Origin: Dehalococcoidia bacterium
Lineage (GTDB): Bacteria > Chloroflexota > Dehalococcoidia > Lucifugimonadales > G965248475
Assembly (NCBI GenBank): GCA_965248475.1
Contig: OZ252106.1
Span: 1,337,365-1,401,364 of the forward strand
DNA: 64,000 bases
Direction of reading: 5' to 3'
This document shows positions 1-64,000 of the stretch, in pieces. The translations under genes were made by a program, and so were the position numbers. Every line of letters begins with the position of its first letter. Position 1 is the stretch's first letter. The notes beneath the pieces are model-generated. The model was not told the DNA's origin and did no database searches. It worked only from the letters and a program-made list of their open reading frames with translations.

Positions 1-2339
1 GTGGGCTCTCCTTCCTGTGTAGAGATCAGAGCCACCGTCCATCGAACCAAGCCTCCGTGGGTATTCTGGGACCTGATGTATTTGGCAAGGTAGTCACCCC
101 TGACTTTATGGGACCTCTCATGTATGTTGATTTCCCTCAACAGGTCCGCAACCGGCTCTGCATCCACTGAGCGCCAGATACGACTCCCCGACGCCTCAAC
201 AACTTCTGGCTTCCCCAGGGAGGCAATGAATCGGGAGAATCGTTCGTGGTTTCCATGGTTGACCTCGTGTGCTCGATCGAACGTGATGGTCTCGCTGATG
301 TGCTCGGAGTACGAAACCGACATGGGCGTCCCATTGCGCATTTTGTTGGCGGCGGTGATTACGAGTCCAGCCGGATGACTTCTCACCCTCAGCCCAAAGT
401 CACTGGGGGTCATTCCTCTAGTGGCCATCAGATCGAACTCCTGTCGGAGTTCCTCAGTCGCCATCGTGATGTGACAATAGAAATCGCGCAATTCATCTGT
501 GGTATAGAGCCGACAGAGGTCCACATAACCCGGGCGGTAACCGAACCACCGCCCCATCTGAAGCAGGGTGTCGTACATGCGGGAAGCCCGGAGGTAGTAA
601 CTTACGGACAGGCCCTCCAGGGTTAGTCCACGGGACAACTTGTCCCCACCAATCGCTATTGCACTCAATCCCTCGGGATGGTCCCAGTAGTCCAAGGCAT
701 CCTTGGCTGCGCCATTGATCACCTTGACCTGAATCTTCTGGGAAGATTCTACCAATCGTGAGCGAACGGATTCCCATGAAACCTCGTGGCATCCGAGCAC
801 TAGGTCGGGATACAGGTCTCTCACCCCCTGCGAGCTTGGCACAAAATCCTCAAGCCACATTGAGAGCAACTCGTCGATGATGGAATTTGGCGAGTCCCCG
901 TCACCGTATCTGATTCGATTCTGGAGGTCTCTCAGTTCGAACAGCACCAGTTCCGCAACCTGGTTCTGCACATTGACGAACCTGGTCACGTGGATGAGCA
1001 TTGAATTGTGATGTCCTTCTTCCCCACGAGCAGCGCGGATCGCGCAGGTTAGGATGAAGGCCTTCATTGCTCTCTTTAGCGAATCGGGGAGACCCTCCAC
1101 CGCCAGGTGGCTCTTATGAACATTTGGGATGCTGTCTTGGTGATCGCGCACCATGCGAACAAGAGGCAAAGGGGTGATTGGTTCGACATCGTCATCGGGA
1201 TGCGACGGGAGGCCAAAGACCTTGGTAGGCCCCACATGGTTGCTGGGAACCGGAAGATTGATCAGGAAATCGCGTGGGAACAGATCCCGCCCGTATCTGG
1301 CCCCATTCTGATCAGGGTAAATGAAGATGTTGGCAAAGGGTGTGGCCGTATAACCGATGTATGCGCTCTTTTCGAAGGCATTGAGAAGCCCGCGTATCCG
1401 TCTGTTGATGACAGTGGGGTCCTCATCGTCCCCGGTTCCTACGGGGCGCGTGTTCACCGACGCAAAATCGGCCTCATCATCAATGACGAGTGTTGGAATA
1501 TCAGGTATGGGGTCTTCAGGGGCCACGGGACTCAGTGATTTCGCCCATCGGGTGAGGTTTCGTAGCACTGACCCGTTCTTCTTCACAACCATAATAACGA
1601 GGTCACCACCCAGCCTCACGTTGAACTGATTAGCGATTTTACGATTGAAATCACCAGTCTCCTCTGCATTTGTGGATGCAATAGCCCTGTAGAGCTGTTC
1701 CCCAACCAAAGTCCCCACTCCGACTCGTTTGTTGCTGTTGCCCAAGGTCAGATTCAGTCGGGTATCCCATCCCAGGAAGCCCTCGTCAAAGCGCAGTTGA
1801 GTCTGGGCACGCAGACTGTTGGTTGCACCGGTGAGGACCACGACAAACTTGTACCCGGCATCCGCCGCCTTGCAGATCAGCTCGATATAGTTGGATGTCT
1901 TGCCGGACTGCACTTCACCAACGACCATCCCTCGGCGGTCCCATGATCCCGGCCGAACCGGGTTCTCCAATAATCCAAGAACACGGTCTGTGAGGTCGTC
2001 TGATCTCTGCAGTGTTGGAATGGCCCAACGCTTCCGTTCCTTCAGGAATCTTTGGTACCTTCTGGTGAATCCCCATTCGATGGAGGAACGCTGTTCCGCT
2101 AGCCAAGGCAGATGGTCTGTGTTGTCGTCTGTGAGGGTCGCAGCCGCACCAACCACTACGTTGAGGTTAGCCTCCAACTCCCTAACTAGAGAGTCAAGAT
2201 CCACCTCCGAGTCAGGAGCCTGGGCTTTCACGGCTTGGACGGCGATCTCTGCCGTCTTCCTGACATCCGCTTCGCCAGGAGGATTCTCTCCTTGCAGCAG
2301 GTTGAGGGCTATGATTCTGGCCCGGTCGAAGTCACTCAC
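1..2339 (-). CDS. Z1-domain SF2-ATPase-like protein (MzaB-like), runs off window edge
   Basis: Hand translation from GTG 2339, overlapping the MORC stop: MSDFDRARII...GMVVGEVQSGKTSNY...LVIDDEADFASVNT...YIGYTATPFANIF...HNSMLIHVT; probably absent from the ORF track because no stop lies inside the window. Confidence 0.88.
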   Translation of the reverse strand, partial: MSDFDRARIIALNLLQGENPPGEADVRKTAEIAVQAVKAQAPDSEVDLDSLVRELEANLNVVVGAAATLTDDNTDHLPWLAEQRSSIEWGFTRRYQRFLKERKRWAIPTLQRSDDLTDRVLGLLENPVRPGSWDRRGMVVGEVQSGKTSNYIELICKAADAGYKFVVVLTGATNSLRAQTQLRFDEGFLGWDTRLNLTLGNSNKRVGVGTLVGEQLYRAIASTNAEETGDFNRKIANQFNVRLGGDLVIMVVKKNGSVLRNLTRWAKSLSPVAPEDPIPDIPTLVIDDEADFASVNTRPVGTGDDEDPTVINRRIRGLLNAFEKSAYIGYTATPFANIFIYPDQNGARYGRDLFPRDFLINLPVPSNHVGPTKVFGLPSHPDDDVEPITPLPLVRMVRDHQDSIPNVHKSHLAVEGLPDSLKRAMKAFILTCAIRAARGEEGHHNSMLIHVTRFVNVQNQVAELVLFELRDLQNRIRYGDGDSPNSIIDELLSMWLEDFVPSSQGVRDLYPDLVLGCHEVSWESVRSRLVESSQKIQVKVINGAAKDALDYWDHPEGLSAIAIGGDKLSRGLTLEGLSVSYYLRASRMYDTLLQMGRWFGYRPGYVDLCRLYTTDELRDFYCHITMATEELRQEFDLMATRGMTPSDFGLRVRSHPAGLVITAANKMRNGTPMSVSYSEHISETITFDRAHEVNHGNHERFSRFIASLGKPEVVEASGSRIWRSVDAEPVADLLREINIHERSHKVRGDYLAKYIRSQNTHGGLVRWTVALISTQEGEP

Positions 2340-3930
2340 CGTTCCTATCCTTTAACAGGTTCTCTACCGTTGGTTCCACCAGCTCATAACGCTCTCCGAT
2401 GGCTTCGGTGGCTACCAACCGCTCAATGGCCTCAGTGTGGGTCAAGCCAGTTTTGATGAGAGCGTCGTAGAGAGCACGGATCAGCTCCACAATCTCCTGT
2501 TCTACAGCTGACTCGAACGGTCTGCTCTGGGATTCATCGCCCTCGGCCATATCGACCCAGATTTGCTGAACAGGGACGTATTCTTCTATGAGGCGCAGAA
2601 TCCGAAGGAGGTCCTGAGCAACGATGGAGTTTGCAGCAAGGGCGTGCCGAATCAGGGGATGGTCTCGATTGACCACGTACGACACCCGCTTCGCCTTCAC
2701 GTGCCTCTGCCAAACGAACACGGGACTCTTTCGAACACCCCGTGCGATTGTCTTGCCGCGATGTCTATACACCGTGACAGCCCTCTTTCGGGTCACCTTG
2801 GCAATCCGGAGAAGATCATCTCTATATGGCAGCGGCGGCTTGGCGTGGGACTTCCTAACATCAATGCGCCACTGATGATCGAATGAATTGGGGAGGTCAA
2901 TCTGAATCCGGGCCAGCTTATAATGCTCCTCCTTCAGAAATCCCAGCCCAAGCCAATCGCCTGGTAGTAGGAGTCGACGGTTTCGGTAGACGTAGAAACC
3001 CTGGTGGGCATTCCACCCGGACGGCCCCCCAGCGGCGCGATGCTTGTCTGCCGTTAGGTGGGAATGGTGTGGAAGCACGTAGGGGGTAACTGTTATCTCG
3101 GCATCCATAGGCCCCAGAGTTTCGGCTGAAAGCCGTTGCGTCGCTGATTCATCGGTAAGAAAGGGATCCCAGGGCTTTATCATCTGACCGTTGAGCCACA
3201 ATGTGATGGAGTTCCTATCGGTCATGAAACGGTGGAACACCATGCCGAGATGTTCCTCAACCGCCCGAAGTGCGTTGTGAAATTGCCGCCGTGCTCGTAC
3301 GTTGTCAGCTTTAGCGTCACCGACCAAGCCATCCAGTTTATTCCACACCACCAGAGTGCCGTGCTCCAGTTGAGACAGCTGCTCAACACCACTGCCGACC
3401 GCCTCGACCGGGACATTCAGCAGTTGCCAATCTCCGGTGGCTTCCAAATGATCCAAGTCCCATCGCCGAGCACTTACCCCATTGCGGCCTGCGACGTGTG
3501 TGGCAACGGTCAAGGACCTGGCTTGGGAGATTGAGGCCGTCTTGAGACCCAGGCCGAAGCGTCCAAGGTCAGACGGCTCGCGCACCTCGCGGGGGCTCCG
3601 AGAACCAATTCTCATCGCGTCAATCAATTCCTCCTCACACATCCCGTGGCCGTCGTCAAGAATTGACGCCCAAGAAGCCTCTCCTGCCCAGTGGAAGTTC
3701 AGCCAGATGTTACGGGCCTCGGCGGTGATGCTGTTGTCAATGAGGTCGGATACAGCGTCTGGAAGAGAGTAACCAGTCGCCCTCAAGGATTCCATGAGAG
3801 CATCAGCACGGGGAGCAACTACATCAAATTCACTGTTCAACTTGTCTCCAGAGGGCACTACGTCAGCAAGTAGACCCGATTCGGGGTGAGGACATGGCGT
3901 AGAGGGCAGTTGAGATCTCTTCAGAGCCAT
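2332..3930 (-). CDS. MORC/GHKL-family ATPase (MzaA-like)
   Basis: GHKL motifs DLIDNSITA, DDGHGM, DLGRFGLGLKTAS, HGTLVVW; GFYVYRNRRL. Confidence 0.9.
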   Translation of the reverse strand: MALKRSQLPSTPCPHPESGLLADVVPSGDKLNSEFDVVAPRADALMESLRATGYSLPDAVSDLIDNSITAEARNIWLNFHWAGEASWASILDDGHGMCEEELIDAMRIGSRSPREVREPSDLGRFGLGLKTASISQARSLTVATHVAGRNGVSARRWDLDHLEATGDWQLLNVPVEAVGSGVEQLSQLEHGTLVVWNKLDGLVGDAKADNVRARRQFHNALRAVEEHLGMVFHRFMTDRNSITLWLNGQMIKPWDPFLTDESATQRLSAETLGPMDAEITVTPYVLPHHSHLTADKHRAAGGPSGWNAHQGFYVYRNRRLLLPGDWLGLGFLKEEHYKLARIQIDLPNSFDHQWRIDVRKSHAKPPLPYRDDLLRIAKVTRKRAVTVYRHRGKTIARGVRKSPVFVWQRHVKAKRVSYVVNRDHPLIRHALAANSIVAQDLLRILRLIEEYVPVQQIWVDMAEGDESQSRPFESAVEQEIVELIRALYDALIKTGLTHTEAIERLVATEAIGERYELVEPTVENLLKDRNGE

Positions 3931-4046
3931 CGCCAGTTCTCACCTCGTAGCCTTGGGAAACTCGCTCGGGCATAGAGCGTCGGCAACTCCGTCCGGGTTG
4001 CTGCGGCAGTAACGCAGTGACATTCGCTATTCTCGAACATCCTCGC

Positions 4047-4280
4047 TCAAGGCCCTCTTCGTCCTGCTGGTGTTGTCTTGTCAGTTGGATGAGTCTCAGG
4101 ATCACTCCCGCCTCCGGTCTTCACCCATTCGTCCACTTCAGACAGCCGGAATCGCAGCAACCGCCCAACCCTGTGTGCAGGGAAGTCCTTGGAGTCGACC
4201 CAACGGTAGATGGAATCCCTGGCTACGCGTAAGTGGGCAGCGACATCTGCGATACCAACCCAACCTTCTTCAGAGGCCAT
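4047..4280 (-). CDS. Excisionase-like HTH (HTH_17) protein heading the defence operon
   Basis: WVGIADVAAHLRVARDSIYRWV...PAHRVGRLLRFRLSEVDEW. Confidence 0.85.
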   Translation of the reverse strand: MASEEGWVGIADVAAHLRVARDSIYRWVDSKDFPAHRVGRLLRFRLSEVDEWVKTGGGSDPETHPTDKTTPAGRRGP

Positions 4281-4299
4281 ACTGACTAACTCCTCTTTA

Positions 4300-4352
4300 A
4301 GAGACTCTAAGAGTCTCTATGAAAATATATGACAGTAGGCTTCTATCGTCAA
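4300..4352 (-). promoter_or_regulatory. sigma70-type promoter plus palindromic operator for the HTH/MORC/Z1 operon
   Basis: Minus strand TTGACG-N17-TATATT; perfect 9-1-9 palindrome AGAGACTCT-A-AGAGTCTCT at 4300-4318. Confidence 0.7.
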
Positions 4353-4518
4353 TCCTGTTCCCCATTTCCAAACGCAGAGAAGGGAGGTGCACGGATTCCG
4401 GGCAACAAAATAGGTCTGCATACATGGACATACAGTGGCTCAGCGGTCTAGTGTCCCGCGCCGCCCGGCTCCTCGTATCCGACTCCTTGCAGAATCAGGG
4501 GGAGATTATGGCGGCAGG

Positions 4519-4644
4519 TCAGAGAGATGCGGGCGCCTCCCGCTCCGGCCCCTGACCCTCCTCCATCCGGTAGCCGAAGCGGAGCTCGGTGAGGATGTGT
4601 GTGGGATGGTCAGCGTTGTCCCCCAACTGGCGCCGGAGCTGCTT
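4519..4644 (-). pseudogene. C-terminal fragment of an OmpR/KdpE-type response regulator
   Basis: Translates KQLRRQLGDNADHPTHILTELRFGYRM, typical of the trans_reg_C end; no N-terminal part. Confidence 0.6.
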
Positions 4645-4786
4645 CGGGAGCCGGCAGGCCCTCAGGCGGAGTTAGGAAACGGACCCTGCGGGGAGTCTCG
4701 CGCTCCGTCTTCGGTCTTGCACGCCGGACGGTCCGGACATCGCAGTAGGAGGGAGATTGCAGCCGTCTTCCTGAAGGACACGGTTG

Positions 4787-5022
4787 ATGCCGTGACAGCG
4801 CACACAGTACAGAAGAAGGACCTACGACTTTCCCGACGACTTCCCGCAGCGCCTGGTGTGGTTCAAGCACGCGTCCGGCCTGTCGTGGGCGGAGATCGCC
4901 CGCCGCATCGGGACCTATCCCCACACGATGAAACGGAAGGGGTGCAGCCCCATTTCCGGCATCAGATGGCGCTGCTGGGCCTGGCCGACGACCTGGAGCT
5001 CGGCTGCATATTCACCGAGTAG
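4787..5022 (+). pseudogene. Degraded XRE-HTH gene, paralog of those at 31448-32317
   Basis: ATG CCG TGA then ...FPDDFPQRLVWFKHASGLSWAEIARRIG..., frameshift, then GVQPHFRHQMALLGLAD. Confidence 0.7.
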
Positions 5023-5147
5023 GGAGCGGCGCGCCGGTAGCCCTACTGACTAACTCTCGTGGTGCACCCATGTCAGTTAGTCCCCTCTGCACGGCCCGGA
5101 TACGGGCATAGACCTGCTGAAACGCAGAAAAGGCCGCATACATGGTT

Positions 5148-5195
5148 GCGCAGGGGGAGGCCATCGCTGACGTAGCGACGACCTCCCCCTGTGTG
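5148..5195 (-). terminator. GC-rich hairpin downstream of the helicase gene
   Basis: GCGCAGGGGGAGG...CCTCCCCCTGTGTG inverted repeat right after the stop at 5203. Confidence 0.5.
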
Positions 5196-5202
5196 TTCCG
5201 GT

Positions 5203-7500
5203 CTAGCGCCCCGCGCCGACCGGCTCCTCCTCTCTTTCCTGCTCCATTTCCAGCGCCCACTCGAACAGGGACGTGGCTGCGGGCTGAGGCTTGCGGCCCC
5301 GGCCCTTCGGCTTCTGCGGCTCCTCGGCCATGAACTCCGCCCAGGAGAACATCGACTGCTGGGTCTCTTCCACCACGTCAGCATGACCGTTAGCCGCCGC
5401 AGTCTCGACGACGATCCCGGTGCCGTTCCGATGCACCTCGACCGTCTCAGGTTCCACCTCCACGGCGTGCCACCCCTCGTCCACCAGCAGCTCCTCGGAG
5501 ACGGCCTCGGCGTCTCGCGCTTGGGCGAAGGCATCCTCCACCGACTCTCCTTCTTCTTCCTCCTCTCCGTTCACGATCTTCCTTGCCAACGCCAGCATGA
5601 TGTCGTCGCCGTCGTCGCCGTAGGCCGCCAGTCCGTCCTCGGGCAGCTCACCCTCCACCGCCAGGGAGCTTTGCAGCTTTTGGGCCACCAATTTGAGGGC
5701 ATCCGCCTGGAGGGTGCCCCGGTAGGCCATGAACACGACCTTGACGGGCCGGGTCTGTCCGATGCGCCACGAACGGCGCGACGCCTGCCGCATGGTGTAG
5801 ACGCTGTAATCCGTCTCGAACCAGACCAGGGTCGGGAAATCGATCAGGTCCAGCCCGGTCTGCACCAGCCTGGGGTGGCAGACCACCACGTCCACTCCCT
5901 CCTTGACCCGCTGCTCCACCCACGCTTCTCTGCGGTCCGGGGCCACGGCGTCGGCCTTCATCACCGCCGCCCGGAATCCGTGCCTGGTCAGGATGTCGCT
6001 CATCCGCTCGGTAATGTCCCTGGTTCCGGTATGAGTGGCGTAGACCAACACTCTCCTCCCCTCCATTCTTTCCGCCGCCACCAGGTCCAGCAGGGCCTTC
6101 TCCTTTGGGTACAGCTTCTCCTCGGAGAGCGGCGGCACCTGGACCAGCACGTCCTCCGACTCCGGGTCGAAGACGGTCTCACCCCGTGTGCAGCCGTCGG
6201 GGTAGGCCAGCAGCGATTGGAGGTAGGTGGAGAGGAGTTTCCGTGACCCCTTGGCCAGCGCATCGGCGAGGGCGGCCCGCAGCTTGTCGTACAGGGTGCC
6301 GTAGGCTCCCCGCTGGGTGTAGCCGTAGCTGTCGGGCTCGGAGTCCATCGACGAGAGGAGAATCTGCTCCTCGTAGGAGGGCAGCCCCGAGGCCACGTCG
6401 GAGAGTCTGAGGAACACCGAGTTGCCGATCAGGTGGAACAACGCGGCTGGTGCGAGCCCCGGCCGTTCCCGCACCACCTTGCGGTACCGCCTGCGCCGGC
6501 TGAACCGTCCATCCTCCACCGAGTCGTCGTCGTCCTTGCCGATGGTGTGCTCCTCGAAGCCGTACCGTTGTATCCACCTTCCCTCCTCGGAGCGCCCGAA
6601 CTCCGTCCTGATGGCCGGGCTGAACCGGTACAGCAGGTGGAACAGAGTGCTCGAATACCCTCCAGTTAGGGTGCCTGTCAGGGTGAGGGAGCGGCCGCAG
6701 GAGTCGGCGAGGACGCCCGCTGCGATGCCCTGGGCGGAGCCCCTTCCCTTGTATTCATGCACCTCGTCTGTTACGAGGAGCTCGAAGAACCCCTTCATCC
6801 GCTTCTTGATGTAGTCCGCGAGTGGATATCGCTTCGGCCCCTTGGGGTCGGCCTGCCACAGGGCGGAGCCGCACCCGGCGCAGGTGCGCCGCTTGCGCCC
6901 CATCTCCTCGGCGGTGAGGGGCACACCGTCCTTGTCCACGATCTGGCTGGCGCAGATGGGGCAGCAGGGGACCCGGAAGGGCTCCCCCGTCTCTTCGTCC
7001 CGGATGAGCCCGCCTCTGGATGTGGCCCACTTCTCGATGTATGCCGCCTGCCAGCGGTAGGAGAGCTTCGCCCGTTCCCTGGACATGATGGCGAAGAGGG
7101 GGCCTGGGCCGGTGGAGAGGCGCAGCTTCTCCAGGTCGGTGATGGAGGCGACGATGGCGACGCGGGCCTTGGGCACCGTCTGCTCCACCTCACGCTTCCA
7201 CTTCCGGGTCAGGTGAGGAGGCGTGAGTACGAGCACCCACCTGAAGCCAGCGGCGTAGGCTGCGGATGCGCCGATGTAGGTCTTGCCTGTGCCCATCTCC
7301 CCCACGACGTTGGTGCCCTGGTGGGCTGCAAGGGAGAGGGTGACGCCCCGTATGGCGTCGGCCTGGGCTCCCAGGGGGGAGCGGAGCAGTTGGGGCAGGC
7401 CGTGGCCGTTCTGGGAGGGCCGGTAGAGGGGCGGGTAGGACTCCACCACCCGTTGGGCTATTGCATCTCGGTACTTGTCGATGAACTGGGCGAGGTCCAT
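5203..7500 (-). CDS. SF2 (SNF2-like) helicase with Zn-ribbon insert
   Basis: GEMGTGKT, LLVTDEVH, LTGT, QTGLDL, QASRRSWRIGQ; CPIC/CAGC. Confidence 0.9.
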   Translation of the reverse strand: MDLAQFIDKYRDAIAQRVVESYPPLYRPSQNGHGLPQLLRSPLGAQADAIRGVTLSLAAHQGTNVVGEMGTGKTYIGASAAYAAGFRWVLVLTPPHLTRKWKREVEQTVPKARVAIVASITDLEKLRLSTGPGPLFAIMSRERAKLSYRWQAAYIEKWATSRGGLIRDEETGEPFRVPCCPICASQIVDKDGVPLTAEEMGRKRRTCAGCGSALWQADPKGPKRYPLADYIKKRMKGFFELLVTDEVHEYKGRGSAQGIAAGVLADSCGRSLTLTGTLTGGYSSTLFHLLYRFSPAIRTEFGRSEEGRWIQRYGFEEHTIGKDDDDSVEDGRFSRRRRYRKVVRERPGLAPAALFHLIGNSVFLRLSDVASGLPSYEEQILLSSMDSEPDSYGYTQRGAYGTLYDKLRAALADALAKGSRKLLSTYLQSLLAYPDGCTRGETVFDPESEDVLVQVPPLSEEKLYPKEKALLDLVAAERMEGRRVLVYATHTGTRDITERMSDILTRHGFRAAVMKADAVAPDRREAWVEQRVKEGVDVVVCHPRLVQTGLDLIDFPTLVWFETDYSVYTMRQASRRSWRIGQTRPVKVVFMAYRGTLQADALKLVAQKLQSSLAVEGELPEDGLAAYGDDGDDIMLALARKIVNGEEEEEGESVEDAFAQARDAEAVSEELLVDEGWHAVEVEPETVEVHRNGTGIVVETAAANGHADVVEETQQSMFSWAEFMAEEPQKPKGRGRKPQPAATSLFEWALEMEQEREEEPVGAGR

Positions 7501-7625
7501 TGGTTTTCTCCTTCCTTCTTATAGAGGTATCGCTTCTGGCTGCTTCGGTCCTGATAAAGGGCGAGGCCCCGTGGTCCTGGAAAGAACCAGCGGGACCTCG
7601 TGACGCGGCTCTGGGGTGGAGTCGT

Positions 7626-8663
7626 CTATGCGGCGATGTCGGTGATTACGCCGTCCCCGAGGTCCAGGGCGACGACGGTGGTGCGGAGCCTCTCCCTATA
7701 GGTCTCCTTGTCCGGGGTCTCCTCGACCAGCACCAGCTCCTTGGTGGTCTTCCCCTTGACCAGAATGCGCCGACCGTCCGCTTCGAGCTGGAGGTTGTCC
7801 AGGAACCCGGCGGCGATGAGCATGGCCATGTGCCCGCGTCGGAGCGGCATCAGGGGGCGGGTCCTCTGGTCCTTGCTGGGCCAGAGGGAGTCCGTTACTT
7901 CGGCGCTGGCCCACAGGCCGGAACGCCGGGCCTCCTGCGCCGCCGCCACGGGGTCGACGGTGCGGGTGGCGAACAGGATGTCCCCCGCGTCCGAGGTGAT
8001 GGCGGTGTAGATGGGGTAGCCTTGGGAGTACAGAGGCTCCGGCTCTCCCTCGGCCCAGGCCAGCACCTGCCCCTGCGCCTCCTCGTCGAGACGGGGCTCC
8101 GCCATCCGGTAGCCGATGACCACCACCTGGTCGAAGGCTTCTCTTTCGGGGTGTGGGAAGGCCCAGCACCTCAATCTATAGTAATAGGAGGCGAGGTACT
8201 TGGCCGAGACCGCGAGACGCTGGCGGGGCACGATGAACACCAGGAGGCCGCCGTCGTTTAGGTAGCGGGTCGAGTGGGTAAGGAATGCGTGCTCCGTCCG
8301 CTTGCTTTCAGGGTCATGGTCGTATGGCGGGTTGAGCAGGCAGATGCCGAACGCCTGGTTGCCTATGGAGGTCTGGAACAGGTCGGCGGCCAGGGTGCGG
8401 TGCAGCCGGGATGCGGCCTCCTCAGCCCGGTCGGTATGCAGCTCCACCCCGTAGGTCTCTATGGGAATCGTGTTGTCCTGGGTCAGCCGCTCTCCCAGCT
8501 GGGCCACCGCATCCCCGGCCCCGCAGCAGGGGTCGAGGATGCGGACCACCTCCCGGTTGCGGTAGTAGTAGCCCGCAGGCGCCCGTATCAGCGTGGCGAT
8601 GAAGTCCACCACCCGCGCGGGCGTCGGGTAAAAGCCGCCTTTACTCTGTGCAGCCAGTCTCAT
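7626..8663 (-). CDS. SAM-dependent adenine methyltransferase-like protein (DUF6094 type)
   Basis: GFYPTP, ILDPCCGAG, NPPY. Confidence 0.85.
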   Translation of the reverse strand: MRLAAQSKGGFYPTPARVVDFIATLIRAPAGYYYRNREVVRILDPCCGAGDAVAQLGERLTQDNTIPIETYGVELHTDRAEEAASRLHRTLAADLFQTSIGNQAFGICLLNPPYDHDPESKRTEHAFLTHSTRYLNDGGLLVFIVPRQRLAVSAKYLASYYYRLRCWAFPHPEREAFDQVVVIGYRMAEPRLDEEAQGQVLAWAEGEPEPLYSQGYPIYTAITSDAGDILFATRTVDPVAAAQEARRSGLWASAEVTDSLWPSKDQRTRPLMPLRRGHMAMLIAAGFLDNLQLEADGRRILVKGKTTKELVLVEETPDKETYRERLRTTVVALDLGDGVITDIAA

Positions 8664-8923
8664 GATGTCTCTCCTTCCTCATGGTCGGTCGATGTTGATG
8701 GGCCGAACTTGCAGGGCTCGGGGCTGCAGAAGTAGCAGTCCCGCCTCGCCCTGGGTGGCGGGACGTAGTCCTCGGCGGACAGGGCGAGGAATATCACCTG
8801 CACGCCGCAGGAGTTGCAGTGGTAGATCTCTCCCGTATGGACATCCCTGTCCGGCTCCTCTATCTGGGCGAACCGCTCCTCGCAGTGGGGGCAGGTGAAG
8901 TAGATGGTCTGGTTCGTGTTCAT
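8660..8923 (-). CDS. Small Zn-ribbon protein
   Basis: CPHC, CNSC, CYFC; AAAGGAG RBS; stop overlaps next start. Confidence 0.65.
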   Translation of the reverse strand: MNTNQTIYFTCPHCEERFAQIEEPDRDVHTGEIYHCNSCGVQVIFLALSAEDYVPPPRARRDCYFCSPEPCKFGPSTSTDHEEGETS

Positions 8924-8952
8924 GGCTTATCTCCTTTCATTGGCCGCCGCCT

Positions 8953-9351
8953 TCAGGCAGCGAGCCGCTTATCTGACTTGATACCCACCACCTCTCCGGT
9001 GGCGAGACTACGCTGGTAGCAGAGCACCTGGCGGGTGCCCGCAGCCTCTGCACACGCGGTGCAAAAAGCGGTGACGATCTCGGCCTGTTTCGCCACCGTC
9101 ACTCGTCTGACCAGCACCGAGCCGTTGTCTGCGCTGGTGTGTCGGTAGAGCATCACCGTGGGATCGCTCCTCTCTGCCCTAGTCGCTGGCCGATAGAAAT
9201 GCGGTTGCGCGGACGTGCACAGGTGCGTCGTGTGATCGTGCTTACAGAAACGGCAGGTCGTCCCGTCCGGCGAGAAGCGCTGCCAGGCTTTGAAGTTGCG
9301 CTCCTGCCGGTGCTTATTGGTGCGTTTGGCTCTCGTCAGCGTCTTATCCAT
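8953..9351 (-). CDS. Hypothetical Cys/His-rich protein
   Basis: CRFC..H..H.C, CTAC; coupled to upstream ORF. Confidence 0.6.
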   Translation of the reverse strand: MDKTLTRAKRTNKHRQERNFKAWQRFSPDGTTCRFCKHDHTTHLCTSAQPHFYRPATRAERSDPTVMLYRHTSADNGSVLVRRVTVAKQAEIVTAFCTACAEAAGTRQVLCYQRSLATGEVVGIKSDKRLAA

Positions 9352-10003
9352 ACCCTCCTCCGTTCACTGCTGACACGATGGACTCTTCCTCTCCGGGTAG
9401 GGTCAGCGTCCCAGAAGCCACCGCCTCCGAGAGGTCCTCCTTGAGGGATTCGGGGTTGGGGTTGCAGCGGTAGGCGACCACTCCCGTCGATTGGAGCTGA
9501 GTGGTCTCCTCCTTCTGAAGGCCCCGCCGCCACAGCCAGTCTGCCCAGGAGGGATGCAACGGCAGTGGGCTCCTCTTGTCCAGGAAGCGGTAGTGGAGCC
9601 TGGGGGCCTCGTCTTCCGTCTGGGCCAGGAGGAGGAAGGTGTCGTGTTCGGAGGCGTACTGGGCCATTTTCGTATAGACCAACGCGTGCCAGCCACCACT
9701 CACCGGCAGCTTGGCTATCTTGGTCGTCCACGTGCCAATTGTTTGGTACGGGATACCGCAGCGCTCATACCCTCCCGAGAGGGCCATCCCATCCGCGCCC
9801 TGGATGAGGTGGGCAACATCGGGCGGTTGCTTGAGCAGGGAGGCCCAGATCGCCTTGAGCGCCGTCTGGGAGCCCACCATCGAGAGGAACCAGAGGCCGT
9901 CGGTCGCCTCGTCGCGGGCGAAGGCGTCGGCGGTGGCGCTGAAGCCTGCTGCGTTGATGGTGTACAGGGCTTCGGGGTCGAGGGTGTGTTCGGTTGCAAG
10001 CAT
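9344..10003 (-). CDS. Conserved ICE hypothetical protein
   Basis: Strong RBS; ADAFARDE..LWFLS and SPLPLHPSWADWL recall the protein upstream of DUF6094/helicase pairs in other ICEs (recollection only). Confidence 0.65.
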   Translation of the reverse strand: MLATEHTLDPEALYTINAAGFSATADAFARDEATDGLWFLSMVGSQTALKAIWASLLKQPPDVAHLIQGADGMALSGGYERCGIPYQTIGTWTTKIAKLPVSGGWHALVYTKMAQYASEHDTFLLLAQTEDEAPRLHYRFLDKRSPLPLHPSWADWLWRRGLQKEETTQLQSTGVVAYRCNPNPESLKEDLSEAVASGTLTLPGEEESIVSAVNGGGYG

Positions 10004-10108
10004 GAGTATGTCTCCTTTCGGTAATTGGAATGCTGATGCGCGGAGGTGTGGTGACTCCGTGGGGGCCGGTAAGGGTCGTTGCTGGGCTGCCTGGGTTTTC
10101 CTATAGGA

Positions 10109-10612
10109 TTAGAGGGCGGTGATGAGGCCGCGCTCCTTGAGGCTGACCGCCTTGTCCCCGCCGATGACCAGGTGGTCCAGTAGCTCGATTCCCAGGAGCT
10201 TGCCCGCCTCGATCAGCTTCTTGGTCAGGGCCACGTCAGCCAGGCTCGGTTCGGGGTCGTTCGAGGGATGGTTGTGGATCACGATGATCTTGGGCACCGC
10301 CTCCATGACAGCGGGCCGGAACACCTCTGCCGGTCTGACGGTGATGGAGCTCACGTCCCCCTGGTAGATCACCCGCTGGCCCACGATCCGGGTCTTTGTG
10401 TCCAGCAGGAGGACCCGGAACTGCTCCTGGGCGAGGTGGGCCATCTCCGGGGCTAGCAGCAGCCGCACCGCCTCGGGCGAATAGACCGTCGGAGGGTCGG
10501 CGGGGCGCGGTGGATGGGTCTCCACCCCGTAGCGCACGGCCAGCTCCCCCAGGATGCTGACGTTGCGCCGGAGGGTCTCTAGCAGTGTGTCGTTGTGCTG
10601 TGCATTGGTCAT
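10109..10612 (-). CDS. radC: RadC/JAB-domain protein
   Basis: QEQFRVLLLD, IHNHPSNDPEPSLAD, LLDHLVIG. Confidence 0.92.
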   Translation of the reverse strand: MTNAQHNDTLLETLRRNVSILGELAVRYGVETHPPRPADPPTVYSPEAVRLLLAPEMAHLAQEQFRVLLLDTKTRIVGQRVIYQGDVSSITVRPAEVFRPAVMEAVPKIIVIHNHPSNDPEPSLADVALTKKLIEAGKLLGIELLDHLVIGGDKAVSLKERGLITAL

Positions 10613-10723
10613 AGGAACCTCCCCTAGATGTGGATGGTCTGAAACGAGAAGCGGGGCCGCCCCGAAGATGGGAGCGGCCCCGTGGAGCGCCCGTGTTAGT
10701 GGGCGGCGGCAGGCGTTTCTGGC

Positions 10724-11119
10724 CTAGAAGGGTGACTTGGCCTTCACCGGCTCCTCGGCGCTGGCAACTGCGGACTCTTCCTCGGAGCTACTCCCGTTGC
10801 GGGAGTCGAGGAATACCACCTCGGAGGCGTGAATCTCGGTGCGGTGCCTGCGCTGGCCGTCCTCGGTTTCATACGAGTTCTGCACCAGCTTGCCTGCGAC
10901 GTACAGCCGGTCCCCTTTGGCGACATACTGGTTGACAGCCTCGCCAAGCTTGGCCCAGCAGGTAATTGAGTGCCAGTCCGCCTCGACGCTCCCGTCCTGG
11001 CGGTGACGGTCGGTGGCCAGTCTGAACTGGGTGATGGCGGTGCCGCTCTGGGTGTATTTCATTTCGGGGTCTGCTCCGACCCTTCCCAGTAGCTCTACCT
11101 TGTTGATTGTGCGTGCCAT
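10724..11119 (-). CDS. ssb: Single-stranded DNA-binding protein
   Basis: INKVELLGRVGADPE, KGDRLYVAGKL, C-terminal PF. Confidence 0.95.
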   Translation of the reverse strand: MARTINKVELLGRVGADPEMKYTQSGTAITQFRLATDRHRQDGSVEADWHSITCWAKLGEAVNQYVAKGDRLYVAGKLVQNSYETEDGQRRHRTEIHASEVVFLDSRNGSSSEEESAVASAEEPVKAKSPF

Positions 11120-11233
11120 GTCGTTTCTCCTTTGTGTGTGTAGTAGTGCGGCGTTGCCGCACTCGAATGGAAATGCAGCGCCGTCCCCTTCCGAAGGGAA
11201 CGGCCTTGTCCATGCGCTCCCGTTACGGAGCGT

Positions 11234-12292
11234 CTAGCTCACCCGCACGTACTGGGACACGGCCTCCGTCACAATGTCGGCGCGGGTATCCGGGTCCAGC
11301 AGAGCGTTCAGCTTGCGGTAGTCGACCGAGAAGCGCCTGGTCTTGACCAGACTCACCGCCCTTCCCTCGACGCTTGCTTTGGTCATACCCCGCTGCCGCA
11401 TCCACGCCTTGAGGGTATCCAGCGTCCGGCGTTTCGCCTGCTCCGGCTCCCTCAAGGCTTCCTGCGCTTCCAGGTATGCCCGCACCGCCTCCCGGGCCTC
11501 CTCCGCGCTCACCTCCCTTCCTTCGTTCTCAGACCCCTCGTCCGTGTCTCCTTCAACCTCGGCTGTGCCGGGCTTGCACGTGTTCAGGAACGGGCAGCTC
11601 CGGCACTGCCAGCTACCGGCGCGGAAGTCCCGCTCCGGCAGCTCGTCCGGGTCCTGTCTGTGGGTGGCGTAGTGGTCGGCCAGCTCGCCGAGCCGGAATG
11701 TAACGGCCTCCATCGCGTCTTCCACGCGTTCGGCGGGGATCGTCTCCGCATCCCAGGCTCGGCTGCCGGTGTCCATCGTGGCTATCACCACGTCGCGGGC
11801 TTCGCCGTACATCCCGTAGGTGTAAAGGGCGGCCTGGGCCACCGACTCTGGGTGACTCCGCTCGGCCCCCAATGTCTGCCACCGCTTGTAGGCTTCCGGC
11901 CCCCTGGTCTTGACCTCGACGATCACCTCCGGCCCTCCGAAGAAGGGCAGGGCGGCGGTGGCATCGGGGTGGCCGGTAACGCGGAGGTTGGGGGTGATCT
12001 GGACCGTCACCTCCCTGGGGTTGTTGGGGTCCACCGGGATCACGTCCCAGCTCGCCCGCTCCATCGCTCGCAGCACCACCTGCTCAAGGGCCTGCCCCGC
12101 CTCCATGACGGTCAGGGACTCGTCGCTGGGTGGGTTTGTGGGCTGCCATTCCGTGGCGGCGTACCACAGGGCGCGGCGGCAGCTGCTGGTGGCCGATGCC
12201 CGCACCACCAGCGCCCCATCGCCGTCGAAATGGGCTGCCGGTCGTGAGTAGACCTCCGACCGGTCGTTGGTCAGGTCTTCGTTCTGGCTCAT
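11234..12292 (-). CDS. Cas4/AddB-like PD-(D/E)XK exonuclease with Fe-S staple
   Basis: SSCRRALWY, GHPD..VEVKT, QAALY, CRSCPFLNTC; start placed at MSQNE after the AAAGGAG RBS. Confidence 0.8.
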   Translation of the reverse strand: MSQNEDLTNDRSEVYSRPAAHFDGDGALVVRASATSSCRRALWYAATEWQPTNPPSDESLTVMEAGQALEQVVLRAMERASWDVIPVDPNNPREVTVQITPNLRVTGHPDATAALPFFGGPEVIVEVKTRGPEAYKRWQTLGAERSHPESVAQAALYTYGMYGEARDVVIATMDTGSRAWDAETIPAERVEDAMEAVTFRLGELADHYATHRQDPDELPERDFRAGSWQCRSCPFLNTCKPGTAEVEGDTDEGSENEGREVSAEEAREAVRAYLEAQEALREPEQAKRRTLDTLKAWMRQRGMTKASVEGRAVSLVKTRRFSVDYRKLNALLDPDTRADIVTEAVSQYVRVS

Positions 12293-12384
12293 GGTCTTTT
12301 CTCCTTTGCTCCTGGAAATGAAGAGCGGAGCCGCCCCCGTAGAGACAGCCCCGCCTTTGCGCAACGCTCGGTTGTCTGTGCAGC

Positions 12385-12795
12385 TCATGCGGCTGCCTTA
12401 GCTTCGGTTCCTTCCCCCTCTCCTCTCAGCTTCTCCTCTCTCTCCTGTAGGAAGCCCCGCAGGATGTGGGCGATGGCGTCTCCTAAACCGAGCACTCATA
12501 CGCTCGACCCATCGCTCAACTGATTGGCGAAGGGCTGCATCTCAGCTATGCCCTGGCACTGGTCCACGATCTCGGCGACGGGCGTGCCCCTCCGCAAGTG
12601 CAGCGAGACGAGGCGGCAGACCGCCTCCGTCACCCCGGAGGTGAACGATCCCGCCTTGCCGATAGAGCCAAAGACCTCGAAGGGCTCGCCCTCCTCGTCC
12701 AGGGACACCGTGACGTACAAGTTGCCATGCTCGGTCTTGAGCTTGGTCGTACTGCTAGGCAGCGTCCGGGGCCTGGGCCATGTCGCCGGGGTCAT
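12385..12795 (-). pseudogene. Stand-alone TSCPD (class II RNR C-terminal) domain with in-frame TGA at 12496-12498
   Basis: RPRTLPSSTTKLKTEHGNLYVTV..PFEVF..GKAG; frame continues past TGA as VLGLGDAIAHIL to TGA at 12385. Confidence 0.7.
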
Positions 12796-13112
12796 GGCCC
12801 CTCCCCCTTCTCAAGGAGATAGGGAAGGGCTGGGGCGTAGCGGTCGAAGAATTTGGCGACCTTGAGGGCACACTCCCGGTCCCTCTTGTCGCCGATGCCC
12901 AGCAGCGTCTGGACGATGACCTCTTCACAGTCCTCTTCGGCGAAGGCCGGGGTCAGCAGCGTCTCTTGGACGGCAGGGGGAAGGGAGTCCCACCGCTCCC
13001 GGCTCAGCTTCAGCCCGCCGTGACTGGCCGTTTCGATCCGCACCACGCCCTCGGCCAGCGCCACGACGTCCTGGGGAGGTCCCCACGGGGTATACATAGT
13101 GTTCACTTTCAT
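12792..13112 (-). CDS. Mobile-element hypothetical protein (DUF7007-like)
   Basis: TPWG, TASHGG, EEDCE motifs. Confidence 0.65.
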   Translation of the reverse strand: MKVNTMYTPWGPPQDVVALAEGVVRIETASHGGLKLSRERWDSLPPAVQETLLTPAFAEEDCEEVIVQTLLGIGDKRDRECALKVAKFFDRYAPALPYLLEKGEGP

Positions 13113-13205
13113 GTCGTCTTCCTTTCTGTCCTGTAGGTGAAGGGCGGGGAAGCCTCTGAGGAGACCGCCCCGCTCCATCGCGTATGTCTTGGTTGTCTAG
13201 GCCGC

Positions 13206-13493
13206 TCACCCTGAGTCAGGCCCAGGCGGTTTGCAATGGGGGCACCAGACGCCCTGGTGTCCGATCCGACTCTGAATCTCCGGGACGTACTCGGTGTGTA
13301 CCCGCTCGAAGAGGTCGTGGGCCTGCCGGATAACCCGGAGCGCGGAGGGACTGTTCTGCGGTACAGTGAAGGCGTGGCTCACCTGCTCAATCGCCTCTTG
13401 GAAACGGGCGTTGCCGATGTGGTCCATCTGGAGCCACACCTCCGCAAGGCGCTCCTCCACCCAGTCGATGAGGGAAAGGCTCGTCGTCGTCAT
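13206..13493 (-). CDS. Hypothetical protein
   Basis: AAAGGAG RBS, operon position, C-terminal CPHC. Confidence 0.55.
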   Translation of the reverse strand: MTTTSLSLIDWVEERLAEVWLQMDHIGNARFQEAIEQVSHAFTVPQNSPSALRVIRQAHDLFERVHTEYVPEIQSRIGHQGVWCPHCKPPGPDSG

Positions 13494-13596
13494 CGGTTGT
13501 CTCCTTTCTATGTGTTGCTCAATTGGCCAAATGAAAACGGGGCTGCCCCGGTGTGGAGACAGCCCCGTTACGTGGGCTCGCTATGGCGCGTTGGGC

Positions 13597-14349
13597 TCAT
13601 GCCGCTTCCGCCACCTCTGCTTCCCGCGTCTGCTGGAGCTTCCGGGTCGCCCCTTGCACCAGCGGCGTCAGCTCCGATGCCGATACCGCCTCAAGGTTCT
13701 TGCCCGTCTTGCCCTTGACCGCAGCCCGCACCTGCTTCTCGTCGAACCCCTGCATCGCCCCCAGGTCGATCAGCGTCGCCCGCAGCGACGGAGCAAGGGA
13801 GTCGGCTGCGCTTTCCTGCTTCGCCGGTTGCCCGGTGGCCGCCTGGTCCCCGTAGAGGCAATTCCCGAACTGGTCTCCGAAGCTGCGCAGGGCGCGTTTG
13901 AGACCGTCGGTAACCGACCCTTTGCAGGCTGTGTCGTGACCCTCCGCCGTCTCCTCCGCCACGGCGTGGAACCCGATGTCCGTGCGGGGCGGAGCGCCGG
14001 GGACGGTGACCCGCACGGGAGCGCTGTAGGCGCGGATTCGGCTCACCTCCCCGGTCTTGGGGTCGACCTGCTCGATCTCTCGCAGGGTCACGTCGCCCAC
14101 CACTTCATATCCCCAGCCGCCGCGACCAAATATCTCGTTCGCCTGGTCGATGACGGTGTGTCCCTCGATGTACTGGTATGTGCGCCCGGCCCGTCCCTTG
14201 CGCTGGGACACCAGGCTCGGGTCGAGGGGCTTCTCCAGCTCGCTCACCACCCTTGGGGACAGGCTGTCCCAGAGCAGGTCGTGCTCCGGAGTGATGGCAG
14301 CGTCCGGGTGGACGCCGTTGCTTCCGTTCTTTGTCGCTGCGTTCGTCAT
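13597..14349 (-). CDS. Rad52/Rad22-family single-strand annealing protein
   Basis: SQRKG..YQYIEGHTVIDQANEIFG..GW; KGSVTDGLKRALRSFGDQFGNCLY. Confidence 0.92.
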   Translation of the reverse strand: MTNAATKNGSNGVHPDAAITPEHDLLWDSLSPRVVSELEKPLDPSLVSQRKGRAGRTYQYIEGHTVIDQANEIFGRGGWGYEVVGDVTLREIEQVDPKTGEVSRIRAYSAPVRVTVPGAPPRTDIGFHAVAEETAEGHDTACKGSVTDGLKRALRSFGDQFGNCLYGDQAATGQPAKQESAADSLAPSLRATLIDLGAMQGFDEKQVRAAVKGKTGKNLEAVSASELTPLVQGATRKLQQTREAEVAEAA

Positions 14350-14508
14350 TGTGCTTCTCCTTCGTGATGTCTGTGATGTGCTGACTGCTCTTTCTCTAGT
14401 CGGTGCGGGTTTCCCCTATGGGAAGCCCGTAGGCGGGGCAAGCCCCGTCATTCATTGGGCATAGCGCCTCCTTGGGTAATGCTGTGTGGATGTGGAAGGG
14501 GGACTGTG

Positions 14509-15567
14509 CTACCTAGCGGTGCGGGCCGCCCTGGCAAGCAAGCCCAGGAAGATCGCCCGCCCGTGGGGATGCGTGGCAAGCTCCGCCACGTCCGTGACCC
14601 CTTCAAGCAAGCGCACCGTGGCGGCCCGCCGTCCAAGCAAGCTCTCAAGCCGCTCGGCGGCCTCGCGGCCGGCATCGTCTGAGTCGAAGGCGAGGAACAC
14701 GCGGGGGAAGGCAAGCAAGCTACCTGCCACCCGCTCCATGCCCTGGGTCCCCAGGGCTGCGCAGGCGGGGAGGCCCCACTGCTCAAGGGCAAGCCAGTCG
14801 AACACCCCTTCAGTAAGGACCACCCAAGACGGCGCAAGGCCAAGCCGCCCAAGTCCAAGCACCGGCTTGGGTCCGGGCAGCGCCTGAAACCTCGGCGTCC
14901 GCTCCGGGTCAATGGCCCGGCCCACAAGCCAGCGGACGCGGCCCGAGGCCAGGTCGGGAACCACCACCATCCCTGCGAACCGCTCGCCCCGCTCGGTGAA
15001 CAGGCCCGACGCCCGTATCCGCTCGCCGCCGAATCCGGCGGCGCCAAGGTACTGGCGCAGCCCGTCCCCCGGCGCGTAGCCAAGACCCAGGCGGCAGGCG
15101 GTATCGAAGCTGATGCCCCTGGAGCCCAGATACTCACGCGCCTCACTGCTGCGCAGCATGGACCGGAGGTAGAACCTCGTTGCCGCCGACAGCGCCGCCG
15201 GGTCCCGCTGGGGAACCACGGGAGCAGCGGTACGCCGTGGCGCGGCCTGTGTCCTCGACCGGACGGCTGGGCTGGGAGCCAGCCCAGTCCCACCACCCAG
15301 CCTCTGTATCGCCTCGGGCAGGGTGAGGCCCTCGGCCCGCTGGATAAAGTCCAGCACGTCCCCACCAACTCCACAGCCGAAGCAGTAAAACCTGGACGCG
15401 TCGGCGTACACCGTAAAGCTGCCTTCCGACTCCTGGTGGAAGGGGCAGACGCCCTGACGGACGCGGCCCCTTCCCCTCAGCTGCACGCCCGCAGCCTCCA
15501 CCACGTCGGCCAGGGAATGGCGGCTCTTGAGCGCCGCCAGGTCAACCTGTGTGTTGGCTACGACCAT
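14509..15567 (-). CDS. DnaG-like primase (CHC2 Zn finger + TOPRIM)
   Basis: CPFHQE..FYCFGCG; LTEGVFD; FDSDDAG. Confidence 0.88.
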   Translation of the reverse strand: MVVANTQVDLAALKSRHSLADVVEAAGVQLRGRGRVRQGVCPFHQESEGSFTVYADASRFYCFGCGVGGDVLDFIQRAEGLTLPEAIQRLGGGTGLAPSPAVRSRTQAAPRRTAAPVVPQRDPAALSAATRFYLRSMLRSSEAREYLGSRGISFDTACRLGLGYAPGDGLRQYLGAAGFGGERIRASGLFTERGERFAGMVVVPDLASGRVRWLVGRAIDPERTPRFQALPGPKPVLGLGRLGLAPSWVVLTEGVFDWLALEQWGLPACAALGTQGMERVAGSLLAFPRVFLAFDSDDAGREAAERLESLLGRRAATVRLLEGVTDVAELATHPHGRAIFLGLLARAARTAR

Positions 15568-16025
15568 GACCCACCTCCTTTCAGGGGCTTCAGGCCCCGC
15601 AGGCTCCTCGCGGAGACCACCTTGCCCGGCTGCCACCCCATCCCCAGCACAGCCAGGACTTTCACGGTCCCGTCGCCGTGGGGAGCGAGCGCCGCAGCTC
15701 TGCCAGCGCCCTGGCTGTACACCAGGGTCTCGCTTTGCCCGAACCGTCGTCGCACCAGGTCCTGCCACTCGGCGAAGGCCCAACGCGCCTCGCGCACATC
15801 CGCCGTGGCGGTGTCCAGGTCGGCTATGAGCGTCAACGCACCGTCGAGGTTCCCCGCCTTCCGCAGCCGCCGTGCGTCGTGGACCCTCCGGGCCACGGTC
15901 TCCTGGGGCTGCTCACGGTTGCTGGCAAAGAGGGCATCCATCACCCGGTCCACCAGCTCCTCCAGACTGCGCCTGGGCCTTTCACCCACTACCATCGTTC
16001 CGTAATTCATCACTGCCGTTGTCAT
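15558..16025 (-). CDS. Hypothetical protein
   Basis: GGAGG RBS, overlaps neighbouring start/stop codons. Confidence 0.6.
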   Translation of the reverse strand: MTTAVMNYGTMVVGERPRRSLEELVDRVMDALFASNREQPQETVARRVHDARRLRKAGNLDGALTLIADLDTATADVREARWAFAEWQDLVRRRFGQSETLVYSQGAGRAAALAPHGDGTVKVLAVLGMGWQPGKVVSARSLRGLKPLKGGGSWS

Positions 16026-16294
16026 CGTGACCTCCTTTCTACTTTCGATTGCCGTAGTGCTTGTATCGCCTGTTTCCTGTTCCTTGCGCCCATGAACCGC
16101 CGGAGCATCAGCGCCCCGCATCCAAGGGCCAGAGCGTTGACGGTGAAGGCGTCAACGCCTGAACCGGTCAACAGGGGCGTTACCAGGAGCAACGCCACGC
16201 CTGCCGCCAGCGTCCTCCGCTTGTGCCGCCGCATGGCTCTTGCGGTCCCGGCGACGGCGGCCAGGACCCGTGGAACCCGTTCCTTGATGTGCAT
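16022..16294 (-). CDS. Small two-TM membrane protein, first gene of the minus-strand operon
   Basis: AAGGAGG RBS before MHIKER; two hydrophobic stretches. Confidence 0.6.
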   Translation of the reverse strand: MHIKERVPRVLAAVAGTARAMRRHKRRTLAAGVALLLVTPLLTGSGVDAFTVNALALGCGALMLRRFMGARNRKQAIQALRQSKVERRSR

Positions 16295-16364
16295 GCGCAC
16301 CTCCTTCTGTGTTGCCCGCACCGGCATCCGTGGCGCGGGTCTTCGCTACTGGGTTGACTGTCGA

Positions 16365-16672
16365 TGGACACACTCCGCCCACGGTGGGATGCCTCACGTG
16401 AACGGAGTGTGGTTGTGAAGAAGACGCAGCTCGGCCAGGGTCTCTTCGTCGCAACGCGAGTTCTGGGGAGCTACGAAGACGCGGCGCGGCTGCCCTACGA
16501 CGTGGTCACAGAACAGACGCGGGTGTAAAAGGGCACAGCTCGACCAGGGTCAATATGGCGTACCGACTCTGGGGAAGCTGCGGTGACGCGAAGCGGCCAG
16601 CCTGCGATGCAAATGGCAGACCGGCGCGTGTCGAAGCTGCGGCCTAGCTGTCTGAAGAGCTATGCCGCAGGC
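16365..16672 (-). ncRNA. Candidate structured 5' leader RNA with ~109-nt tandem hairpin units
   Basis: CAGCTCGRCCAGGGTC..CTGGGG(A)AGCTRCG at 16427 and 16536; shorter related hairpin at 16645; G.U pairs favour the minus strand. Confidence 0.5.
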
Positions 16673-16980
16673 ATGGGGGGACGGTCAGAGGGCATGGGGC
16701 ACTCCAACCGTCGTATCGAAAGGTCGAAACGCAGGACGCACTCCGGCCTTTGTGGAAACATCCCTCTTGGGCGACCGTTGGGAGAGCATGGCTCGATCCC
16801 TCTGGTACATCCCGGGCTCAGGGAAAGGACCCCCAGGTTTCTATGGCAAAGAAACACTGGAAAAACCTGATAACAATCTCAGTATTACGCCCCATTGCCC
16901 CTTTGGCAATACTTTCGGGGCCTTACCACCCACATCACTTGCACTCATGCAGCAAACATGGCGCGGAGATGACGCAGCGC

Positions 16981-17808
16981 CTACTTCCACCACAGTCCCA
17001 CGGTGAAGAACCGCCGCACCCACCTGAGCCGCTCCCTCCTGGTCCGCGCCCACCGGGTGTCGCTCAGGGCCGCTTCTATCGAGCGTCGCTGCCCGTTCCT
17101 CCACACCCCCGCGAGCGGCTGGGTCTCGGGCGGCAGGGTCAGCCCGTGCTCCTCGGCCATAGCCAGCTCCAGATTCAGGATGCGCTCCTCCGTCACCAGC
17201 CACGACAGGCTCCTGCCGTCGTTGGGATGGCCTTCCCTAAGCCTTCGCCACTCCTCGACCAGCGGCCACGCCGCGCCATAGACCTCCTCGTCGTCTGGCG
17301 CAGGTTCACGGGTCACCAGCTCGGGATACTTCCGCCGAAACGTGGTATTACCAACCGGCTTGCGAACCGCATTAGCCCCGCTCCCCGACCCCTGCCCGGC
17401 CCAGACCTCAGCCACCCGTCGCTCCAACTGGCGCAGAGCCCTGGTGTGCTCCTCTCCCAGGGCCTTCACCTGGCCCTCGACGAAGGCTCGCACCTTGCCG
17501 AGACTGCTCTTGATCTTCTGTTCCAGGCCCTCCACCCGCCCCTCCAGAGCTGCGATGCGTTCCTGCTGCGCGGCCATAGCTTTGGACTCCCTGGACAGGA
17601 GCAAACGATCCAACGCATGGCTCATGCGCGGCGAAAGGCTGCCGGTCTCCACGGCTCTAGCCAGGGTCTTGTAGTTGACGCCCAGCAGGTCCGCCGCTTC
17701 CATGCGCCCTTTCTCGCGTATCACGTCGAGCAGCAGCGCCATGAGCCGCAACTCGTGCAGGTTCTCCAGGCTCCTCGTCTTTTCCATCGCTACAGCCCTC
17801 TCTTTCAT
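16981..17808 (-). CDS. HTH + coiled-coil protein, possible regulator
   Basis: GRMEAADLLGVNYKTLARA followed by heptad-rich segment. Confidence 0.65.
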   Translation of the reverse strand: MKERAVAMEKTRSLENLHELRLMALLLDVIREKGRMEAADLLGVNYKTLARAVETGSLSPRMSHALDRLLLSRESKAMAAQQERIAALEGRVEGLEQKIKSSLGKVRAFVEGQVKALGEEHTRALRQLERRVAEVWAGQGSGSGANAVRKPVGNTTFRRKYPELVTREPAPDDEEVYGAAWPLVEEWRRLREGHPNDGRSLSWLVTEERILNLELAMAEEHGLTLPPETQPLAGVWRNGQRRSIEAALSDTRWARTRRERLRWVRRFFTVGLWWK

Positions 17809-17823
17809 CGGTCCCTCACTCCC

Positions 17824-18119
17824 ACTTCCGAAAAGGAAACTTCTCCACGACGAAAGGGAAGTCGGCTCACAAATCGGCACTTCCTTTTCGGGAAGTTTCC
17901 CTAGCCCGTCCTGGCACCACCCCCTGGAACCCGCTCTGGACACAAAGTGCTTGCTGAGATGGTCCTGTAGGGGCTGATTTCCCCCTGATTCAGCTTGCTC
18001 AGGACCCCGACTTCCCTTTTTGGAACAAACTCAAATCTCTGTACACGTCCATCACACCACGAAGGCCCCTGGAAACGTCAGGGCTTGAAAGGGAGGGTGA
18101 GCGCGCCCTCCCTTTCAAG
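17824..18119. promoter_or_regulatory. Inverted-repeat-rich divergent control region, candidate oriT
   Basis: Repeated ACTTCC/GGAAGT boxes, 13-bp IR 17853-17865/18007-18019, 16-bp stem 18084-18119. Confidence 0.45.
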
Positions 18120-18194
18120 GGATTATGTCCCGCCCTCCGAGTCGTCAGACTCGATTGAAGGAAAACCTTCCATCAATCCAAAGGAGGTGAAGAG

Positions 18195-18797
18195 TTGGCA
18201 CTGAGATCGACCCTGAAATCCATAAAGGCGATGCGGCTGACGCTCATCGCCGGGGCGCTGCTCCTGGCGGCGCTGGTGGCCACCCCCGCAAGCAACCTGG
18301 CGTTGGCCGCACCCCTACAGCAGAGCGGCGGGTTCACCCTGGTCAACGAGGACGAGGAGTTCATCAAGCGCCACGACGACGGTAGCTTCGAGGCCAAGCC
18401 CATCTTCAGCGCGGACCCCACCTGGGCCGGCTACGGGGTCAAGGACCCGGTGACCGGCGAGTGGCTTACCGCCCTCTACTTCATCCAGGACGACCCCAAG
18501 GAGAAGGACCGGGGCTGGGAGTACGACATCGACTACCCCGAGTACGACGAGCAGCCCGAGCTGGAGCCGGACAGGGCGTACACCCTGGTGCTGTACGTCT
18601 TCCACGAGTATGAGCTCTACGACTTCGAGGTCATCATCCCCGCCCATGAAGGTTCGGGGTTGTGGGACAGGGTGCTGAACGCTCTGAACCCGTCCCGCTG
18701 GGCCAAGGCATTTGCGGGTTGGGTGGTGGAGGGCATCCACGGAATCCTGTGCAGCGTCCTGAGCAAGATCACCGGCTCGGACCCGGCCAACTGCTAG
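18195..18797 (+). CDS. Secreted protein, first gene of the transfer operon
   Basis: Signal peptide ending ALA-AP; acidic body; amphipathic C-terminal helix. Confidence 0.7.
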   Translation: MALRSTLKSIKAMRLTLIAGALLLAALVATPASNLALAAPLQQSGGFTLVNEDEEFIKRHDDGSFEAKPIFSADPTWAGYGVKDPVTGEWLTALYFIQDDPKEKDRGWEYDIDYPEYDEQPELEPDRAYTLVLYVFHEYELYDFEVIIPAHEGSGLWDRVLNALNPSRWAKAFAGWVVEGIHGILCSVLSKITGSDPANC

Positions 18798-18811
18798 GGG
18801 GAATGCAACAC

Positions 18812-19798
18812 ATGACCGACATCCTCACCGGCACCCCGCCCAATTTGACCTACCTGCACGAAGCCGTCCAGCAAGCCTGGATGGTGGTGTGGGTCGTCGT
18901 GGCTGCGGGCCTGGGGGTCATCCTGGCGTGGGCGGGCATCACCATGATCTTCCGGGAGCACCTGGGGGGTCACGACTTCGGCTGGAGGGAGCTGGTGCCC
19001 CGGTTGATGATCGCCGTGGTCGCCGCCTCCACCTCTCTGTGGTGGGGCTCCTTCATCATCGACCTGGCCGACAGCATATCCCGGTTCGTGGCCGTCTCGT
19101 TAGAGGTGACGGCGGGAGACCTGCTGAGAGCGCCCCTGGACGTGTTCCTCCAGGCCATCCAGGTGGGCAACACGGGACTGGCTCTGGCCCTGGCGCTGCT
19201 CTATCTCGTCTATGGATTCTTCATCCTCTACGTGATCGGCCAGTTCATCATCCGCCTCGCCCTCATCGACCTGCTGCTGGTGCTGGCTCCCGTGGCGTTG
19301 GGGCTGTGGGTCCTCCCCATGACCGCCGGGTGGGGCCGCTACTGGCTGAAGACCTTCCTGGTGACGGTGTTTCAGCAGTCGGTCCAGCTGGTCGCCCTGG
19401 CCCTGGCCATCGCCTTCCTGGACGACTTCGCCTCCATCGGTGCAGGCCAGCCGGTCAACGACTTCCTGTGGCAGCTGTTGATGAGCATCGCCTTCGTCTA
19501 CCTGACCACCAGGGTCCCCTCGATGCTTGGCACCACCGGGGTGTTCGACGCCTGGCTGCGCACCCTCCACTACGGGGCATCCATGCTCATGGCCCTCCCC
19601 AGGATGATGCACGCGGCGGGCATGGCAACCGGCGCTATGTCGGCTGCCGGTGCGATGAAGGCCGGGGCGGCAGGCAGTGGGGGCGGCGTTGGAAGCTGGC
19701 TCCCCGCTGCGGCGGGCCTCGCCAAGGGCGGCGGCGGAGGCGAAGCATCGACGGGCAACACGTCGGCGGGGATGCCGCCCCGCAGCATGAACGAGTGA
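18812..19798 (+). CDS. VirB6/TrbL-like polytopic membrane protein
   Basis: Multiple TM helices, IRLALIDLLLVLAPVAL..LP.T..W..YW, Gly/Ala-rich tail. Confidence 0.8.
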   Translation: MTDILTGTPPNLTYLHEAVQQAWMVVWVVVAAGLGVILAWAGITMIFREHLGGHDFGWRELVPRLMIAVVAASTSLWWGSFIIDLADSISRFVAVSLEVTAGDLLRAPLDVFLQAIQVGNTGLALALALLYLVYGFFILYVIGQFIIRLALIDLLLVLAPVALGLWVLPMTAGWGRYWLKTFLVTVFQQSVQLVALALAIAFLDDFASIGAGQPVNDFLWQLLMSIAFVYLTTRVPSMLGTTGVFDAWLRTLHYGASMLMALPRMMHAAGMATGAMSAAGAMKAGAAGSGGGVGSWLPAAAGLAKGGGGGEASTGNTSAGMPPRSMNE

Positions 19799-19861
19799 TC
19801 AACGGCCCCTGAGTGGGGGCCTCAATCAGCCGGCAACACAAAAGTGAGAAGGAGTTTACGC

Positions 19862-20149
19862 ATGAGCGATCTGATTCAGACCGTATCCAACATCGTGGGC
19901 ATCTTGTTAGCGATGGTGGGTGTCGTCGGCACGGGGTTCTTCATCTACGGGTCCTTCCTGTACCTCTCCGCCTCCGGCGCGCCCCACCAGATGGAGCGGG
20001 GCAAGAGCGCCATGTTCACGGCCCTGGCCGGGGTGGTGCTGGCGCTGCTGGCCTATGGGGTGATGAACCTCATCATCAACGCCGCCATCGGCAGTCCCGT
20101 GACCCCCGAATTGCCCAACCCGAGCAACCCGTCCGGCAACTCGTCTTAG
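19862..20149 (+). CDS. VirB2/TrbC-like pilin
   Basis: Two hydrophobic helices joined by SASGAPHQMERGKSA. Confidence 0.75.
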   Translation: MSDLIQTVSNIVGILLAMVGVVGTGFFIYGSFLYLSASGAPHQMERGKSAMFTALAGVVLALLAYGVMNLIINAAIGSPVTPELPNPSNPSGNSS

Positions 20150-20162
20150 GAGGTGTACGCCC

Positions 20163-22928
20163 TTGCGTGAACACGAAGTACCCACTCACTTGCAAACGGA
20201 GGACAAGGTCCTGCTGGGCCTGACCTTCCCCCAGATCGTAGCCATAGCCGCGGTCGTCGGGTTGGCCTACGGGCTATGGAAGCAGGCCGCCTTCCTCCCC
20301 GACGGCGCCTTCCGTCTGGGCGCCGCCATCGCCGTCGGCCTTCTGGGGCTGGCTATGGTGGCCGTGCGCCCCGGAGGGAGGGGGCTGCCCATAGTGATCT
20401 TGGACCTGCTCCGCTTCGCCCTTTCGCCCAAACGGTACGAGGGAGAGGTCACCGCGCTGCTCAACCCTCCGGTAGCAACGCCGCCCAAGCCCAAATCTCA
20501 AAAGAAGAAAGGACGCCGCAGACTGTGGAGGTTCCGGCTGAAGGGACTCCCCTTCAAGTGCCTGAGCCTCCTCCTGGCCGTGATGGTCATCCTGACCTCC
20601 ATCGCGCCGTCTGCGGCCCTTGCCGCTGGACCGGCGAGCGGCCCCGACCCCCAACGGCTCTTCATCGAGGCGTGGCGGGTGCGGGGCAACGAGGCCGAGC
20701 TGACCCTTCGTGCGGCAACGTCCCTGGAGGTGCAGGTCACCACCGAGACCCACGACCGCTACCGGCCCTTCTACACCCAGGGGGTCCTCTACCGGGGAGA
20801 GCCCCGGCAGTACACCATCCCCCTCACGGCAAACCACAAGGCCATCGTCATCTCCTGGCGGGACGCCCTGGGCAACGCCGGCATCCGAGTGCTGGACCAG
20901 AACAGCATTCCCTACCCCCTGCCAGGGCTGGAGACCGCCGACTGCGGCCTCTCCATGACCGAGGTGGGTTGGCGGCTGGGCAACGTCACGGGCCGCCTCT
21001 CCAGCGCCTGCAACAGCCGGGCGGAGGAGGTCGTCGAAGCCACTGTCCTCACCGACCCGGCGGACCCCGCCGCAGTGGTGAGCCGGAAGCTGCTCCTGGA
21101 TGCCGACGTCGCCGATGTGACCGGCGAGGTGTACCTGGCGACCTCGGCGGCCGGGTCTACCACCGGCCTGGCCTTCGCCCGGGACGGCGACATGCCCTTC
21201 AACTTCTCCCTCCCCCAGGAGGACCGCGTCCACCAGGTATCCCTTCGAGCGGACATCACGTCGACCCGTGTGATCCCCCTGCCGGGCAGGGTGGACCTCA
21301 CCCACAACGAGGAGCAGTCCCTCATCGAACGGATACCCGTCATAGGCTACTTTGCGGGCTTCTATCACACGGTGAGCTCGACCCTGAGCGCCTGGTTCGG
21401 CCCGGTGGTCCATACGGTCTCGGCCACTCTGAGCGCCTGGTTCGGGCCGGTGGTCCGCACCCTCTCGGCAACCCTGAGCGCGGCCTGGGGGGCCGTCACC
21501 CACACCGTGGGCGGGTGGATATCCGCAACCGTGGGCAAGTGGCTATCGGCCATCGTGAGCGCCGAGGTGTGGACCGTGCTCGGCGCAGTGCTTTCGGGCA
21601 CCGTGGGCAAGTGGCTATCGGCCGTCGTGAACGCCGAGGTGTGGACCATCCTGGGCGCGGTGCTTTCGGGCACCGTGGGAACCTGGCTCTCGGCCATCGT
21701 CGGAGCCACCGTCTGGACCACGGTGGGCTCATGGCTCTCCACGACGGTGGGCTCATGGGTCTCCACGACGGTGGGCTCGTGGGTCTCCAGGATCGTCGGC
21801 GTCACCGTCTGGACCACGGTCGGTTCATGGGTCTCCACCCTCGTCGGGGGCTTCACCACCGCCGTCAGTCACTGGGCAAACATCATCCTGGGCTGGCTGA
21901 GCTTCAATATATGGGTGCCCCAGGAGACGGCTTCTGGGTATGCCAGCGGCACCGCATCGGGCTACGCATCGGGAACGGCAACCGGCTACGCCAGCGGCAG
22001 CGCGACGGGCTACGCCTCCGGGACCGCGTCAGGCTACGCATCGGGAACCGCCTACGGCTACGCCTCCACCGAGGCTTCGAGCTATGCGTCGGGGACCGCC
22101 TACTCCTACGAATCGGAGTACGTATCGGGGACGGCCTCGGGCACCGCCATCGGCTACGCCGAGGACGAGGCGTCCACCTACGCGTCGGAGTATGTATCGG
22201 GGACGGCCTCGGGCACCGCCACCGGCTACGCCGAGGATGAGGCGTCCACCTACGCCACCACCGAGATCACCCTTCCCGCACAGACCGACCAGACGACCGT
22301 CAGCGAGACGGTCACCATCCCCGGCCAGACCCAGAGCCAGACGGTCAGCGAGACCGTCACCTTGCCGGGGCAGAGCCAGAGTCGGCACGTCAGCGAGGAC
22401 GTATGGGTGGAGGGCAAGGAGGTGACCCAGGAGGTGGACGTGGAGGTCGTCATCCCCGCCTACACCTCGGCCGAGGTGACGGAGCAGGAGCCCCTGGTGC
22501 GCCACTACCGGGACGTGCTCTCCACCGCCTTCCCCATCCTCTCGGACGCTCCATTCGAGGCATTGCCCGACCCGCCGGAGGACTCCGACATCCCCTCGGA
22601 GCCGGAGCAGTACCTCCAACTCATCGAGGACCAGGACGACGAGGATGAAGACGAGGACGACTCCACCAATCCCTACAAGGACGCCCTGGACCACATGGAG
22701 GACAACAACTACTTCGACCTCAGTCCCGACGAGGCGGCCAAGCTCCGCACCGAGCTCTACATGGCTTGGCTTGACAGCCTCTCCATCTCCATCGAGGCAA
22801 GACAGCTCATGGAGGATGAGGCCGGGGCCGTGGTCTCGGAGAGGAGCTATACCGCCGAGGAGATCCCCGGCGAAGCCATCCCAGGCCAGGAGGTCTTCCG
22901 GGAGCTGGTGGGACAGGAGTTGCGGTAG
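20163..22928 (+). CDS. PrgI-family N-terminus fused to a large exported beta-rich region with mirror-symmetric repeats
   Basis: HEVPTHLQTEDKVLLGLTFPQI + 2 TM (PrgI-like), internal signal-like segment, repeats at aa ~402-756, acidic tail. Confidence 0.8.
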   Translation: MREHEVPTHLQTEDKVLLGLTFPQIVAIAAVVGLAYGLWKQAAFLPDGAFRLGAAIAVGLLGLAMVAVRPGGRGLPIVILDLLRFALSPKRYEGEVTALLNPPVATPPKPKSQKKKGRRRLWRFRLKGLPFKCLSLLLAVMVILTSIAPSAALAAGPASGPDPQRLFIEAWRVRGNEAELTLRAATSLEVQVTTETHDRYRPFYTQGVLYRGEPRQYTIPLTANHKAIVISWRDALGNAGIRVLDQNSIPYPLPGLETADCGLSMTEVGWRLGNVTGRLSSACNSRAEEVVEATVLTDPADPAAVVSRKLLLDADVADVTGEVYLATSAAGSTTGLAFARDGDMPFNFSLPQEDRVHQVSLRADITSTRVIPLPGRVDLTHNEEQSLIERIPVIGYFAGFYHTVSSTLSAWFGPVVHTVSATLSAWFGPVVRTLSATLSAAWGAVTHTVGGWISATVGKWLSAIVSAEVWTVLGAVLSGTVGKWLSAVVNAEVWTILGAVLSGTVGTWLSAIVGATVWTTVGSWLSTTVGSWVSTTVGSWVSRIVGVTVWTTVGSWVSTLVGGFTTAVSHWANIILGWLSFNIWVPQETASGYASGTASGYASGTATGYASGSATGYASGTASGYASGTAYGYASTEASSYASGTAYSYESEYVSGTASGTAIGYAEDEASTYASEYVSGTASGTATGYAEDEASTYATTEITLPAQTDQTTVSETVTIPGQTQSQTVSETVTLPGQSQSRHVSEDVWVEGKEVTQEVDVEVVIPAYTSAEVTEQEPLVRHYRDVLSTAFPILSDAPFEALPDPPEDSDIPSEPEQYLQLIEDQDDEDEDEDDSTNPYKDALDHMEDNNYFDLSPDEAAKLRTELYMAWLDSLSISIEARQLMEDEAGAVVSERSYTAEEIPGEAIPGQEVFRELVGQELR
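21366..22430 (+). repeat. Nested mirror-image coding repeats (45-nt, 24-nt and 72-nt units)
   Basis: 3x15 aa (21366-21500), 14x8 aa (21504-21839), turn (21840-21926), 14x8 aa (21927-22262), 15-aa units from 22263. Confidence 0.9.
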
Positions 22929-23266
22929 TGCTGAGAACTATACAACGCATCGTGAGCCTGGCGGCGCTTATCGCCTTCGCCCTCTTCACCACCGGAGCGT
23001 CCCACGGAGAGGCTGGGGCGGAGATGCTGGAGGAGTACAACCGCCTCCTCAACATCTTCATCCTCATCGCCGGCATCCTGGCGGGCTTCAGCCTGGTGTG
23101 GGCCGCCTTCGTCCTCATGTGGGGCGAGCCGGAGAACCCCCACGCCAGGGGAAAGGCCAAGGGCGCTGTCATCGGAGCCATCTCCGGCCTGGTGCTGGTG
23201 CTCCTGGCCAAGGGCCTCATGGTGCTCCTGGTGGACAGCACCACGGTGCTGCTGCCGACGCGTTAG
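22928..23266 (+). CDS. Second pilin-like membrane protein
   Basis: Signal-like N-terminus then two TM joined by GEPENPHARGKAKGA. Confidence 0.7.
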   Translation: MLRTIQRIVSLAALIAFALFTTGASHGEAGAEMLEEYNRLLNIFILIAGILAGFSLVWAAFVLMWGEPENPHARGKAKGAVIGAISGLVLVLLAKGLMVLLVDSTTVLLPTR

Positions 23267-23300
23267 GAACCACAACAGCAAGAAGACTAAGGAGGAATGT

Positions 23301-23537
23301 ATGAGTACCGCAGACACGATCCTGTTTCTGGGCCTGGTGGCCCTGGCCTACTGGACCGAGGAGCCAAGGCTTCAGCTGATGGCCGGAGTCGTCGGGATCA
23401 TGGCCGGGCTGACGGCAGCGTCCCTGGCCCCGTCTCCCTTCGTCGGCGTGGCCGTCCTTGGCACCGGCGTCTACCTGGTGATAGCCGCCGTCCGCACCCT
23501 GCGCGCCGCCCGTCGAAGGCGGAAGGAGCAGTCCTGA
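23301..23537 (+). CDS. Small membrane protein
   Basis: AAGGAGG RBS, three hydrophobic segments, basic tail. Confidence 0.65.
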   Translation: MSTADTILFLGLVALAYWTEEPRLQLMAGVVGIMAGLTAASLAPSPFVGVAVLGTGVYLVIAAVRTLRAARRRRKEQS

Positions 23538-23713
23538 TGCGCAGCAAGCAAAGGAACGGCAAAGGGGTCGACCAGAAGGAGACCCAATCGACCAATGGAG
23601 CGAGCCCACGGCGGCGGAAGCGGCCCAAGAGGGGCCGCCACCTGCCCCGGCACCGCCTCCCGCAGAAGGCCGTCGTTCGCATACCACTCAAACCCCAGGA
23701 GGTGCGCCCATGA
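23537..23713 (+). CDS. 58-aa highly basic peptide
   Basis: ATG overlaps upstream TGA and its stop overlaps the VirB4 ATG; RRRKRPKRGRH. Confidence 0.45.
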   Translation: MRSKQRNGKGVDQKETQSTNGASPRRRKRPKRGRHLPRHRLPQKAVVRIPLKPQEVRP

Positions 23714-25995
23714 AACGTCGCAAGTTCAGACCCCTTCGACGCAGCACCGGCGAAGGTCTTCATCCCCCGTCGGCAGAACAGGCGCCGGTGACCACAGACG
23801 AAGCGCCTGCTGAACCCCAACAACCCCAACCCGACGGACATGCCCCAAAGAAACCCAAGACTCCGCCGTCTCTGACCCGCTACTTTCCGATAGCGGGGCT
23901 GCATGACGAGACCATCCTGCGTCTCGGCGGCGTGGAGGTCTCCGTCATGGAGGTGCGGGGCCTGGAGGTGGAGCAGCCCATCATGGGGGCCTTCGCCGCT
24001 GTCCTCAACGCATTGGACTTCCCCATTCAGCTCCTGGTGCGACAGCACCCGCCTCGGCTGGGCGCCCTCCGGGACGCCCTGGAAGAACGACGACCCTCAA
24101 ACCTGGCCGAGGGCGTTGCCCAGGCGTCGGCCTCTTTAGGGGAGTTCCTGGGAGAGCTTGAGGAGCGCCCCGGCGTCGTGGACCGGCGCTTTTACGCCAT
24201 CGCTCTAAAGGCGCGGGCCGACGAGCTTCAGGGCCTCCTCACCAGGGCGGGCTTCGCCGTCTTCCCGCTCAAGGACAGGGCTCTGCGGCTGCTGGTCGAG
24301 TCCACCCTGCGGGGATGCGCTCCACCGGCCCCATCATCGGAGTCCCCTATGGTCATCGGCCTCAGCAGAGGCCAGCTCGACATGGGAGAGCGCCTGGGAA
24401 GGAGCTACCAGCTGACCCGATGGCCCCGGACGCTTCCCCTGGGGTACATGCAGCGGGTGTTGGCCCTGGGCCTACCCATGGACCTGTCCCTACACATCTC
24501 GCCCATCGCCACCGCCCAGGCCGTAAGGACCCTGGAGTGGCAGCGGGTGAAGATGGAGTCGGGCATCGCCATCTCGCTACGGCGGGGCAGGACGGCCTCT
24601 CCGGAGACGGAGATCGCCCTGGAGGACGCCTCCCGTCTCAGGGACGAGGTACACCGGGGCAGGGAGCGCCTGTTCAACGCCTCTTTCTCCATCACCATCC
24701 ATGCAGGGACAGCAGACTCGCTGAAGGAGCGGGGGCAGCAGCTTCGGGGCCTCTTCGCCGGGTCCATGGCCGTCCTGGACGCCATGAGATTCCGGCAGCG
24801 CGACGGCCACCTCTCCACGCTGCCCCTGGCCCTGAACCCGGGGGGCTCCTGGCGCACGGTGGACACCTCGACCCTGAGCTTTCTCTTGCCCTTCGCGCCC
24901 CCCGACCTGGACACCCGCAAGGGCACCCTCTTCGGCCTGGACCTGCGGTCGGGATCGGTGGTCACCTTCGACCCCTTCGACGGGGCCTTCCTCAACGCCA
25001 ACACGGTGGTCATGGCCAGGAGTGGAGCGGGGAAGTCCTTCTCCACCAAGCTGGGCCTGCTCAGGGGCATATCCAGGGGCATCGTCTACTACGTCATCGA
25101 CCCCGAAGGGGAGTACGCATCCCTGGCCCAGGTCGCAGGGGGAAGGGTGCTGACCCCCGGCGTTGCCGGTCACGGGCTCAACCCCTTCGTGCTGGAAGAG
25201 GAGGATGAGAGCGAGGTCCTGCAACGGGTGGGCGGTCTCAGGAGACTCATCGAGGTCATGGTGGGAGAGCGCTTCTCCCCCGAACAGCGGGCCACACTGG
25301 ACGAGGCCCTTACCGCCTACTACACCACCCATCGGGCCGTCACCGGCTTCCAGGACTTCTTCATATTCCTCGAATCTCAGGGTTATAAGGGGATGGCATC
25401 TCTGCTGAGACCCTTCGCCACCGGCAGCCTGCGCCACCTGCTCACCGACCAGGGGGCAGACCTGCTGGGAACCGAGCTTCCCATCACCGTCTTCAACCTT
25501 CGCCTGCTGGAGCCGGAGCTGCGGCCCGCCGCAACGCTGGTGTGCGCCGAGGCGGTCTGGTCCATGGCTTCCAGGGACCCCAAGCCCAGGGTGCTGGTGG
25601 TGGACGAGGTGTGGAGCATCATGCAGCACCCCGAGGGGGCCTCTTCCCTGGTCTCCCTGGCCAAGCGAGCAAGGAAGCACCATCTGGGCCTCATCTCCAT
25701 CACCCAGGATGTCCAGGACTTCCTCAGCGAGGACACCAGTAGGCCCATCGTGGGCCATTCGGGAAGGGTGCTTCTCCAGAACTCCGCATTCAAGCTGCTG
25801 CTCCAGCAGGACGCGGCGGCGCTGAGAGCGGTCGGGGAGTCCTTCGACCTCTCGGAGACCGACGTCCAGTGGCTTCTCTCCTGTCCCAGAGGGGATGGGA
25901 TGCTGATCGCCCGGGGCGGCCGCTTCCCCGTCCGCATCCTGGCCACGACCGAAGAGCAGGGGCTCATTGACGCCCGGCCTGCTGTACACAGCTGA
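23710..25995 (+). CDS. virB4: VirB4-like conjugation ATPase
   Basis: ARSGAGKS, YVIDPEGEY, VLVVDEVW, KRARKH..ISITQ. Confidence 0.92.
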   Translation: MKRRKFRPLRRSTGEGLHPPSAEQAPVTTDEAPAEPQQPQPDGHAPKKPKTPPSLTRYFPIAGLHDETILRLGGVEVSVMEVRGLEVEQPIMGAFAAVLNALDFPIQLLVRQHPPRLGALRDALEERRPSNLAEGVAQASASLGEFLGELEERPGVVDRRFYAIALKARADELQGLLTRAGFAVFPLKDRALRLLVESTLRGCAPPAPSSESPMVIGLSRGQLDMGERLGRSYQLTRWPRTLPLGYMQRVLALGLPMDLSLHISPIATAQAVRTLEWQRVKMESGIAISLRRGRTASPETEIALEDASRLRDEVHRGRERLFNASFSITIHAGTADSLKERGQQLRGLFAGSMAVLDAMRFRQRDGHLSTLPLALNPGGSWRTVDTSTLSFLLPFAPPDLDTRKGTLFGLDLRSGSVVTFDPFDGAFLNANTVVMARSGAGKSFSTKLGLLRGISRGIVYYVIDPEGEYASLAQVAGGRVLTPGVAGHGLNPFVLEEEDESEVLQRVGGLRRLIEVMVGERFSPEQRATLDEALTAYYTTHRAVTGFQDFFIFLESQGYKGMASLLRPFATGSLRHLLTDQGADLLGTELPITVFNLRLLEPELRPAATLVCAEAVWSMASRDPKPRVLVVDEVWSIMQHPEGASSLVSLAKRARKHHLGLISITQDVQDFLSEDTSRPIVGHSGRVLLQNSAFKLLLQQDAAALRAVGESFDLSETDVQWLLSCPRGDGMLIARGGRFPVRILATTEEQGLIDARPAVHS

Positions 25996-26035
25996 GCTAC
26001 CCATAGCAACTCACCTTCAGAAAGGAGAAACCACC

Positions 26036-28654
26036 ATGAAACTGAACCCCATAGGCTGGCTGCTGGGCGGCCAAAAGGACAAGAAGCCCCCGGTGCTGCT
26101 GGCGGTGACGCCGCCCCGCACCGGGGAGCGCACCCTGCTGGGCGTGGAGAACCTGCTCCAGTCCATCGCGGTCCCTGAGCCCTTCTCGTTGGAGCTGGCG
26201 GGAGACGCCGACGGCGTGACCCTCATGGCCCGCTGCCGCGACGACGAGGTGGTCAAGGGCCAGATATCGGCCCACTACCCCCAGGCCCGCATCCAGGATG
26301 TGCCCCACGAGGAGGACCCCCTGCGCCTTGACGAGGGAGAGGAGGCGTGGGGCATGACCCTGGCCGCCGACGGCCCCGACTACCTTCCCCTCCGCACCTT
26401 CCGGGACGACGACCTGCTGGACCCCGGCTCAGACCCGCTCATCGCACTGATCGGGGCCTTGTCTACCTTGCACGACAAGGAACGCATCGTGGCCCGGCTG
26501 TTGCTCCGCTCCCTGGGACCAGACTGGTCGGCGGCCCACATGAACAAGGCCGTCAGGAACCCCGCCACAGAGCACAGGGACGCCTCCTACACCTATCAGA
26601 CCAAGCCCCTCCAGACCGACGCCGTCCTCATGATCGTCCTGGGCCTGGCGGCCCTCAGCGTCTTCCAGGGCTACTTCTGGGTACAGGGCGGGGAGACGTG
26701 GAAGGCCGTACTCCTGGCCGCTGGCGTGGCCTTGGGGACGGTCGTGGCGGGCTGGGGATGGTGGCGCTGGAGGCGGGCTCGCTCCCGCGTCCACGACCCG
26801 CTGTTGATCAAGGAGAAGGTCTCCCGCATCGCCTTCGGCGCGGAGCTTCAGGTCACCGCCATTCTGCCCAAAGACGCTAAGGAGCCACGTCGCCGCGCAA
26901 ATGAGCTGCTGAGCCGGGTGGCGGCGGCCTACCGCCACTACGACAACCCCGCAGGCGCTCGCTTCAGGGTGGGCAAGGTGCGGCCTACGGTGCCGGTCCC
27001 GTCCTTGCAGCCCGCTTCCACGGGGCTCTTCGGCAAGCGAAGCGTCCTGGGGGTGCGGGAGGTGGCCTGCCTGTGGCACCCGCCGGGGGCTAGAGACGAG
27101 ACCCCCCTGGTGGAGCGGTCGGGAGCACGGGTGCTCCTCCCCTCGGCCAGAGGCACCAGGGGCGGCGCTCTGGTGGGCCAGACCACGGCGGGCAATCCCC
27201 GGGATATCCACTTCCCCGACGATCTGCTGCACCGCCACCACCTCTACGTAGCCCGCACCCGCATGGGGAAAAGCACCCTCATGCACCACATCGTCTCCCA
27301 CAAGCTGAAACAGAAGGCCGAGGGCAAGGACCCCGACGCCATCGTCGTTGTCGATCCCCACGCCGACCTGGTGAGCGGGCTGCTGGGGCAGGTGCCCGAG
27401 TCCCTCGTCGACCGGGTGCGCCTCATCGACCTGGCCGACGATGCGGGGGCTCCCGGCATCAACCTGCTCGACACCAGAATATTTGCCGACAGGGACCGCA
27501 CCGCCGACTCGGTGGTACGGGTCGCCAAGGGCCTCTGGGACCAGTGGGGGCCGAGGATGCAGTCCATCCTGGAGCAGACCGTCAAGACCCTCCACGAGGC
27601 CAATGAGAGGATGGACGCCGATCAGCAATACACCATCCTGGACGGGCTCAGGCTCCTCTCCGACGACAAGTTCCAGGCCAAGGTGCTGGCCAAGGTGAGC
27701 GACCCCTACCTGCTTGAGTGGTGGAGCAGGGACTTCAGTAACTGGCACCGCCAGTACAAGGCGGAGGCTCTGGCCCCCGTCCAGACCCGCCTCTCCTACT
27801 ACGCCTCATCCAAAAAGGCACGGGCCATCCTGGGCCAGTCCCGCTCCACCATCGACATGCGCCAGCTGATCCTGGACGGCGGCGTGCTGCTGGTCTCCAC
27901 CTCCCAGGGAACGGCGGGCAGGGACGTGGCCGCCCTGGTGGGGGCCTCCATCCTGAACCTGGTGGACGCGGTGATTCGGGAGCAGGGAGCCCTGCCCCTG
28001 GAAAAACGCAGGGGCGTCCTGGTGGTGGTGGACGAGATGCAGTCCATGCCCGGCGTGGACTACGAGACCATGCTCTCCGAGCTGGGGAAGTTTGGGGCAT
28101 CGTTCATCCTCGCCACCCAGGGCCTGGCCAAGCTGGGCGACCTCTCCCGCACCATGCAGGACTCCATCATGTCCAACGTGGGCTGCCTGGCCGTCTTCCA
28201 GGTGGCGGGTAACGACGCAAGGACCCTGGTCTGGGAGCTGGGAAAGGACCGGGTCTCCGAGGATGACATCACCTCTCTGCCGGTGCACCACTGCTACGTG
28301 CGGGCCACCGTGGAGAAGGAGCGGCTCCCCGTCTTCTCCATGGCCGTCAGGAAGCCCGAGGCGGGAGACCCCGAAGTCGCCGCCCGCATCCGCGCCGCCA
28401 CTGCCGGCTACGCCACCCCGGTGAAGGAGATAGCAGCCGGCCAGGCCGAGTCGGAGCGGCTGGTGGAGCAGTACCGGGCGGCGATTGCGGCCCTGGAGAG
28501 GGGCAATAAGACCCCGCCCAGCAATGGCGCGGCTCCCAAGAAACGGGACAAGCCCTCCAAGCGGCGCAATCAGCGAACCAAGCGGGACAAGGCGGCTGGC
28601 GCAACCGAGACGAAGAAGGAGCAAGACGCTCCTGAAGAGGAGCAGGGCGCATGA
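26036..28654 (+). CDS. Type IV coupling protein (VirD4/TraG-like)
   Basis: Two TM, ARTRMGKS, VVVDPHAD, LVVVDEMQ, ILATQ. Confidence 0.88.
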   Translation: MKLNPIGWLLGGQKDKKPPVLLAVTPPRTGERTLLGVENLLQSIAVPEPFSLELAGDADGVTLMARCRDDEVVKGQISAHYPQARIQDVPHEEDPLRLDEGEEAWGMTLAADGPDYLPLRTFRDDDLLDPGSDPLIALIGALSTLHDKERIVARLLLRSLGPDWSAAHMNKAVRNPATEHRDASYTYQTKPLQTDAVLMIVLGLAALSVFQGYFWVQGGETWKAVLLAAGVALGTVVAGWGWWRWRRARSRVHDPLLIKEKVSRIAFGAELQVTAILPKDAKEPRRRANELLSRVAAAYRHYDNPAGARFRVGKVRPTVPVPSLQPASTGLFGKRSVLGVREVACLWHPPGARDETPLVERSGARVLLPSARGTRGGALVGQTTAGNPRDIHFPDDLLHRHHLYVARTRMGKSTLMHHIVSHKLKQKAEGKDPDAIVVVDPHADLVSGLLGQVPESLVDRVRLIDLADDAGAPGINLLDTRIFADRDRTADSVVRVAKGLWDQWGPRMQSILEQTVKTLHEANERMDADQQYTILDGLRLLSDDKFQAKVLAKVSDPYLLEWWSRDFSNWHRQYKAEALAPVQTRLSYYASSKKARAILGQSRSTIDMRQLILDGGVLLVSTSQGTAGRDVAALVGASILNLVDAVIREQGALPLEKRRGVLVVVDEMQSMPGVDYETMLSELGKFGASFILATQGLAKLGDLSRTMQDSIMSNVGCLAVFQVAGNDARTLVWELGKDRVSEDDITSLPVHHCYVRATVEKERLPVFSMAVRKPEAGDPEVAARIRAATAGYATPVKEIAAGQAESERLVEQYRAAIAALERGNKTPPSNGAAPKKRDKPSKRRNQRTKRDKAAGATETKKEQDAPEEEQGA

Positions 28655-30306
28655 CCCTCACCGAGTGCCAGGAAGAGCTACTGGGACATCTGGCAGCCAT
28701 GCCCTTTCTCGACCGGCTGGAGCTGGTCGCCGTCTCCGGCTGGTCTCGGGGCTCGGTCTACGAGAGCGTCGAGAAATTTGAGGCCGAGGGCCTCGCCGCC
28801 TCCGTCCCCCACGCCACGGACGTCACGCCGCCAACGCTCCGCTTCTATCTCACCCCATCTGGGCTGCACCGGCTGGCACGGGACGAGGGCATGACCGTGA
28901 ATGAGCTTCTGAACCTCTATCCCGTCTCCGCCCGGTGGCAGCGCATCCTGCTGGAGCGGCTGGATGCCGCCGCAGTCATCTACCGGCTCGCTGCCACTAT
29001 CTCCAACATCGCCCACCCCATCCGCTTCCGCTGGTACCGGGCCATGCCCATGGACGCCGCCATCATCCTTCCCGATGAACGCATCATCGGCGTCGTCAGG
29101 CAGGGACTCACCTCCGACAGGACGAGCTTCTCCAAGCGGCTGTGGAGGCTCAGGGACGGCCCGTCGCCCAGCGCCATCCTTGCCCTGCTTCCCGACGAGG
29201 TGCGCCTCCGACAGGCGAGGAGGCTGCTGGCAGGAGCGCCGGCCGCTTCGTTCCTCGCCCTTGAGCGGGACGCTGTGTCGGCAGACCCATCCACGCCCGT
29301 ATGGCGCATACCCTCGGACTCGGTATCCCTCGACCTCAGTAGGGCCTTGAAGCACACCAGCCCCAACGGAGATCTGCCTACCGAGGAGCCGCCCGAGCGG
29401 GTCTCCCTCCCCGAACACCTCAACGTGGACGGGCAGGACGACTCCGCACCCGACCACCTGCTGCCTGCGCTGCTCAAATCGACGGAGAAGCGCTGCCTCG
29501 ACCTGCTCTCCGACTGGCCCTGGATGACGCCCGCTCACCTGGGTGGGGTGCTGGAGGTGAAGCGGTCAAGGATCTCCCAGCTTCTGCAACGGCTCACAAG
29601 CCTGGGTCTCGTCATCGACGACGTTGTAGAGGGCCGTCGCCGCCTCATCCTTTCCGACCTGGGGCTCTCTGTCCTCGCAAGGCGCGATCGCACCTCCGTG
29701 GGCGCGATGAAGAAGCGATGGAGCGCCTCCCTTACAGACCCGGACCGTGCCGCTACCTGGCGAAACGTCTCCGGAGCAAGAGCCCGTCAGCTGCTCAGGA
29801 ACATTCAGCACACCGATGCGGTGCACTGGTTCATAGCCGTCCTGGCGAAACAGGCCCGCAGCCGGGGACGGGAGCTGGCGCAGCTCGACTCCCCTGGACG
29901 GGCCTCCCGGTACTTCCGCTACGCAGAGAGGCTCCACTCGGTCCGTCCCGACGCCTTCGGCCTGCTGCACAACGGACAGGCGATCTGGCCCTTCTTCCTG
30001 GAATGGGAGCGCCGGGCGGTACGCCCCGTGACCATGGCGGCCAGGATCGCCCCCTACCTGCGCTACTACTCCACCCACCGGCCCACCGACGACCACGGCG
30101 CTCAGCCCTCGTTGCTGGTCGTCTTCGACGACGACGTGGCCGAGACCCACTTTCTCCGCATCGCCAAAGAGGAGATGGACACCGCGAAGGTGCAGGTGCC
30201 CCTGTTTGTGGCTCCCAGAAACCTGTTGGAGAGGGTGGGGCCGCTGGGTCCGGCCTGGCGCACCCCTGACCGCTGGGAGCCTATCCATCCTTTCAACGAC
30301 CCCTAA
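28651..30306 (+). CDS. Replication-relaxation (Replic_Relax/MOBC-like) protein with two tandem modules
   Basis: Two wHTH-type starts (aa ~1 and ~272); second module HTDAVHWF..VRPDAFG..FFLEWERR; follows the T4CP. Confidence 0.75.
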   Translation: MTLTECQEELLGHLAAMPFLDRLELVAVSGWSRGSVYESVEKFEAEGLAASVPHATDVTPPTLRFYLTPSGLHRLARDEGMTVNELLNLYPVSARWQRILLERLDAAAVIYRLAATISNIAHPIRFRWYRAMPMDAAIILPDERIIGVVRQGLTSDRTSFSKRLWRLRDGPSPSAILALLPDEVRLRQARRLLAGAPAASFLALERDAVSADPSTPVWRIPSDSVSLDLSRALKHTSPNGDLPTEEPPERVSLPEHLNVDGQDDSAPDHLLPALLKSTEKRCLDLLSDWPWMTPAHLGGVLEVKRSRISQLLQRLTSLGLVIDDVVEGRRRLILSDLGLSVLARRDRTSVGAMKKRWSASLTDPDRAATWRNVSGARARQLLRNIQHTDAVHWFIAVLAKQARSRGRELAQLDSPGRASRYFRYAERLHSVRPDAFGLLHNGQAIWPFFLEWERRAVRPVTMAARIAPYLRYYSTHRPTDDHGAQPSLLVVFDDDVAETHFLRIAKEEMDTAKVQVPLFVAPRNLLERVGPLGPAWRTPDRWEPIHPFNDP

Positions 30307-30333
30307 ACACCTATAGGAGACGGGAGAAGAATC

Positions 30334-31092
30334 ATGCGTCTGTACTACATCGACGAGTCCGAAGGCCCCCGCTACTACGTCCGCTCCGCCCTGGGAGTGG
30401 ATGGCGAGGTCTGGAACCGGCTCTTTGCCGGCATCCACGCATGGCGTCTGGAGCTAATGGAGCGGTACGGAATCCCCCTGTCCAGGGAGCTTCACGCCTG
30501 CGACCTGCTGGCGGGACGGGGGCTGCTCGCCAAGAACGGAACGAACAGCGAACGGGTGTCCGTGGCACAGGGAGCCAGTGTCTTTCTGGAGGGTCTGTGC
30601 CGCCTGGAGGATGCCGCCAGGCGCATGGGCGGCATCGAGGTCATCAACGTCTGCCTCCACAAGCCGGAGAGCAGGAGGTACGAGCAGGCCAGCCTTGACC
30701 GCCTCCTCAACCGCATCAACACCTCGGTCACCTCAGCCAATAGGCACGCCTTCCTCATCTTCGACGAGGGCAAGGAGGAGATGATCGCCCGGCTCTACGG
30801 TAGGCTCAAGGTGCGCAACCACGTTCCCAGCCGCTACGACCTCTGGGAGGACGGGGAGAAGACCAGGAACATCCCCATAGAGCACGTCATCGGTGGCCCC
30901 GCCTTCCGCAGCTCCAAGGACGACTACCTGCTTCAGATGGCGGACTTCATCGCTCATGCCCTGCTGAAGCAGCAGGAGGAACCCGTCCCTAGAGTAGAGA
31001 ACCACGGCATCGCCGAAGCCTTCTCCATCCTCGACGTGGCCCTCAATAGGCAGGCGTCGAGGCGGGACCCCCAGGGGGTTGTAAGGAGATGA
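30334..31092 (+). CDS. DUF3800-family protein (RNase H-like acidic motifs)
   Basis: YYIDES N-terminus, ELHA, IFDEG, LLQMADFIA. Confidence 0.85.
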   Translation: MRLYYIDESEGPRYYVRSALGVDGEVWNRLFAGIHAWRLELMERYGIPLSRELHACDLLAGRGLLAKNGTNSERVSVAQGASVFLEGLCRLEDAARRMGGIEVINVCLHKPESRRYEQASLDRLLNRINTSVTSANRHAFLIFDEGKEEMIARLYGRLKVRNHVPSRYDLWEDGEKTRNIPIEHVIGGPAFRSSKDDYLLQMADFIAHALLKQQEEPVPRVENHGIAEAFSILDVALNRQASRRDPQGVVRR

Positions 31093-31121
31093 AGGCCAAG
31101 GGATAATCAACCCTCGGACCA

Positions 31122-31219
31122 TTGACGACAGACGGCTCTTGGTGCTATATCCTACCTACCACCCCTACCGATTCGACGGTAGGGTCGAGACCGCCCTCCG
31201 AGGCGGTCTCTGTCTTTTT
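31122..31219 (+). ncRNA. Candidate small RNA gene with its own promoter and terminator
   Basis: TTGACG-N18-TATATC with TG extension; hairpin CCCTACCG-ATTCGA-CGGTAGGG; terminator GAGACCGCC..GGCGGTCTC-TGTCTTTTT; no ORF. Confidence 0.6.
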
Positions 31220-31264
31220 CAGCAGGGTAACGACGACCTGAAGAGGCACACGGACGGCGGGCGT

Positions 31265-31451
31265 AACAGAGAGGGAACGGAAGGCGTCGGGACAGCCACT
31301 CCAGGTGAGAGTATATGGTGGGTGGTTCCCAATGAGTATCGGCGAAGATGGCCCAGTCCGGCACGCCGCCGAATGCGCCATCGCCCGCCATGAGAGCCAT
31401 TACCGTGGACTGGACGCCTCCTCCGAGGCTGATGACCGTGAGGCGATTCAT
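31265..31451 (-). pseudogene. Truncated PAPS-reductase-like (PP-loop) gene
   Basis: VISLGGGVQST..AIFADTHWEP..Y.HL; similarity ends after ~61 codons. Confidence 0.7.
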
Positions 31452-31720
31452 TGCAGCGCCGCCTCCTGATCTTCAGCTTCCGGCAGCAGGTGGCGTAGCA
31501 GCCCCAGCCCGTCGGCAAACCTGAACAGTGCGATGAGGTGCCCCGAGCCCGGCTGCGTCCCCGTGCGCCAGCGGCGCAACATGCGGGCGTCAACGCCCAG
31601 GGCGCGGGCCAGTCCAAGCCAGGTCAGCCCTGTGGCCTCCTTCAGGCTCTCCAGCCGCTGGGGGAAGTCCGGCGGGAACTCCGATGGGAGCTTGTGGTAG
31701 ACCCATTTCTGACGGCCCAA
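31448..31720 (-). CDS. XRE-HTH paralog 3
   Basis: FPPDFPQRLESLKEATGLTWLGLARALGV. Confidence 0.75.
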   Translation of the reverse strand: MGRQKWVYHKLPSEFPPDFPQRLESLKEATGLTWLGLARALGVDARMLRRWRTGTQPGSGHLIALFRFADGLGLLRHLLPEAEDQEAALQ

Positions 31721-31724
31721 GGCG

Positions 31725-32027
31725 CTAGACTCCCCGGCGGAGGACTTCCGCCTCCTCGGGGACCAACGCCTCCATACCCCCTGGCACCTCGGATGCCAAC
31801 TGGAACAGGGCCAGCATGGCCCCTCCCGTGGGCTCACTGCCTCCACGCCAACGGCGCACCCGCTGGTAGCTCACTCCCAGACGCCGGGACAGGGCCTTCC
31901 AACTCAGGCCGGAGGTCTCTTTGAGAAACTCCAAACGCTGGGGGAAGTCTCGGGGCAGTTTGCCTCGCCGGTTTCGGCCGATTCTCTGAAGGCGTTCCAT
32001 ATCTCTGATCCCTCTCATTGACGACAT
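31725..32027 (-). CDS. XRE-HTH paralog 2
   Basis: LPRDFPQRLEFLKETSGLSWKALSRRLGV. Confidence 0.8.
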   Translation of the reverse strand: MSSMRGIRDMERLQRIGRNRRGKLPRDFPQRLEFLKETSGLSWKALSRRLGVSYQRVRRWRGGSEPTGGAMLALFQLASEVPGGMEALVPEEAEVLRRGV

Positions 32028-32029
32028 CT

Positions 32030-32317
32030 CTAATTCCTCCTGTAGACGACTATCCGGTCATCATCCAGTAGCTTTCCAAGACCCTCGGGCACCAGAGTCG
32101 CCACCATGACCAGCGATAGCACGGCCCCTCCGCAGGGCTCCCCTCCCTGGCGCCAGCGATGCACCTGTTTCATGTCCACCCCGAGGCATGTAGCGAGCCC
32201 CTCCCAGGACAGGCCAGTGATCTCCTTGAGCCTGGTTAATCGGCGGGGGAAGTCCTCCGGCATTAAGGCGACACCAGGCGAAAACGGCGGGTCCGTGGGA
32301 CGGCGCTGGCTAGTCAT
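32030..32317 (-). CDS. XRE-HTH paralog 1
   Basis: MPEDFPRRLTRLKEITGLSWEGLATCLGV. Confidence 0.8.
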   Translation of the reverse strand: MTSQRRPTDPPFSPGVALMPEDFPRRLTRLKEITGLSWEGLATCLGVDMKQVHRWRQGGEPCGGAVLSLVMVATLVPEGLGKLLDDDRIVVYRRN

Positions 32318-32552
32318 GGGCGTCCTCCAAGATGAACACCTCGTCAAAGGGAGGATTGCCCAGGGCTTGGAGCAGCCGGCGCCGCATCTTGGGGGACGGG
32401 TTGCGCTGGCCGTTGAGCAGCTGGGAGAGGTAGCCCGAGGTCGAGCCCATCACATGGGCCAGCTGGTTCTGCGACATGTGAATGTGGTTGAGGATGTTCC
32501 ACACACCCCCGGCCTTCACACGCACCCTCTTGAGGGCGGGCCTACCCGACAT
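32310..32552 (-). CDS. Cro-like XRE-HTH
   Basis: MSQNQLAHVMGSTSGYLSQLLNGQRNPS. Confidence 0.85.
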   Translation of the reverse strand: MSGRPALKRVRVKAGGVWNILNHIHMSQNQLAHVMGSTSGYLSQLLNGQRNPSPKMRRRLLQALGNPPFDEVFILEDAHD

Positions 32553-32772
32553 CCTGATCGGCTTCCCGTTGAGATTCGGCAGACACGCCGTTCTGGGATA
32601 CCCCCCGGTTGGCGTCAGCCAGGTCCTTGAGGTAGGCGCGGACCATCATCCGCGCCAGGATGCGCAGCCCCTTGATGCGAAGCTCCTCTTGCTTCTTGGT
32701 CAGACGAACGTCTTTAGGCAAAAAAGCGACACCTTTCCGGCTGGATTGGGCTGCCAAATGGCCGTTGCGCAT
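32542..32772 (-). CDS. Small basic protein, possible recombination directionality factor
   Basis: First ORF divergent from the repressor; LRIKGLRILARMMVRAYL; function inferred from position only. Confidence 0.5.
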   Translation of the reverse strand: MRNGHLAAQSSRKGVAFLPKDVRLTKKQEELRIKGLRILARMMVRAYLKDLADANRGVSQNGVSAESQREADQDVG

Positions 32773-32823
32773 GGCACGGCCTGTGGGTACGATGACAGCC
32801 GTAGGGAACAGTAGTTCTGTCCT

Positions 32824-32929
32824 TTGCTATAGTATAGCAACGCTGTATAATAGCGGACAAGAGATTTATGGCGTTATTTACCATTTCGGCCACAAAGTGC
32901 TTGCAAACATGTAGCAAGTGTTCTATCAT
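32824..32929. promoter_or_regulatory. Divergent promoters and operators of the ICE switch
   Basis: Plus TTGCAA-N17-TATCAT (32901-32929); minus TTGTCC..TGC-TATACT; palindrome TTGCTATA-G-TATAGCAA. Confidence 0.7.
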
Positions 32930-32935
32930 AGGGAC

Positions 32936-33337
32936 ATGATGGACCCAGAATCCGCCGAACTGGACATAGGCCCCTACCTGAAAGAGCTGCGGGGAGACCG
33001 CAGCTTGCGCCAGGTGGCCCGAGACTCAGGCGTCTCCGATCCCTTCCTTTCCCAGATCGAGAAGGGTCAGAGGAATCCCGGCCTCCGAATACTCAGGAAG
33101 CTGGCGGACTTCTACGAGGTCTCCCTCAATGACCTGCTGAGACGGGCCGGATACCTGGAAGAAGTTGAAGACCCCTATGCCGACGAGGAGGCCAACGTCG
33201 ACCGGGCCTTCCGGTACGTGGTGGCCGACCCCAGGTTCAATTTCGGCACCAGGCTCGATGGACCCCTCACCACGGCGGCGAAACGGTTCATCGTCGAGAT
33301 GTACGAACAACTCACCGATAAGCAGCTTTTGGAATGA
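32936..33337 (+). CDS. cI/ImmR-like XRE repressor
   Basis: LKELRGDRSLRQVARDSGVSDPFLSQIEKGQRNP. Confidence 0.88.
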   Translation: MMDPESAELDIGPYLKELRGDRSLRQVARDSGVSDPFLSQIEKGQRNPGLRILRKLADFYEVSLNDLLRRAGYLEEVEDPYADEEANVDRAFRYVVADPRFNFGTRLDGPLTTAAKRFIVEMYEQLTDKQLLE

Positions 33338-34293
33338 TGAGAACGCTGGACGACTTCAGAGAGACCATCCTGGCAAGGCTGTCGTGCAGGCAGCGGAACG
33401 ACCCCGCCTACATCGCCCACCTGTTCGTCCGCTACTTCCGCATCTCGGTCCGCCCCGGCTTCGAGGAGCTCATCAAGGTGCTGGAAGAGGCTGGCATCGC
33501 GTCTGTGCTGCGGCAGAAGCTGCCCGGCGGTCTTAGGGGAACCCACTTCAGCTTGGACCAGCGCCACTACTCGATCCGATACTCAACCGACCAGTGGGAG
33601 GGGGGCAAGAACCACACGGTCCTTCACGAGACCTACGAGATTATTCACGAGATGCTCTCGGACCAGGAGATGGAGCCTTCGCCCCCCTCCAGGAAACTCT
33701 GCTGGGATGCCGACTATTTCGCCGCCTCGGCGCTGATGCAGCCTGCGGTGTTCGCTCCCTTCGCCAAGGCTTCCGGCCTGGACATAATCGCTCTCCGCTC
33801 ACAGTTCGAGTGCTCTTACGCCTCAGTGACCCTGCGGCTCGCCGAAGTCATGCGGAACCAGCCCCTCCTGGGGGTCCTGTATCAACGCCAAGAACAGGGC
33901 AACCCGGCCGAGTGGACCGAGCCACCGGATCGCCGCCAATTCAGGGCCACCATCGTGACACGCACTCCGGGCTTCGGCATCCGGGATCCTCGCGTCCTCT
34001 GTGGTTCACGAGGCGGCATGCCCCGCAAGGGCACCACTCCATCCCCTGGCTCGATTGCCGAGTGGGTGGTGCTCAACGGCAAGGCTGCATACGCCGAGGT
34101 GGAGTCCACGCGTCTGGGCGCACGAAGCGGTGACATCGCCATCGCTGCCAGGCCGGTCACGTGGCAGGGACAGCTGGCCAAGGTTGCAGTCGTGGCCGTG
34201 CCCTACCAGCAACGCGGGGCGCTGAGGCCCCAGATAAACAACGGAGTCGCCTTCGAGCGGCTCTTCGAGTACCAGGAACTCACCATTAAATAG
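33334..34293 (+). CDS. ImmA/IrrE-like metallopeptidase-fold anti-repressor
   Basis: HTVLHETYE..ADYFAASALM..FECSY..VTLRL; overlaps the repressor stop. Confidence 0.75.
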   Translation: MMRTLDDFRETILARLSCRQRNDPAYIAHLFVRYFRISVRPGFEELIKVLEEAGIASVLRQKLPGGLRGTHFSLDQRHYSIRYSTDQWEGGKNHTVLHETYEIIHEMLSDQEMEPSPPSRKLCWDADYFAASALMQPAVFAPFAKASGLDIIALRSQFECSYASVTLRLAEVMRNQPLLGVLYQRQEQGNPAEWTEPPDRRQFRATIVTRTPGFGIRDPRVLCGSRGGMPRKGTTPSPGSIAEWVVLNGKAAYAEVESTRLGARSGDIAIAARPVTWQGQLAKVAVVAVPYQQRGALRPQINNGVAFERLFEYQELTIK

Positions 34294-34311
34294 GCAAAAA
34301 AGGGGGAGGAT

Positions 34312-35985
34312 ATGAACACCGACAAAGGGATGAACGGCAACGTGGCGCTCTACGCACGGGTGTCCAGCAACCGGCAGGACGTGGACCTGTCCGTGTCCGC
34401 CCAGCTCAGGGCGCTTCGAGACTACGCGGAGAAGAACGGCTACGTCGTAGCGCGGGAGTATGTGGACGAGGCCGAGAGCGGGCGCATCGCCGACCGGCCC
34501 CAATTCAGAAAGATGCTGGACGAGGCCAGCAAGCCCACCTCTCCCTTCCATGAGATTCTTGTTTGGAAGTTCTCACGCTTCACCCGCAAACGGGAGCACG
34601 CCGTGGCTTTCAAGTCCATGCTAAGGAAGCGGGGTATCAAAGTCGTCTCTATCACCGAGCACGCCGACGACTCCCCCACAGGCAAGCTCATGGAGGCCAT
34701 CATCGAGAGCGTGGACGAGTTCTACTCTGAAAACTTGGCCCAAGAAGTCGTCCGAGGGATGCGGGAAGCCGCCATACGGGGCTTCTGGGTCTCCACCTAC
34801 GCTCCCTTCGGGTACAGGAAGGTGTCGGTCCAGGACGGAGCAAAGAAGCGGCCCAAGCTGGAGCTGGACCCGCCGGCGGACTCAGTGATCCGGCGCATCT
34901 TCCAGATGGCCCTACAGGGCAAGAGCACCCTGGACATCACCAAGACGCTGAATGGTGAGGGCATCCCCACCTCAACGGGCAAGCACTGGTTGAAGTCCAC
35001 TGTGCACCGCATCCTCTCCAACGAAGCGTATACAGGAACGCTGGTCTGGGGCGTCGATGCCAAGGACGGAGCGCCGCCTGTGCGGGTGGAGGACGCATTC
35101 CCCGCAATAGTCACCAAGCAGGAGTTCCGACGCATCACCCGCTCCCTTCGCTCCAAGGCCCCGGCCAGGGTCAACCCCCGGCGTGCATCCAGCCCCTACC
35201 TCCTCAGCGGCTTGGTGAAATGTGAGAAGTGCGGAAAGGCGCTCACTGCGGCTGAGGCCAAGAGCGGCAAGTACAGCTACTACGTCTGCCACTCACTGCT
35301 GAAAAAGGGCAAGGGAACCTGCAAGACGCCTCGCCTCAACTCCAAGCGCTTTGAGAAGCTGATGATCGAGCAGATTCGCGCAAACATCCTCACGGAAAGC
35401 AACATCCGGGACCTGGTTAGACTGATGGACGAGGAGATGGACGGGGTGGCTGCTGAGCAGCGGGAGAGGCTGGAAAACATCGAAGCGGAGCTTATCGAGG
35501 TGCGGCGGCGCTTGGACCGGGTGTGGCACGTCATCGAGAACTCGGAACTCGACATATCCGACGCCACCTCCCGCATCAGAGAGCACCGGGAGCGTCAGGA
35601 GAAACTGGAGATCGCCGCAGAGGAGGCCAGGGCATTGCTCTCAGAGCGCCGGGCCGTGCTGGACAACGTGGACACCATCGCCGCCTTCGCCGAGGACATG
35701 AGCGACTTCCTGATGACCAGCGAAATCACCGAATCGAGGGCCTTCATCAAGTCCTTCGTCAAGGAGATCAAGGTCAAGCCAGGAAAGGCGACGGTCTACT
35801 ACACCCTACCCACGCCGCCGGACAGCCCGATAGGGGGCGGAGACGCCGCAGAGGTGGCTCTCCACGGCCCAGTAGTTCGCAGTTCAGTACACGTTGGTGG
35901 GCCGTCAGGGATTCGAACCCTGGACACGCGGATTAAAAGTCCGCTGCTCTGCCAGACTGAGCTAACGGCCCACAAAGCTAACTGA
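34312..35985 (+). CDS. Large serine recombinase (ICE integrase)
   Basis: ALYARVSS, DEAESG..DRPQF, SRFTR, PFGY, YLLSGLVKCEKCG, YYVC, coiled coil. Confidence 0.95.
   Translation: MNTDKGMNGNVALYARVSSNRQDVDLSVSAQLRALRDYAEKNGYVVAREYVDEAESGRIADRPQFRKMLDEASKPTSPFHEILVWKFSRFTRKREHAVAFKSMLRKRGIKVVSITEHADDSPTGKLMEAIIESVDEFYSENLAQEVVRGMREAAIRGFWVSTYAPFGYRKVSVQDGAKKRPKLELDPPADSVIRRIFQMALQGKSTLDITKTLNGEGIPTSTGKHWLKSTVHRILSNEAYTGTLVWGVDAKDGAPPVRVEDAFPAIVTKQEFRRITRSLRSKAPARVNPRRASSPYLLSGLVKCEKCGKALTAAEAKSGKYSYYVCHSLLKKGKGTCKTPRLNSKRFEKLMIEQIRANILTESNIRDLVRLMDEEMDGVAAEQRERLENIEAELIEVRRRLDRVWHVIENSELDISDATSRIREHRERQEKLEIAAEEARALLSERRAVLDNVDTIAAFAEDMSDFLMTSEITESRAFIKSFVKEIKVKPGKATVYYTLPTPPDSPIGGGDAAEVALHGPVVRSSVHVGGPSGIRTLDTRIKSPLLCQTELTAHKAN
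35895..35971 (-). tRNA. tRNA-Lys(TTT)
   Basis: GGGCCGTTAGCTCAGTCTGGCAGAGCAGCGGACTTTTAATCCGCGTGTCCAGGGTTCGAATCCCTGACGGCCCACCA. Confidence 0.97.
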
Positions 35986-36047
35986 GGCGTTTCCCCGGGG
36001 GCATTGTCGCACACTGCCCAGGGAGGGCCAAGCCAGGACCGCGGGTA

Positions 36048-36623
36048 TCAGAACAGGTCAGCCCTGGAGGTCGGCCAGTAGGAGAGCCAGGCCTTGCCCA
36101 CAACGTTACTCAAGGGCACCGTCCCCCAAGTCCGAGAGTCGTTGCTCTGGAGGCGGTTGTCACCCAGGACAAAGTACTCCTCAGGGCCTATGGTCTGTTT
36201 CGCCAAATTGGTACACCCAATGGGCTCGGTCAGATACGACTCCTCAACGATCACACCGTTCACGTACACCCTGCCGCTGCGCATCTCCACGGTATCTCCG
36301 GGCACAGCTATGACCCGTTTGACAAAGTCTCTGGTGATGTCCTTGGGGTAGTGGAATATTATAATCTCGCCCCGCTGAGGCTGACGAAACAGGAACATGG
36401 CCTCCCCAGGTTCGATATCCAGGAATGGAATGTACCGAGATAGGCTTGTACCGTCAAACCGATAGTAGAGGAACTTGTTGACCAGCAGGTACTGGTCCTC
36501 AGAGAGGGTCGGCTGCATGCTGGACCCTTCTACCCGGAAGTTCTGGACTGTGGCCTGCAGACCGCTGAACAGGAAGAGGGCCAGCAGCGCCGTTTGTAGC
36601 ATGTCTCTAAGTATGCGGCGCAT
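36048..36623 (-). CDS. lepB: Signal peptidase I
   Basis: GSSMQPTL, FVKRVIAVPGD, GDNRLQSNDSR. Confidence 0.95.
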   Translation of the reverse strand: MRRILRDMLQTALLALFLFSGLQATVQNFRVEGSSMQPTLSEDQYLLVNKFLYYRFDGTSLSRYIPFLDIEPGEAMFLFRQPQRGEIIIFHYPKDITRDFVKRVIAVPGDTVEMRSGRVYVNGVIVEESYLTEPIGCTNLAKQTIGPEEYFVLGDNRLQSNDSRTWGTVPLSNVVGKAWLSYWPTSRADLF

Positions 36624-36722
36624 ATGGCATCCTAGTCGGGGCGTCGTACATGTATTGTATCATGAAGCTACCAGACACCTATTACAACGCACGAACGGGC
36701 TAATCTGTCTGGGGTATTCGGA

Positions 36723-37308
36723 ATGGAAGATGAAAACCAACTAGTCAGGCGCAGTCAGCAGGGTGAGCTGGACGCCTTCAACCAGTTGGTGGAGCGATAC
36801 GTAGGGCCAGGTTGTACACCTGGCCCTACGTATGTTGAGCGACCAGGCACTGGCCACCGACGCCGCCCAGGAGGCGTTCATTTCGGCATATCGAGGGATC
36901 AAGGGATTTCGAGGGGGCAACCTGAGGTCCTGGTTTCTCCGAATCACAGCTAACGCCTGCAAGGATATGCTCCGCTCCGCCAAGGCCAGACCCACCCTAT
37001 CTCTGGACGCACTGGAGCTTACGCCGGCGGCAATGCCCCGGTCACACGAGGAGTCGCCCGAAGATAGCGCACTGCGGCAGGAGCTGGGACGTGAGATCGG
37101 CCAGGGGTTGAACACGCTTCCTCATGACCAGCGACTGGCCCTGGTACTGGTCGATATTCAAGGTTTCAGCTATGAAGAGGCGGCCCAGACGATGGGAAAG
37201 CCAGTCGGCACAGTAAAGTCACGCCTCAGCAGGGCCAGGGAGCATATGCGCGAATATCTGAGGAGCAGGCCGGAACTTTTACCCGTCCGGTTCCGTCTGG
37301 ATGTATAG
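36723..37308 (+). pseudogene. ECF sigma factor with +1 frameshift at ~36801
   Basis: MEDENQLVRRSQQGELDAFNQLVERY in one frame; DAAQEAF..SWFLRIT..GTVKSRLSRAR in the next. Confidence 0.85.
37272..37298 (+). promoter_or_regulatory. ECF-type promoter upstream of the anti-sigma gene
   Basis: GGAACT-N16-CGTCT. Confidence 0.6.
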
Positions 37309-37320
37309 GGAGAGTAGACC

Positions 37321-37959
37321 ATGAGGCTGCTTCAGCGAGACAGACACCGGCGGAACGATCTTTCCGCCTATTTGGACGGCCAGCTTGACCCCCGCACGCG
37401 AGAGTCAGTGGAGGGCCATCTGACCGGGTGCGCCTCCTGCCGACAGGAGTTGGAGGAGCTGAGGACGATGGTCGGTCTGCTGCAACGGGTCACTCAGGTA
37501 GAGACGCCACGCTCCTTCACACTGTCGGAGGCGCCCACGATGGCACCGGCGTGGACGGTCCGCTACACGACCCCGCTGAGATACGCCACGGCAACGGCGG
37601 CGCTGCTACTGATAGTCGTGGTCACGGGCGACCTGGTGGCGTCGTCTCAGGTTTCAGAGCCGATCCCAGCGACCATGGAGGCCGAACAAGAAACTGGATT
37701 TACAGAGGCTGAGGCACCGGCTATGGAGATGGCGGCTCCCGATGAGATGTCCGCACCCGCACCGGAGGCAGGCGCAGAGATGCGATCCGCGGACGGCGAT
37801 GCAAGCGGGGAACTAGAGCCAAGCCAGGCTCCCGACGAACCGGACACAACAAATATGCTCCTTAGGTGGGTAGAGGCCGCACTGGGCCTGCTAGTCGCAG
37901 CGCTGATTGTATCGGCGGCGGTCCAATGGCGTACCGCCCGGCGTATCAGGGCCGGGTAG
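37321..37959 (+). CDS. Zn-binding (ZAS) transmembrane anti-sigma factor
   Basis: LSAYLDGQL..HLTGCASC (HxxxCxxC), two TM. Confidence 0.9.
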   Translation: MRLLQRDRHRRNDLSAYLDGQLDPRTRESVEGHLTGCASCRQELEELRTMVGLLQRVTQVETPRSFTLSEAPTMAPAWTVRYTTPLRYATATAALLLIVVVTGDLVASSQVSEPIPATMEAEQETGFTEAEAPAMEMAAPDEMSAPAPEAGAEMRSADGDASGELEPSQAPDEPDTTNMLLRWVEAALGLLVAALIVSAAVQWRTARRIRAG

Positions 37960-37972
37960 CCCCACGACCCGT

Positions 37973-37999
37973 GGAACCTTTCGGCGGGGGGATTCGTCT
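37973..37999 (+). promoter_or_regulatory. ECF-type promoter upstream of the SIMPL gene
   Basis: GGAACC-N16-CGTCT. Confidence 0.65.
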
Positions 38000-38062
38000 G
38001 GGATAGTGAAGGCAAATAAATCAGCCACAAGGCAAGCCACAGGATTAAGAAGGAGAAAAGCG

Positions 38063-38888
38063 ATGATCGGCAAAAGGATAGTCACGGCAGTAATGGCACT
38101 GGGGGATAGTGGTAATGGTAGCCGGATGCACCCAGGCGGGGACCCCGGGACCCTCCACGGGCAACGGGCCATTGTTCCTGGGAAGCAGCGCGCTGGAGGC
38201 GGCGGGGTTGACGACATTCGCCGCGCCACAGGCCAACGGCACGCAGCAGGCAGGCATATGGGTCGGCGGCTCCGGGCGCGTAGCCGTAAAGCCGGACCTG
38301 ACGCTGCTGACGCTGGGTGTAGAGGCGCGGGCCGATACAGTGGAGCAGGCCCGCAGCGACGCCGCCACCGCAATGGCCGCCGTCATGGCAGTGCTCACAG
38401 AGAGCGGTATCCAGGAACAGGACATCCGAACCCAGTACTTCAGCATCCAGCCTGAGTACGTCTGGAACGACTCGGCAAGGCAGCAGGAGCTGGCCGGGTA
38501 CCGGGTGACCAATACGGTATCGGTAAAGGTGCGTGATCTTGAGAGCGTGGGTACTCTGATCGACGACGTAGCTAACGCCGGCGGAAACCTGGTACGCATC
38601 AATAACATCAGCTTCAGTATCGAGGACCCGGAGCAGTACGCCGCCCAGGCCAGGGAAGCGGCCGCGCAGGACGCTATGGCAAAGGCCCAGCAGTTCGCTC
38701 AGCTGACAGGTGTTACGCTGGACAGACTGGTGTACATCGCGGAGACCAGCGCCAGCATCCCAGTGGCACGTCAGTACGACGGCGACGCAATGGCCTTCGC
38801 GGAAGCAGCAGCGGCACCGCCTACACCCATAAGCGGTGGGGAGATGGACATCACCATTAGAGTGCAGGCCGTGTTCAGCATCGCCTAG
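38063..38888 (+). CDS. SIMPL (DUF541) lipoprotein; +1 frameshift in G5 run 38101-38105
   Basis: GSGRVAVKPD, GYRVTN, AREAA.QDA.AKA; removing one G gives MIGKRIVTAVMALGIVVMVAGC. Confidence 0.85.
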
Positions 38889-38905
38889 CAAGACCGCAGC
38901 GATAT

Positions 38906-38942
38906 AACAGAGAGGGCGCTCAGAGTGGGCGCCCTCTCTGTT
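38906..38942. terminator. Intrinsic terminator-like hairpin
   Basis: AACAGAGAGGGCGC..GCGCCCTCTCTGTT. Confidence 0.7.
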
Positions 38943-38987
38943 GCGCCTATCAGAAGCAGCACATTACAATAGCAGCGAGCGATCAAG

Positions 38988-39629
38988 ATGGTACTAAGCG
39001 ACAGAACTATCCGAGAGGAGCTGGCCTGCGGGCGGATCGTAATCGAGCCCATGGATGAGTCATGCATCCAGCCGGCCTCGGTAGATATCCATCTGGACAG
39101 TGCGATACGCATCTTCCGCCCTTGGAAGCCGCCCTATTACATCGACCTGCGCCAGGAGCTGGACGAGTTGACGGAGGTTGAGGAGATCCCCCAGGATGGC
39201 CACTTTGCCCTTGGGCCGGGTCAGTTCGTGCTAGGCAGCACCGTGGAGCACGTAGAGTTGCCGGACGACATAATCGGCCGGCTGGAAGGCAAGAGTTCGC
39301 TGGGTCGTATCGGACTGCTGATCCACGCCACCGCCGGATACGTGGACCCCGGTTGGAAAGGCAAGCTAACCCTGGAGCTAAGCAACGTCTCCGCCATGCC
39401 TATTCTGCTGTACCCCGGGATGAAGATAAGCCAGATATCGTTCCATCGCATGACCACTCCGGCCGACCGGCCTTACGGCAGCCCCGGCCTGGGTAGCAAG
39501 TACCAGGGGCAGGATGCAGCCACCCCTACCCGCTTCTACCGGGAGTTCTCCCAGGGTTCAACAGCGAGCCAGGCCAGCGACCCATTGGCTGGCGAAGCCG
39601 AACAGCGAGAACCGACCAGGGACAGCTAG
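38988..39629 (+). CDS. dcd: dCTP deaminase
   Basis: IQPASVD, EGKSSLGRIGL, AGYVDPGW, SKYQGQ. Confidence 0.95.
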   Translation: MVLSDRTIREELACGRIVIEPMDESCIQPASVDIHLDSAIRIFRPWKPPYYIDLRQELDELTEVEEIPQDGHFALGPGQFVLGSTVEHVELPDDIIGRLEGKSSLGRIGLLIHATAGYVDPGWKGKLTLELSNVSAMPILLYPGMKISQISFHRMTTPADRPYGSPGLGSKYQGQDAATPTRFYREFSQGSTASQASDPLAGEAEQREPTRDS

Positions 39630-40720
39630 TGGCTCAAGGCACCCCCTACATGCGTCGCGCCCTGCGCCTGGCCCGCCGCGCACAGGGTACCACCAGCCCC
39701 AACCCAGCCGTCGGCGCGGTCCTGGTCAGGGACGGCGAAATAGTAGGCGAAGGCCATACCCAGCCTTCCGGCCAGGAACATGCTGAGATCGTCGCACTGA
39801 GACAGGCGGGAGAGAAGGCCCGGGGCTCCACGCTCTACGTCAGCCTGGAGCCGTGCAGCCACCATGGTCGTACGCCACCCTGCACTGACGCCATCATTCA
39901 GGCCGGGGTCAGTGAGGTGCGCTTTGCTACGCTGGACCGCAACCCACAGGTAGGCGGAAGCGGCAGGCATGCGTTGGAGCGTGCCGGCATCGCTGTGGCC
40001 GCCGGCGAGGAGGAGGAAAGCACCGTCAGGTTAAACGAGGCGTTCTTCAAATGGGTCACTACCGGCCTGCCCTACGTGACGGCCAAGTTCGCCGCAAGCC
40101 TGGACGGAAAGATAGCCACCCGCACCGGCGACTCCCGATGGATCACCGGCGAAGCTGCCCGACGCCGGGCGCACAGGCTGCGAGCCATGTCCGATGCCGT
40201 GATGGTCGGAGTTGGCACCGTGCTGACCGACGACCCGCAACTTACGGCCAGGAACCGCCAGGACAGGCCCCTGCGCCGCCAGCCCATACGCATAGTGGTG
40301 GACAGCATGGGTCGGACGCCGACGGGCGCCCGCTTATTCCAGGAACAGGGCCAGATACTTGTGGCGGGGGCACAGGTTCCGCAGGAGCACAAGGAGAGCC
40401 TGGAGCGAGCCGGCGCGGAGGTCATGGACCTGCCCGCCGGAGACAGCTCAGTAGACCTGAAGGCACTTCTCGCTCTATTGGGACAACGGGACGTGACCAG
40501 TGTCCTGGTGGAGGGAGGCAGCACGCTTCTGGGGTCACTCTTCGACCAGCGGCTCGTGGACAAGGTCGTTGCATTCATAGCGCCTGTTATCATCGGCGGC
40601 GCGTCGGCGACAACGGCGGTGGGCGGTGACGGAAGCGCGACCATCGCCCAGGCACTACGGCTGTGCGAGGTGCATACAACCAGGTTGGGTACGGACCTGA
40701 TGGTGGAGGGGTATACTTGA
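39629..40720 (+). CDS. ribD: Riboflavin deaminase/reductase
   Basis: SPNPAVG, HAE, LEPCSHHGRTPPC, SLDGKIA, VEGG. Confidence 0.96.
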   Translation: MAQGTPYMRRALRLARRAQGTTSPNPAVGAVLVRDGEIVGEGHTQPSGQEHAEIVALRQAGEKARGSTLYVSLEPCSHHGRTPPCTDAIIQAGVSEVRFATLDRNPQVGGSGRHALERAGIAVAAGEEEESTVRLNEAFFKWVTTGLPYVTAKFAASLDGKIATRTGDSRWITGEAARRRAHRLRAMSDAVMVGVGTVLTDDPQLTARNRQDRPLRRQPIRIVVDSMGRTPTGARLFQEQGQILVAGAQVPQEHKESLERAGAEVMDLPAGDSSVDLKALLALLGQRDVTSVLVEGGSTLLGSLFDQRLVDKVVAFIAPVIIGGASATTAVGGDGSATIAQALRLCEVHTTRLGTDLMVEGYT

Positions 40721-40809
40721 AATATCAGCCCTTTGAGCCTGCTCACAGTAGTAGGCATGCTGACTGAATCAACCACCTTAGAAGATTGCGGGATTAAGGC
40801 AAAGGAACT

Positions 40810-41397
40810 TTGTTCACTGGAATCGTAGAAGAGGTCGGCAGTATAGCCGAGAAGACGCCAACAAGGCTGGTAGTGCGAGCTAGGACCACGCTGGAGGGTA
40901 CCCGCGTAGGTGACAGCATAGCCATCAACGGGACCTGCCTCACGGTGGTGGAGCTTCGTGACGGAACCCTGGCCGTGGACGTTGTCCCTGAGTCGCTGAG
41001 GCGCACCAACCTGGATAAGATCGCTGCGGGAGACCCGGTAGACTTGGAACGCGCCGTGGCAGTCGGTGACCGGCTGGGCGGGCACATGGTGCAGGGCCAC
41101 GTGGAAGCAACCGGTGATGTCGTCAGCCTTCAGCCGGACGGCGAGGCGGTGATTATGGAGTTTCAGGCACCGCCGGACATCATGCGTTATGTGGTGGCCA
41201 AGGGGTTTATAGCTGTTGACGGCATCAGCCTGACCGTGGTGGGATGTGATTCTACCTCCTTCACCGTATCTGTGATACCATACACGCTGGAAAACACAGT
41301 ACTCGGGTCCCGTCATGCGGGCGACCTCGTGAACCTGGAGACCGATATCGTCGCTCGTTACGTGGAGCGACTGATGAAGGGCCAAGAAGAGTCGTAA
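40810..41397 (+). CDS. ribE: Riboflavin synthase alpha chain
   Basis: MFTGIVEE, SIAINGTCLTV, GGHMVQGHV. Confidence 0.96.
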   Translation: MFTGIVEEVGSIAEKTPTRLVVRARTTLEGTRVGDSIAINGTCLTVVELRDGTLAVDVVPESLRRTNLDKIAAGDPVDLERAVAVGDRLGGHMVQGHVEATGDVVSLQPDGEAVIMEFQAPPDIMRYVVAKGFIAVDGISLTVVGCDSTSFTVSVIPYTLENTVLGSRHAGDLVNLETDIVARYVERLMKGQEES

Positions 41398-41422
41398 CCG
41401 GGAGCCGAACGAGAGGAACATC

Positions 41423-42640
41423 ATGCCACTGTGTACTGTAGAAGAGGCGGTGGAGGACATGCGCCAGGGCAAGATCATCATCATTGTGGATGATGAGGAC
41501 CGTGAGAACGAAGGCGACATGGCCATGGCGGCGGAGCACGTGACGGCGGAAGCCATCTCGTTCATGGCCACATACGCCCGAGGCCTTATCTGTTTGCCCA
41601 TAATAGGCGCCAGACTGGACCAACTGCGCCTCCCCATGATGGTCCCGGACAACACCGCACGCTTGGGTACGGCATTCACCGTCTCGATAGACGCTGTGCA
41701 GGACACCACCACGGGTATATCCGCCAACGACCGTGCGATCACGGTGAAAGCAATGGTGGACCCGCTGACCAAGCCGGAGGACCTGGCAAGGCCAGGCCAC
41801 ATGTTCCCGTTGCGCTACGCCGAAGGCGGCGTGCTGGTCCGGGCAGGGCAAACGGAGGCCGTTGTAGACCTGGCCAGGATGGCCGGCCTGTACCCCGCGG
41901 GCATCGTCTGCGAGGTCATGAACGAGGACGGAACGATGGCCAGGATGCCCCACCTGGACAAGATATCCGAGGAGCACGGGCTCAAGATAATCAGTGTCGC
42001 CCAGATCATGGCATACCGCCAGCAGCACGAAACTCTGGTAGAGCGAGTGGCGGAGTCCCGCCTGCCGACCCGGTACGGTGAGTTCACCGCAATCGCCTAC
42101 AAGAGTGCCATAGACGCCGACGAGCACGTTGCGATGGTCACAGGCGACGTGAACACGGAGGAACCGGTCCTGGTCCGTGTCCACAGCCAGTGCCTCACCG
42201 GCGACACATTCGGCAGCCTGCGCTGCGACTGTGGAGAGCAGATCGAAAAGTCGTTGCAGATGATCAGTGAGGAAGGCCGTGGGGTATTCCTGTACATGCG
42301 CCAGGAAGGGCGTGGCATTGGCCTGCACAACAAGCTGAAGGCCTACCAGCTACAGGACGGCGGCCTTGACACGGTGGAGGCCAACCAGGAGCTGGGGTTT
42401 CCACCCGACCTGCGATGGTACGGGATCGGAGCGCAGATCCTGGTGGACCTGGGCGTGAAGAACATGCGCCTGATTACCAACAACCCCAAGAAGGTGGTGG
42501 GCCTGGAGAGCTACGGCCTCAACCTTGTGGAGCGGGTGCCCATTATCATACCGCCCAACTCCGAGAACGAACGTTACCTGTCCACCAAGCGCACCAAGCT
42601 GGGACATTTCCTGGATCCGGAAAGCGCAGAAACCCCTTAG
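41423..42640 (+). CDS. ribBA: DHBP synthase / GTP cyclohydrolase II
   Basis: DDEDRENEGD, RPGHMFPL, RVHSQCLTGD, RCDCGEQ. Confidence 0.96.
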   Translation: MPLCTVEEAVEDMRQGKIIIIVDDEDRENEGDMAMAAEHVTAEAISFMATYARGLICLPIIGARLDQLRLPMMVPDNTARLGTAFTVSIDAVQDTTTGISANDRAITVKAMVDPLTKPEDLARPGHMFPLRYAEGGVLVRAGQTEAVVDLARMAGLYPAGIVCEVMNEDGTMARMPHLDKISEEHGLKIISVAQIMAYRQQHETLVERVAESRLPTRYGEFTAIAYKSAIDADEHVAMVTGDVNTEEPVLVRVHSQCLTGDTFGSLRCDCGEQIEKSLQMISEEGRGVFLYMRQEGRGIGLHNKLKAYQLQDGGLDTVEANQELGFPPDLRWYGIGAQILVDLGVKNMRLITNNPKKVVGLESYGLNLVERVPIIIPPNSENERYLSTKRTKLGHFLDPESAETP

Positions 42641-42654
42641 CCAGCGGCAACAGC

Positions 42655-43128
42655 ATGGCACGGCAGTTGAAGGGTGAGCTGGACGGCGCGGGACTGCGCA
42701 TCGCCATAGTGGTAGCCCGGTTCAACGAACACGTTACCTCCCTTTTACTTCAAGGCGCACTGGACGGTCTGGCCGAGCATGGAGTTCGTGACCGGGACGT
42801 TACGGTAGCATGGGTTCCAGGCTCCTTCGAGATACCCATAGCCGCAAAGGCGATCGCCCGGCAGGGCAACGTAGACGCCATAGTATGCGTGGGCGCTGTG
42901 ATCCGCCACGAGACCGACCACTACAGATACGTTGCAGGCGAAGCGGCACGTGGCATTGCCGACGTGAGCCGCGAGACGGGTATCCCCGCGATGTTCGGCA
43001 TACTGACCACGGAAACTGATGAGCAGGCACTAGCCCGCGCAGGTGGCGCTGAGGGCAACAAGGGACACGATTCCGCCCTGGCTGCCATAGATATGGCCAA
43101 CCTTCTGCGGCACATGCGCGGGGAGTAG
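42655..43128 (+). CDS. ribH: Lumazine synthase
   Basis: VVARFN, VPGSFEIP, GAVIRHETDH, GNKG. Confidence 0.95.
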   Translation: MARQLKGELDGAGLRIAIVVARFNEHVTSLLLQGALDGLAEHGVRDRDVTVAWVPGSFEIPIAAKAIARQGNVDAIVCVGAVIRHETDHYRYVAGEAARGIADVSRETGIPAMFGILTTETDEQALARAGGAEGNKGHDSALAAIDMANLLRHMRGE

Positions 43129-43145
43129 AGGCACCGCAACCCGCC

Positions 43146-43721
43146 ATGAGCGAAGATGAGAAGAGGCGGTGCTTCGGCGGGCCGGACGACCCGCTGATGA
43201 TGCGCTACCACGACGAAGAGTGGGGAGTCCCATCCCACGACGTCAGGCATCTGTTCGAACTGCTGGTGCTGGAAGGGGCGCAAGCAGGCCTCTCATGGCA
43301 GACCATCCTGAGAAAGCGCGAGAACTACCGCAAGGCGTTTGACAACTTCGATCCGGTTAAGGTCGCCGCCTACGGAGATTCGGACAGGGAACGGTTGCTG
43401 GCAGACGCAGGGATAGTACGCAACCGGCTGAAGATACAAGCTCCCATAAGCAATGCAGAAAGCCTGCTGAAGATCCAGCGGGAGCCCGACGGCTTCGATA
43501 GGTTCATCTGGGCTTTCACCGGCCACGACACGTTGAGAACGCCCGGCGTAATCACGATGGAGAACATACCAGCCAAGACGGCGGAGTCGGAGGCCATGTC
43601 CAAGGAGCTGCGGGCCCGTGGCTTCCGCTTCGTAGGGCCCACCATCTGCTACGCATTCATGCAGGCGGCGGGCATGGTCAACGACCACATAAGCGACTGT
43701 TTCAGAGCCCCCGCGGGCTGA
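43146..43721 (+). CDS. tag: DNA-3-methyladenine glycosylase I
   Basis: YHDEEWG, EGAQAGLSW, FVGPTICYAFMQA. Confidence 0.95.
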   Translation: MSEDEKRRCFGGPDDPLMMRYHDEEWGVPSHDVRHLFELLVLEGAQAGLSWQTILRKRENYRKAFDNFDPVKVAAYGDSDRERLLADAGIVRNRLKIQAPISNAESLLKIQREPDGFDRFIWAFTGHDTLRTPGVITMENIPAKTAESEAMSKELRARGFRFVGPTICYAFMQAAGMVNDHISDCFRAPAG

Positions 43722-43770
43722 GGCCACTCCGCATCCCACAGGCGTCCCGCAGGCCTCGCGGGCGGATGAA

Positions 43771-44052
43771 CTAAGAGGCAACCCTGGCCTTCTGCCACTC
43801 CCTCAGCTTTTCAATCACCTCTCTAGCTTCAGGCCAGTGGTGAGGGTTGTGGCTGTGCTGAAGTACCAGATCATCGTTGAAGTATATGTGGAAGGTACCA
43901 TGACCCGAAGGCACAAGACGGCACCCGCCAACGGAATCGCCGAACTGGTGGAGGATTTCGCCCGCTATCCAAGCGGCCCGGAGTGCCTCCCCTCAGAGGT
44001 GGCAGTAGTGTATGGTGATTTCAACCTTGTCCTGCTCCATCCCAACCTCCAT
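43771..44052 (-). CDS. Rdx/SelW-family selenoprotein (CxxU), UGA at 43993-43995
   Basis: MEVGMEQDKVEITIHYCHL-U-GEALRAAWIAGEILHQFG..LVPSGHGTFHIYFN..WPE; hairpin CCGCT-TGGAT-AGCGG just 3' of UGA; selA in window. Confidence 0.88.
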
Positions 44053-44224
44053 GGACTCCTTCTCTGAAGTGTATCACGGGCCCGAACGGTAGAACAAGGA
44101 ATGACGTTCAGGAAGACCTGGATGCCGGAACTGACCTTCCATCTCTTGACCCCGGATAACGGTAACGGAACCGTGCTACGGACAAACCAGAAGCCGGTAC
44201 TCTAATCGCGCAGCAGCAGGTTAT

Positions 44225-45115
44225 CTATACGGGCAGGTCTATCTGGTAGCCGCTGAGAAGGTCATTGAGAAAGGTCTCAGTCTTTTCGTCGGGGTCGTTG
44301 AGGGGCAGACGGGTGCTGCCAACATTAAACCCGGCCCGGTTGACGCAGTACTTGACTGAAATTGGGTTGGCCACCACAAAGAGGCCCTTGAAGATGGGCA
44401 ACATCCGGCGGTGCTCGGCGGCGGCACCCGCCACGCTGCCATCCAGGAACATCTGCATCATGCCTTTGATCTGGCGGCCCACCAGGTGGGAGGCCACGCT
44501 AACTACACCGTACCCACCCAGGCACATGATGCTGAATGTATCGGCATCGTTGCCGCTCCATACCCGGAACCCGTCATCCGCACCTTCGATGATGGTTGCG
44601 ATCTGGTCGAAGTCGGCGCTGGCCTCCTTCACACCGATGATGTTGGGCACCTGGCTTAGCCGAAGGGTGGTCTCAGCGGACAGATTAGTTATAGTGCGGC
44701 TAGGCACGTTGTACAGGATGCACGGAAGATCGGTGCTCTCCGCTATGGCCTTGAAATGAAGGTAGAGGCCCTCCTGCGTAGGTTTGTTGTAGTAGGGAAC
44801 CACCAGGAGGACGGCATCCGCACCAACCTCCTGGGCGTCCTCTGTGTACTCAACGGCTTCGGCGGTGCTGTTGCTGCCGGTGCCGGCCACCACACTGCGT
44901 TTCCCCTGTAGCACATCATGGATCTCGGCAAACAGGCGGGTCTGCTCAATCCGGGTAAGGGCGGGCGATTCGCCAGTGGTGCCGGCCACGACTACGCCAT
45001 CGCTACCTGATTCCACCAGGGCAGTGGCCAGCCGTCTGGCCTGTTCGTAGTCCAAGTAACCCTGATCGTCAAAGGGCGTGACCATCGCTGTCAGAAGTCT
45101 GCCTATCTCCGCCAT
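44225..45115 (-). CDS. dapA: 4-hydroxy-tetrahydrodipicolinate synthase
   Basis: TAMVTPF, GTTGES, PYYNKP, LYNVPSRT, GVKEAS. Confidence 0.96.
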   Translation of the reverse strand: MAEIGRLLTAMVTPFDDQGYLDYEQARRLATALVESGSDGVVVAGTTGESPALTRIEQTRLFAEIHDVLQGKRSVVAGTGSNSTAEAVEYTEDAQEVGADAVLLVVPYYNKPTQEGLYLHFKAIAESTDLPCILYNVPSRTITNLSAETTLRLSQVPNIIGVKEASADFDQIATIIEGADDGFRVWSGNDADTFSIMCLGGYGVVSVASHLVGRQIKGMMQMFLDGSVAGAAAEHRRMLPIFKGLFVVANPISVKYCVNRAGFNVGSTRLPLNDPDEKTETFLNDLLSGYQIDLPV

Positions 45116-45190
45116 TTCACATCTCTCCAACGGTATTTGAGGAGTGTATCACAGGTATGTAGCCGCCCGCGTCGGGCAGGTGGGTGTCTC

Positions 45191-46243
45191 CTAACGGCGG
45201 GCAGCACCTGCGCGGGTTTTGTCGAGGAGGTCCCGCTTCAAGACCTCCTCGGCGATCTGTACCGCGTTGAGAGCGGCACCCTTACGCAGGTCATCGGCCA
45301 CTATCCACATGGCCAGGGAGTTGGGATGGGCGAGACCCTCCCGTATGCGTCCCACAAACACCTCGTCCCGTCCGGTGGCGTCTATAGGAAGCGGGTACAG
45401 GTTATGTGAAGGGTCGTCCACCACCGCCACTCCGGGTGCGTTGGACAGTATCTCCCGTGCTTCCTTAGGCGACATGGGATGAGTGAACTCCACGTTCACC
45501 GCTTCGCTGTGACTCAGATACACAGGCACACGGACGCAGGTCGCACCCACGGGCAGGTCCGGCAGGTGCATTATCTTGCGCGTCTCCGCAACCATCTTCC
45601 ATTCCTCAACGGTGTAGCCGTTGTCCAGAAAGGCATCCACAAAAGGTATTACGTTGAAGGCGATCTGATGCGGGTACACCTCGGCAGAGGTCTCTTCGCC
45701 GGCCATCACCTGGCGTATTTGCCGGTTCAGCTCATCCACAGCCACCGTCCCTGTACCGGCTACGGCCTGGTAGGTGGAGACAACGATACTCTTGACTGGA
45801 TTGACCTGGTGCAGTGGGTTCAAGGCCACCACCATTTGTATGGTGGAGCAGTTGGGGTTGGCGATAATGCCGCTGTGCCCCACCAGGTCTTCCGGGTTGA
45901 CCTCAGGCACCACCAGAGGCGACTGTTGGTCCATCCGAAAGGCCGAGCTGTTGTCCACCACAACCGCGCCCGACCGGGCTGCGATGGGGGAGAATCGCTC
46001 GCTTATATCGGCCCCGGCGGAAAATAAGGCAAGGTCTATGCCATGAAAGGAGTCGTCGGTGGTCTCCTCCACTGGAAGCTCCTCACCCCTGAAGACCAAA
46101 CGCCTGCCTGCGGAGCGGTCCGAAGCAAACAGATGGAGGGAGTTAATTGGGACGCTCCAACCTTCCAGTATCTTTAGAAACTCGCTACCAACAAGGCCGG
46201 TGGCCCCGACTACAGCGACATTTATTTCCGGCGACTCTGGCAA
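45191..46243 (-). CDS. asd: Aspartate-semialdehyde dehydrogenase
   Basis: VVGATGLVG, DNSSAFRM, ANPNCST, TCVRVPV. Confidence 0.96.
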   Translation of the reverse strand: MPESPEINVAVVGATGLVGSEFLKILEGWSVPINSLHLFASDRSAGRRLVFRGEELPVEETTDDSFHGIDLALFSAGADISERFSPIAARSGAVVVDNSSAFRMDQQSPLVVPEVNPEDLVGHSGIIANPNCSTIQMVVALNPLHQVNPVKSIVVSTYQAVAGTGTVAVDELNRQIRQVMAGEETSAEVYPHQIAFNVIPFVDAFLDNGYTVEEWKMVAETRKIMHLPDLPVGATCVRVPVYLSHSEAVNVEFTHPMSPKEAREILSNAPGVAVVDDPSHNLYPLPIDATGRDEVFVGRIREGLAHPNSLAMWIVADDLRKGAALNAVQIAEEVLKRDLLDKTRAGAARR

Positions 46244-46255
46244 TGGGGTCTCCTT

Positions 46256-47059
46256 TTAGCCGGGCTGGCCCAGGCCCAGAACGCTTTCCAGGCCCACAAC
46301 CAGTTCACGACGATTGACCACCTCTTTGATGGCCAGTGTCACAGCAGGCATGTAGCACTCGCGGCTCAGGGTATCATGGCGCAGGCTCAGTGTCTCGCCG
46401 GGTGCGCCAAAGAGCACCTCATGGTGGGCCAGACGGCCCGGCATACGCGTGCTATGAATGGAAACGCCATTGTAGTCGCCGCCGCGTGTCCCAAGCAGCG
46501 GTTCCTTCTCCGGCTCCGGCCTGGTGAAGCTCTTTTCCCCCGCGATAGCCTTGGCAAGGGCCAGAGCGGTACCGGACGGTGCGTCTATCTTGGCCTCATG
46601 GTGGGCCTCTGAGACGTCGGCATAGTCGAAGTACCCGGCGGCGATACGGGCCAGGTAGCCAAGGAGCACCGCGCCCAGTGCAAAGTTAGGCGCCAGAATG
46701 ATCCCAATCTGATACCGCTGGCTAGCGTCCCTGAGTTTGCTAATGTCGCCTTCGCTAAAGCCTGAACTGCCGGTAACCAGATGGGCGCCCCGGTCGCCTG
46801 CGATTCCAGCAGCCGCAACCGCTACCTGGGAGTTGGTGAAATCAACGACCACCTCCGCCTGACGCCGGGCCAGCAGGTAATCCAGAGAGGTGGCGTATGG
46901 AATGGTTCCAGATCCGTCAGGAAGGGGCAACTCATTACCGCGATCGGTGCGTCCTACGGCGCCGACCGGCACAAGGTCAGGGTCACGGATCAGTGCAAGG
47001 AGGGTCTCACTACCCATCCGTCCCGTAGCGCCATTGACTACAACCCGAAGAGGAGGCAT
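46256..47059 (-). CDS. dapB: 4-hydroxy-tetrahydrodipicolinate reductase
   Basis: GATGRMG, VVDFT, APNFALG, EAHHEAKIDAPSGTA. Confidence 0.95.
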   Translation of the reverse strand: MPPLRVVVNGATGRMGSETLLALIRDPDLVPVGAVGRTDRGNELPLPDGSGTIPYATSLDYLLARRQAEVVVDFTNSQVAVAAAGIAGDRGAHLVTGSSGFSEGDISKLRDASQRYQIGIILAPNFALGAVLLGYLARIAAGYFDYADVSEAHHEAKIDAPSGTALALAKAIAGEKSFTRPEPEKEPLLGTRGGDYNGVSIHSTRMPGRLAHHEVLFGAPGETLSLRHDTLSRECYMPAVTLAIKEVVNRRELVVGLESVLGLGQPG

Positions 47060-47069
47060 GGGATGGAGC

Positions 47070-49316
47070 CTACCGGAACCGCGGGCCGCCTCCACCACCC
47101 CCGCCACTTGGTCCTCTACCGCCCCTACCACCCTGTGGTCGCGGCGGCCCACTGGAGCCCTGCCTGCCATTGCCTTCACCGCGGTTCTGGAACCGTACGG
47201 GCACGCCGCCTGGACTATCCTCGGATGAGGTCTCTTGGACTGCGCGGCGGGAGAGATTGACCCTACCCAGCCGGTCTATCTCCACAACCATCACTGTAAT
47301 CTCATCGCCTACCTGAACCTCATCTTCCACGCGTTCAACGCGGTGGTCGGCCAACTCTGAAATATGCACCAGGCCATCCTTACCAGGAAGGATTTCCACA
47401 AAAGCACCAAAGTCCATGATGCGCGCCACCTTGCCAGTGTATATCTCCCCTACCTCAGCCTCCTTGACCAGACCGTGGATAGCCTTCATCGCCTTCTCGG
47501 CGGCCTCGCCGTTAGGCGACCCGACGATTACGGTGCCATCGTCCTCCACGTCTATGGAAACCTTGTACTCCGAAGTCAGGGCACGGATGGTCTTGCCGCC
47601 CGGACCTATGATGCTCCCTATCTTATCCACGGGCACTGACATCTTGAGCATACGCGGCGCGTAGGGGCTGAGCACGTCACGAGCTGTGGAAATGGCTACG
47701 TTCATCTTATCCAGAATGAACAGGCGACCCCGCAGGGCCTGGTCCATGGCCTTCTCCAGGATGGCGAAATCTATGCCCTGGAGCTTTACGTCCATCTGCA
47801 TGGCGGTGATGCCCTCTTGGGTACCCGCCACTTTGAAGTCCATATCACCCTGGAAATCCTCTATGCCCTGAATGTCAGTAAGTACTGCAAACTCTCGGCC
47901 GTCGTCACCCATGATCAAACCCATTGCTACGCCCGCCACCGGCGTCTTGATGGGAACACCCGCATCCATGAGAGCCAGGGCGCTGCCGCACACGCTGGCC
48001 ATGGAGGTACTGCCGTTGGAGCTAAGCACCTCTGAAACGAGCCGAATTGTGTACGGGAACTCCTCTTCACTGGGGAGCACCGGTTCCAGCGCCCGTTCCG
48101 CCAGGGCACCATGTCCGATCTCTCTACGACCAGCCCCACCCATTCTGCGTACTTCGCCGACAGAGTATGGCGGAAAGTTGTAGTGGTGCATGTAGCGTTT
48201 GCGGTCCTCAGGGCTGATGGTGTCCAGCATCTGGGCCTGGCTCAATGAACTGAGTGTTGCGATGGTCAGCACCTGGGTCTGCCCCCGCTTGAACAGGCCT
48301 GTGCCGTGGGTACGCGGTAGTATACCCAACTCTATGGAGATGGGTCTGATCTCATCTGTGGTACGTCCATCCGGACGCTTACCCTTCCGGAGTATGTTGG
48401 TGCGCATGACCTTTTTCAGCAGGCCTTCGTGGGCTCCACGCACCTGCTTAGCGTCATAGTTCTGGGAGAGTTGTTCGACAGCCTCGCGCTCCAAGTCGTC
48501 GAGAGCGGCGTTCCGCTCGCCCCTGGCGGCGCCTTCGTCAAACAGCGCCTCGACCCGGGCACCAATTAGAGCCTCCAACTGGGAAGTAAGCTCCGGGGGG
48601 GCGCTTACAGCGGGCGTGAAGGCCATCTTGGTCTTGCCCACCCGGTCCATGACCTCCTGCTGAAGGTCCACCAACTGCGCGTTGACCTCCTGGCCGCGTC
48701 GCAGCGCTTCAAGCACTGTGCGTTCTGAAAGTTCACTGGCGCCGGCTTCGACCATGACAACGGCATTCTTGGTACCGGCCACGACCAGGTCCAGCTTGCC
48801 GTTAAGGAACTGGCTGAAGACCGGGTTCACCACCAGCTCTCCATCCGCGTATCCCATGCGAGTGGCGGCTACAGGGCCGTCAAAGGGGATATCAGACATG
48901 GACAGGGCAGCGGACGCGCCGAGAATAGCCAAGGTCTCCGGGGGGTTCTCCTGGTCGGCGGAAAGGATGGTAATGATGACCTGCACCTCATCGCGGAACC
49001 CCTTTGGGAAAAGGGGACGTAGGCACCGGTCGGTTACGCGGGCTGCGAGGATGGCCTCCTGGGTCGGCCGGCCCTCTCTGCGGAAGAAGCTGCCAGGGAT
49101 CTTGCCGGCGGCATACAGACGCTCCTCATAGTCCACGGTCAGCGGAAAGAAGTCTATGCCTTCCCTGGGTTGGGCCGAGCATACGGTAGCCAGAATCATG
49201 GTTTCGCCGTATGTGATCAGGGCGGCACCCGAGGCCAACTCGGCAAGGCGGCCCACCTCAATGGTAAGCTGGCGCCCTCCGATTTCACGGGAAAAAGTCT
49301 GCTGCATCAACTGCAT
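47070..49316 (-). CDS. pnp: Polynucleotide phosphorylase
   Basis: DFFPLTVDYEE, RREIGHG, GDMDFKVAG, KH and S1 domains. Confidence 0.97.
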   Translation of the reverse strand: MQLMQQTFSREIGGRQLTIEVGRLAELASGAALITYGETMILATVCSAQPREGIDFFPLTVDYEERLYAAGKIPGSFFRREGRPTQEAILAARVTDRCLRPLFPKGFRDEVQVIITILSADQENPPETLAILGASAALSMSDIPFDGPVAATRMGYADGELVVNPVFSQFLNGKLDLVVAGTKNAVVMVEAGASELSERTVLEALRRGQEVNAQLVDLQQEVMDRVGKTKMAFTPAVSAPPELTSQLEALIGARVEALFDEGAARGERNAALDDLEREAVEQLSQNYDAKQVRGAHEGLLKKVMRTNILRKGKRPDGRTTDEIRPISIELGILPRTHGTGLFKRGQTQVLTIATLSSLSQAQMLDTISPEDRKRYMHHYNFPPYSVGEVRRMGGAGRREIGHGALAERALEPVLPSEEEFPYTIRLVSEVLSSNGSTSMASVCGSALALMDAGVPIKTPVAGVAMGLIMGDDGREFAVLTDIQGIEDFQGDMDFKVAGTQEGITAMQMDVKLQGIDFAILEKAMDQALRGRLFILDKMNVAISTARDVLSPYAPRMLKMSVPVDKIGSIIGPGGKTIRALTSEYKVSIDVEDDGTVIVGSPNGEAAEKAMKAIHGLVKEAEVGEIYTGKVARIMDFGAFVEILPGKDGLVHISELADHRVERVEDEVQVGDEITVMVVEIDRLGRVNLSRRAVQETSSEDSPGGVPVRFQNRGEGNGRQGSSGPPRPQGGRGGRGPSGGGGGGGPRFR

Positions 49317-49387
49317 AAGGGGATACTCCTAATCCACCCAGCGCGGTATCACGCCACTAAACGGAGTTAGCACCTGTCGGACAGGTG

Positions 49388-49654
49388 CTAACGTCGCAGA
49401 CCTAAGCGTGAGAGGATCGTCTGATACCGACCCACATCCTCGCGGCTGAGGTAGGCTAGAAGGCGACGCCTACTCCCTACAAGCCTCAAGAGGCCGCGAC
49501 GGCACTGATGATCCTTGTGGTTTGCTCTAAGGTGGCCAGCCAGATGGATGATTCGCTCAGTCAGGAGGGCTATCTGAACTTCAGTTGAGCCTGTGTCTTT
49601 CTCGTTGGCTCCGTACTCCTGAGTGATGACCTGCTTACGCTCGGTACTAACCAT
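49388..49654 (-). CDS. rpsO: 30S ribosomal protein S15
   Basis: [29 protein letters not shown]. Confidence 0.97.
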
Positions 49655-49875
49655 ACCGCTCCAAAGGTTCTCTCTTCTCTTATTTTTTCGTCCCCGAAAC
49701 TATACCATAGGGCCAGCGACGGGGCAACGAGTCCCGACTTGTCGGGACACACACGGTTCTCGACCATTGGTGGGTGCTTGCCAACGATACCAAACGGAAG
49801 CTCTCGGCGACGCACCAACGCAGACTACAGCTGCCCTTGATGCTGGCCCATCCGGCCACTATGATGCTGGTACCA

Positions 49876-50571
49876 ATGTACGCTCTGATCTTATCCGGCG
49901 GCCAGGGAGAGCGCCTCAGGCCGCTGACCGACACGGTGCCGAAGCCTATGGTGCAGGTGAACGGCAAACCCATTCTGTTGTACCAGGTCAACTGGTTCAA
50001 GGGGGCCGGAGTGACGGACGTTATATTCCTCTGCGGCTACAGGTGGGAAGCGATCCGCGACTTCTTCGGTGACGGCAGCGACTTCGGTGTGAAGGCACAC
50101 TACTCGGTAGAGGATACGCCGTTGGGCCGCGGGGGGGCGCTGAAGCAAGGAATGGCCTCGGTGCCGGCGTCTGAAAGGACGGTGCTGGCCTCCAACGGCG
50201 ATGTCCTGACCAACCAGGAGCTGGGGCCTATGATCGAGCAGCACCACAGTTCCGGCGCGATGGCCACTGTGATGCTGACGCCCTACCCCAGCGCCTACGG
50301 AGTGGTGGACGTGGGAGAGTCGAGCAGGATCACAGCCTTCCAGGAGAAGGGAGAGCTGCCCCTTTGGATCAACGCCGGCGTCTACGTGCTGGACGCAGCC
50401 ATCAAGGAGGAGTTGCCTGACCTGGGTGACCACGAGACTACGACATTCCCACAACTGGCAGAGGCAGACAGCATCTACGCCTACCCGTCGCGGGCATTCT
50501 GGAAGACGGTGGACAACCTGAAGGAGCTCAAGGAGGCGGAAGAGGCTATGGAGGGCCAGGAGTGGCAATGA
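49876..50571 (+). CDS. Sugar-phosphate nucleotidyltransferase
   Basis: ILSGGQGERLRPLT..PKPM, PLGRGG, NGDV. Confidence 0.9.
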   Translation: MYALILSGGQGERLRPLTDTVPKPMVQVNGKPILLYQVNWFKGAGVTDVIFLCGYRWEAIRDFFGDGSDFGVKAHYSVEDTPLGRGGALKQGMASVPASERTVLASNGDVLTNQELGPMIEQHHSSGAMATVMLTPYPSAYGVVDVGESSRITAFQEKGELPLWINAGVYVLDAAIKEELPDLGDHETTTFPQLAEADSIYAYPSRAFWKTVDNLKELKEAEEAMEGQEWQ

Positions 50572-50652
50572 TTGCCAGCGTTAGATACCAGTTTTATACT
50601 CGCTGGACTGAGCCGCAGGTCTACCTGTTTCACCGTTAGGTATCAAGAGCCT

Positions 50653-51885
50653 ATGTACACCGAGATCATCGCCTCCGGGACAGAGCTGCTCATGGGCGAA
50701 ATCCAGGACACGAACTCGTCCTGGCTGGCGTCGCGGCTGCCCGCGCTGGGCCTGGAGGTGCGTCGCGCCACGCTGGTGGGTGACGACATGGAGCAGTACA
50801 CAGAGGTGCTTGAGCGCTCCTGGAAGCTCAATCCGTTCACCTTTACCACGGGCGGTCTCGGACCCACCAAGGACGACCTGACCAGAGAGGCCATTGCCCA
50901 GGTATTCGGTGAGGAGCTCTACATAGACAACCAGCAGCTTGCAGACCTGAAAGGCATCTTTGACGCCCGTGGAGCGGAGATGCCTCCGCACAACCTGAAG
51001 CAAGCGTCACTGATACCATCGGCTTCCGGGATCCGCAACCGCAGGGGCACAGCACCCGGCTGGTGGGCCGAGAAGAACGGCCATGTGATCATCGCACTGC
51101 CGGGTCCACCAAGAGAGTTGGCGGATATATGGGAGCAGCAGGTGGTGCCGCGGCTCAAGGAGCGGGTCAAGGGCAACGTAGTGCTAACGAGGACGATCAA
51201 GACCATAGGGCTGTCCGAGGCCATAGTGGACGAGATGGCAGCGGCGGTATTGGGCCCGAAGGAGCCATACGTGGGCACCTACGCCCGCCCCGACGGCATT
51301 CACCTTCGCATCATCGCACGGGCTGCTACCCAGGCCGAGGCCCAGGCGCTGATAGAGCCGGTGGACGAGCAGCTTCGCAACATCTTTCAAGGAAGCATAT
51401 GGGGCGTGGACGACGAGACGCCCCAAGAGCGGGTGGCCACTCTGCTGAAGGAGCGCAACCTCACACTGGCGACGATGGAGTCCTGCACGGGCGGGATGCT
51501 GGCGGACGCCATAACCAACGTGCCGGGCAGCTCCGGCTACTATAGGGGTGGAATCATTTCCTACACCAACGAGCTGAAGATCGAGTCCGGTGTAGCCGCG
51601 GAACTTATCGAAGAGCACGGTGCGGTGAGCGGCCAGGTGGCGGAAGCAATGGCGGAGGCGGTGCGGCAGAAGCTGGGGGCGGACGTAGGCGTAGGGATCA
51701 CGGGTGTGGCCGGACCGGAGGAGTTGGAAGGGAACCCACCCGGCACCGTGTACATAGGGGTAGCCCATAGCGGCGGGCAGGAGTCCAGCGCCCACAGGTT
51801 CCCGGCCAATGACCGGACCCTAGTGAAGCGCCGCGCAGTGACCACCGCCCTGCTGCTTCTGCACAGGACGATGGACGCGGTGTAG
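50653..51885 (+). CDS. cinA: CinA (MoeA-like + NMN deamidase)
   Basis: GTELL..DTN, GGLGPTKDD, ESCTGG, GITGVAGP. Confidence 0.93.
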   Translation: MYTEIIASGTELLMGEIQDTNSSWLASRLPALGLEVRRATLVGDDMEQYTEVLERSWKLNPFTFTTGGLGPTKDDLTREAIAQVFGEELYIDNQQLADLKGIFDARGAEMPPHNLKQASLIPSASGIRNRRGTAPGWWAEKNGHVIIALPGPPRELADIWEQQVVPRLKERVKGNVVLTRTIKTIGLSEAIVDEMAAAVLGPKEPYVGTYARPDGIHLRIIARAATQAEAQALIEPVDEQLRNIFQGSIWGVDDETPQERVATLLKERNLTLATMESCTGGMLADAITNVPGSSGYYRGGIISYTNELKIESGVAAELIEEHGAVSGQVAEAMAEAVRQKLGADVGVGITGVAGPEELEGNPPGTVYIGVAHSGGQESSAHRFPANDRTLVKRRAVTTALLLLHRTMDAV

Positions 51886-51889
51886 CGGC

Positions 51890-52546
51890 ATGCCAGAATC
51901 ATTCTCGGAGCACCTCAAGGATGAGGCCAGCGAGGTCTGGGACCGCATCTTCCGCCATCCCTTCCTCCAGGAGGCGCGAGAGGGACGCCTGCCGATAGAG
52001 AAGTTCCGCTACTACGTAATCCAGGACTACCACTACCTGGAGCAGTTCGCCAAGACCGTGGCCATTGCCCTGGGCAAGGCCAGCGACACGCGGACGGTGG
52101 AGGCCCTGGGCAAGCGCGTGCTGACGCCCATTGAGCGGCCGCTTCACCACAGGCTATTGGAGATGGTGGGCGTATCGCCGGAGGAGGCGTCGGAAGCCGG
52201 GCCCTCGCCCACAAATTTGGCCTACACCAACCATATGCTCGCCACTGCCTTCAGCCACGGGCTCGGGCCTACGGCTGCAGCCCTCCTGCCATGCCCCTGG
52301 ACATACGACCACCTTGGCCAGGTGCTGGGCGAGGTTGACCACCCGGTGTACGGTGAGTGGGCCGACTTCTACCATCAGGGAATGCTGAAGGACAGCGTGG
52401 CCGCATGGCGAGGGTTTGTGGACGACGCGGCGCAGGTCGCCTCTTCCCAGGAACGGGAATTGATGCGAAGTGTATTCCTCACCAGCAGCCGCTACGAGCT
52501 GATGTTCTGGGATATGGCCTACCGGCAGGAGCAGTGGCCGGGATAG
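51890..52546 (+). CDS. tenA: TenA/thiaminase II
   Basis: HPFL, YVIQDY.YL, LLPCPW.Y, E.MFW.MA. Confidence 0.9.
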   Translation: MPESFSEHLKDEASEVWDRIFRHPFLQEAREGRLPIEKFRYYVIQDYHYLEQFAKTVAIALGKASDTRTVEALGKRVLTPIERPLHHRLLEMVGVSPEEASEAGPSPTNLAYTNHMLATAFSHGLGPTAAALLPCPWTYDHLGQVLGEVDHPVYGEWADFYHQGMLKDSVAAWRGFVDDAAQVASSQERELMRSVFLTSSRYELMFWDMAYRQEQWPG

Positions 52547-52641
52547 CGCGGCAGGGCGTGCCCTGCACCCACGTTCTTTACTGCTGGTGAGGGCTTGTCT
52601 CTTAACCTACGGCAGCCAGTATGGGTCTGGGCAATGCCCAG

Positions 52642-54057
52642 CTAGCTGTCGCCGTGGTCGTGGCCTGTGTGGTCGTCGTGACCTGCGTGGAGGCCGTAGG
52701 GCAATGCACTAAAGGCGCACTGTACTACCTCCGGCAGCGCCGGATGCACGTAAATGGCCTGCATGATGGCGTCTGTGGTGGAGCGCGTCCGCATGGCGTT
52801 GGCCGCCTCCTGGATCAGCGTCGCAGCGTCGGTGCCGATGATATGGCATCCCAGTATTTCGTCCGTCTCAGCGTGGACCAGCACCTTTACGAACCTGTCC
52901 CTGTCCTCAATGGATGGGCCGTAGGCAGTGTTGTAGTAGTCGTAGGCGGCAGCCATGTAGGGAATACCCTGCTCCCGGGCGGCTCGCTCCGTCAGCCCTA
53001 CCGCGGCCACCTGGGGTGACGCGAAGATGGCATGGGGCATGGCGTGGTAGTCCACAGACGCCTTGCCATCCGGGTTGAATATGTTGTTGGCGGCGTAGGC
53101 GGCCTCCAGGTTGGCGCTGTGGTTGAGCAGATACTTGCCTACTATGTCCCCTAGAGCCCAGATGCCCGGAACGCCAGTCTCCAGGTATTCGTCTGTCTTG
53201 ACGAAGCCCCGCTGGTCAACCTCCACGCCGGCGCGTGTCACATCCAGAATATCCGTGTTGGGAACACGACCGGCGGCCATGAGAAGAGCATCCGAGACGA
53301 TGGTCTCCTTTCCCCCGTCCGTAGTCACCTCGAGGGCGATGTCACTGCCCTGGGTGTAGGCCTGTACAGGCTGGGCGTTGAGCACCATGTTGAACCTGCG
53401 CTGGTACACCTCGGTGAAACGGCGCGCAACGTCATCGTCCTCCTCCCGCAGCATGGTAGGACGCCGGTGGACTATTGTGACTTCAGTCCCCATAGAGCCG
53501 AAGAAGTGGGCCATCTCCGCAGCGATGTACCCACCGCCAACGATAGTGAGTCGACGGGGCTGCTCCGGCAGGCGGAGGGCCTCGTCAGACGTGATGTACG
53601 GGACATCAGCGATGCCGGGTATGTCCGGGACGCTGGGACGGGTGCCCGCCGCGATGACCATGGTTTCCGCCGTGATCTGCTCACCGCCTACCTCCAGGGT
53701 TTTGGGCCCCGTGAAGCGGGCGCGGTCCGTATATACGGTTATGTTGGGATGTTCCCGGTTGCCCTCCAGGATTTCCGACGACTCTGCGTCTATCTCCTCA
53801 GAGGCGCGGCGGATGATGAACGGCCAGTCTACAGCCTCAACAGAGGCCTTAATGCCGAACAGATCAGAGGTACGGATAGTCTCCATAACGTCGGCGCAGT
53901 GGATGAGTATCTTGGATGGAATACAGCCCCGGTTAAGACAGGTCCCGCCAAACGGGCCCTCATCCACCACCGCTACGGACATGCCGACGCCGGCTGCCTC
54001 CGAGGAAATCTCCAGTCCAGAACCTGAACCGATCACGATAAGATCGTAGCTGGGCAT
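52642..54057 (-). CDS. Flavin disulfide reductase (Lpd/mycothione-reductase-like) with His-rich tail
   Basis: GGTCLNRGCIPSK, VGGGYIA, HPALPE, HAGHDDHTGHDHG. Confidence 0.88.
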   Translation of the reverse strand: MPSYDLIVIGSGSGLEISSEAAGVGMSVAVVDEGPFGGTCLNRGCIPSKILIHCADVMETIRTSDLFGIKASVEAVDWPFIIRRASEEIDAESSEILEGNREHPNITVYTDRARFTGPKTLEVGGEQITAETMVIAAGTRPSVPDIPGIADVPYITSDEALRLPEQPRRLTIVGGGYIAAEMAHFFGSMGTEVTIVHRRPTMLREEDDDVARRFTEVYQRRFNMVLNAQPVQAYTQGSDIALEVTTDGGKETIVSDALLMAAGRVPNTDILDVTRAGVEVDQRGFVKTDEYLETGVPGIWALGDIVGKYLLNHSANLEAAYAANNIFNPDGKASVDYHAMPHAIFASPQVAAVGLTERAAREQGIPYMAAAYDYYNTAYGPSIEDRDRFVKVLVHAETDEILGCHIIGTDAATLIQEAANAMRTRSTTDAIMQAIYVHPALPEVVQCAFSALPYGLHAGHDDHTGHDHGDS

Positions 54058-54415
54058 AGTTCATTTACCTCTGATGGGGATGGCCGGTTATTGGATTCAA
54101 CGGGGATTCGACTTGTTCACCATGAGCAGCCAGGCAGTATCCGATGCCCAAGTCTGAATCACAGCTTTGGTGCGCCGCCACATTATGGGGCCGCGAATGG
54201 GGGGAGGCAATCGAGTATGTGGCGTGAATCGCGTGGAGAGTAGCGCACGGGTGCCAGCCGCTATCCGATGTGGAGTTAGCATTCCATATTAATGTGTGGT
54301 ATTTGCCGACTTGGGCACATTCAGATAGCCTGCACGCCCGCTATCCTACTGTTCACAACCCTTTCATTCAGTCCGGCTACTATAATGTCAGAAATCGGGG
54401 GAAAGGGGGCAAGCT

Positions 54416-55500
54416 ATACGGAAGATCACGATCCTAATTGGAGTCATTACCATACTGTTCCTGCTGGGATGTGGTTCGGAAACAGGGGCAGAAAGCGCTG
54501 AAGGGCTGGAGAGAGTGGTCCAGACACTGGTAGCCCCACCGTTCCTGCCAGACCATGATCAGGTTGCGATTGGCGGACCCAAGGTCGTCCAGGTACGTCT
54601 GGAAGTCGAAGAGAAGCTGATAGAGATAGACCGGGACGGCACCAAGATATGGTCTCTCACGTTCAACGGAAGCGTTCCCGGCCCAATGATAGTGGTACAC
54701 CAGGATGATTACGTTGAGCTGACACTTGTTAATCCTAGCACCAACTCGCTCCAACACAACATAGACCTGCACGCGGCTACAGGAGCCCTGGGCGGCGCGG
54801 GGCTAACCTATGTTAACCCGTGGGAAGAGGTTGTCTTCCGGTTCAAAGCGACCAAGCCGGGCGTGTTTGTGTACCACTGCGCACCGGGCGGGGTGATGAT
54901 ACCGCTGCACGTTGTATCAGGTATGAGCGGGGCCATCATGGTGTTGCCCAGGGACGGTCTAAAGGACGCCCAGGGCGAACCGGTCACGTATGACAAGGCA
55001 TACTACATAGGTGAGCAGGACTACTACATCCCCAGGGATGAGAACGGCGAGTACAAGGAGTATGCAGCCGCTTCTCAGGGCTTTGGGGACATGCTAGATG
55101 TTATGAAGACCTTGACACCCACTCACGTTGTATTCAACGGCGCTGTAGGCGCCCTGACGGGGGACCAAGCGCTGACCGCAGACGTGGGAGACAAGGTGCT
55201 GTTCCTCCACTCCCAAGCGAACAGGGGCTCCCGTCCGCACCTGATCGGCGGGCATGGCGACCTTGTGTGGAGAGGCGGCTCCTTAGGGGACCCACCGGCA
55301 CAAACCTGGAGACCTGGTTAGTACCAGGTGGTTCAGCCGTGGCCATGCTCTACGAGTTCAAGCAACCCGGCCTTTACGTATACCTGAGCCACAATTTGAT
55401 AGAGGCGGTTCTGCTCGGCGCAGCGGCCCACCTCAATGTGGAGGGAGATTGGGACGACAACCTGATGGAACAGGTCAAAGAGCCGGGTCCCATTTCCTGA
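54416..55500 (+). pseudogene. nirK: Copper nitrite reductase lipoprotein; ATA in place of start and frameshift at ~55300
   Basis: [25 protein letters not shown], then LETW..SHNLIEA in the next frame; lipobox LLGC. Confidence 0.88.
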
Positions 55501-55574
55501 TATCGTTGAGGAGTCGAAGGCCGTCCGGTAAGACCTCGCAGTCGAGAAACAGTGAACCATGCTGTACCGCAGGC

Positions 55575-58500
55575 TCAGATGGTGAGCTTGCGGTACAGCA
55601 TGGGCAGCCGGCTGGGCAGAGCATTGATGTCCGTCAACACCTCATAGCCCATGTCCTGACACATGGTCGCCAGGTAGTCGTGGCCAGCTTTGTCCACAGT
55701 CAAGCAGAAGGGTGTGATGTCCAAACGTCGGGCCTCTGTTAAGGCCATCTTTGTATCGTGGACGGCATACTCCTTCTCCACACCTTCCCTGCTATAACCA
55801 CGGTCCTGGGGACGGCCATCGCTGATAAGGAAGAGCAGTTTGGTGCGCGCGTCCTGTTTAGCCAGCTTGGAGGTGGCATGCCGGATGGCTGGTCCCATGC
55901 GCGTGGCGTGGAGCGGCGTGATCTTGTCAATGCGCCGCTTGATTCTATCGGTCAGGTTCTCCTCGATGTCCTTGATAACGTAGAACTCGACATTGTCCCG
56001 CCCATAGCCTGAGAAGCCGTAGATACCATATATATCGCCTATGGTCTCCAGAGCGTTGATGAGCAGGACTATGCTCTCCTTCTCCAGGTCTATTATGCGT
56101 TTGTAGCTTCTGCGCTGGCCTTCACTGCGGCGATTGCGCAACCAGACCATGTACTCCACCGGATCGTCCGGGGCGTCCCAATCTTCGGCGAGGCGATGGG
56201 CCTCGTCTATGGCCTCAGCGGTAGAAGCGCTCATGTCGAGGAGGAACACGACTGCCACGTCCCGCTCAATCTTGTTACGACGCCAGTAGACCTTGTCATC
56301 GGGCTGAAGGCCTGTCCACCTTTCTATTACGGCCTCCACTACGGAGTCCAGGTCGAAGTCGTCACCATCGGGGAGATGTTTGATCTTTTTGAGCTGCTCA
56401 GGAGCAAGCATTTCAAACTGCCGGCGGATCTGCTTCATAAGAGTGGAATAGCTGTGCAGCGTCTCCAGATAGAATGCTGGATCGCCTTCAGTCATGGGCT
56501 TCTCCCGGACCATGCACCAACGCGGCTTGTAGTCCATTGCGCGGAAGTCCCACTCGTCATAGGTGAAAGTCTTAGGCTCAACAACCTCCAGGACGCCGCC
56601 GTCCTCGTCAGCATGGGGAATGGGTGCATACCCTTCGCCCGGTACCGGGGGTGGAGCGGAGCCTGCCTCTTTGAGAAGGTTGTCGACGAACATGGCCAGG
56701 TCGCTGTTGAACTCACCGCCCTCGGCGTCCAGTTCCAGCTCCGGGTTGTCTGCCAACATCTGCTCCAGCATCTCCTTGGAGATCTCCATACCCGCGCGCT
56801 GCTCTCCCTGCTCACCCTCTTCGGCTCTCTCCCGTAAGGTCGTCAGCAACTGGTTCAGCTCAGGTTTGAAGTCGCCACGATAGTCGACCTGTGGCGGCGA
56901 GTCGTATGCCTCAGGCTCGGCTGTCTGGTCGACCATATCCTCCATGGAGGGTTCGCCACGGAGTTGGGAAAGGAGGCTTTCCAACTCCTCGTCGGAGGCG
57001 TCTTCGTCGTCGAAGTCCATCTCCGTCCACTCCTCCTCAGGAATTTCTACGTTTGGGGCATCGGCGATGATCTCGTAGACGCGGATGGCGGCCTCGGAGG
57101 TATCCTCCACCGTAGCTTCAACGCGGTAGAGCCTCCGGGCAATCTGGTCTACGGCCCATGCCCGCTCCATAAAGATATCCGGTACAAGTACGCGTTCATC
57201 CTTGCGGAGGCTGATGCGGACCAGGAGCTCCACCATGGCCTCTTGCAGAGGCAAGGTCTGTATCTGTGGGCGGGTCTCTAAGGCGTCCATCTGGACCCGC
57301 CTATAGGCAGAGGCCACGCCGGGGTATTCAGCCTTGACCCGGAAGTCCAGCCGGCCATCCTCCAGGGCAGTAAAGATGTCCTGAGCCAGCTTCCGGTCAT
57401 CGAACATGTTGAAGAACCGGCCCATGTCCGTCAGGTAGCCTGTCTCCGCGCTGATGGCGTCGCCGTTGGGCGCAGGCTGTGGCACGGTGACCTGGACATC
57501 GGTGCCCATGCCCGTAATTTCCAATGGAGCCTGAATCTGCTCCACTCGGTCGGTTGGGTCGGCCTGGAGCATCACCTGGGCCGCTTCCTCATGGGATGCC
57601 CGTGTATCCAGGAACTGAGTGGACGGCGTCTCAAATACAAAGCCGAAACTTCCGAACTCAATGTGGGCCACCTGGTGAGTGGAGACCACCTTGTACAGGG
57701 AAAAATTGTCCTGTTTCGAGTCGTACTTATCGGCCACTGCAGGTAGGTAGACCATGCTGCCCTCTGTGGCAGCGTGCTGCTCCGACACCCAGCCTATATT
57801 CTTGGAGAGTAGGTCCTGAGTATCAGCTATGTCCACATCGGAACCGGCCAAGGCCTGGCAGTACATGCGCAGTATCTCTCTAACCCGATCCAACTCGACG
57901 GAGGCAGATAGGGCCTCCAGGACGGCCTCAGATGTCTTGGACTCTACCTTGAAATAGGCAAGTCCTCCATCCTGGTTCTCGTCGAGTATGTCCATACCGG
58001 TCTCGAACCAGGACCCGAGCTGTGGTTGGCTGATCTTCACCAGCAGTTCCGGGCCACTGCGAATGAATGCACCAACGGCCTCATGGGACAGGGGCAGCAA
58101 CTTCTCCGCCATGTCCAGAATGAGACCCTGGCTGGCGCTCTCAACCCGGGCCAGAGAGGATGAGCTTTCGCTCAAGAACAGCGACATGTTAGAGAGGCCC
58201 CCCTGCGCCAGCATTGCCGAAAGGTCCAGAAAGCGGCTGCGCTGTTCCAGGGCAACGTTGGTCAGCACTCTGGAGATGTGCTCGAAGCAGCCCTTGACGT
58301 CACGCCAGTTGGATTCGGCCACGGCGTGGGAGAGTTTTATGAATGGCAGGCGATCTTCACCGATTTGAGGCAGGACGTGCTGTCCAAGAAGAAGGCAGTC
58401 CGCCGCCAGGTCAGAAGACTTATGGGACAGGGTATCAAGCAGCTCAGCGAAGCGGGCTACCTCCTGGTATCCCATGGATTCAAGAAGGTTGCCACTGACA

Positions 58501-58925
58501 TCAAAGAATTTGGCAGCCAGAGCGCTGGACTTCCACGTACCACGGTAGAGACTCCGACCCATATCAGCCCAGCCCTGAATGTACCGAGGGCGCAGGTGCT
58601 GTACGGTGAGAGGGCTGGCCTTGAAGAAGGCGACGCCCAGAGTAGGCGACTCCTTGCACAACCTAGTGCCGCACTGGCCCCAGTCCAGCAGTTGGACTGG
58701 GGAGAGCTCCTGGACCACCTGCGGGCTTACGCGAAAATATTCAGAGGCAGCCTCCCACGAACGTACCGCCTGATGAGCGATTTCCACACCTTGATTGGCC
58801 CAGTTCGCCAGCTCTGATTCGGTTAGCTGACCATTGAACGCATCAGTAGCCTGCTTGAACTCCTCCACCACAGAGGATGGGAACCGCTTCAGTTCCTGCT
58901 CCATCTCTTCAAGACCGGTAGTCAT
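55575..58925 (-). CDS. Large CbbO/NorD-type vWA protein
   Basis: YDEWD, LLDMSAST, TRMGPAIRHA, ISDGRP, CLTVD. Confidence 0.88.
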   Translation of the reverse strand: MTTGLEEMEQELKRFPSSVVEEFKQATDAFNGQLTESELANWANQGVEIAHQAVRSWEAASEYFRVSPQVVQELSPVQLLDWGQCGTRLCKESPTLGVAFFKASPLTVQHLRPRYIQGWADMGRSLYRGTWKSSALAAKFFDVSGNLLESMGYQEVARFAELLDTLSHKSSDLAADCLLLGQHVLPQIGEDRLPFIKLSHAVAESNWRDVKGCFEHISRVLTNVALEQRSRFLDLSAMLAQGGLSNMSLFLSESSSSLARVESASQGLILDMAEKLLPLSHEAVGAFIRSGPELLVKISQPQLGSWFETGMDILDENQDGGLAYFKVESKTSEAVLEALSASVELDRVREILRMYCQALAGSDVDIADTQDLLSKNIGWVSEQHAATEGSMVYLPAVADKYDSKQDNFSLYKVVSTHQVAHIEFGSFGFVFETPSTQFLDTRASHEEAAQVMLQADPTDRVEQIQAPLEITGMGTDVQVTVPQPAPNGDAISAETGYLTDMGRFFNMFDDRKLAQDIFTALEDGRLDFRVKAEYPGVASAYRRVQMDALETRPQIQTLPLQEAMVELLVRISLRKDERVLVPDIFMERAWAVDQIARRLYRVEATVEDTSEAAIRVYEIIADAPNVEIPEEEWTEMDFDDEDASDEELESLLSQLRGEPSMEDMVDQTAEPEAYDSPPQVDYRGDFKPELNQLLTTLRERAEEGEQGEQRAGMEISKEMLEQMLADNPELELDAEGGEFNSDLAMFVDNLLKEAGSAPPPVPGEGYAPIPHADEDGGVLEVVEPKTFTYDEWDFRAMDYKPRWCMVREKPMTEGDPAFYLETLHSYSTLMKQIRRQFEMLAPEQLKKIKHLPDGDDFDLDSVVEAVIERWTGLQPDDKVYWRRNKIERDVAVVFLLDMSASTAEAIDEAHRLAEDWDAPDDPVEYMVWLRNRRSEGQRRSYKRIIDLEKESIVLLINALETIGDIYGIYGFSGYGRDNVEFYVIKDIEENLTDRIKRRIDKITPLHATRMGPAIRHATSKLAKQDARTKLLFLISDGRPQDRGYSREGVEKEYAVHDTKMALTEARRLDITPFCLTVDKAGHDYLATMCQDMGYEVLTDINALPSRLPMLYRKLTI

Positions 58926-58993
58926 AGTTTCTCTTTCCCTATTCGGCCAGTTGGTCGCGGTACAGACAATTGCTTTTCCCGTCAATCATGCGC

Positions 58994-59593
58994 CTAGGAG
59001 CGCACCGCCTCTTCCGACCAGCCCGCACCCTGTAGGAGCTCTAGGAATTGCTGGAGTATCCGAGCCGTGGCACCATAAATGAGATGAGGCCCGTAAGCAT
59101 AGGTCCGAGCATTGACGGAGGTGCCGTCAGCCATAACCCGTGTCTGATCCCGAATGTTGCGGTCATCAAAGAGATGCGCCAAGGGTACCTCTACAACAGC
59201 GGCCACCTCAGCCGGACTCGGGATAAAGCCATAGGGATAGGGGATGGTACCCACGTAGGGATGGATGGTGAAGCCGGCGCGGGTGGTGGTGCCGTCCAAC
59301 TCTCCAAAAATAGTGATGTCTTCAGCCCGAACTCCCATCTCCTCAAATGCCTCACGGCGGGCCGTGACCTCCAAGTCCGCGTCTTCCGGATCCCTGGACC
59401 CACCTGGGAAGCACATCTCACCCTTGTTGAACTCCACCTCCTCTGACCGCTTGTTGAACAGGACACAGTAGTCGCCGTCCTTGGGATAGAGAAGGAGCAG
59501 TACGGCCGACTCCATCAGATCGGAACCCGTGATGGAGTGGACCTCTCTGTTCGAGAGGGCGCTCCGCACCAGCTGTAGTGTTTTATCTTCCAC
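58994..59593 (-). CDS. Nudix CoA pyrophosphatase-like
   Basis: SAVLLLL, GEMCFPGG, ARREAFEEMG, IYGATA. Confidence 0.88.
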   Translation of the reverse strand: MEDKTLQLVRSALSNREVHSITGSDLMESAVLLLLYPKDGDYCVLFNKRSEEVEFNKGEMCFPGGSRDPEDADLEVTARREAFEEMGVRAEDITIFGELDGTTTRAGFTIHPYVGTIPYPYGFIPSPAEVAAVVEVPLAHLFDDRNIRDQTRVMADGTSVNARTYAYGPHLIYGATARILQQFLELLQGAGWSEEAVRS

Positions 59594-59620
59594 TAAGCGT
59601 TCGTCTCCGGGAGTCCAGGA

Positions 59621-60523
59621 CTATTCAAATATGGAGGAGACTACTTCCTCCATGCTCTGTTGGATTTCAGTATCGTCGGTGACACCCCACACAATAGCCA
59701 CCTGGCATGCCCGCCGGGACTCTATGCCCTGGTTCATGAGCTTTCCAGCATAGATCAGAAGGCGGGTACTGCTGCCTTCAGAAAGGCCGTGGTCCTTCAG
59801 GTTGCGTATCTTTTCGCCCAGCAGAGCCAGGGAGGTGGCCTGAGAGGCAGGGATGACGGCCTCATGCTCAATTATCTTAGCCTCGCGGTCGCGGTCAGGA
59901 TAGTTGAACTCTATTGAGATGAACCGCTGCCTGGTACTGTGTTTCAGGTCCTTCAAGGCGCTCTGGTAACCTGGATTGTAGGACATACACAGCAGAAACC
60001 CGTCATGGGCCTCCATTATCTGTCCACGCTTCTCTATGGGAAGCACGCGACGATGGTCGGTAAGAGGGTGGATAAGGACAGTGGTGTCCTTTCTGGCCTC
60101 AACGACCTCGTCCATGTAGCAGATGGCTCCTACCTTAACGGCACGAGTCAGGGGGCCATCGATCCATTTGGTCTCTTCGCCTTCAAGTAGATACCTACCA
60201 ACCAGGTCACTAGCGGTCAAGTCTTCGTGACAGGCGACGGTGATAAGAGGGATGCTATGGCCGTTTTCTTCGGCCTGCGCCGCCTTACCACGGCGTCCAG
60301 CGCTGGTCGCCGGCTGACTGAGCCGCCAGGCCATATGCTCAACGAACCTGGTCTTGCCGCAACCGGTCGGCCCCTTGAGCAGTACAGGTATCTTCTGGCG
60401 GTAAGCGGCCTCAAACAGTTCTATCTCATCAGATACGGGTATGTAAAAAGGCTCCTCAGATAGGATGTACTCCTCAATACGCAACTCTTTGAAAGAGGCC
60501 TCGGTCTCTTTGGTAGTAGTCAA
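59621..60523 (-). CDS. CbbQ/NirQ/NorQ AAA+ ATPase
   Basis: KGPTGCGKTRF, CHEDLTASDL, DEVVEAR, STRQRF, STRLLIYA. Confidence 0.93.
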   Translation of the reverse strand: MTTTKETEASFKELRIEEYILSEEPFYIPVSDEIELFEAAYRQKIPVLLKGPTGCGKTRFVEHMAWRLSQPATSAGRRGKAAQAEENGHSIPLITVACHEDLTASDLVGRYLLEGEETKWIDGPLTRAVKVGAICYMDEVVEARKDTTVLIHPLTDHRRVLPIEKRGQIMEAHDGFLLCMSYNPGYQSALKDLKHSTRQRFISIEFNYPDRDREAKIIEHEAVIPASQATSLALLGEKIRNLKDHGLSEGSSTRLLIYAGKLMNQGIESRRACQVAIVWGVTDDTEIQQSMEEVVSSIFE

Positions 60524-61125
60524 CTGACCCTCCCTTGCACGCGGCTATCCCAAAGTTCTTTAATGCGCTGTTTAAGTTGCTCGATCCCCTCGTCATTATG
60601 AATGACCACGGTGGCGTGCCCGGCACGCTCCTCACGTGTCATCTGAGACTTGATCCGACGGCGTATCTCATCTTCAGGCAGGTTATTCCGCCGGCCTACT
60701 CTTTCCACTACAACCTCTTCAGTAGAATCTGTGACCCACACCTCGTCCACCAGCGAAGCCCAATCGGCCTCTATGAGTATCGCCGCCTCCAGCACGGCCA
60801 CCTCGACCCCCTGCCCTCTCAGCGCTTCGAGCCGCTCCCGAATCATCTCACGCATCCTGGGATGCATGATTCCGTTCAGCTTGGCCATGGCGTCGGGATC
60901 GGAGAAGACGATACCCCCCAGCTTCCTGCGGTCTATCTCTTGATCGGGTTGAAGAATCTCGTCGCCGAAGGCCTGCACCACGGCCTGCCACGTCTCTGTA
61001 TTTGGAAGATAGGCCTCGTGTCCGACACGGTCGGCGTCGATCAGTTCGGCACCAAGCTCATTCAGGATACGTGAAACCTCGCTCTTACCAGAACCTATGC
61101 CGCCCGTGAGGCCGATGACTATCAT
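60520..61125 (-). CDS. coaE: Dephospho-CoA kinase
   Basis: IGLTGGIGSGKS, IDAD, IDRRKLG, IMHP. Confidence 0.96.
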   Translation of the reverse strand: MIVIGLTGGIGSGKSEVSRILNELGAELIDADRVGHEAYLPNTETWQAVVQAFGDEILQPDQEIDRRKLGGIVFSDPDAMAKLNGIMHPRMREMIRERLEALRGQGVEVAVLEAAILIEADWASLVDEVWVTDSTEEVVVERVGRRNNLPEDEIRRRIKSQMTREERAGHATVVIHNDEGIEQLKQRIKELWDSRVQGRVS

Positions 61126-61264
61126 TTCACTCCCCAGCGTCTAGAGGTCAATACACCATTTTAGCAACCTGTTATTCCTATGGTCAAGCACGGAACAGAG
61201 TGATTAACACGTTGCTCAGCAGCCCCTATGCTAGAATATCCATAGCTAATTCAAGGAATGAGGA

Positions 61265-62632
61265 ATGTCCAACCGTTATCGCGGGTTGCCCAGCGTTGAC
61301 CTGGTGCTGGCCCAAGAACCTATCCAGGAGCTGGTCCAGGAATATTCCCACGACGCCGTGGTGAGGCTCATACGGCATCAGATCGCAGAGAGGAGAGCCA
61401 CGCTGTCGGAGGACGACGGTGCACCAACGCTCGACGCTGTGGTGGAGGCGGTGACCCATGTGGCACAGCAGTCCTGGCATGCATGGCCCCGACCCGTGAT
61501 CAACGCCACAGGGGTAGTGCTGCACACCAATCTGGGACGAGCGCCCCTGAGCGCAGACGCTGTGGAGGCCATGATAGTGGCGGCCCAGGGATACACTGAT
61601 CTGGAGTTGGATCTGGAGTCCGGCGAAAGAGGCTCCCGCCAGGCATACGTAGCCTCGCTGCTATGCCAGCTTACGGGTGCCGAAGCCGCACTGGTGGTGA
61701 ACAACAACGCATCGGCGATAGCGCTGAGCCTGGCGGCGGTTGCCGAGAGCAAAGAGGTGATCGTATCGCGGGGAGAGGCGGTGGAGATAGGCGGCGGTTT
61801 CCGCATTCCAGACGTGCTATCGCAGAGCGGCGCCCGCCTGGTAGCGGTCGGCACCACTAACCGCACCTACGTGTCCGACTACGAATCGGCCATCAGCGAC
61901 GAGATAGGCGCCCTGCTGAAGGTCCATGCCAGCAACTTCCGTGTGGTGGGTTTCACCCATGCCCCAGCCATAACGGACCTGGTGGAACTGGGGGCTAAAC
62001 ACGGTGTCCCAGTCCTGAACGACCTTGGCTCAGGGTGCCTGCTAGAGACATCTGAGTTTGGGTTGGCCCATGAGCCCACGGTTCAAGAAAGCGTAGCCGC
62101 AGGGTGCGACCTGCTCTTCTTCTCCGGCGACAAGCTCCTTGGCGGCCCCCAGGCGGGCATCGTTGTGGGCAAGAAGGAGCTTGTCAGCAGGTTGGAGCAC
62201 CATCCACTGGCCCGGGCGGTCCGCATCGACAAGCTGGGGTTGGCAGCACTGACAGCGACACTGATACATTACCTGAAGGAGGAGGCGACCAGCGCCATTC
62301 CTATATGGAGGATGATCGCTAGCTCCAGTAATGAACTGAAACGCAGGGCGACACGTTGGAAGAGGGCCATAGGGTCTAATTCGAGCCTGATGCAGGGCGA
62401 GTCGGCGATTGGAGGCGGCAGCCTGCCGGACGAGACGCTGCCGACATGGCTGGTGACCATGAGCGCGGCGAATGCCACCGGTGGCACTGAGGCCTTGGCC
62501 TCACGTCTGCGGCAGAGCGACCCGCCCGTGATGGCGCGGATACAGGATGACCTGGTGGTGCTGGATCCTCGCACAGTGCTGCCGGAAGAGGAGCGAGCGC
62601 TGGTGCGGGTGGTGAAGGCTGCTGTGAGGTAG
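61265..62632 (+). CDS. selA: L-seryl-tRNA(Sec) selenium transferase
   Basis: VINATGVVLHTNLGRA, VNNNA, EIGGGFRIP, FSGDKLLGGPQAG. Confidence 0.96.
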   Translation: MSNRYRGLPSVDLVLAQEPIQELVQEYSHDAVVRLIRHQIAERRATLSEDDGAPTLDAVVEAVTHVAQQSWHAWPRPVINATGVVLHTNLGRAPLSADAVEAMIVAAQGYTDLELDLESGERGSRQAYVASLLCQLTGAEAALVVNNNASAIALSLAAVAESKEVIVSRGEAVEIGGGFRIPDVLSQSGARLVAVGTTNRTYVSDYESAISDEIGALLKVHASNFRVVGFTHAPAITDLVELGAKHGVPVLNDLGSGCLLETSEFGLAHEPTVQESVAAGCDLLFFSGDKLLGGPQAGIVVGKKELVSRLEHHPLARAVRIDKLGLAALTATLIHYLKEEATSAIPIWRMIASSSNELKRRATRWKRAIGSNSSLMQGESAIGGGSLPDETLPTWLVTMSAANATGGTEALASRLRQSDPPVMARIQDDLVVLDPRTVLPEEERALVRVVKAAVR

Positions 62633-62654
62633 CCGGAAGGAGAAATGTCAGCCA

Positions 62655-62819
62655 ATGGTGGGACTGGTTGCCTTCGACCTGGATGGTACATTGCTACGCG
62701 GCGATACCGTGTGTGAGGGCATTGCGCGGAAGGTTAGTACATCTAGCTTAGGCTTCCCTAATGCAAAGACGTTCCGTTGCGCATGTGGCACCAGAGTAGT
62801 TGTCAGTCCAGGAACGTGA
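62655..62819 (+). pseudogene. N-terminal fragment of a HAD-family hydrolase
   Basis: MVGLVAFDLDGTLLRGDTVCE then sequence degenerates. Confidence 0.55.
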
Positions 62820-62933
62820 CGTAAGCAGTTCATTGACTGGAAGACTTCAGATGAACGATCAGAGAGATAGGGTGATTGACATAGCGGCATATATATGCTA
62901 TACTATAGCCATCTTCTACAGGAATTTGCAGCC

Positions 62934-63308
62934 ATGAAAAAAACAATGATCTACCTTCCAGAGGGGGTTCATGAGGGCCTGCGCAAGCTAGCTTTTGAAA
63001 AGCACGTGTCCATCGCAGAGTTGATCCGGGTTGCTGTTGACTCCACCTACGGCAAGGACACCGAAGACGTCACCACTATCCAAGAGGTCATGGCTGAGTA
63101 TGAGGTCCGCCCTGAAAAGGCCACCAGCCTGGACGCTTATCAAGAGCAACGTGCCGAAAGACCATTGCAATCACCGCGCCCTCAAGGAGCGTTGGCCCTG
63201 GCAGGTGCTTGGCGGGAGGTGAAGGAGAGGGACCTGACATCTCTAGTAGAAGATATCTACGTCAGCAGGGAGAAGGACACAGGTAGACCGGTAGAGCTTG
63301 ATGCCTGA
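62934..63308 (+). CDS. RHH antitoxin (VapB-like)
   Basis: MKKTMIYLPEGVHEGLRKLA..SIAELIR.AV; stop overlaps the PIN toxin start. Confidence 0.75.
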   Translation: MKKTMIYLPEGVHEGLRKLAFEKHVSIAELIRVAVDSTYGKDTEDVTTIQEVMAEYEVRPEKATSLDAYQEQRAERPLQSPRPQGALALAGAWREVKERDLTSLVEDIYVSREKDTGRPVELDA

Positions 63309-63718
63309 TGTACCTCCTGGATTCGGACATCCTTATCAACCTGATCAGGCGCGCGCCGTCAACCATGCTCATCGCCAAGCTGGCGTCGGTGCCTCCTGAG
63401 CAGCAGTTCACATCCAGCATAACCCTGGGAGAGCTGGTCTACGGTGCCTATAAGCTACAGGCACGTACCGATGAACTGCTTCAACAGTTGGAAGAATCCC
63501 TTCTGCCCAACCTGCCTGTGCTCCCATTCGATTCGGCGGCGGCATGGCACTACGGCGAAGTTAGGGCGGAGTTGGAACGCCACGGAATGGGACTAGGTGA
63601 CGCCGACCTGCGCATCGGCTGCATAGCCTTGGCGTATGGTTTTACGATAGTTACGGGTAACGTTCGCCACTTCCAAAGTATTCCCGGGCTAACCGTAGAG
63701 AACTGGATTAGGGAGTGA
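63308..63718 (+). CDS. vapC: PIN-domain toxin
   Basis: YLLDSDILI, ITLGEL, DLRIGCIA, VTGN.RHF. Confidence 0.92.
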   Translation: MYLLDSDILINLIRRAPSTMLIAKLASVPPEQQFTSSITLGELVYGAYKLQARTDELLQQLEESLLPNLPVLPFDSAAAWHYGEVRAELERHGMGLGDADLRIGCIALAYGFTIVTGNVRHFQSIPGLTVENWIRE

Positions 63719-63731
63719 AGGCCACAATCTA

Positions 63732-63992
63732 ATGCCATCCACCGTATCCGAAGAGCTCCACCTGCGCCGCCTCACGATAGATGAGGCCCTGTACCGCCTG
63801 GAACCGTACCTGGACGCCGCCTTCATGGCGGGTTACGCGTCTGTGCGCGTCATCCACGGCAAGGGCACCGGCGCAGTGAGGCGGGCCGTCCATGAGCGGC
63901 TGACCAGGCACCCGCTGGTACGAGAATATCGCCTGGCGCCATCCGGCGACGGCGATACAGGAGTGACCATTGTGGAGCTGGCGAGGCGGTAG
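63732..63992 (+). CDS. Stand-alone Smr-domain protein
   Basis: LHLRRL..DEA, VIHGKGTG, GDTGVT. Confidence 0.88.
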   Translation: MPSTVSEELHLRRLTIDEALYRLEPYLDAAFMAGYASVRVIHGKGTGAVRRAVHERLTRHPLVREYRLAPSGDGDTGVTIVELARR

Positions 63993-64000
63993 GCATTTAG

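Follow-up and report, generated by a model that had tools for sequence, protein, structure and literature searches.

Matched repeat arms around a hydrophobic tip in a VirB3/PrgI-like T4SS protein of Dehalococcoidia

The route by which DNA leaves the membrane channel and reaches the recipient cell is an open question in monoderm bacteria. According to the sections of PMC12102498 cited here, T4SSs have been little characterised except in a few model groups, and the Gram-positive T4SS classes are thought to depend on adhesins rather than pilins. We analysed a stretch of 64,000 nucleotides within one 2.4-Mb contig of a Dehalococcoidia genome (the window), in which a protein of 921 aa (P0001) resembling a small T4SS membrane subunit carries two long arrays of tandem repeats. 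What these arrays are, and whether they belong together, is the question raised by this locus.

The gene starts with TTG and occupies positions 20163-22928 of the forward strand, stop codon included. Pfam matches and the list of open reading frames place it between two VirB2-like pilin genes on the same strand. The upstream one lies at 19844-20149 (PF18895, E 2.4e-08); the longest reading frame of the second (22928-23266; PF18895, E 7.5e-10) begins at the final stop-codon base of the 921-aa gene. Also on this strand are a TrbL/VirB6-like membrane protein with a weak, below-cut-off match (18662-19798; PF04610, E 0.0018), a VirB4-like ATPase (23710-25995; P-loop_TraG, E 1.4e-14), a coupling-protein-like ATPase (25967-28654; TrwB_AAD_bind, E 2.8e-05), a Replic_Relax/MarR-like protein that is a candidate relaxase by its Pfam match (28651-30306), and a large serine recombinase, the likely integrase of the element (34312-35985; Resolvase E 2e-31, Recombinase E 1.7e-21). 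As judged from sequence, the 921-aa gene is part of a conjugative element in a Dehalococcoidia genome.

The translated protein begins with a PrgI/VirB3-like membrane part (aa 1-95; 20163-20447, assigned by PF12666 and AF2), with two predicted helices at aa 22-41 and 49-67 (block pLDDT 66-77). The earlier note on this DNA had called the protein a PrgI fusion, a reading supported in part by the gene context and by a PF12666 match below threshold (aa 6-82, E 0.0034, 18.3 bits against a cut-off of 27). The same domain matched 21 of 39 relatives at E <= 0.01 (best E 8.5e-07), and the top score among six relatives scanned singly, 26.5 bits in P0027, is below 27. With PrgI/VirB3 proteins (PF12666) of monoderm MPF-FATA-like and Patescibacteria systems the protein shares an N-terminal stretch of 80-90 aa with two membrane helices and a gene placed shortly ahead of that for a VirB4-like ATPase, in a neighbourhood that also encodes VirB6-like proteins and VirB2-like pilins. 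The Patescibacteria gene set described in the cited sections of PMC12102498 comprises PrgI/VirB3, VirB4, VirB6 and VirB2-like pilins, often arrayed. Known members are small, whereas the window protein has, in addition, a third helix followed by an ectodomain of Ig-like type, the projection of 355 aa and a C-terminal acidic tail; the VirB3 fusions mentioned in those sections are of the VirB3-VirB4 kind only, with no ectodomain fusion among them. Our full-text literature searches found no such subunit described; unusually long VirB3-like proteins may be listed in Table S3 of PMC12102498. Among T4SS proteins with a VirB3/PrgI anchor, the window protein is a real and unusual variant.

A K/R-rich linker precedes the third predicted membrane helix (aa 128-153; 20544-20621; AF2 helix H128-153), and by the positive-inside rule everything beyond this helix would lie outside the cell. 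The helix is followed by a β-sandwich (Ig-like) ectodomain (aa 160-400; 20640-21362), predicted with confidence (block pLDDT 81-94) and similar by VIA to filamin Ig 16-17 (5dcp_B; Z 8.2, rmsd 3.4, 144 aligned) and fibronectin FnIII (6mfa_A; Z 7.8). Beyond the repeats, the strands of aa 746-794 (22398-22544; E753-764, E767-773, E778-794) re-enter this sandwich; the block pLDDT of aa 751-800 is 62-92, and the VIA alignments cover model residues 175..796. Since the post-insertion strands (aa 753-794) rejoin the ectodomain in the model, both arms would be on one side of the membrane. The remainder is an acidic, partly helical C-terminal region with a D/E run (aa 795-921; 22545-22925), ending in VGQELR. 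A Foldseek search of the whole model against the PDB gave weak Ig-like and macroglobulin-like matches only (best E 3.1e-04, query TM <= 0.10).

The repeat insertion itself covers 21369-22397, inside the interval of 21366-22430 given for it in the earlier note, and translation together with Tandem Repeats Finder reproduced the layout described there. The outgoing arm consists of three 15-aa units of TVSxTLSAWFGPVVx type (aa 403-447; 21369-21503) followed by 14 octamers of TVGxWLSx (TVGxWxSx) type (aa 448-559; 21504-21839). A hydrophobic, Trp-rich tip of 29 aa (aa 560-588; 21840-21926), which contains a hydrophobic run of ~22 residues, leads into the return arm, made of 14 octamers of TASGYASG type (aa 589-700; 21927-22262) and three 15-aa units of TVSETVTxPGQxQSx type (aa 701-745; 22263-22397). 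Along the DNA, the detected periods were 45 (21381-21481, 85% matches), 72 (21528-21700, 89%), 24 (21720-21838 and 21951-22063), 72 (22105-22255, 93%) and again 45 (22298-22397). Each 15-mer holds a Pro-Gly or Gly-Pro, and the octamers are free of proline.

A 24-aa super-repeat occupies units 8-13 counted from the tip in both arms, and its mirrored placement, with lysine against an acidic residue, proved to be as the earlier note had reported. TVGKWLSA lies opposite TAxGYAED twice, xVxAEVWT lies opposite YVSGTASG twice, and xLGAVLSG is met by EASTYASE or TAYSYESE. A palindrome at the DNA level was rejected as the source of this symmetry, as inverted pairs in 21300-22500 are limited to four, all of them short (13-23 nt) and imperfect. 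The two arms had been called unrelated in sequence; they are indeed of different types, but both follow a common octamer pattern (T-hydrophobic-small-small-aromatic-hydrophobic-S-small) and both 15-mer types start with TVSxT.

A homologue search returned 33 homologues of the 921-aa protein, with MREHEVPTH as the N-terminus shared by relatives. The family is very common, with 534 of 599 scanned genome-contig stretches confirmed as relatives, of Dehalococcoidia origin. Short forms of ~530-600 aa (for example P0032-P0034) share the N-terminal part, the ectodomain (invariant Cys261, Cys283 and others) and the C-terminal strands; at the insertion site they have 2-40 aa, against 355 aa in the window protein. 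In 12 of 22 aligned short relatives, this site holds a 34-aa stretch with a TVSETVT-like and a TLSATLS-like half. Because the insertion occupies the site of the short stretch of the small relatives, there is good reason to describe it as a projection that runs out and back around a hydrophobic tip. Giant arms occurred in only five lineages of the searched collections, and a homologue search with P0030 aa 380-845 found no further one, returning only a 505-aa piece (P0225).

We then compared arm lengths across the 39 sequences that retain all four anchors. The five giant-arm lineages form separate deep branches of the tree, and their outgoing and return arms measure 117/128, 118/129, 158/169, 198/209 and 198/209 aa, so that the return arm is longer by 11 aa in all five, each with a 29-aa tip. 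Octamer counts are 7/7, 9/9, 14/14, 19/19 and 19/19. The 15-mers are equal between arms separately from the octamers: compared with P0027, P0030 has one 15-mer more and two octamers fewer in each arm, its 15-mer zone being 15 aa longer in both. Among 120 permutations of the back arms, 2 keep all five lineages matched. The exact matching in the deep lineages therefore indicates that the arms have been length-coupled over long times and are most likely paired; that they are paired with each other we hold with good, though not full, confidence.

The proposal of the earlier note that the arms expand together holds for these deep lineages, but close relatives vary their arms independently. Such independent variation had been named there as the finding that would count against the proposal, and we saw it among close relatives only. 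Unequal arms were present in 21 of the 39 sequences and also at locus L004, with mismatches of up to 7 octamers, and every mismatched row of the tree is a terminal branch of <= 0.06; within two clades, arm lengths correlated at r = 0.04 (n = 23) and r = 0.31 (n = 14). Mismatched alleles P0190, P0219 and L004 each lie on a contig of more than 1 Mb, and three mismatched states were each seen in two sequences. The mismatches are therefore probably real alleles rather than assembly errors, which in turn indicates that arm mismatch is tolerated, at least temporarily.

The independent changes within clades and the number of mismatched sequences would also suit arms that are unpaired, that is, independent low-complexity spacers or repeat domains whose equal counts are a historical accident, and the low confidence of the predictor is what disordered regions give. 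We regard this as quite improbable in view of the exact matching of both octamers and 15-mers in five deep lineages of four sizes, which so few permutations equal, and of the super-repeats standing at equal height in both arms. The chain also has to re-enter the same domain. Furthermore, the diverged repeats of P0020 retain the periodic pattern at octamer positions 2, 5 and 6; kept in spite of repeat divergence, the pattern therefore points to a fold, against mere composition.

With pairing as the preferred reading, the octamer profile bears on how the arms would face each other. Positions 2 and 6 are ~100% hydrophobic in both arms, V/L in the outgoing and A in the return arm, and position 5 is aromatic. 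Over 68 outgoing octamers the profile reads T-V-G-x-(W)-L/V-S-x, with Val immediately before Gly and no Asn/Asp position; the hydrophobic fraction is 1.0 at positions 2 and 6, 0.82 at position 5, and 0.29 and 0.45 at positions 4 and 8, which are Gly or charged in the return arm. Charge complementarity across the arms was best at shift -1 of 97 shifts (16 complementary pairs against 1 like pair), and the same register was the best of 61 in the 15-mer zone (net score 11, ~3 sd), a modest signal. The centre of this register falls between aa 573 and 574, and tip column 14 (aa 573) is N or G in 5 of 5 lineages; both residues are typical of tight β-turns. At the level of whole units, the charge product is lowest at offset 0 (-11), and it does not clearly discriminate that offset from 5, 2, 3 and -3, which give -9 to -7.

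These features suit a continuous two-stranded antiparallel β-ribbon with ~160-180 residues per strand, 40-60 nm long, with a tight turn in the middle of the tip. Joined by their V/L/A faces, several copies would make a long needle or barrel, possibly a conduit, that pierces the recipient or forms a bridge to it. The residue periods are equal across the arms (8/8, 15/15, 24/24) with the constant difference of 11 aa, and the octamer pattern is near-palindromic about position 4. In the register p+q=8, which is shift -1, hydrophobic positions face hydrophobic ones and Gly3 faces Tyr5, the two most conserved non-hydrophobic positions; one face of the ribbon would be all V/L/A/G and the opposite one T/S/W/Y. 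Equal periods, the near-palindromic octamer and the central N/G are no less suited to a continuous hairpin than to a compact fold. We nevertheless consider the ribbon doubtful: neither AF2 prediction produced it, positions 4 and 8 on its hydrophobic face take K/E/R/D in P0020, relatives differ between arms by as many as 7 octamers, and turns are the more usual place for Pro-Gly or Gly-Pro at 15-residue intervals and for Gly at intervals of 4-8 residues. To our knowledge, a two-stranded ribbon of such length has no solved precedent. The ~50 nm ribbon, oligomeric barrel or needle and DNA conduit of the earlier note were left unsupported by the analyses run, in which the outgoing arm had pLDDT <50.

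AF2 models were available for the window protein and for the shortest-armed relative, P0030. The monomer prediction that had been suggested as a check gave a confident ectodomain, but the arms came out at low confidence and no hairpin was produced. In both models, the outgoing arm was drawn as helices with pLDDT <50 (25-38 in the window protein), and there were no confident cross-arm contacts in either; because the arms are of low confidence, neither pairing nor its absence is readable from these models. A complex prediction of aa 397-566 against aa 582-762 scored 0.00 with controls absent and counts as evidence neither way. The long helices could be taken to mean that the outgoing arm and the 29-aa segment are embedded in the membrane in several passes, with the return arm across it. 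The outgoing arm indeed has few charges and abundant V, L, W, G, A and S, and the tip segment has its hydrophobic stretch of ~22 residues; nonetheless, the helices are of very low confidence, and the array of 112-152 aa is unbroken, lacks polar loops and has K/E/R inside. In addition, the extracellular sandwich is completed in the model by strands that follow the return arm (block pLDDT to 92), so that the insertion ends on the side where it began, and the matched arm lengths would be left without reason. We consider such embedding very improbable.

In the model of the window protein, return octamers aa 597-689 form strands of six residues with two-residue turns (block pLDDT 54-66), which suggests that the return arm may be built of short strand-turn units; the P0030 model is without this fold. 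Compared by VIA with β-solenoids, this part matched UspA1 (3pr7_A, Z 10.3), YadA (1p9h_A, Z 8.9) and a Rhagium antifreeze protein (6xnr, Z 8.5), and the solenoid matches including EibD, BoaA and two antifreeze proteins span Z 8.3-10.3 at rmsd 5.8-7.4 Å, where Z 8-10 with rmsd ~6-7 Å is near the level that unrelated repeats can attain. Sequence searches added look-alikes that we rejected: PDB matches to OCM3, a Plasmodium-type pyridoxal kinase insert and TLP-4 are low-complexity resemblances only, the repeat-region matches P0134, P0135 and P0165 of a representative library are unrelated low-complexity proteins, and a FliH match (NCBIfam, aa 588-637) reached 26.6 bits against a cut-off of 180. 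The FliH matches are taken to reflect a periodicity of Gly at every fourth residue. An ESM Atlas search with aa 397-762 gave no usable match.

We propose that the protein would be a VirB3/PrgI-like inner-membrane subunit of a monoderm-type conjugative T4SS on an integrative element, joined by its third membrane helix to an extracellular Ig-like β-sandwich. Repeat expansion at the site of the short stretch would have produced the long out-and-back projection, in which the Trp-bearing hydrophobic outgoing arm runs antiparallel beside the Tyr-bearing, small-residue return arm, unit against unit, with the conserved tip as its cap. Selection would hold the arms equal in unit number and type because the chain must rejoin the same domain with every unit covered, and slippage in either array would give rise to mismatched, short-lived alleles. 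As for the fold, a compact β-rich stalk of strand-plus-turn units, a β-solenoid or two-layer arrangement of ~5-10 nm, strikes us as only a little short of an even chance; V/L of one arm would then pack on A/A of the other. The strand-turn units modelled for the return octamers, the Pro-Gly or Gly-Pro of each 15-mer and sub-threshold PF22178 matches on the outgoing arm in 8 of the 39 relatives speak for such a fold.

Among known systems, pore-forming toxin stems (α-haemolysin, anthrax protective antigen), the comparison drawn in the earlier note, resemble the insertion as a hairpin leaving a β-rich domain with a potentially membrane-inserting hydrophobic end. β-Barrel toxin stems are tens of residues long, have no repeats and strictly alternate polar and non-polar residues. 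The octamers of the window protein, hydrophobic at positions 2, 5 and 6, do not show this alternation, and the arms run to 117-198 residues. The nearest known design principle is that of the streptococcal antigen I/II adhesins, in which, according to the sections of PMC6586375 cited here, two repeat arrays (A and P) flank the distal part and associate as a stalk that holds it off the cell. There an alanine-rich α-helical arm (A) pairs with a proline-rich one in polyproline-II form (P), a folded V domain sits at the tip and the anchor is LPXTG, whereas here the arms have equal periods of β-type pattern, the tip is the 29-aa hydrophobic segment and the protein is anchored as a T4SS membrane subunit. 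There is no sequence relation between the two. The translated 921-aa protein lacks an LPXTG motif, and its octamers, made of V/L/W/G/S/T and A/S/G/T/Y, lack antigen I/II-type A/P repeats.

Tandem octapeptides with one conserved Gly and with Val also build the needle of T4 gp5 C-terminal/VgrG proteins (PF22178). As described in the cited part of PMC3004832, each gp5 octapeptide is a six-residue strand with a Gly kink and an inward-facing Val, and these units form first an antiparallel sheet and further on an intertwined prism that measures 110 Å in length. The motif given there, with G at a, N/D at b, V at g and a polar h, is not fitted by T-V-G-x-W-L-S-x, and gp5 is without the return arm of the window protein. 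Pfam gave no PF22178 match in the window protein at E <= 0.01, three singly scanned relatives scored 18.0-20.4 bits against a cut-off of 30.9, and a sequence search of the arms and P0007 against PDB chains did not return gp5.

Functionally, an adjustable-length stalk on the secretion machine would offer a greasy tip to the recipient envelope or to the flanking pilins. A bolder version, which we judge rather improbable, has in-register ribbons of 40-60 nm, held by a VirB3-VirB4 ring, bundling into a needle or tube with a fusion-loop-like Trp-rich tip; in a wall-less, S-layered monoderm it would cross the envelope, pierce the recipient or act as a pilus ruler, its reach set by repeat number. The matched unit counts of the deep lineages point to a length-tunable paired stalk with a greasy tip, a kind not yet described for DNA-transfer machines. 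Here the core channel subunit itself would bear an extracellular projection, its length evolving by repeat number, beside two pilin genes. Should this projection be the part that reaches or enters the recipient, it would offer a handle open to direct test, and length tuning in a secretion machine would have a natural example in it. The arms may likewise be seen as a natural protein-design experiment, in which arrays of the same pattern, one with large and one with small side chains, mutate separately and are equalised by selection.

Two further observations concern sequencing data. RNA runs contained fractions of 0.12 and 0.06 of the sampled words. The sequencing runs were compared as contigs, which do not phase the arms or yield allele frequencies, and a contig from a second study was colinear with 20900-22652, with 26 differences and 0 gaps.

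The repeats all lie within a single gene (20163-22928, + strand) encoding a protein of 921 aa. Cutting the translated protein at the positions proposed in the earlier note gave, in the outgoing arm, three 15-aa units (aa 403-447) and fourteen octamers (aa 448-559), followed by a 29-aa hydrophobic tip (aa 560-588, LVGGFTTAVSHWANIILGWLSFNIWVPQE) and a return arm of fourteen octamers of a different type (aa 589-700) and 15-aa units from aa 701 onward. Tandem Repeats Finder recovered every array at the DNA level, including a 72-nt super-repeat on the outgoing side (21528-21700, 89% matches) and on the return side (22105-22255, 93% matches). Counting from the tip, the super-repeats are units 8-13 in each arm, and like unit types are opposed twice. 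No DNA palindrome underlying this mirror arrangement was found in the repeat region. The window is a segment of one 2.4-Mb contig, and 20900-22652 is colinear with a contig from a different study's sequencing run. The nested anatomy, the matched counts and the mirrored super-repeats are thus confirmed by the cut translation, Tandem Repeats Finder and an independent contig. The statement that the two arms are unrelated in sequence, on the other hand, needs correction: across 68 octamers per arm from five lineages, both types follow the common pattern T-hydrophobic-small-small-aromatic-hydrophobic-S-small, with positions 2 and 6 hydrophobic in ~100% of units in either arm, and the V/L/W of the outgoing arm replaced by A/A/Y in the return arm.

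To compare arm lengths among homologues, we measured both arms between four sequence anchors, all of which are kept in 39 sequences; 13 truncated or frameshifted sequences were excluded (P0021, P0024, P0025, P0026, P0028, P0029, P0031, P0036, P0041, P0186, P0200, P0209 and P0210), and the largest homologue cluster was covered for 40 of its 140 members, with 15 listed. Giant arms occur in five lineages, which form separate deep branches in a tree built from the non-repeat parts. The outgoing and return arms measure 158/169 aa in the window clade (14/14 octamers), 198/209 aa in both the P0007 clade and P0020 (19/19 octamers each), 118/129 aa in P0027 (9/9) and 117/128 aa in P0030 (7/7, with one additional 15-mer in each arm). 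The return arm therefore exceeds the outgoing arm by 11 aa in all five, and the tip is always 29 aa. P0020 and the P0007 clade are sister branches separated by ~0.5 changes per site, and the repeats of P0020 have strongly diverged.

The one-to-one co-variation of the arms expected in the earlier note thus holds across the deep lineages but not within clades, where mismatched arms were found in 21 of the 39 sequences as well as in locus L004. Only 8 of 23 sequences are matched in the P0007 clade (r = 0.04 between arms) and 7 of 14 in the window clade (r = 0.31). Such figures would favor arms that do not pair at all; against this stands the constant 11-aa difference in the five deep lineages, a match that is kept by just 2 of the 120 orders in which the return arms can be permuted, and we consider unpaired arms improbable. 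Mismatches on contigs of >1 Mb (P0190, -9 aa; P0219, -15 aa; L004, -24 aa) affect the return arm each time, and the mismatched states 158/154, 190/209 and 182/209 were each found in two sequences, the last when P0026 is counted by its octamer numbers. Because of these long contigs and recurrent states, the mismatches are probably genuine alleles and not only assembly errors. In the tree they occupy terminal branches only, each of at most 0.06. Slippage would alter each array separately, and mismatched alleles may arise often and vanish soon, leaving only matched states to persist. In our reading, this is the pattern expected from selection on paired arms, though no proof of pairing.

We also compared charges by sliding the return arm along the reversed outgoing arm through 97 shifts, scoring opposite- minus like-charge pairs. 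The score was maximal at shift -1 (16 versus 1), followed by +6 (15 versus 2), +32 and +3. When only the 15-mer zone was scored, -1 ranked first of 61 shifts (12 versus 1), with all five lineages contributing; in the octamer zone, +3 ranked first and -1 third, level with +6 and +28. Aromatic residues are opposed at shift +1. Shift -1 places the hairpin center between aa 573 and 574, at tip column 14, where all five lineages carry N or G. The charge-register signal (~3 sd) is modest but coherent, and would fit any model with contact between units of equal height.

An AlphaFold2 model of the window protein, built with the 39-sequence alignment, starts with a pair of helices at the N-terminus (aa 22-41 and aa 49-67) and continues through a K/R-rich linker into a third (aa 128-153). 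Next comes a β-sandwich ectodomain (aa 160-400, block pLDDT 81-94), which is rejoined after the repeats by strands at aa 753-794 whose block pLDDT reaches 92. In structure comparison, the ectodomain model is similar to tandem domains of the Ig-like or FnIII kind (5dcp_B, Z 8.2, rmsd 3.4 over 144 residues; the FnIII structure 6mfa_A, Z 7.8). At the site of the 355-aa segment of the window protein, 22 aligned short relatives (528-615 aa long) carry just 2-40 aa; in 12 of them these residues form a 34-aa stretch whose sequence suggests two strands about an NPDG-type turn. By alignment and model, the repeats appear to be an insertion at a single point of a predicted extracellular domain, and the chain would therefore go out and return on one side of the membrane. 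That an arm is embedded in the membrane seems to us very improbable.

The model draws the outgoing arm as helical at pLDDT 25-38, and the return octamers as six-residue strands with two-residue turns at pLDDT 54-66; in the shortest-armed homologue, P0030, the arms all fall under pLDDT 50. The return-octamer model resembles β-solenoids: the heads of UspA1, EibD and YadA score Z 10.3-8.9 and two antifreeze proteins Z 8.5 and 8.3, at an rmsd of about 6-7 Å. An extended ribbon or needle of paired arms, as proposed in the earlier note, would agree with arms of equal residue period and uniform faces, an octamer that is nearly palindromic, and N/G exactly at the center. However, the Pro-Gly/Gly-Pro in each 15-mer, the Gly every 4-8 residues and the charges tolerated at positions 4 and 8 favor short strand-turn units, and we regard the ribbon as rather unlikely. 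Tentatively, and at somewhat less than an even chance, we picture the arms as forming a compact stalk. FliH and YscL contain Gly-repeat segments with Gly at every fourth residue; aa 588-637 (21927-22070) gave sub-threshold NCBIfam matches to FliH (26.6 bits for a cut-off of 180, and 21.9 bits for one of 192). The return arm has this same Gly spacing, and we took the matches as compositional.

In T4 gp5, an octapeptide forms a six-residue strand and a Gly kink, and 23 strands build a prism 110 Å long, according to the available text of PMC3004832. Sub-threshold Pfam matches to the gp5 C-terminal β-helix were found on the outgoing arm in 8 of 39 relatives; the window protein itself has no such match, and the membership tests that were run did not place it in the gp5 family. 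Nor did they bear out a likeness to pore-forming-toxin stems. The stalk proposed here would share with antigen I/II adhesins a design in which two unlike repeat arrays pair, as far as the available text of PMC6586375 describes it, but theirs combines an α-helix with a PPII helix and is anchored to the cell wall.

The Pfam match to PrgI (VirB3-like) is weak (aa 6-82, E 0.0034, 18.3 bits, under the cut-off of 27) and recurs at E ≤ 0.01 in 21 of 39 aligned relatives. Two T4SS_pilin (VirB2-like) genes flank the gene (19844-20149 and 22928-23266, both +). The longest ORF of the downstream pilin begins at the final base of the large gene's stop codon, which suggests possible translational coupling. 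A TrbL/VirB6-like gene (weak match) lies nearby, and Pfam identified a VirB4-like ATPase, a coupling-protein-like ATPase and a Replic_Relax protein as neighbors. Farther out are a large serine recombinase (34312-35985), a DnaG-type primase (14509-15783, -), a DUF6094/N6 methyltransferase (7626-8663, -) and a helicase (5203-7500, -); DUF3800 (30334-31092) and HATPase_c_3 (2332-3930, -) proteins are also encoded. From this context and the weak profile match, we assign the protein as a putative VirB3/PrgI-like subunit. Within ~2300-36000 of the window, the T4SS genes are set in an apparent integrative conjugative element.

Relatives, near and far, come from Dehalococcoidia metagenome-assembled genomes; at least 534 of 599 candidate stretches in a genome-contig scan were confirmed, of which the best 80 loci were kept. 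Because of its neighboring gene set and these relatives, the locus appears to be an integrative conjugative element whose T4SS is of the monoderm type. A T4SS gene set resembling it has been described in the sister phylum Patescibacteria (PMC12102498), and the available text does not report the additions of the window protein to VirB3/PrgI. A full-text literature search found no description of such a T4SS subunit. Among the matches listed, Dehalococcoidia and Tepidiformaceae genomes very commonly carry the short form, often in multiple copies, and it occurs on one contig each labelled Vicinamibacteraceae and Acidimicrobiaceae. The giant-arm form is rare, with only five lineages found in a 5.8-billion-protein collection and a 1.84-billion-representative library.

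Within the insertion, conservation is highest in the Trp-rich hydrophobic tip, where 11 of 29 positions are invariant across the five lineages. The projection would be extracellular and adjustable in length, anchored on a core channel subunit and carrying a conserved tip at its end, its gene lying between two pilin genes. Interpreted most simply, it is a stalk that may display the tip to the recipient envelope or to pilins; none of the results shows DNA conduction.

Length variants were also seen among aligned contigs and relatives. In sequencing run X6, one contig lacks 45 nt at 21383-21429, exactly one outgoing 15-mer, and another, of low depth and with a shorter flank of only 23 nt, skips 46 nt at 22237-22284, at the beginning of the return 15-mers. 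On one molecule the two deletions would make a compensated 2/2 allele; the contigs give no phase. An acidic D/E run (aa 826-833, ~22640-22660) is a second, small length-variable tract of the gene, differing among relatives (921 versus 923 aa), and in run X10 one contig has GACGAG inserted after 22649. Ten relatives are out of frame within or right after the arrays (P0021, P0025, P0028, P0029, P0186, P0200, P0209, P0210, P0006 and P0005), which could reflect sequencing errors in long-read assemblies or genuine off-switching as in contingency loci. Loci L002 and L005 share one 2.13-Mb contig, placing two 921-aa copies in a single genome. On one 3.20-Mb contig, L003 and L007 combine a window-clade copy (923 aa, 14/14) with a P0007-clade copy (1006 aa, 19/19), and elements of unlike stalk length therefore coexist in a single cell.
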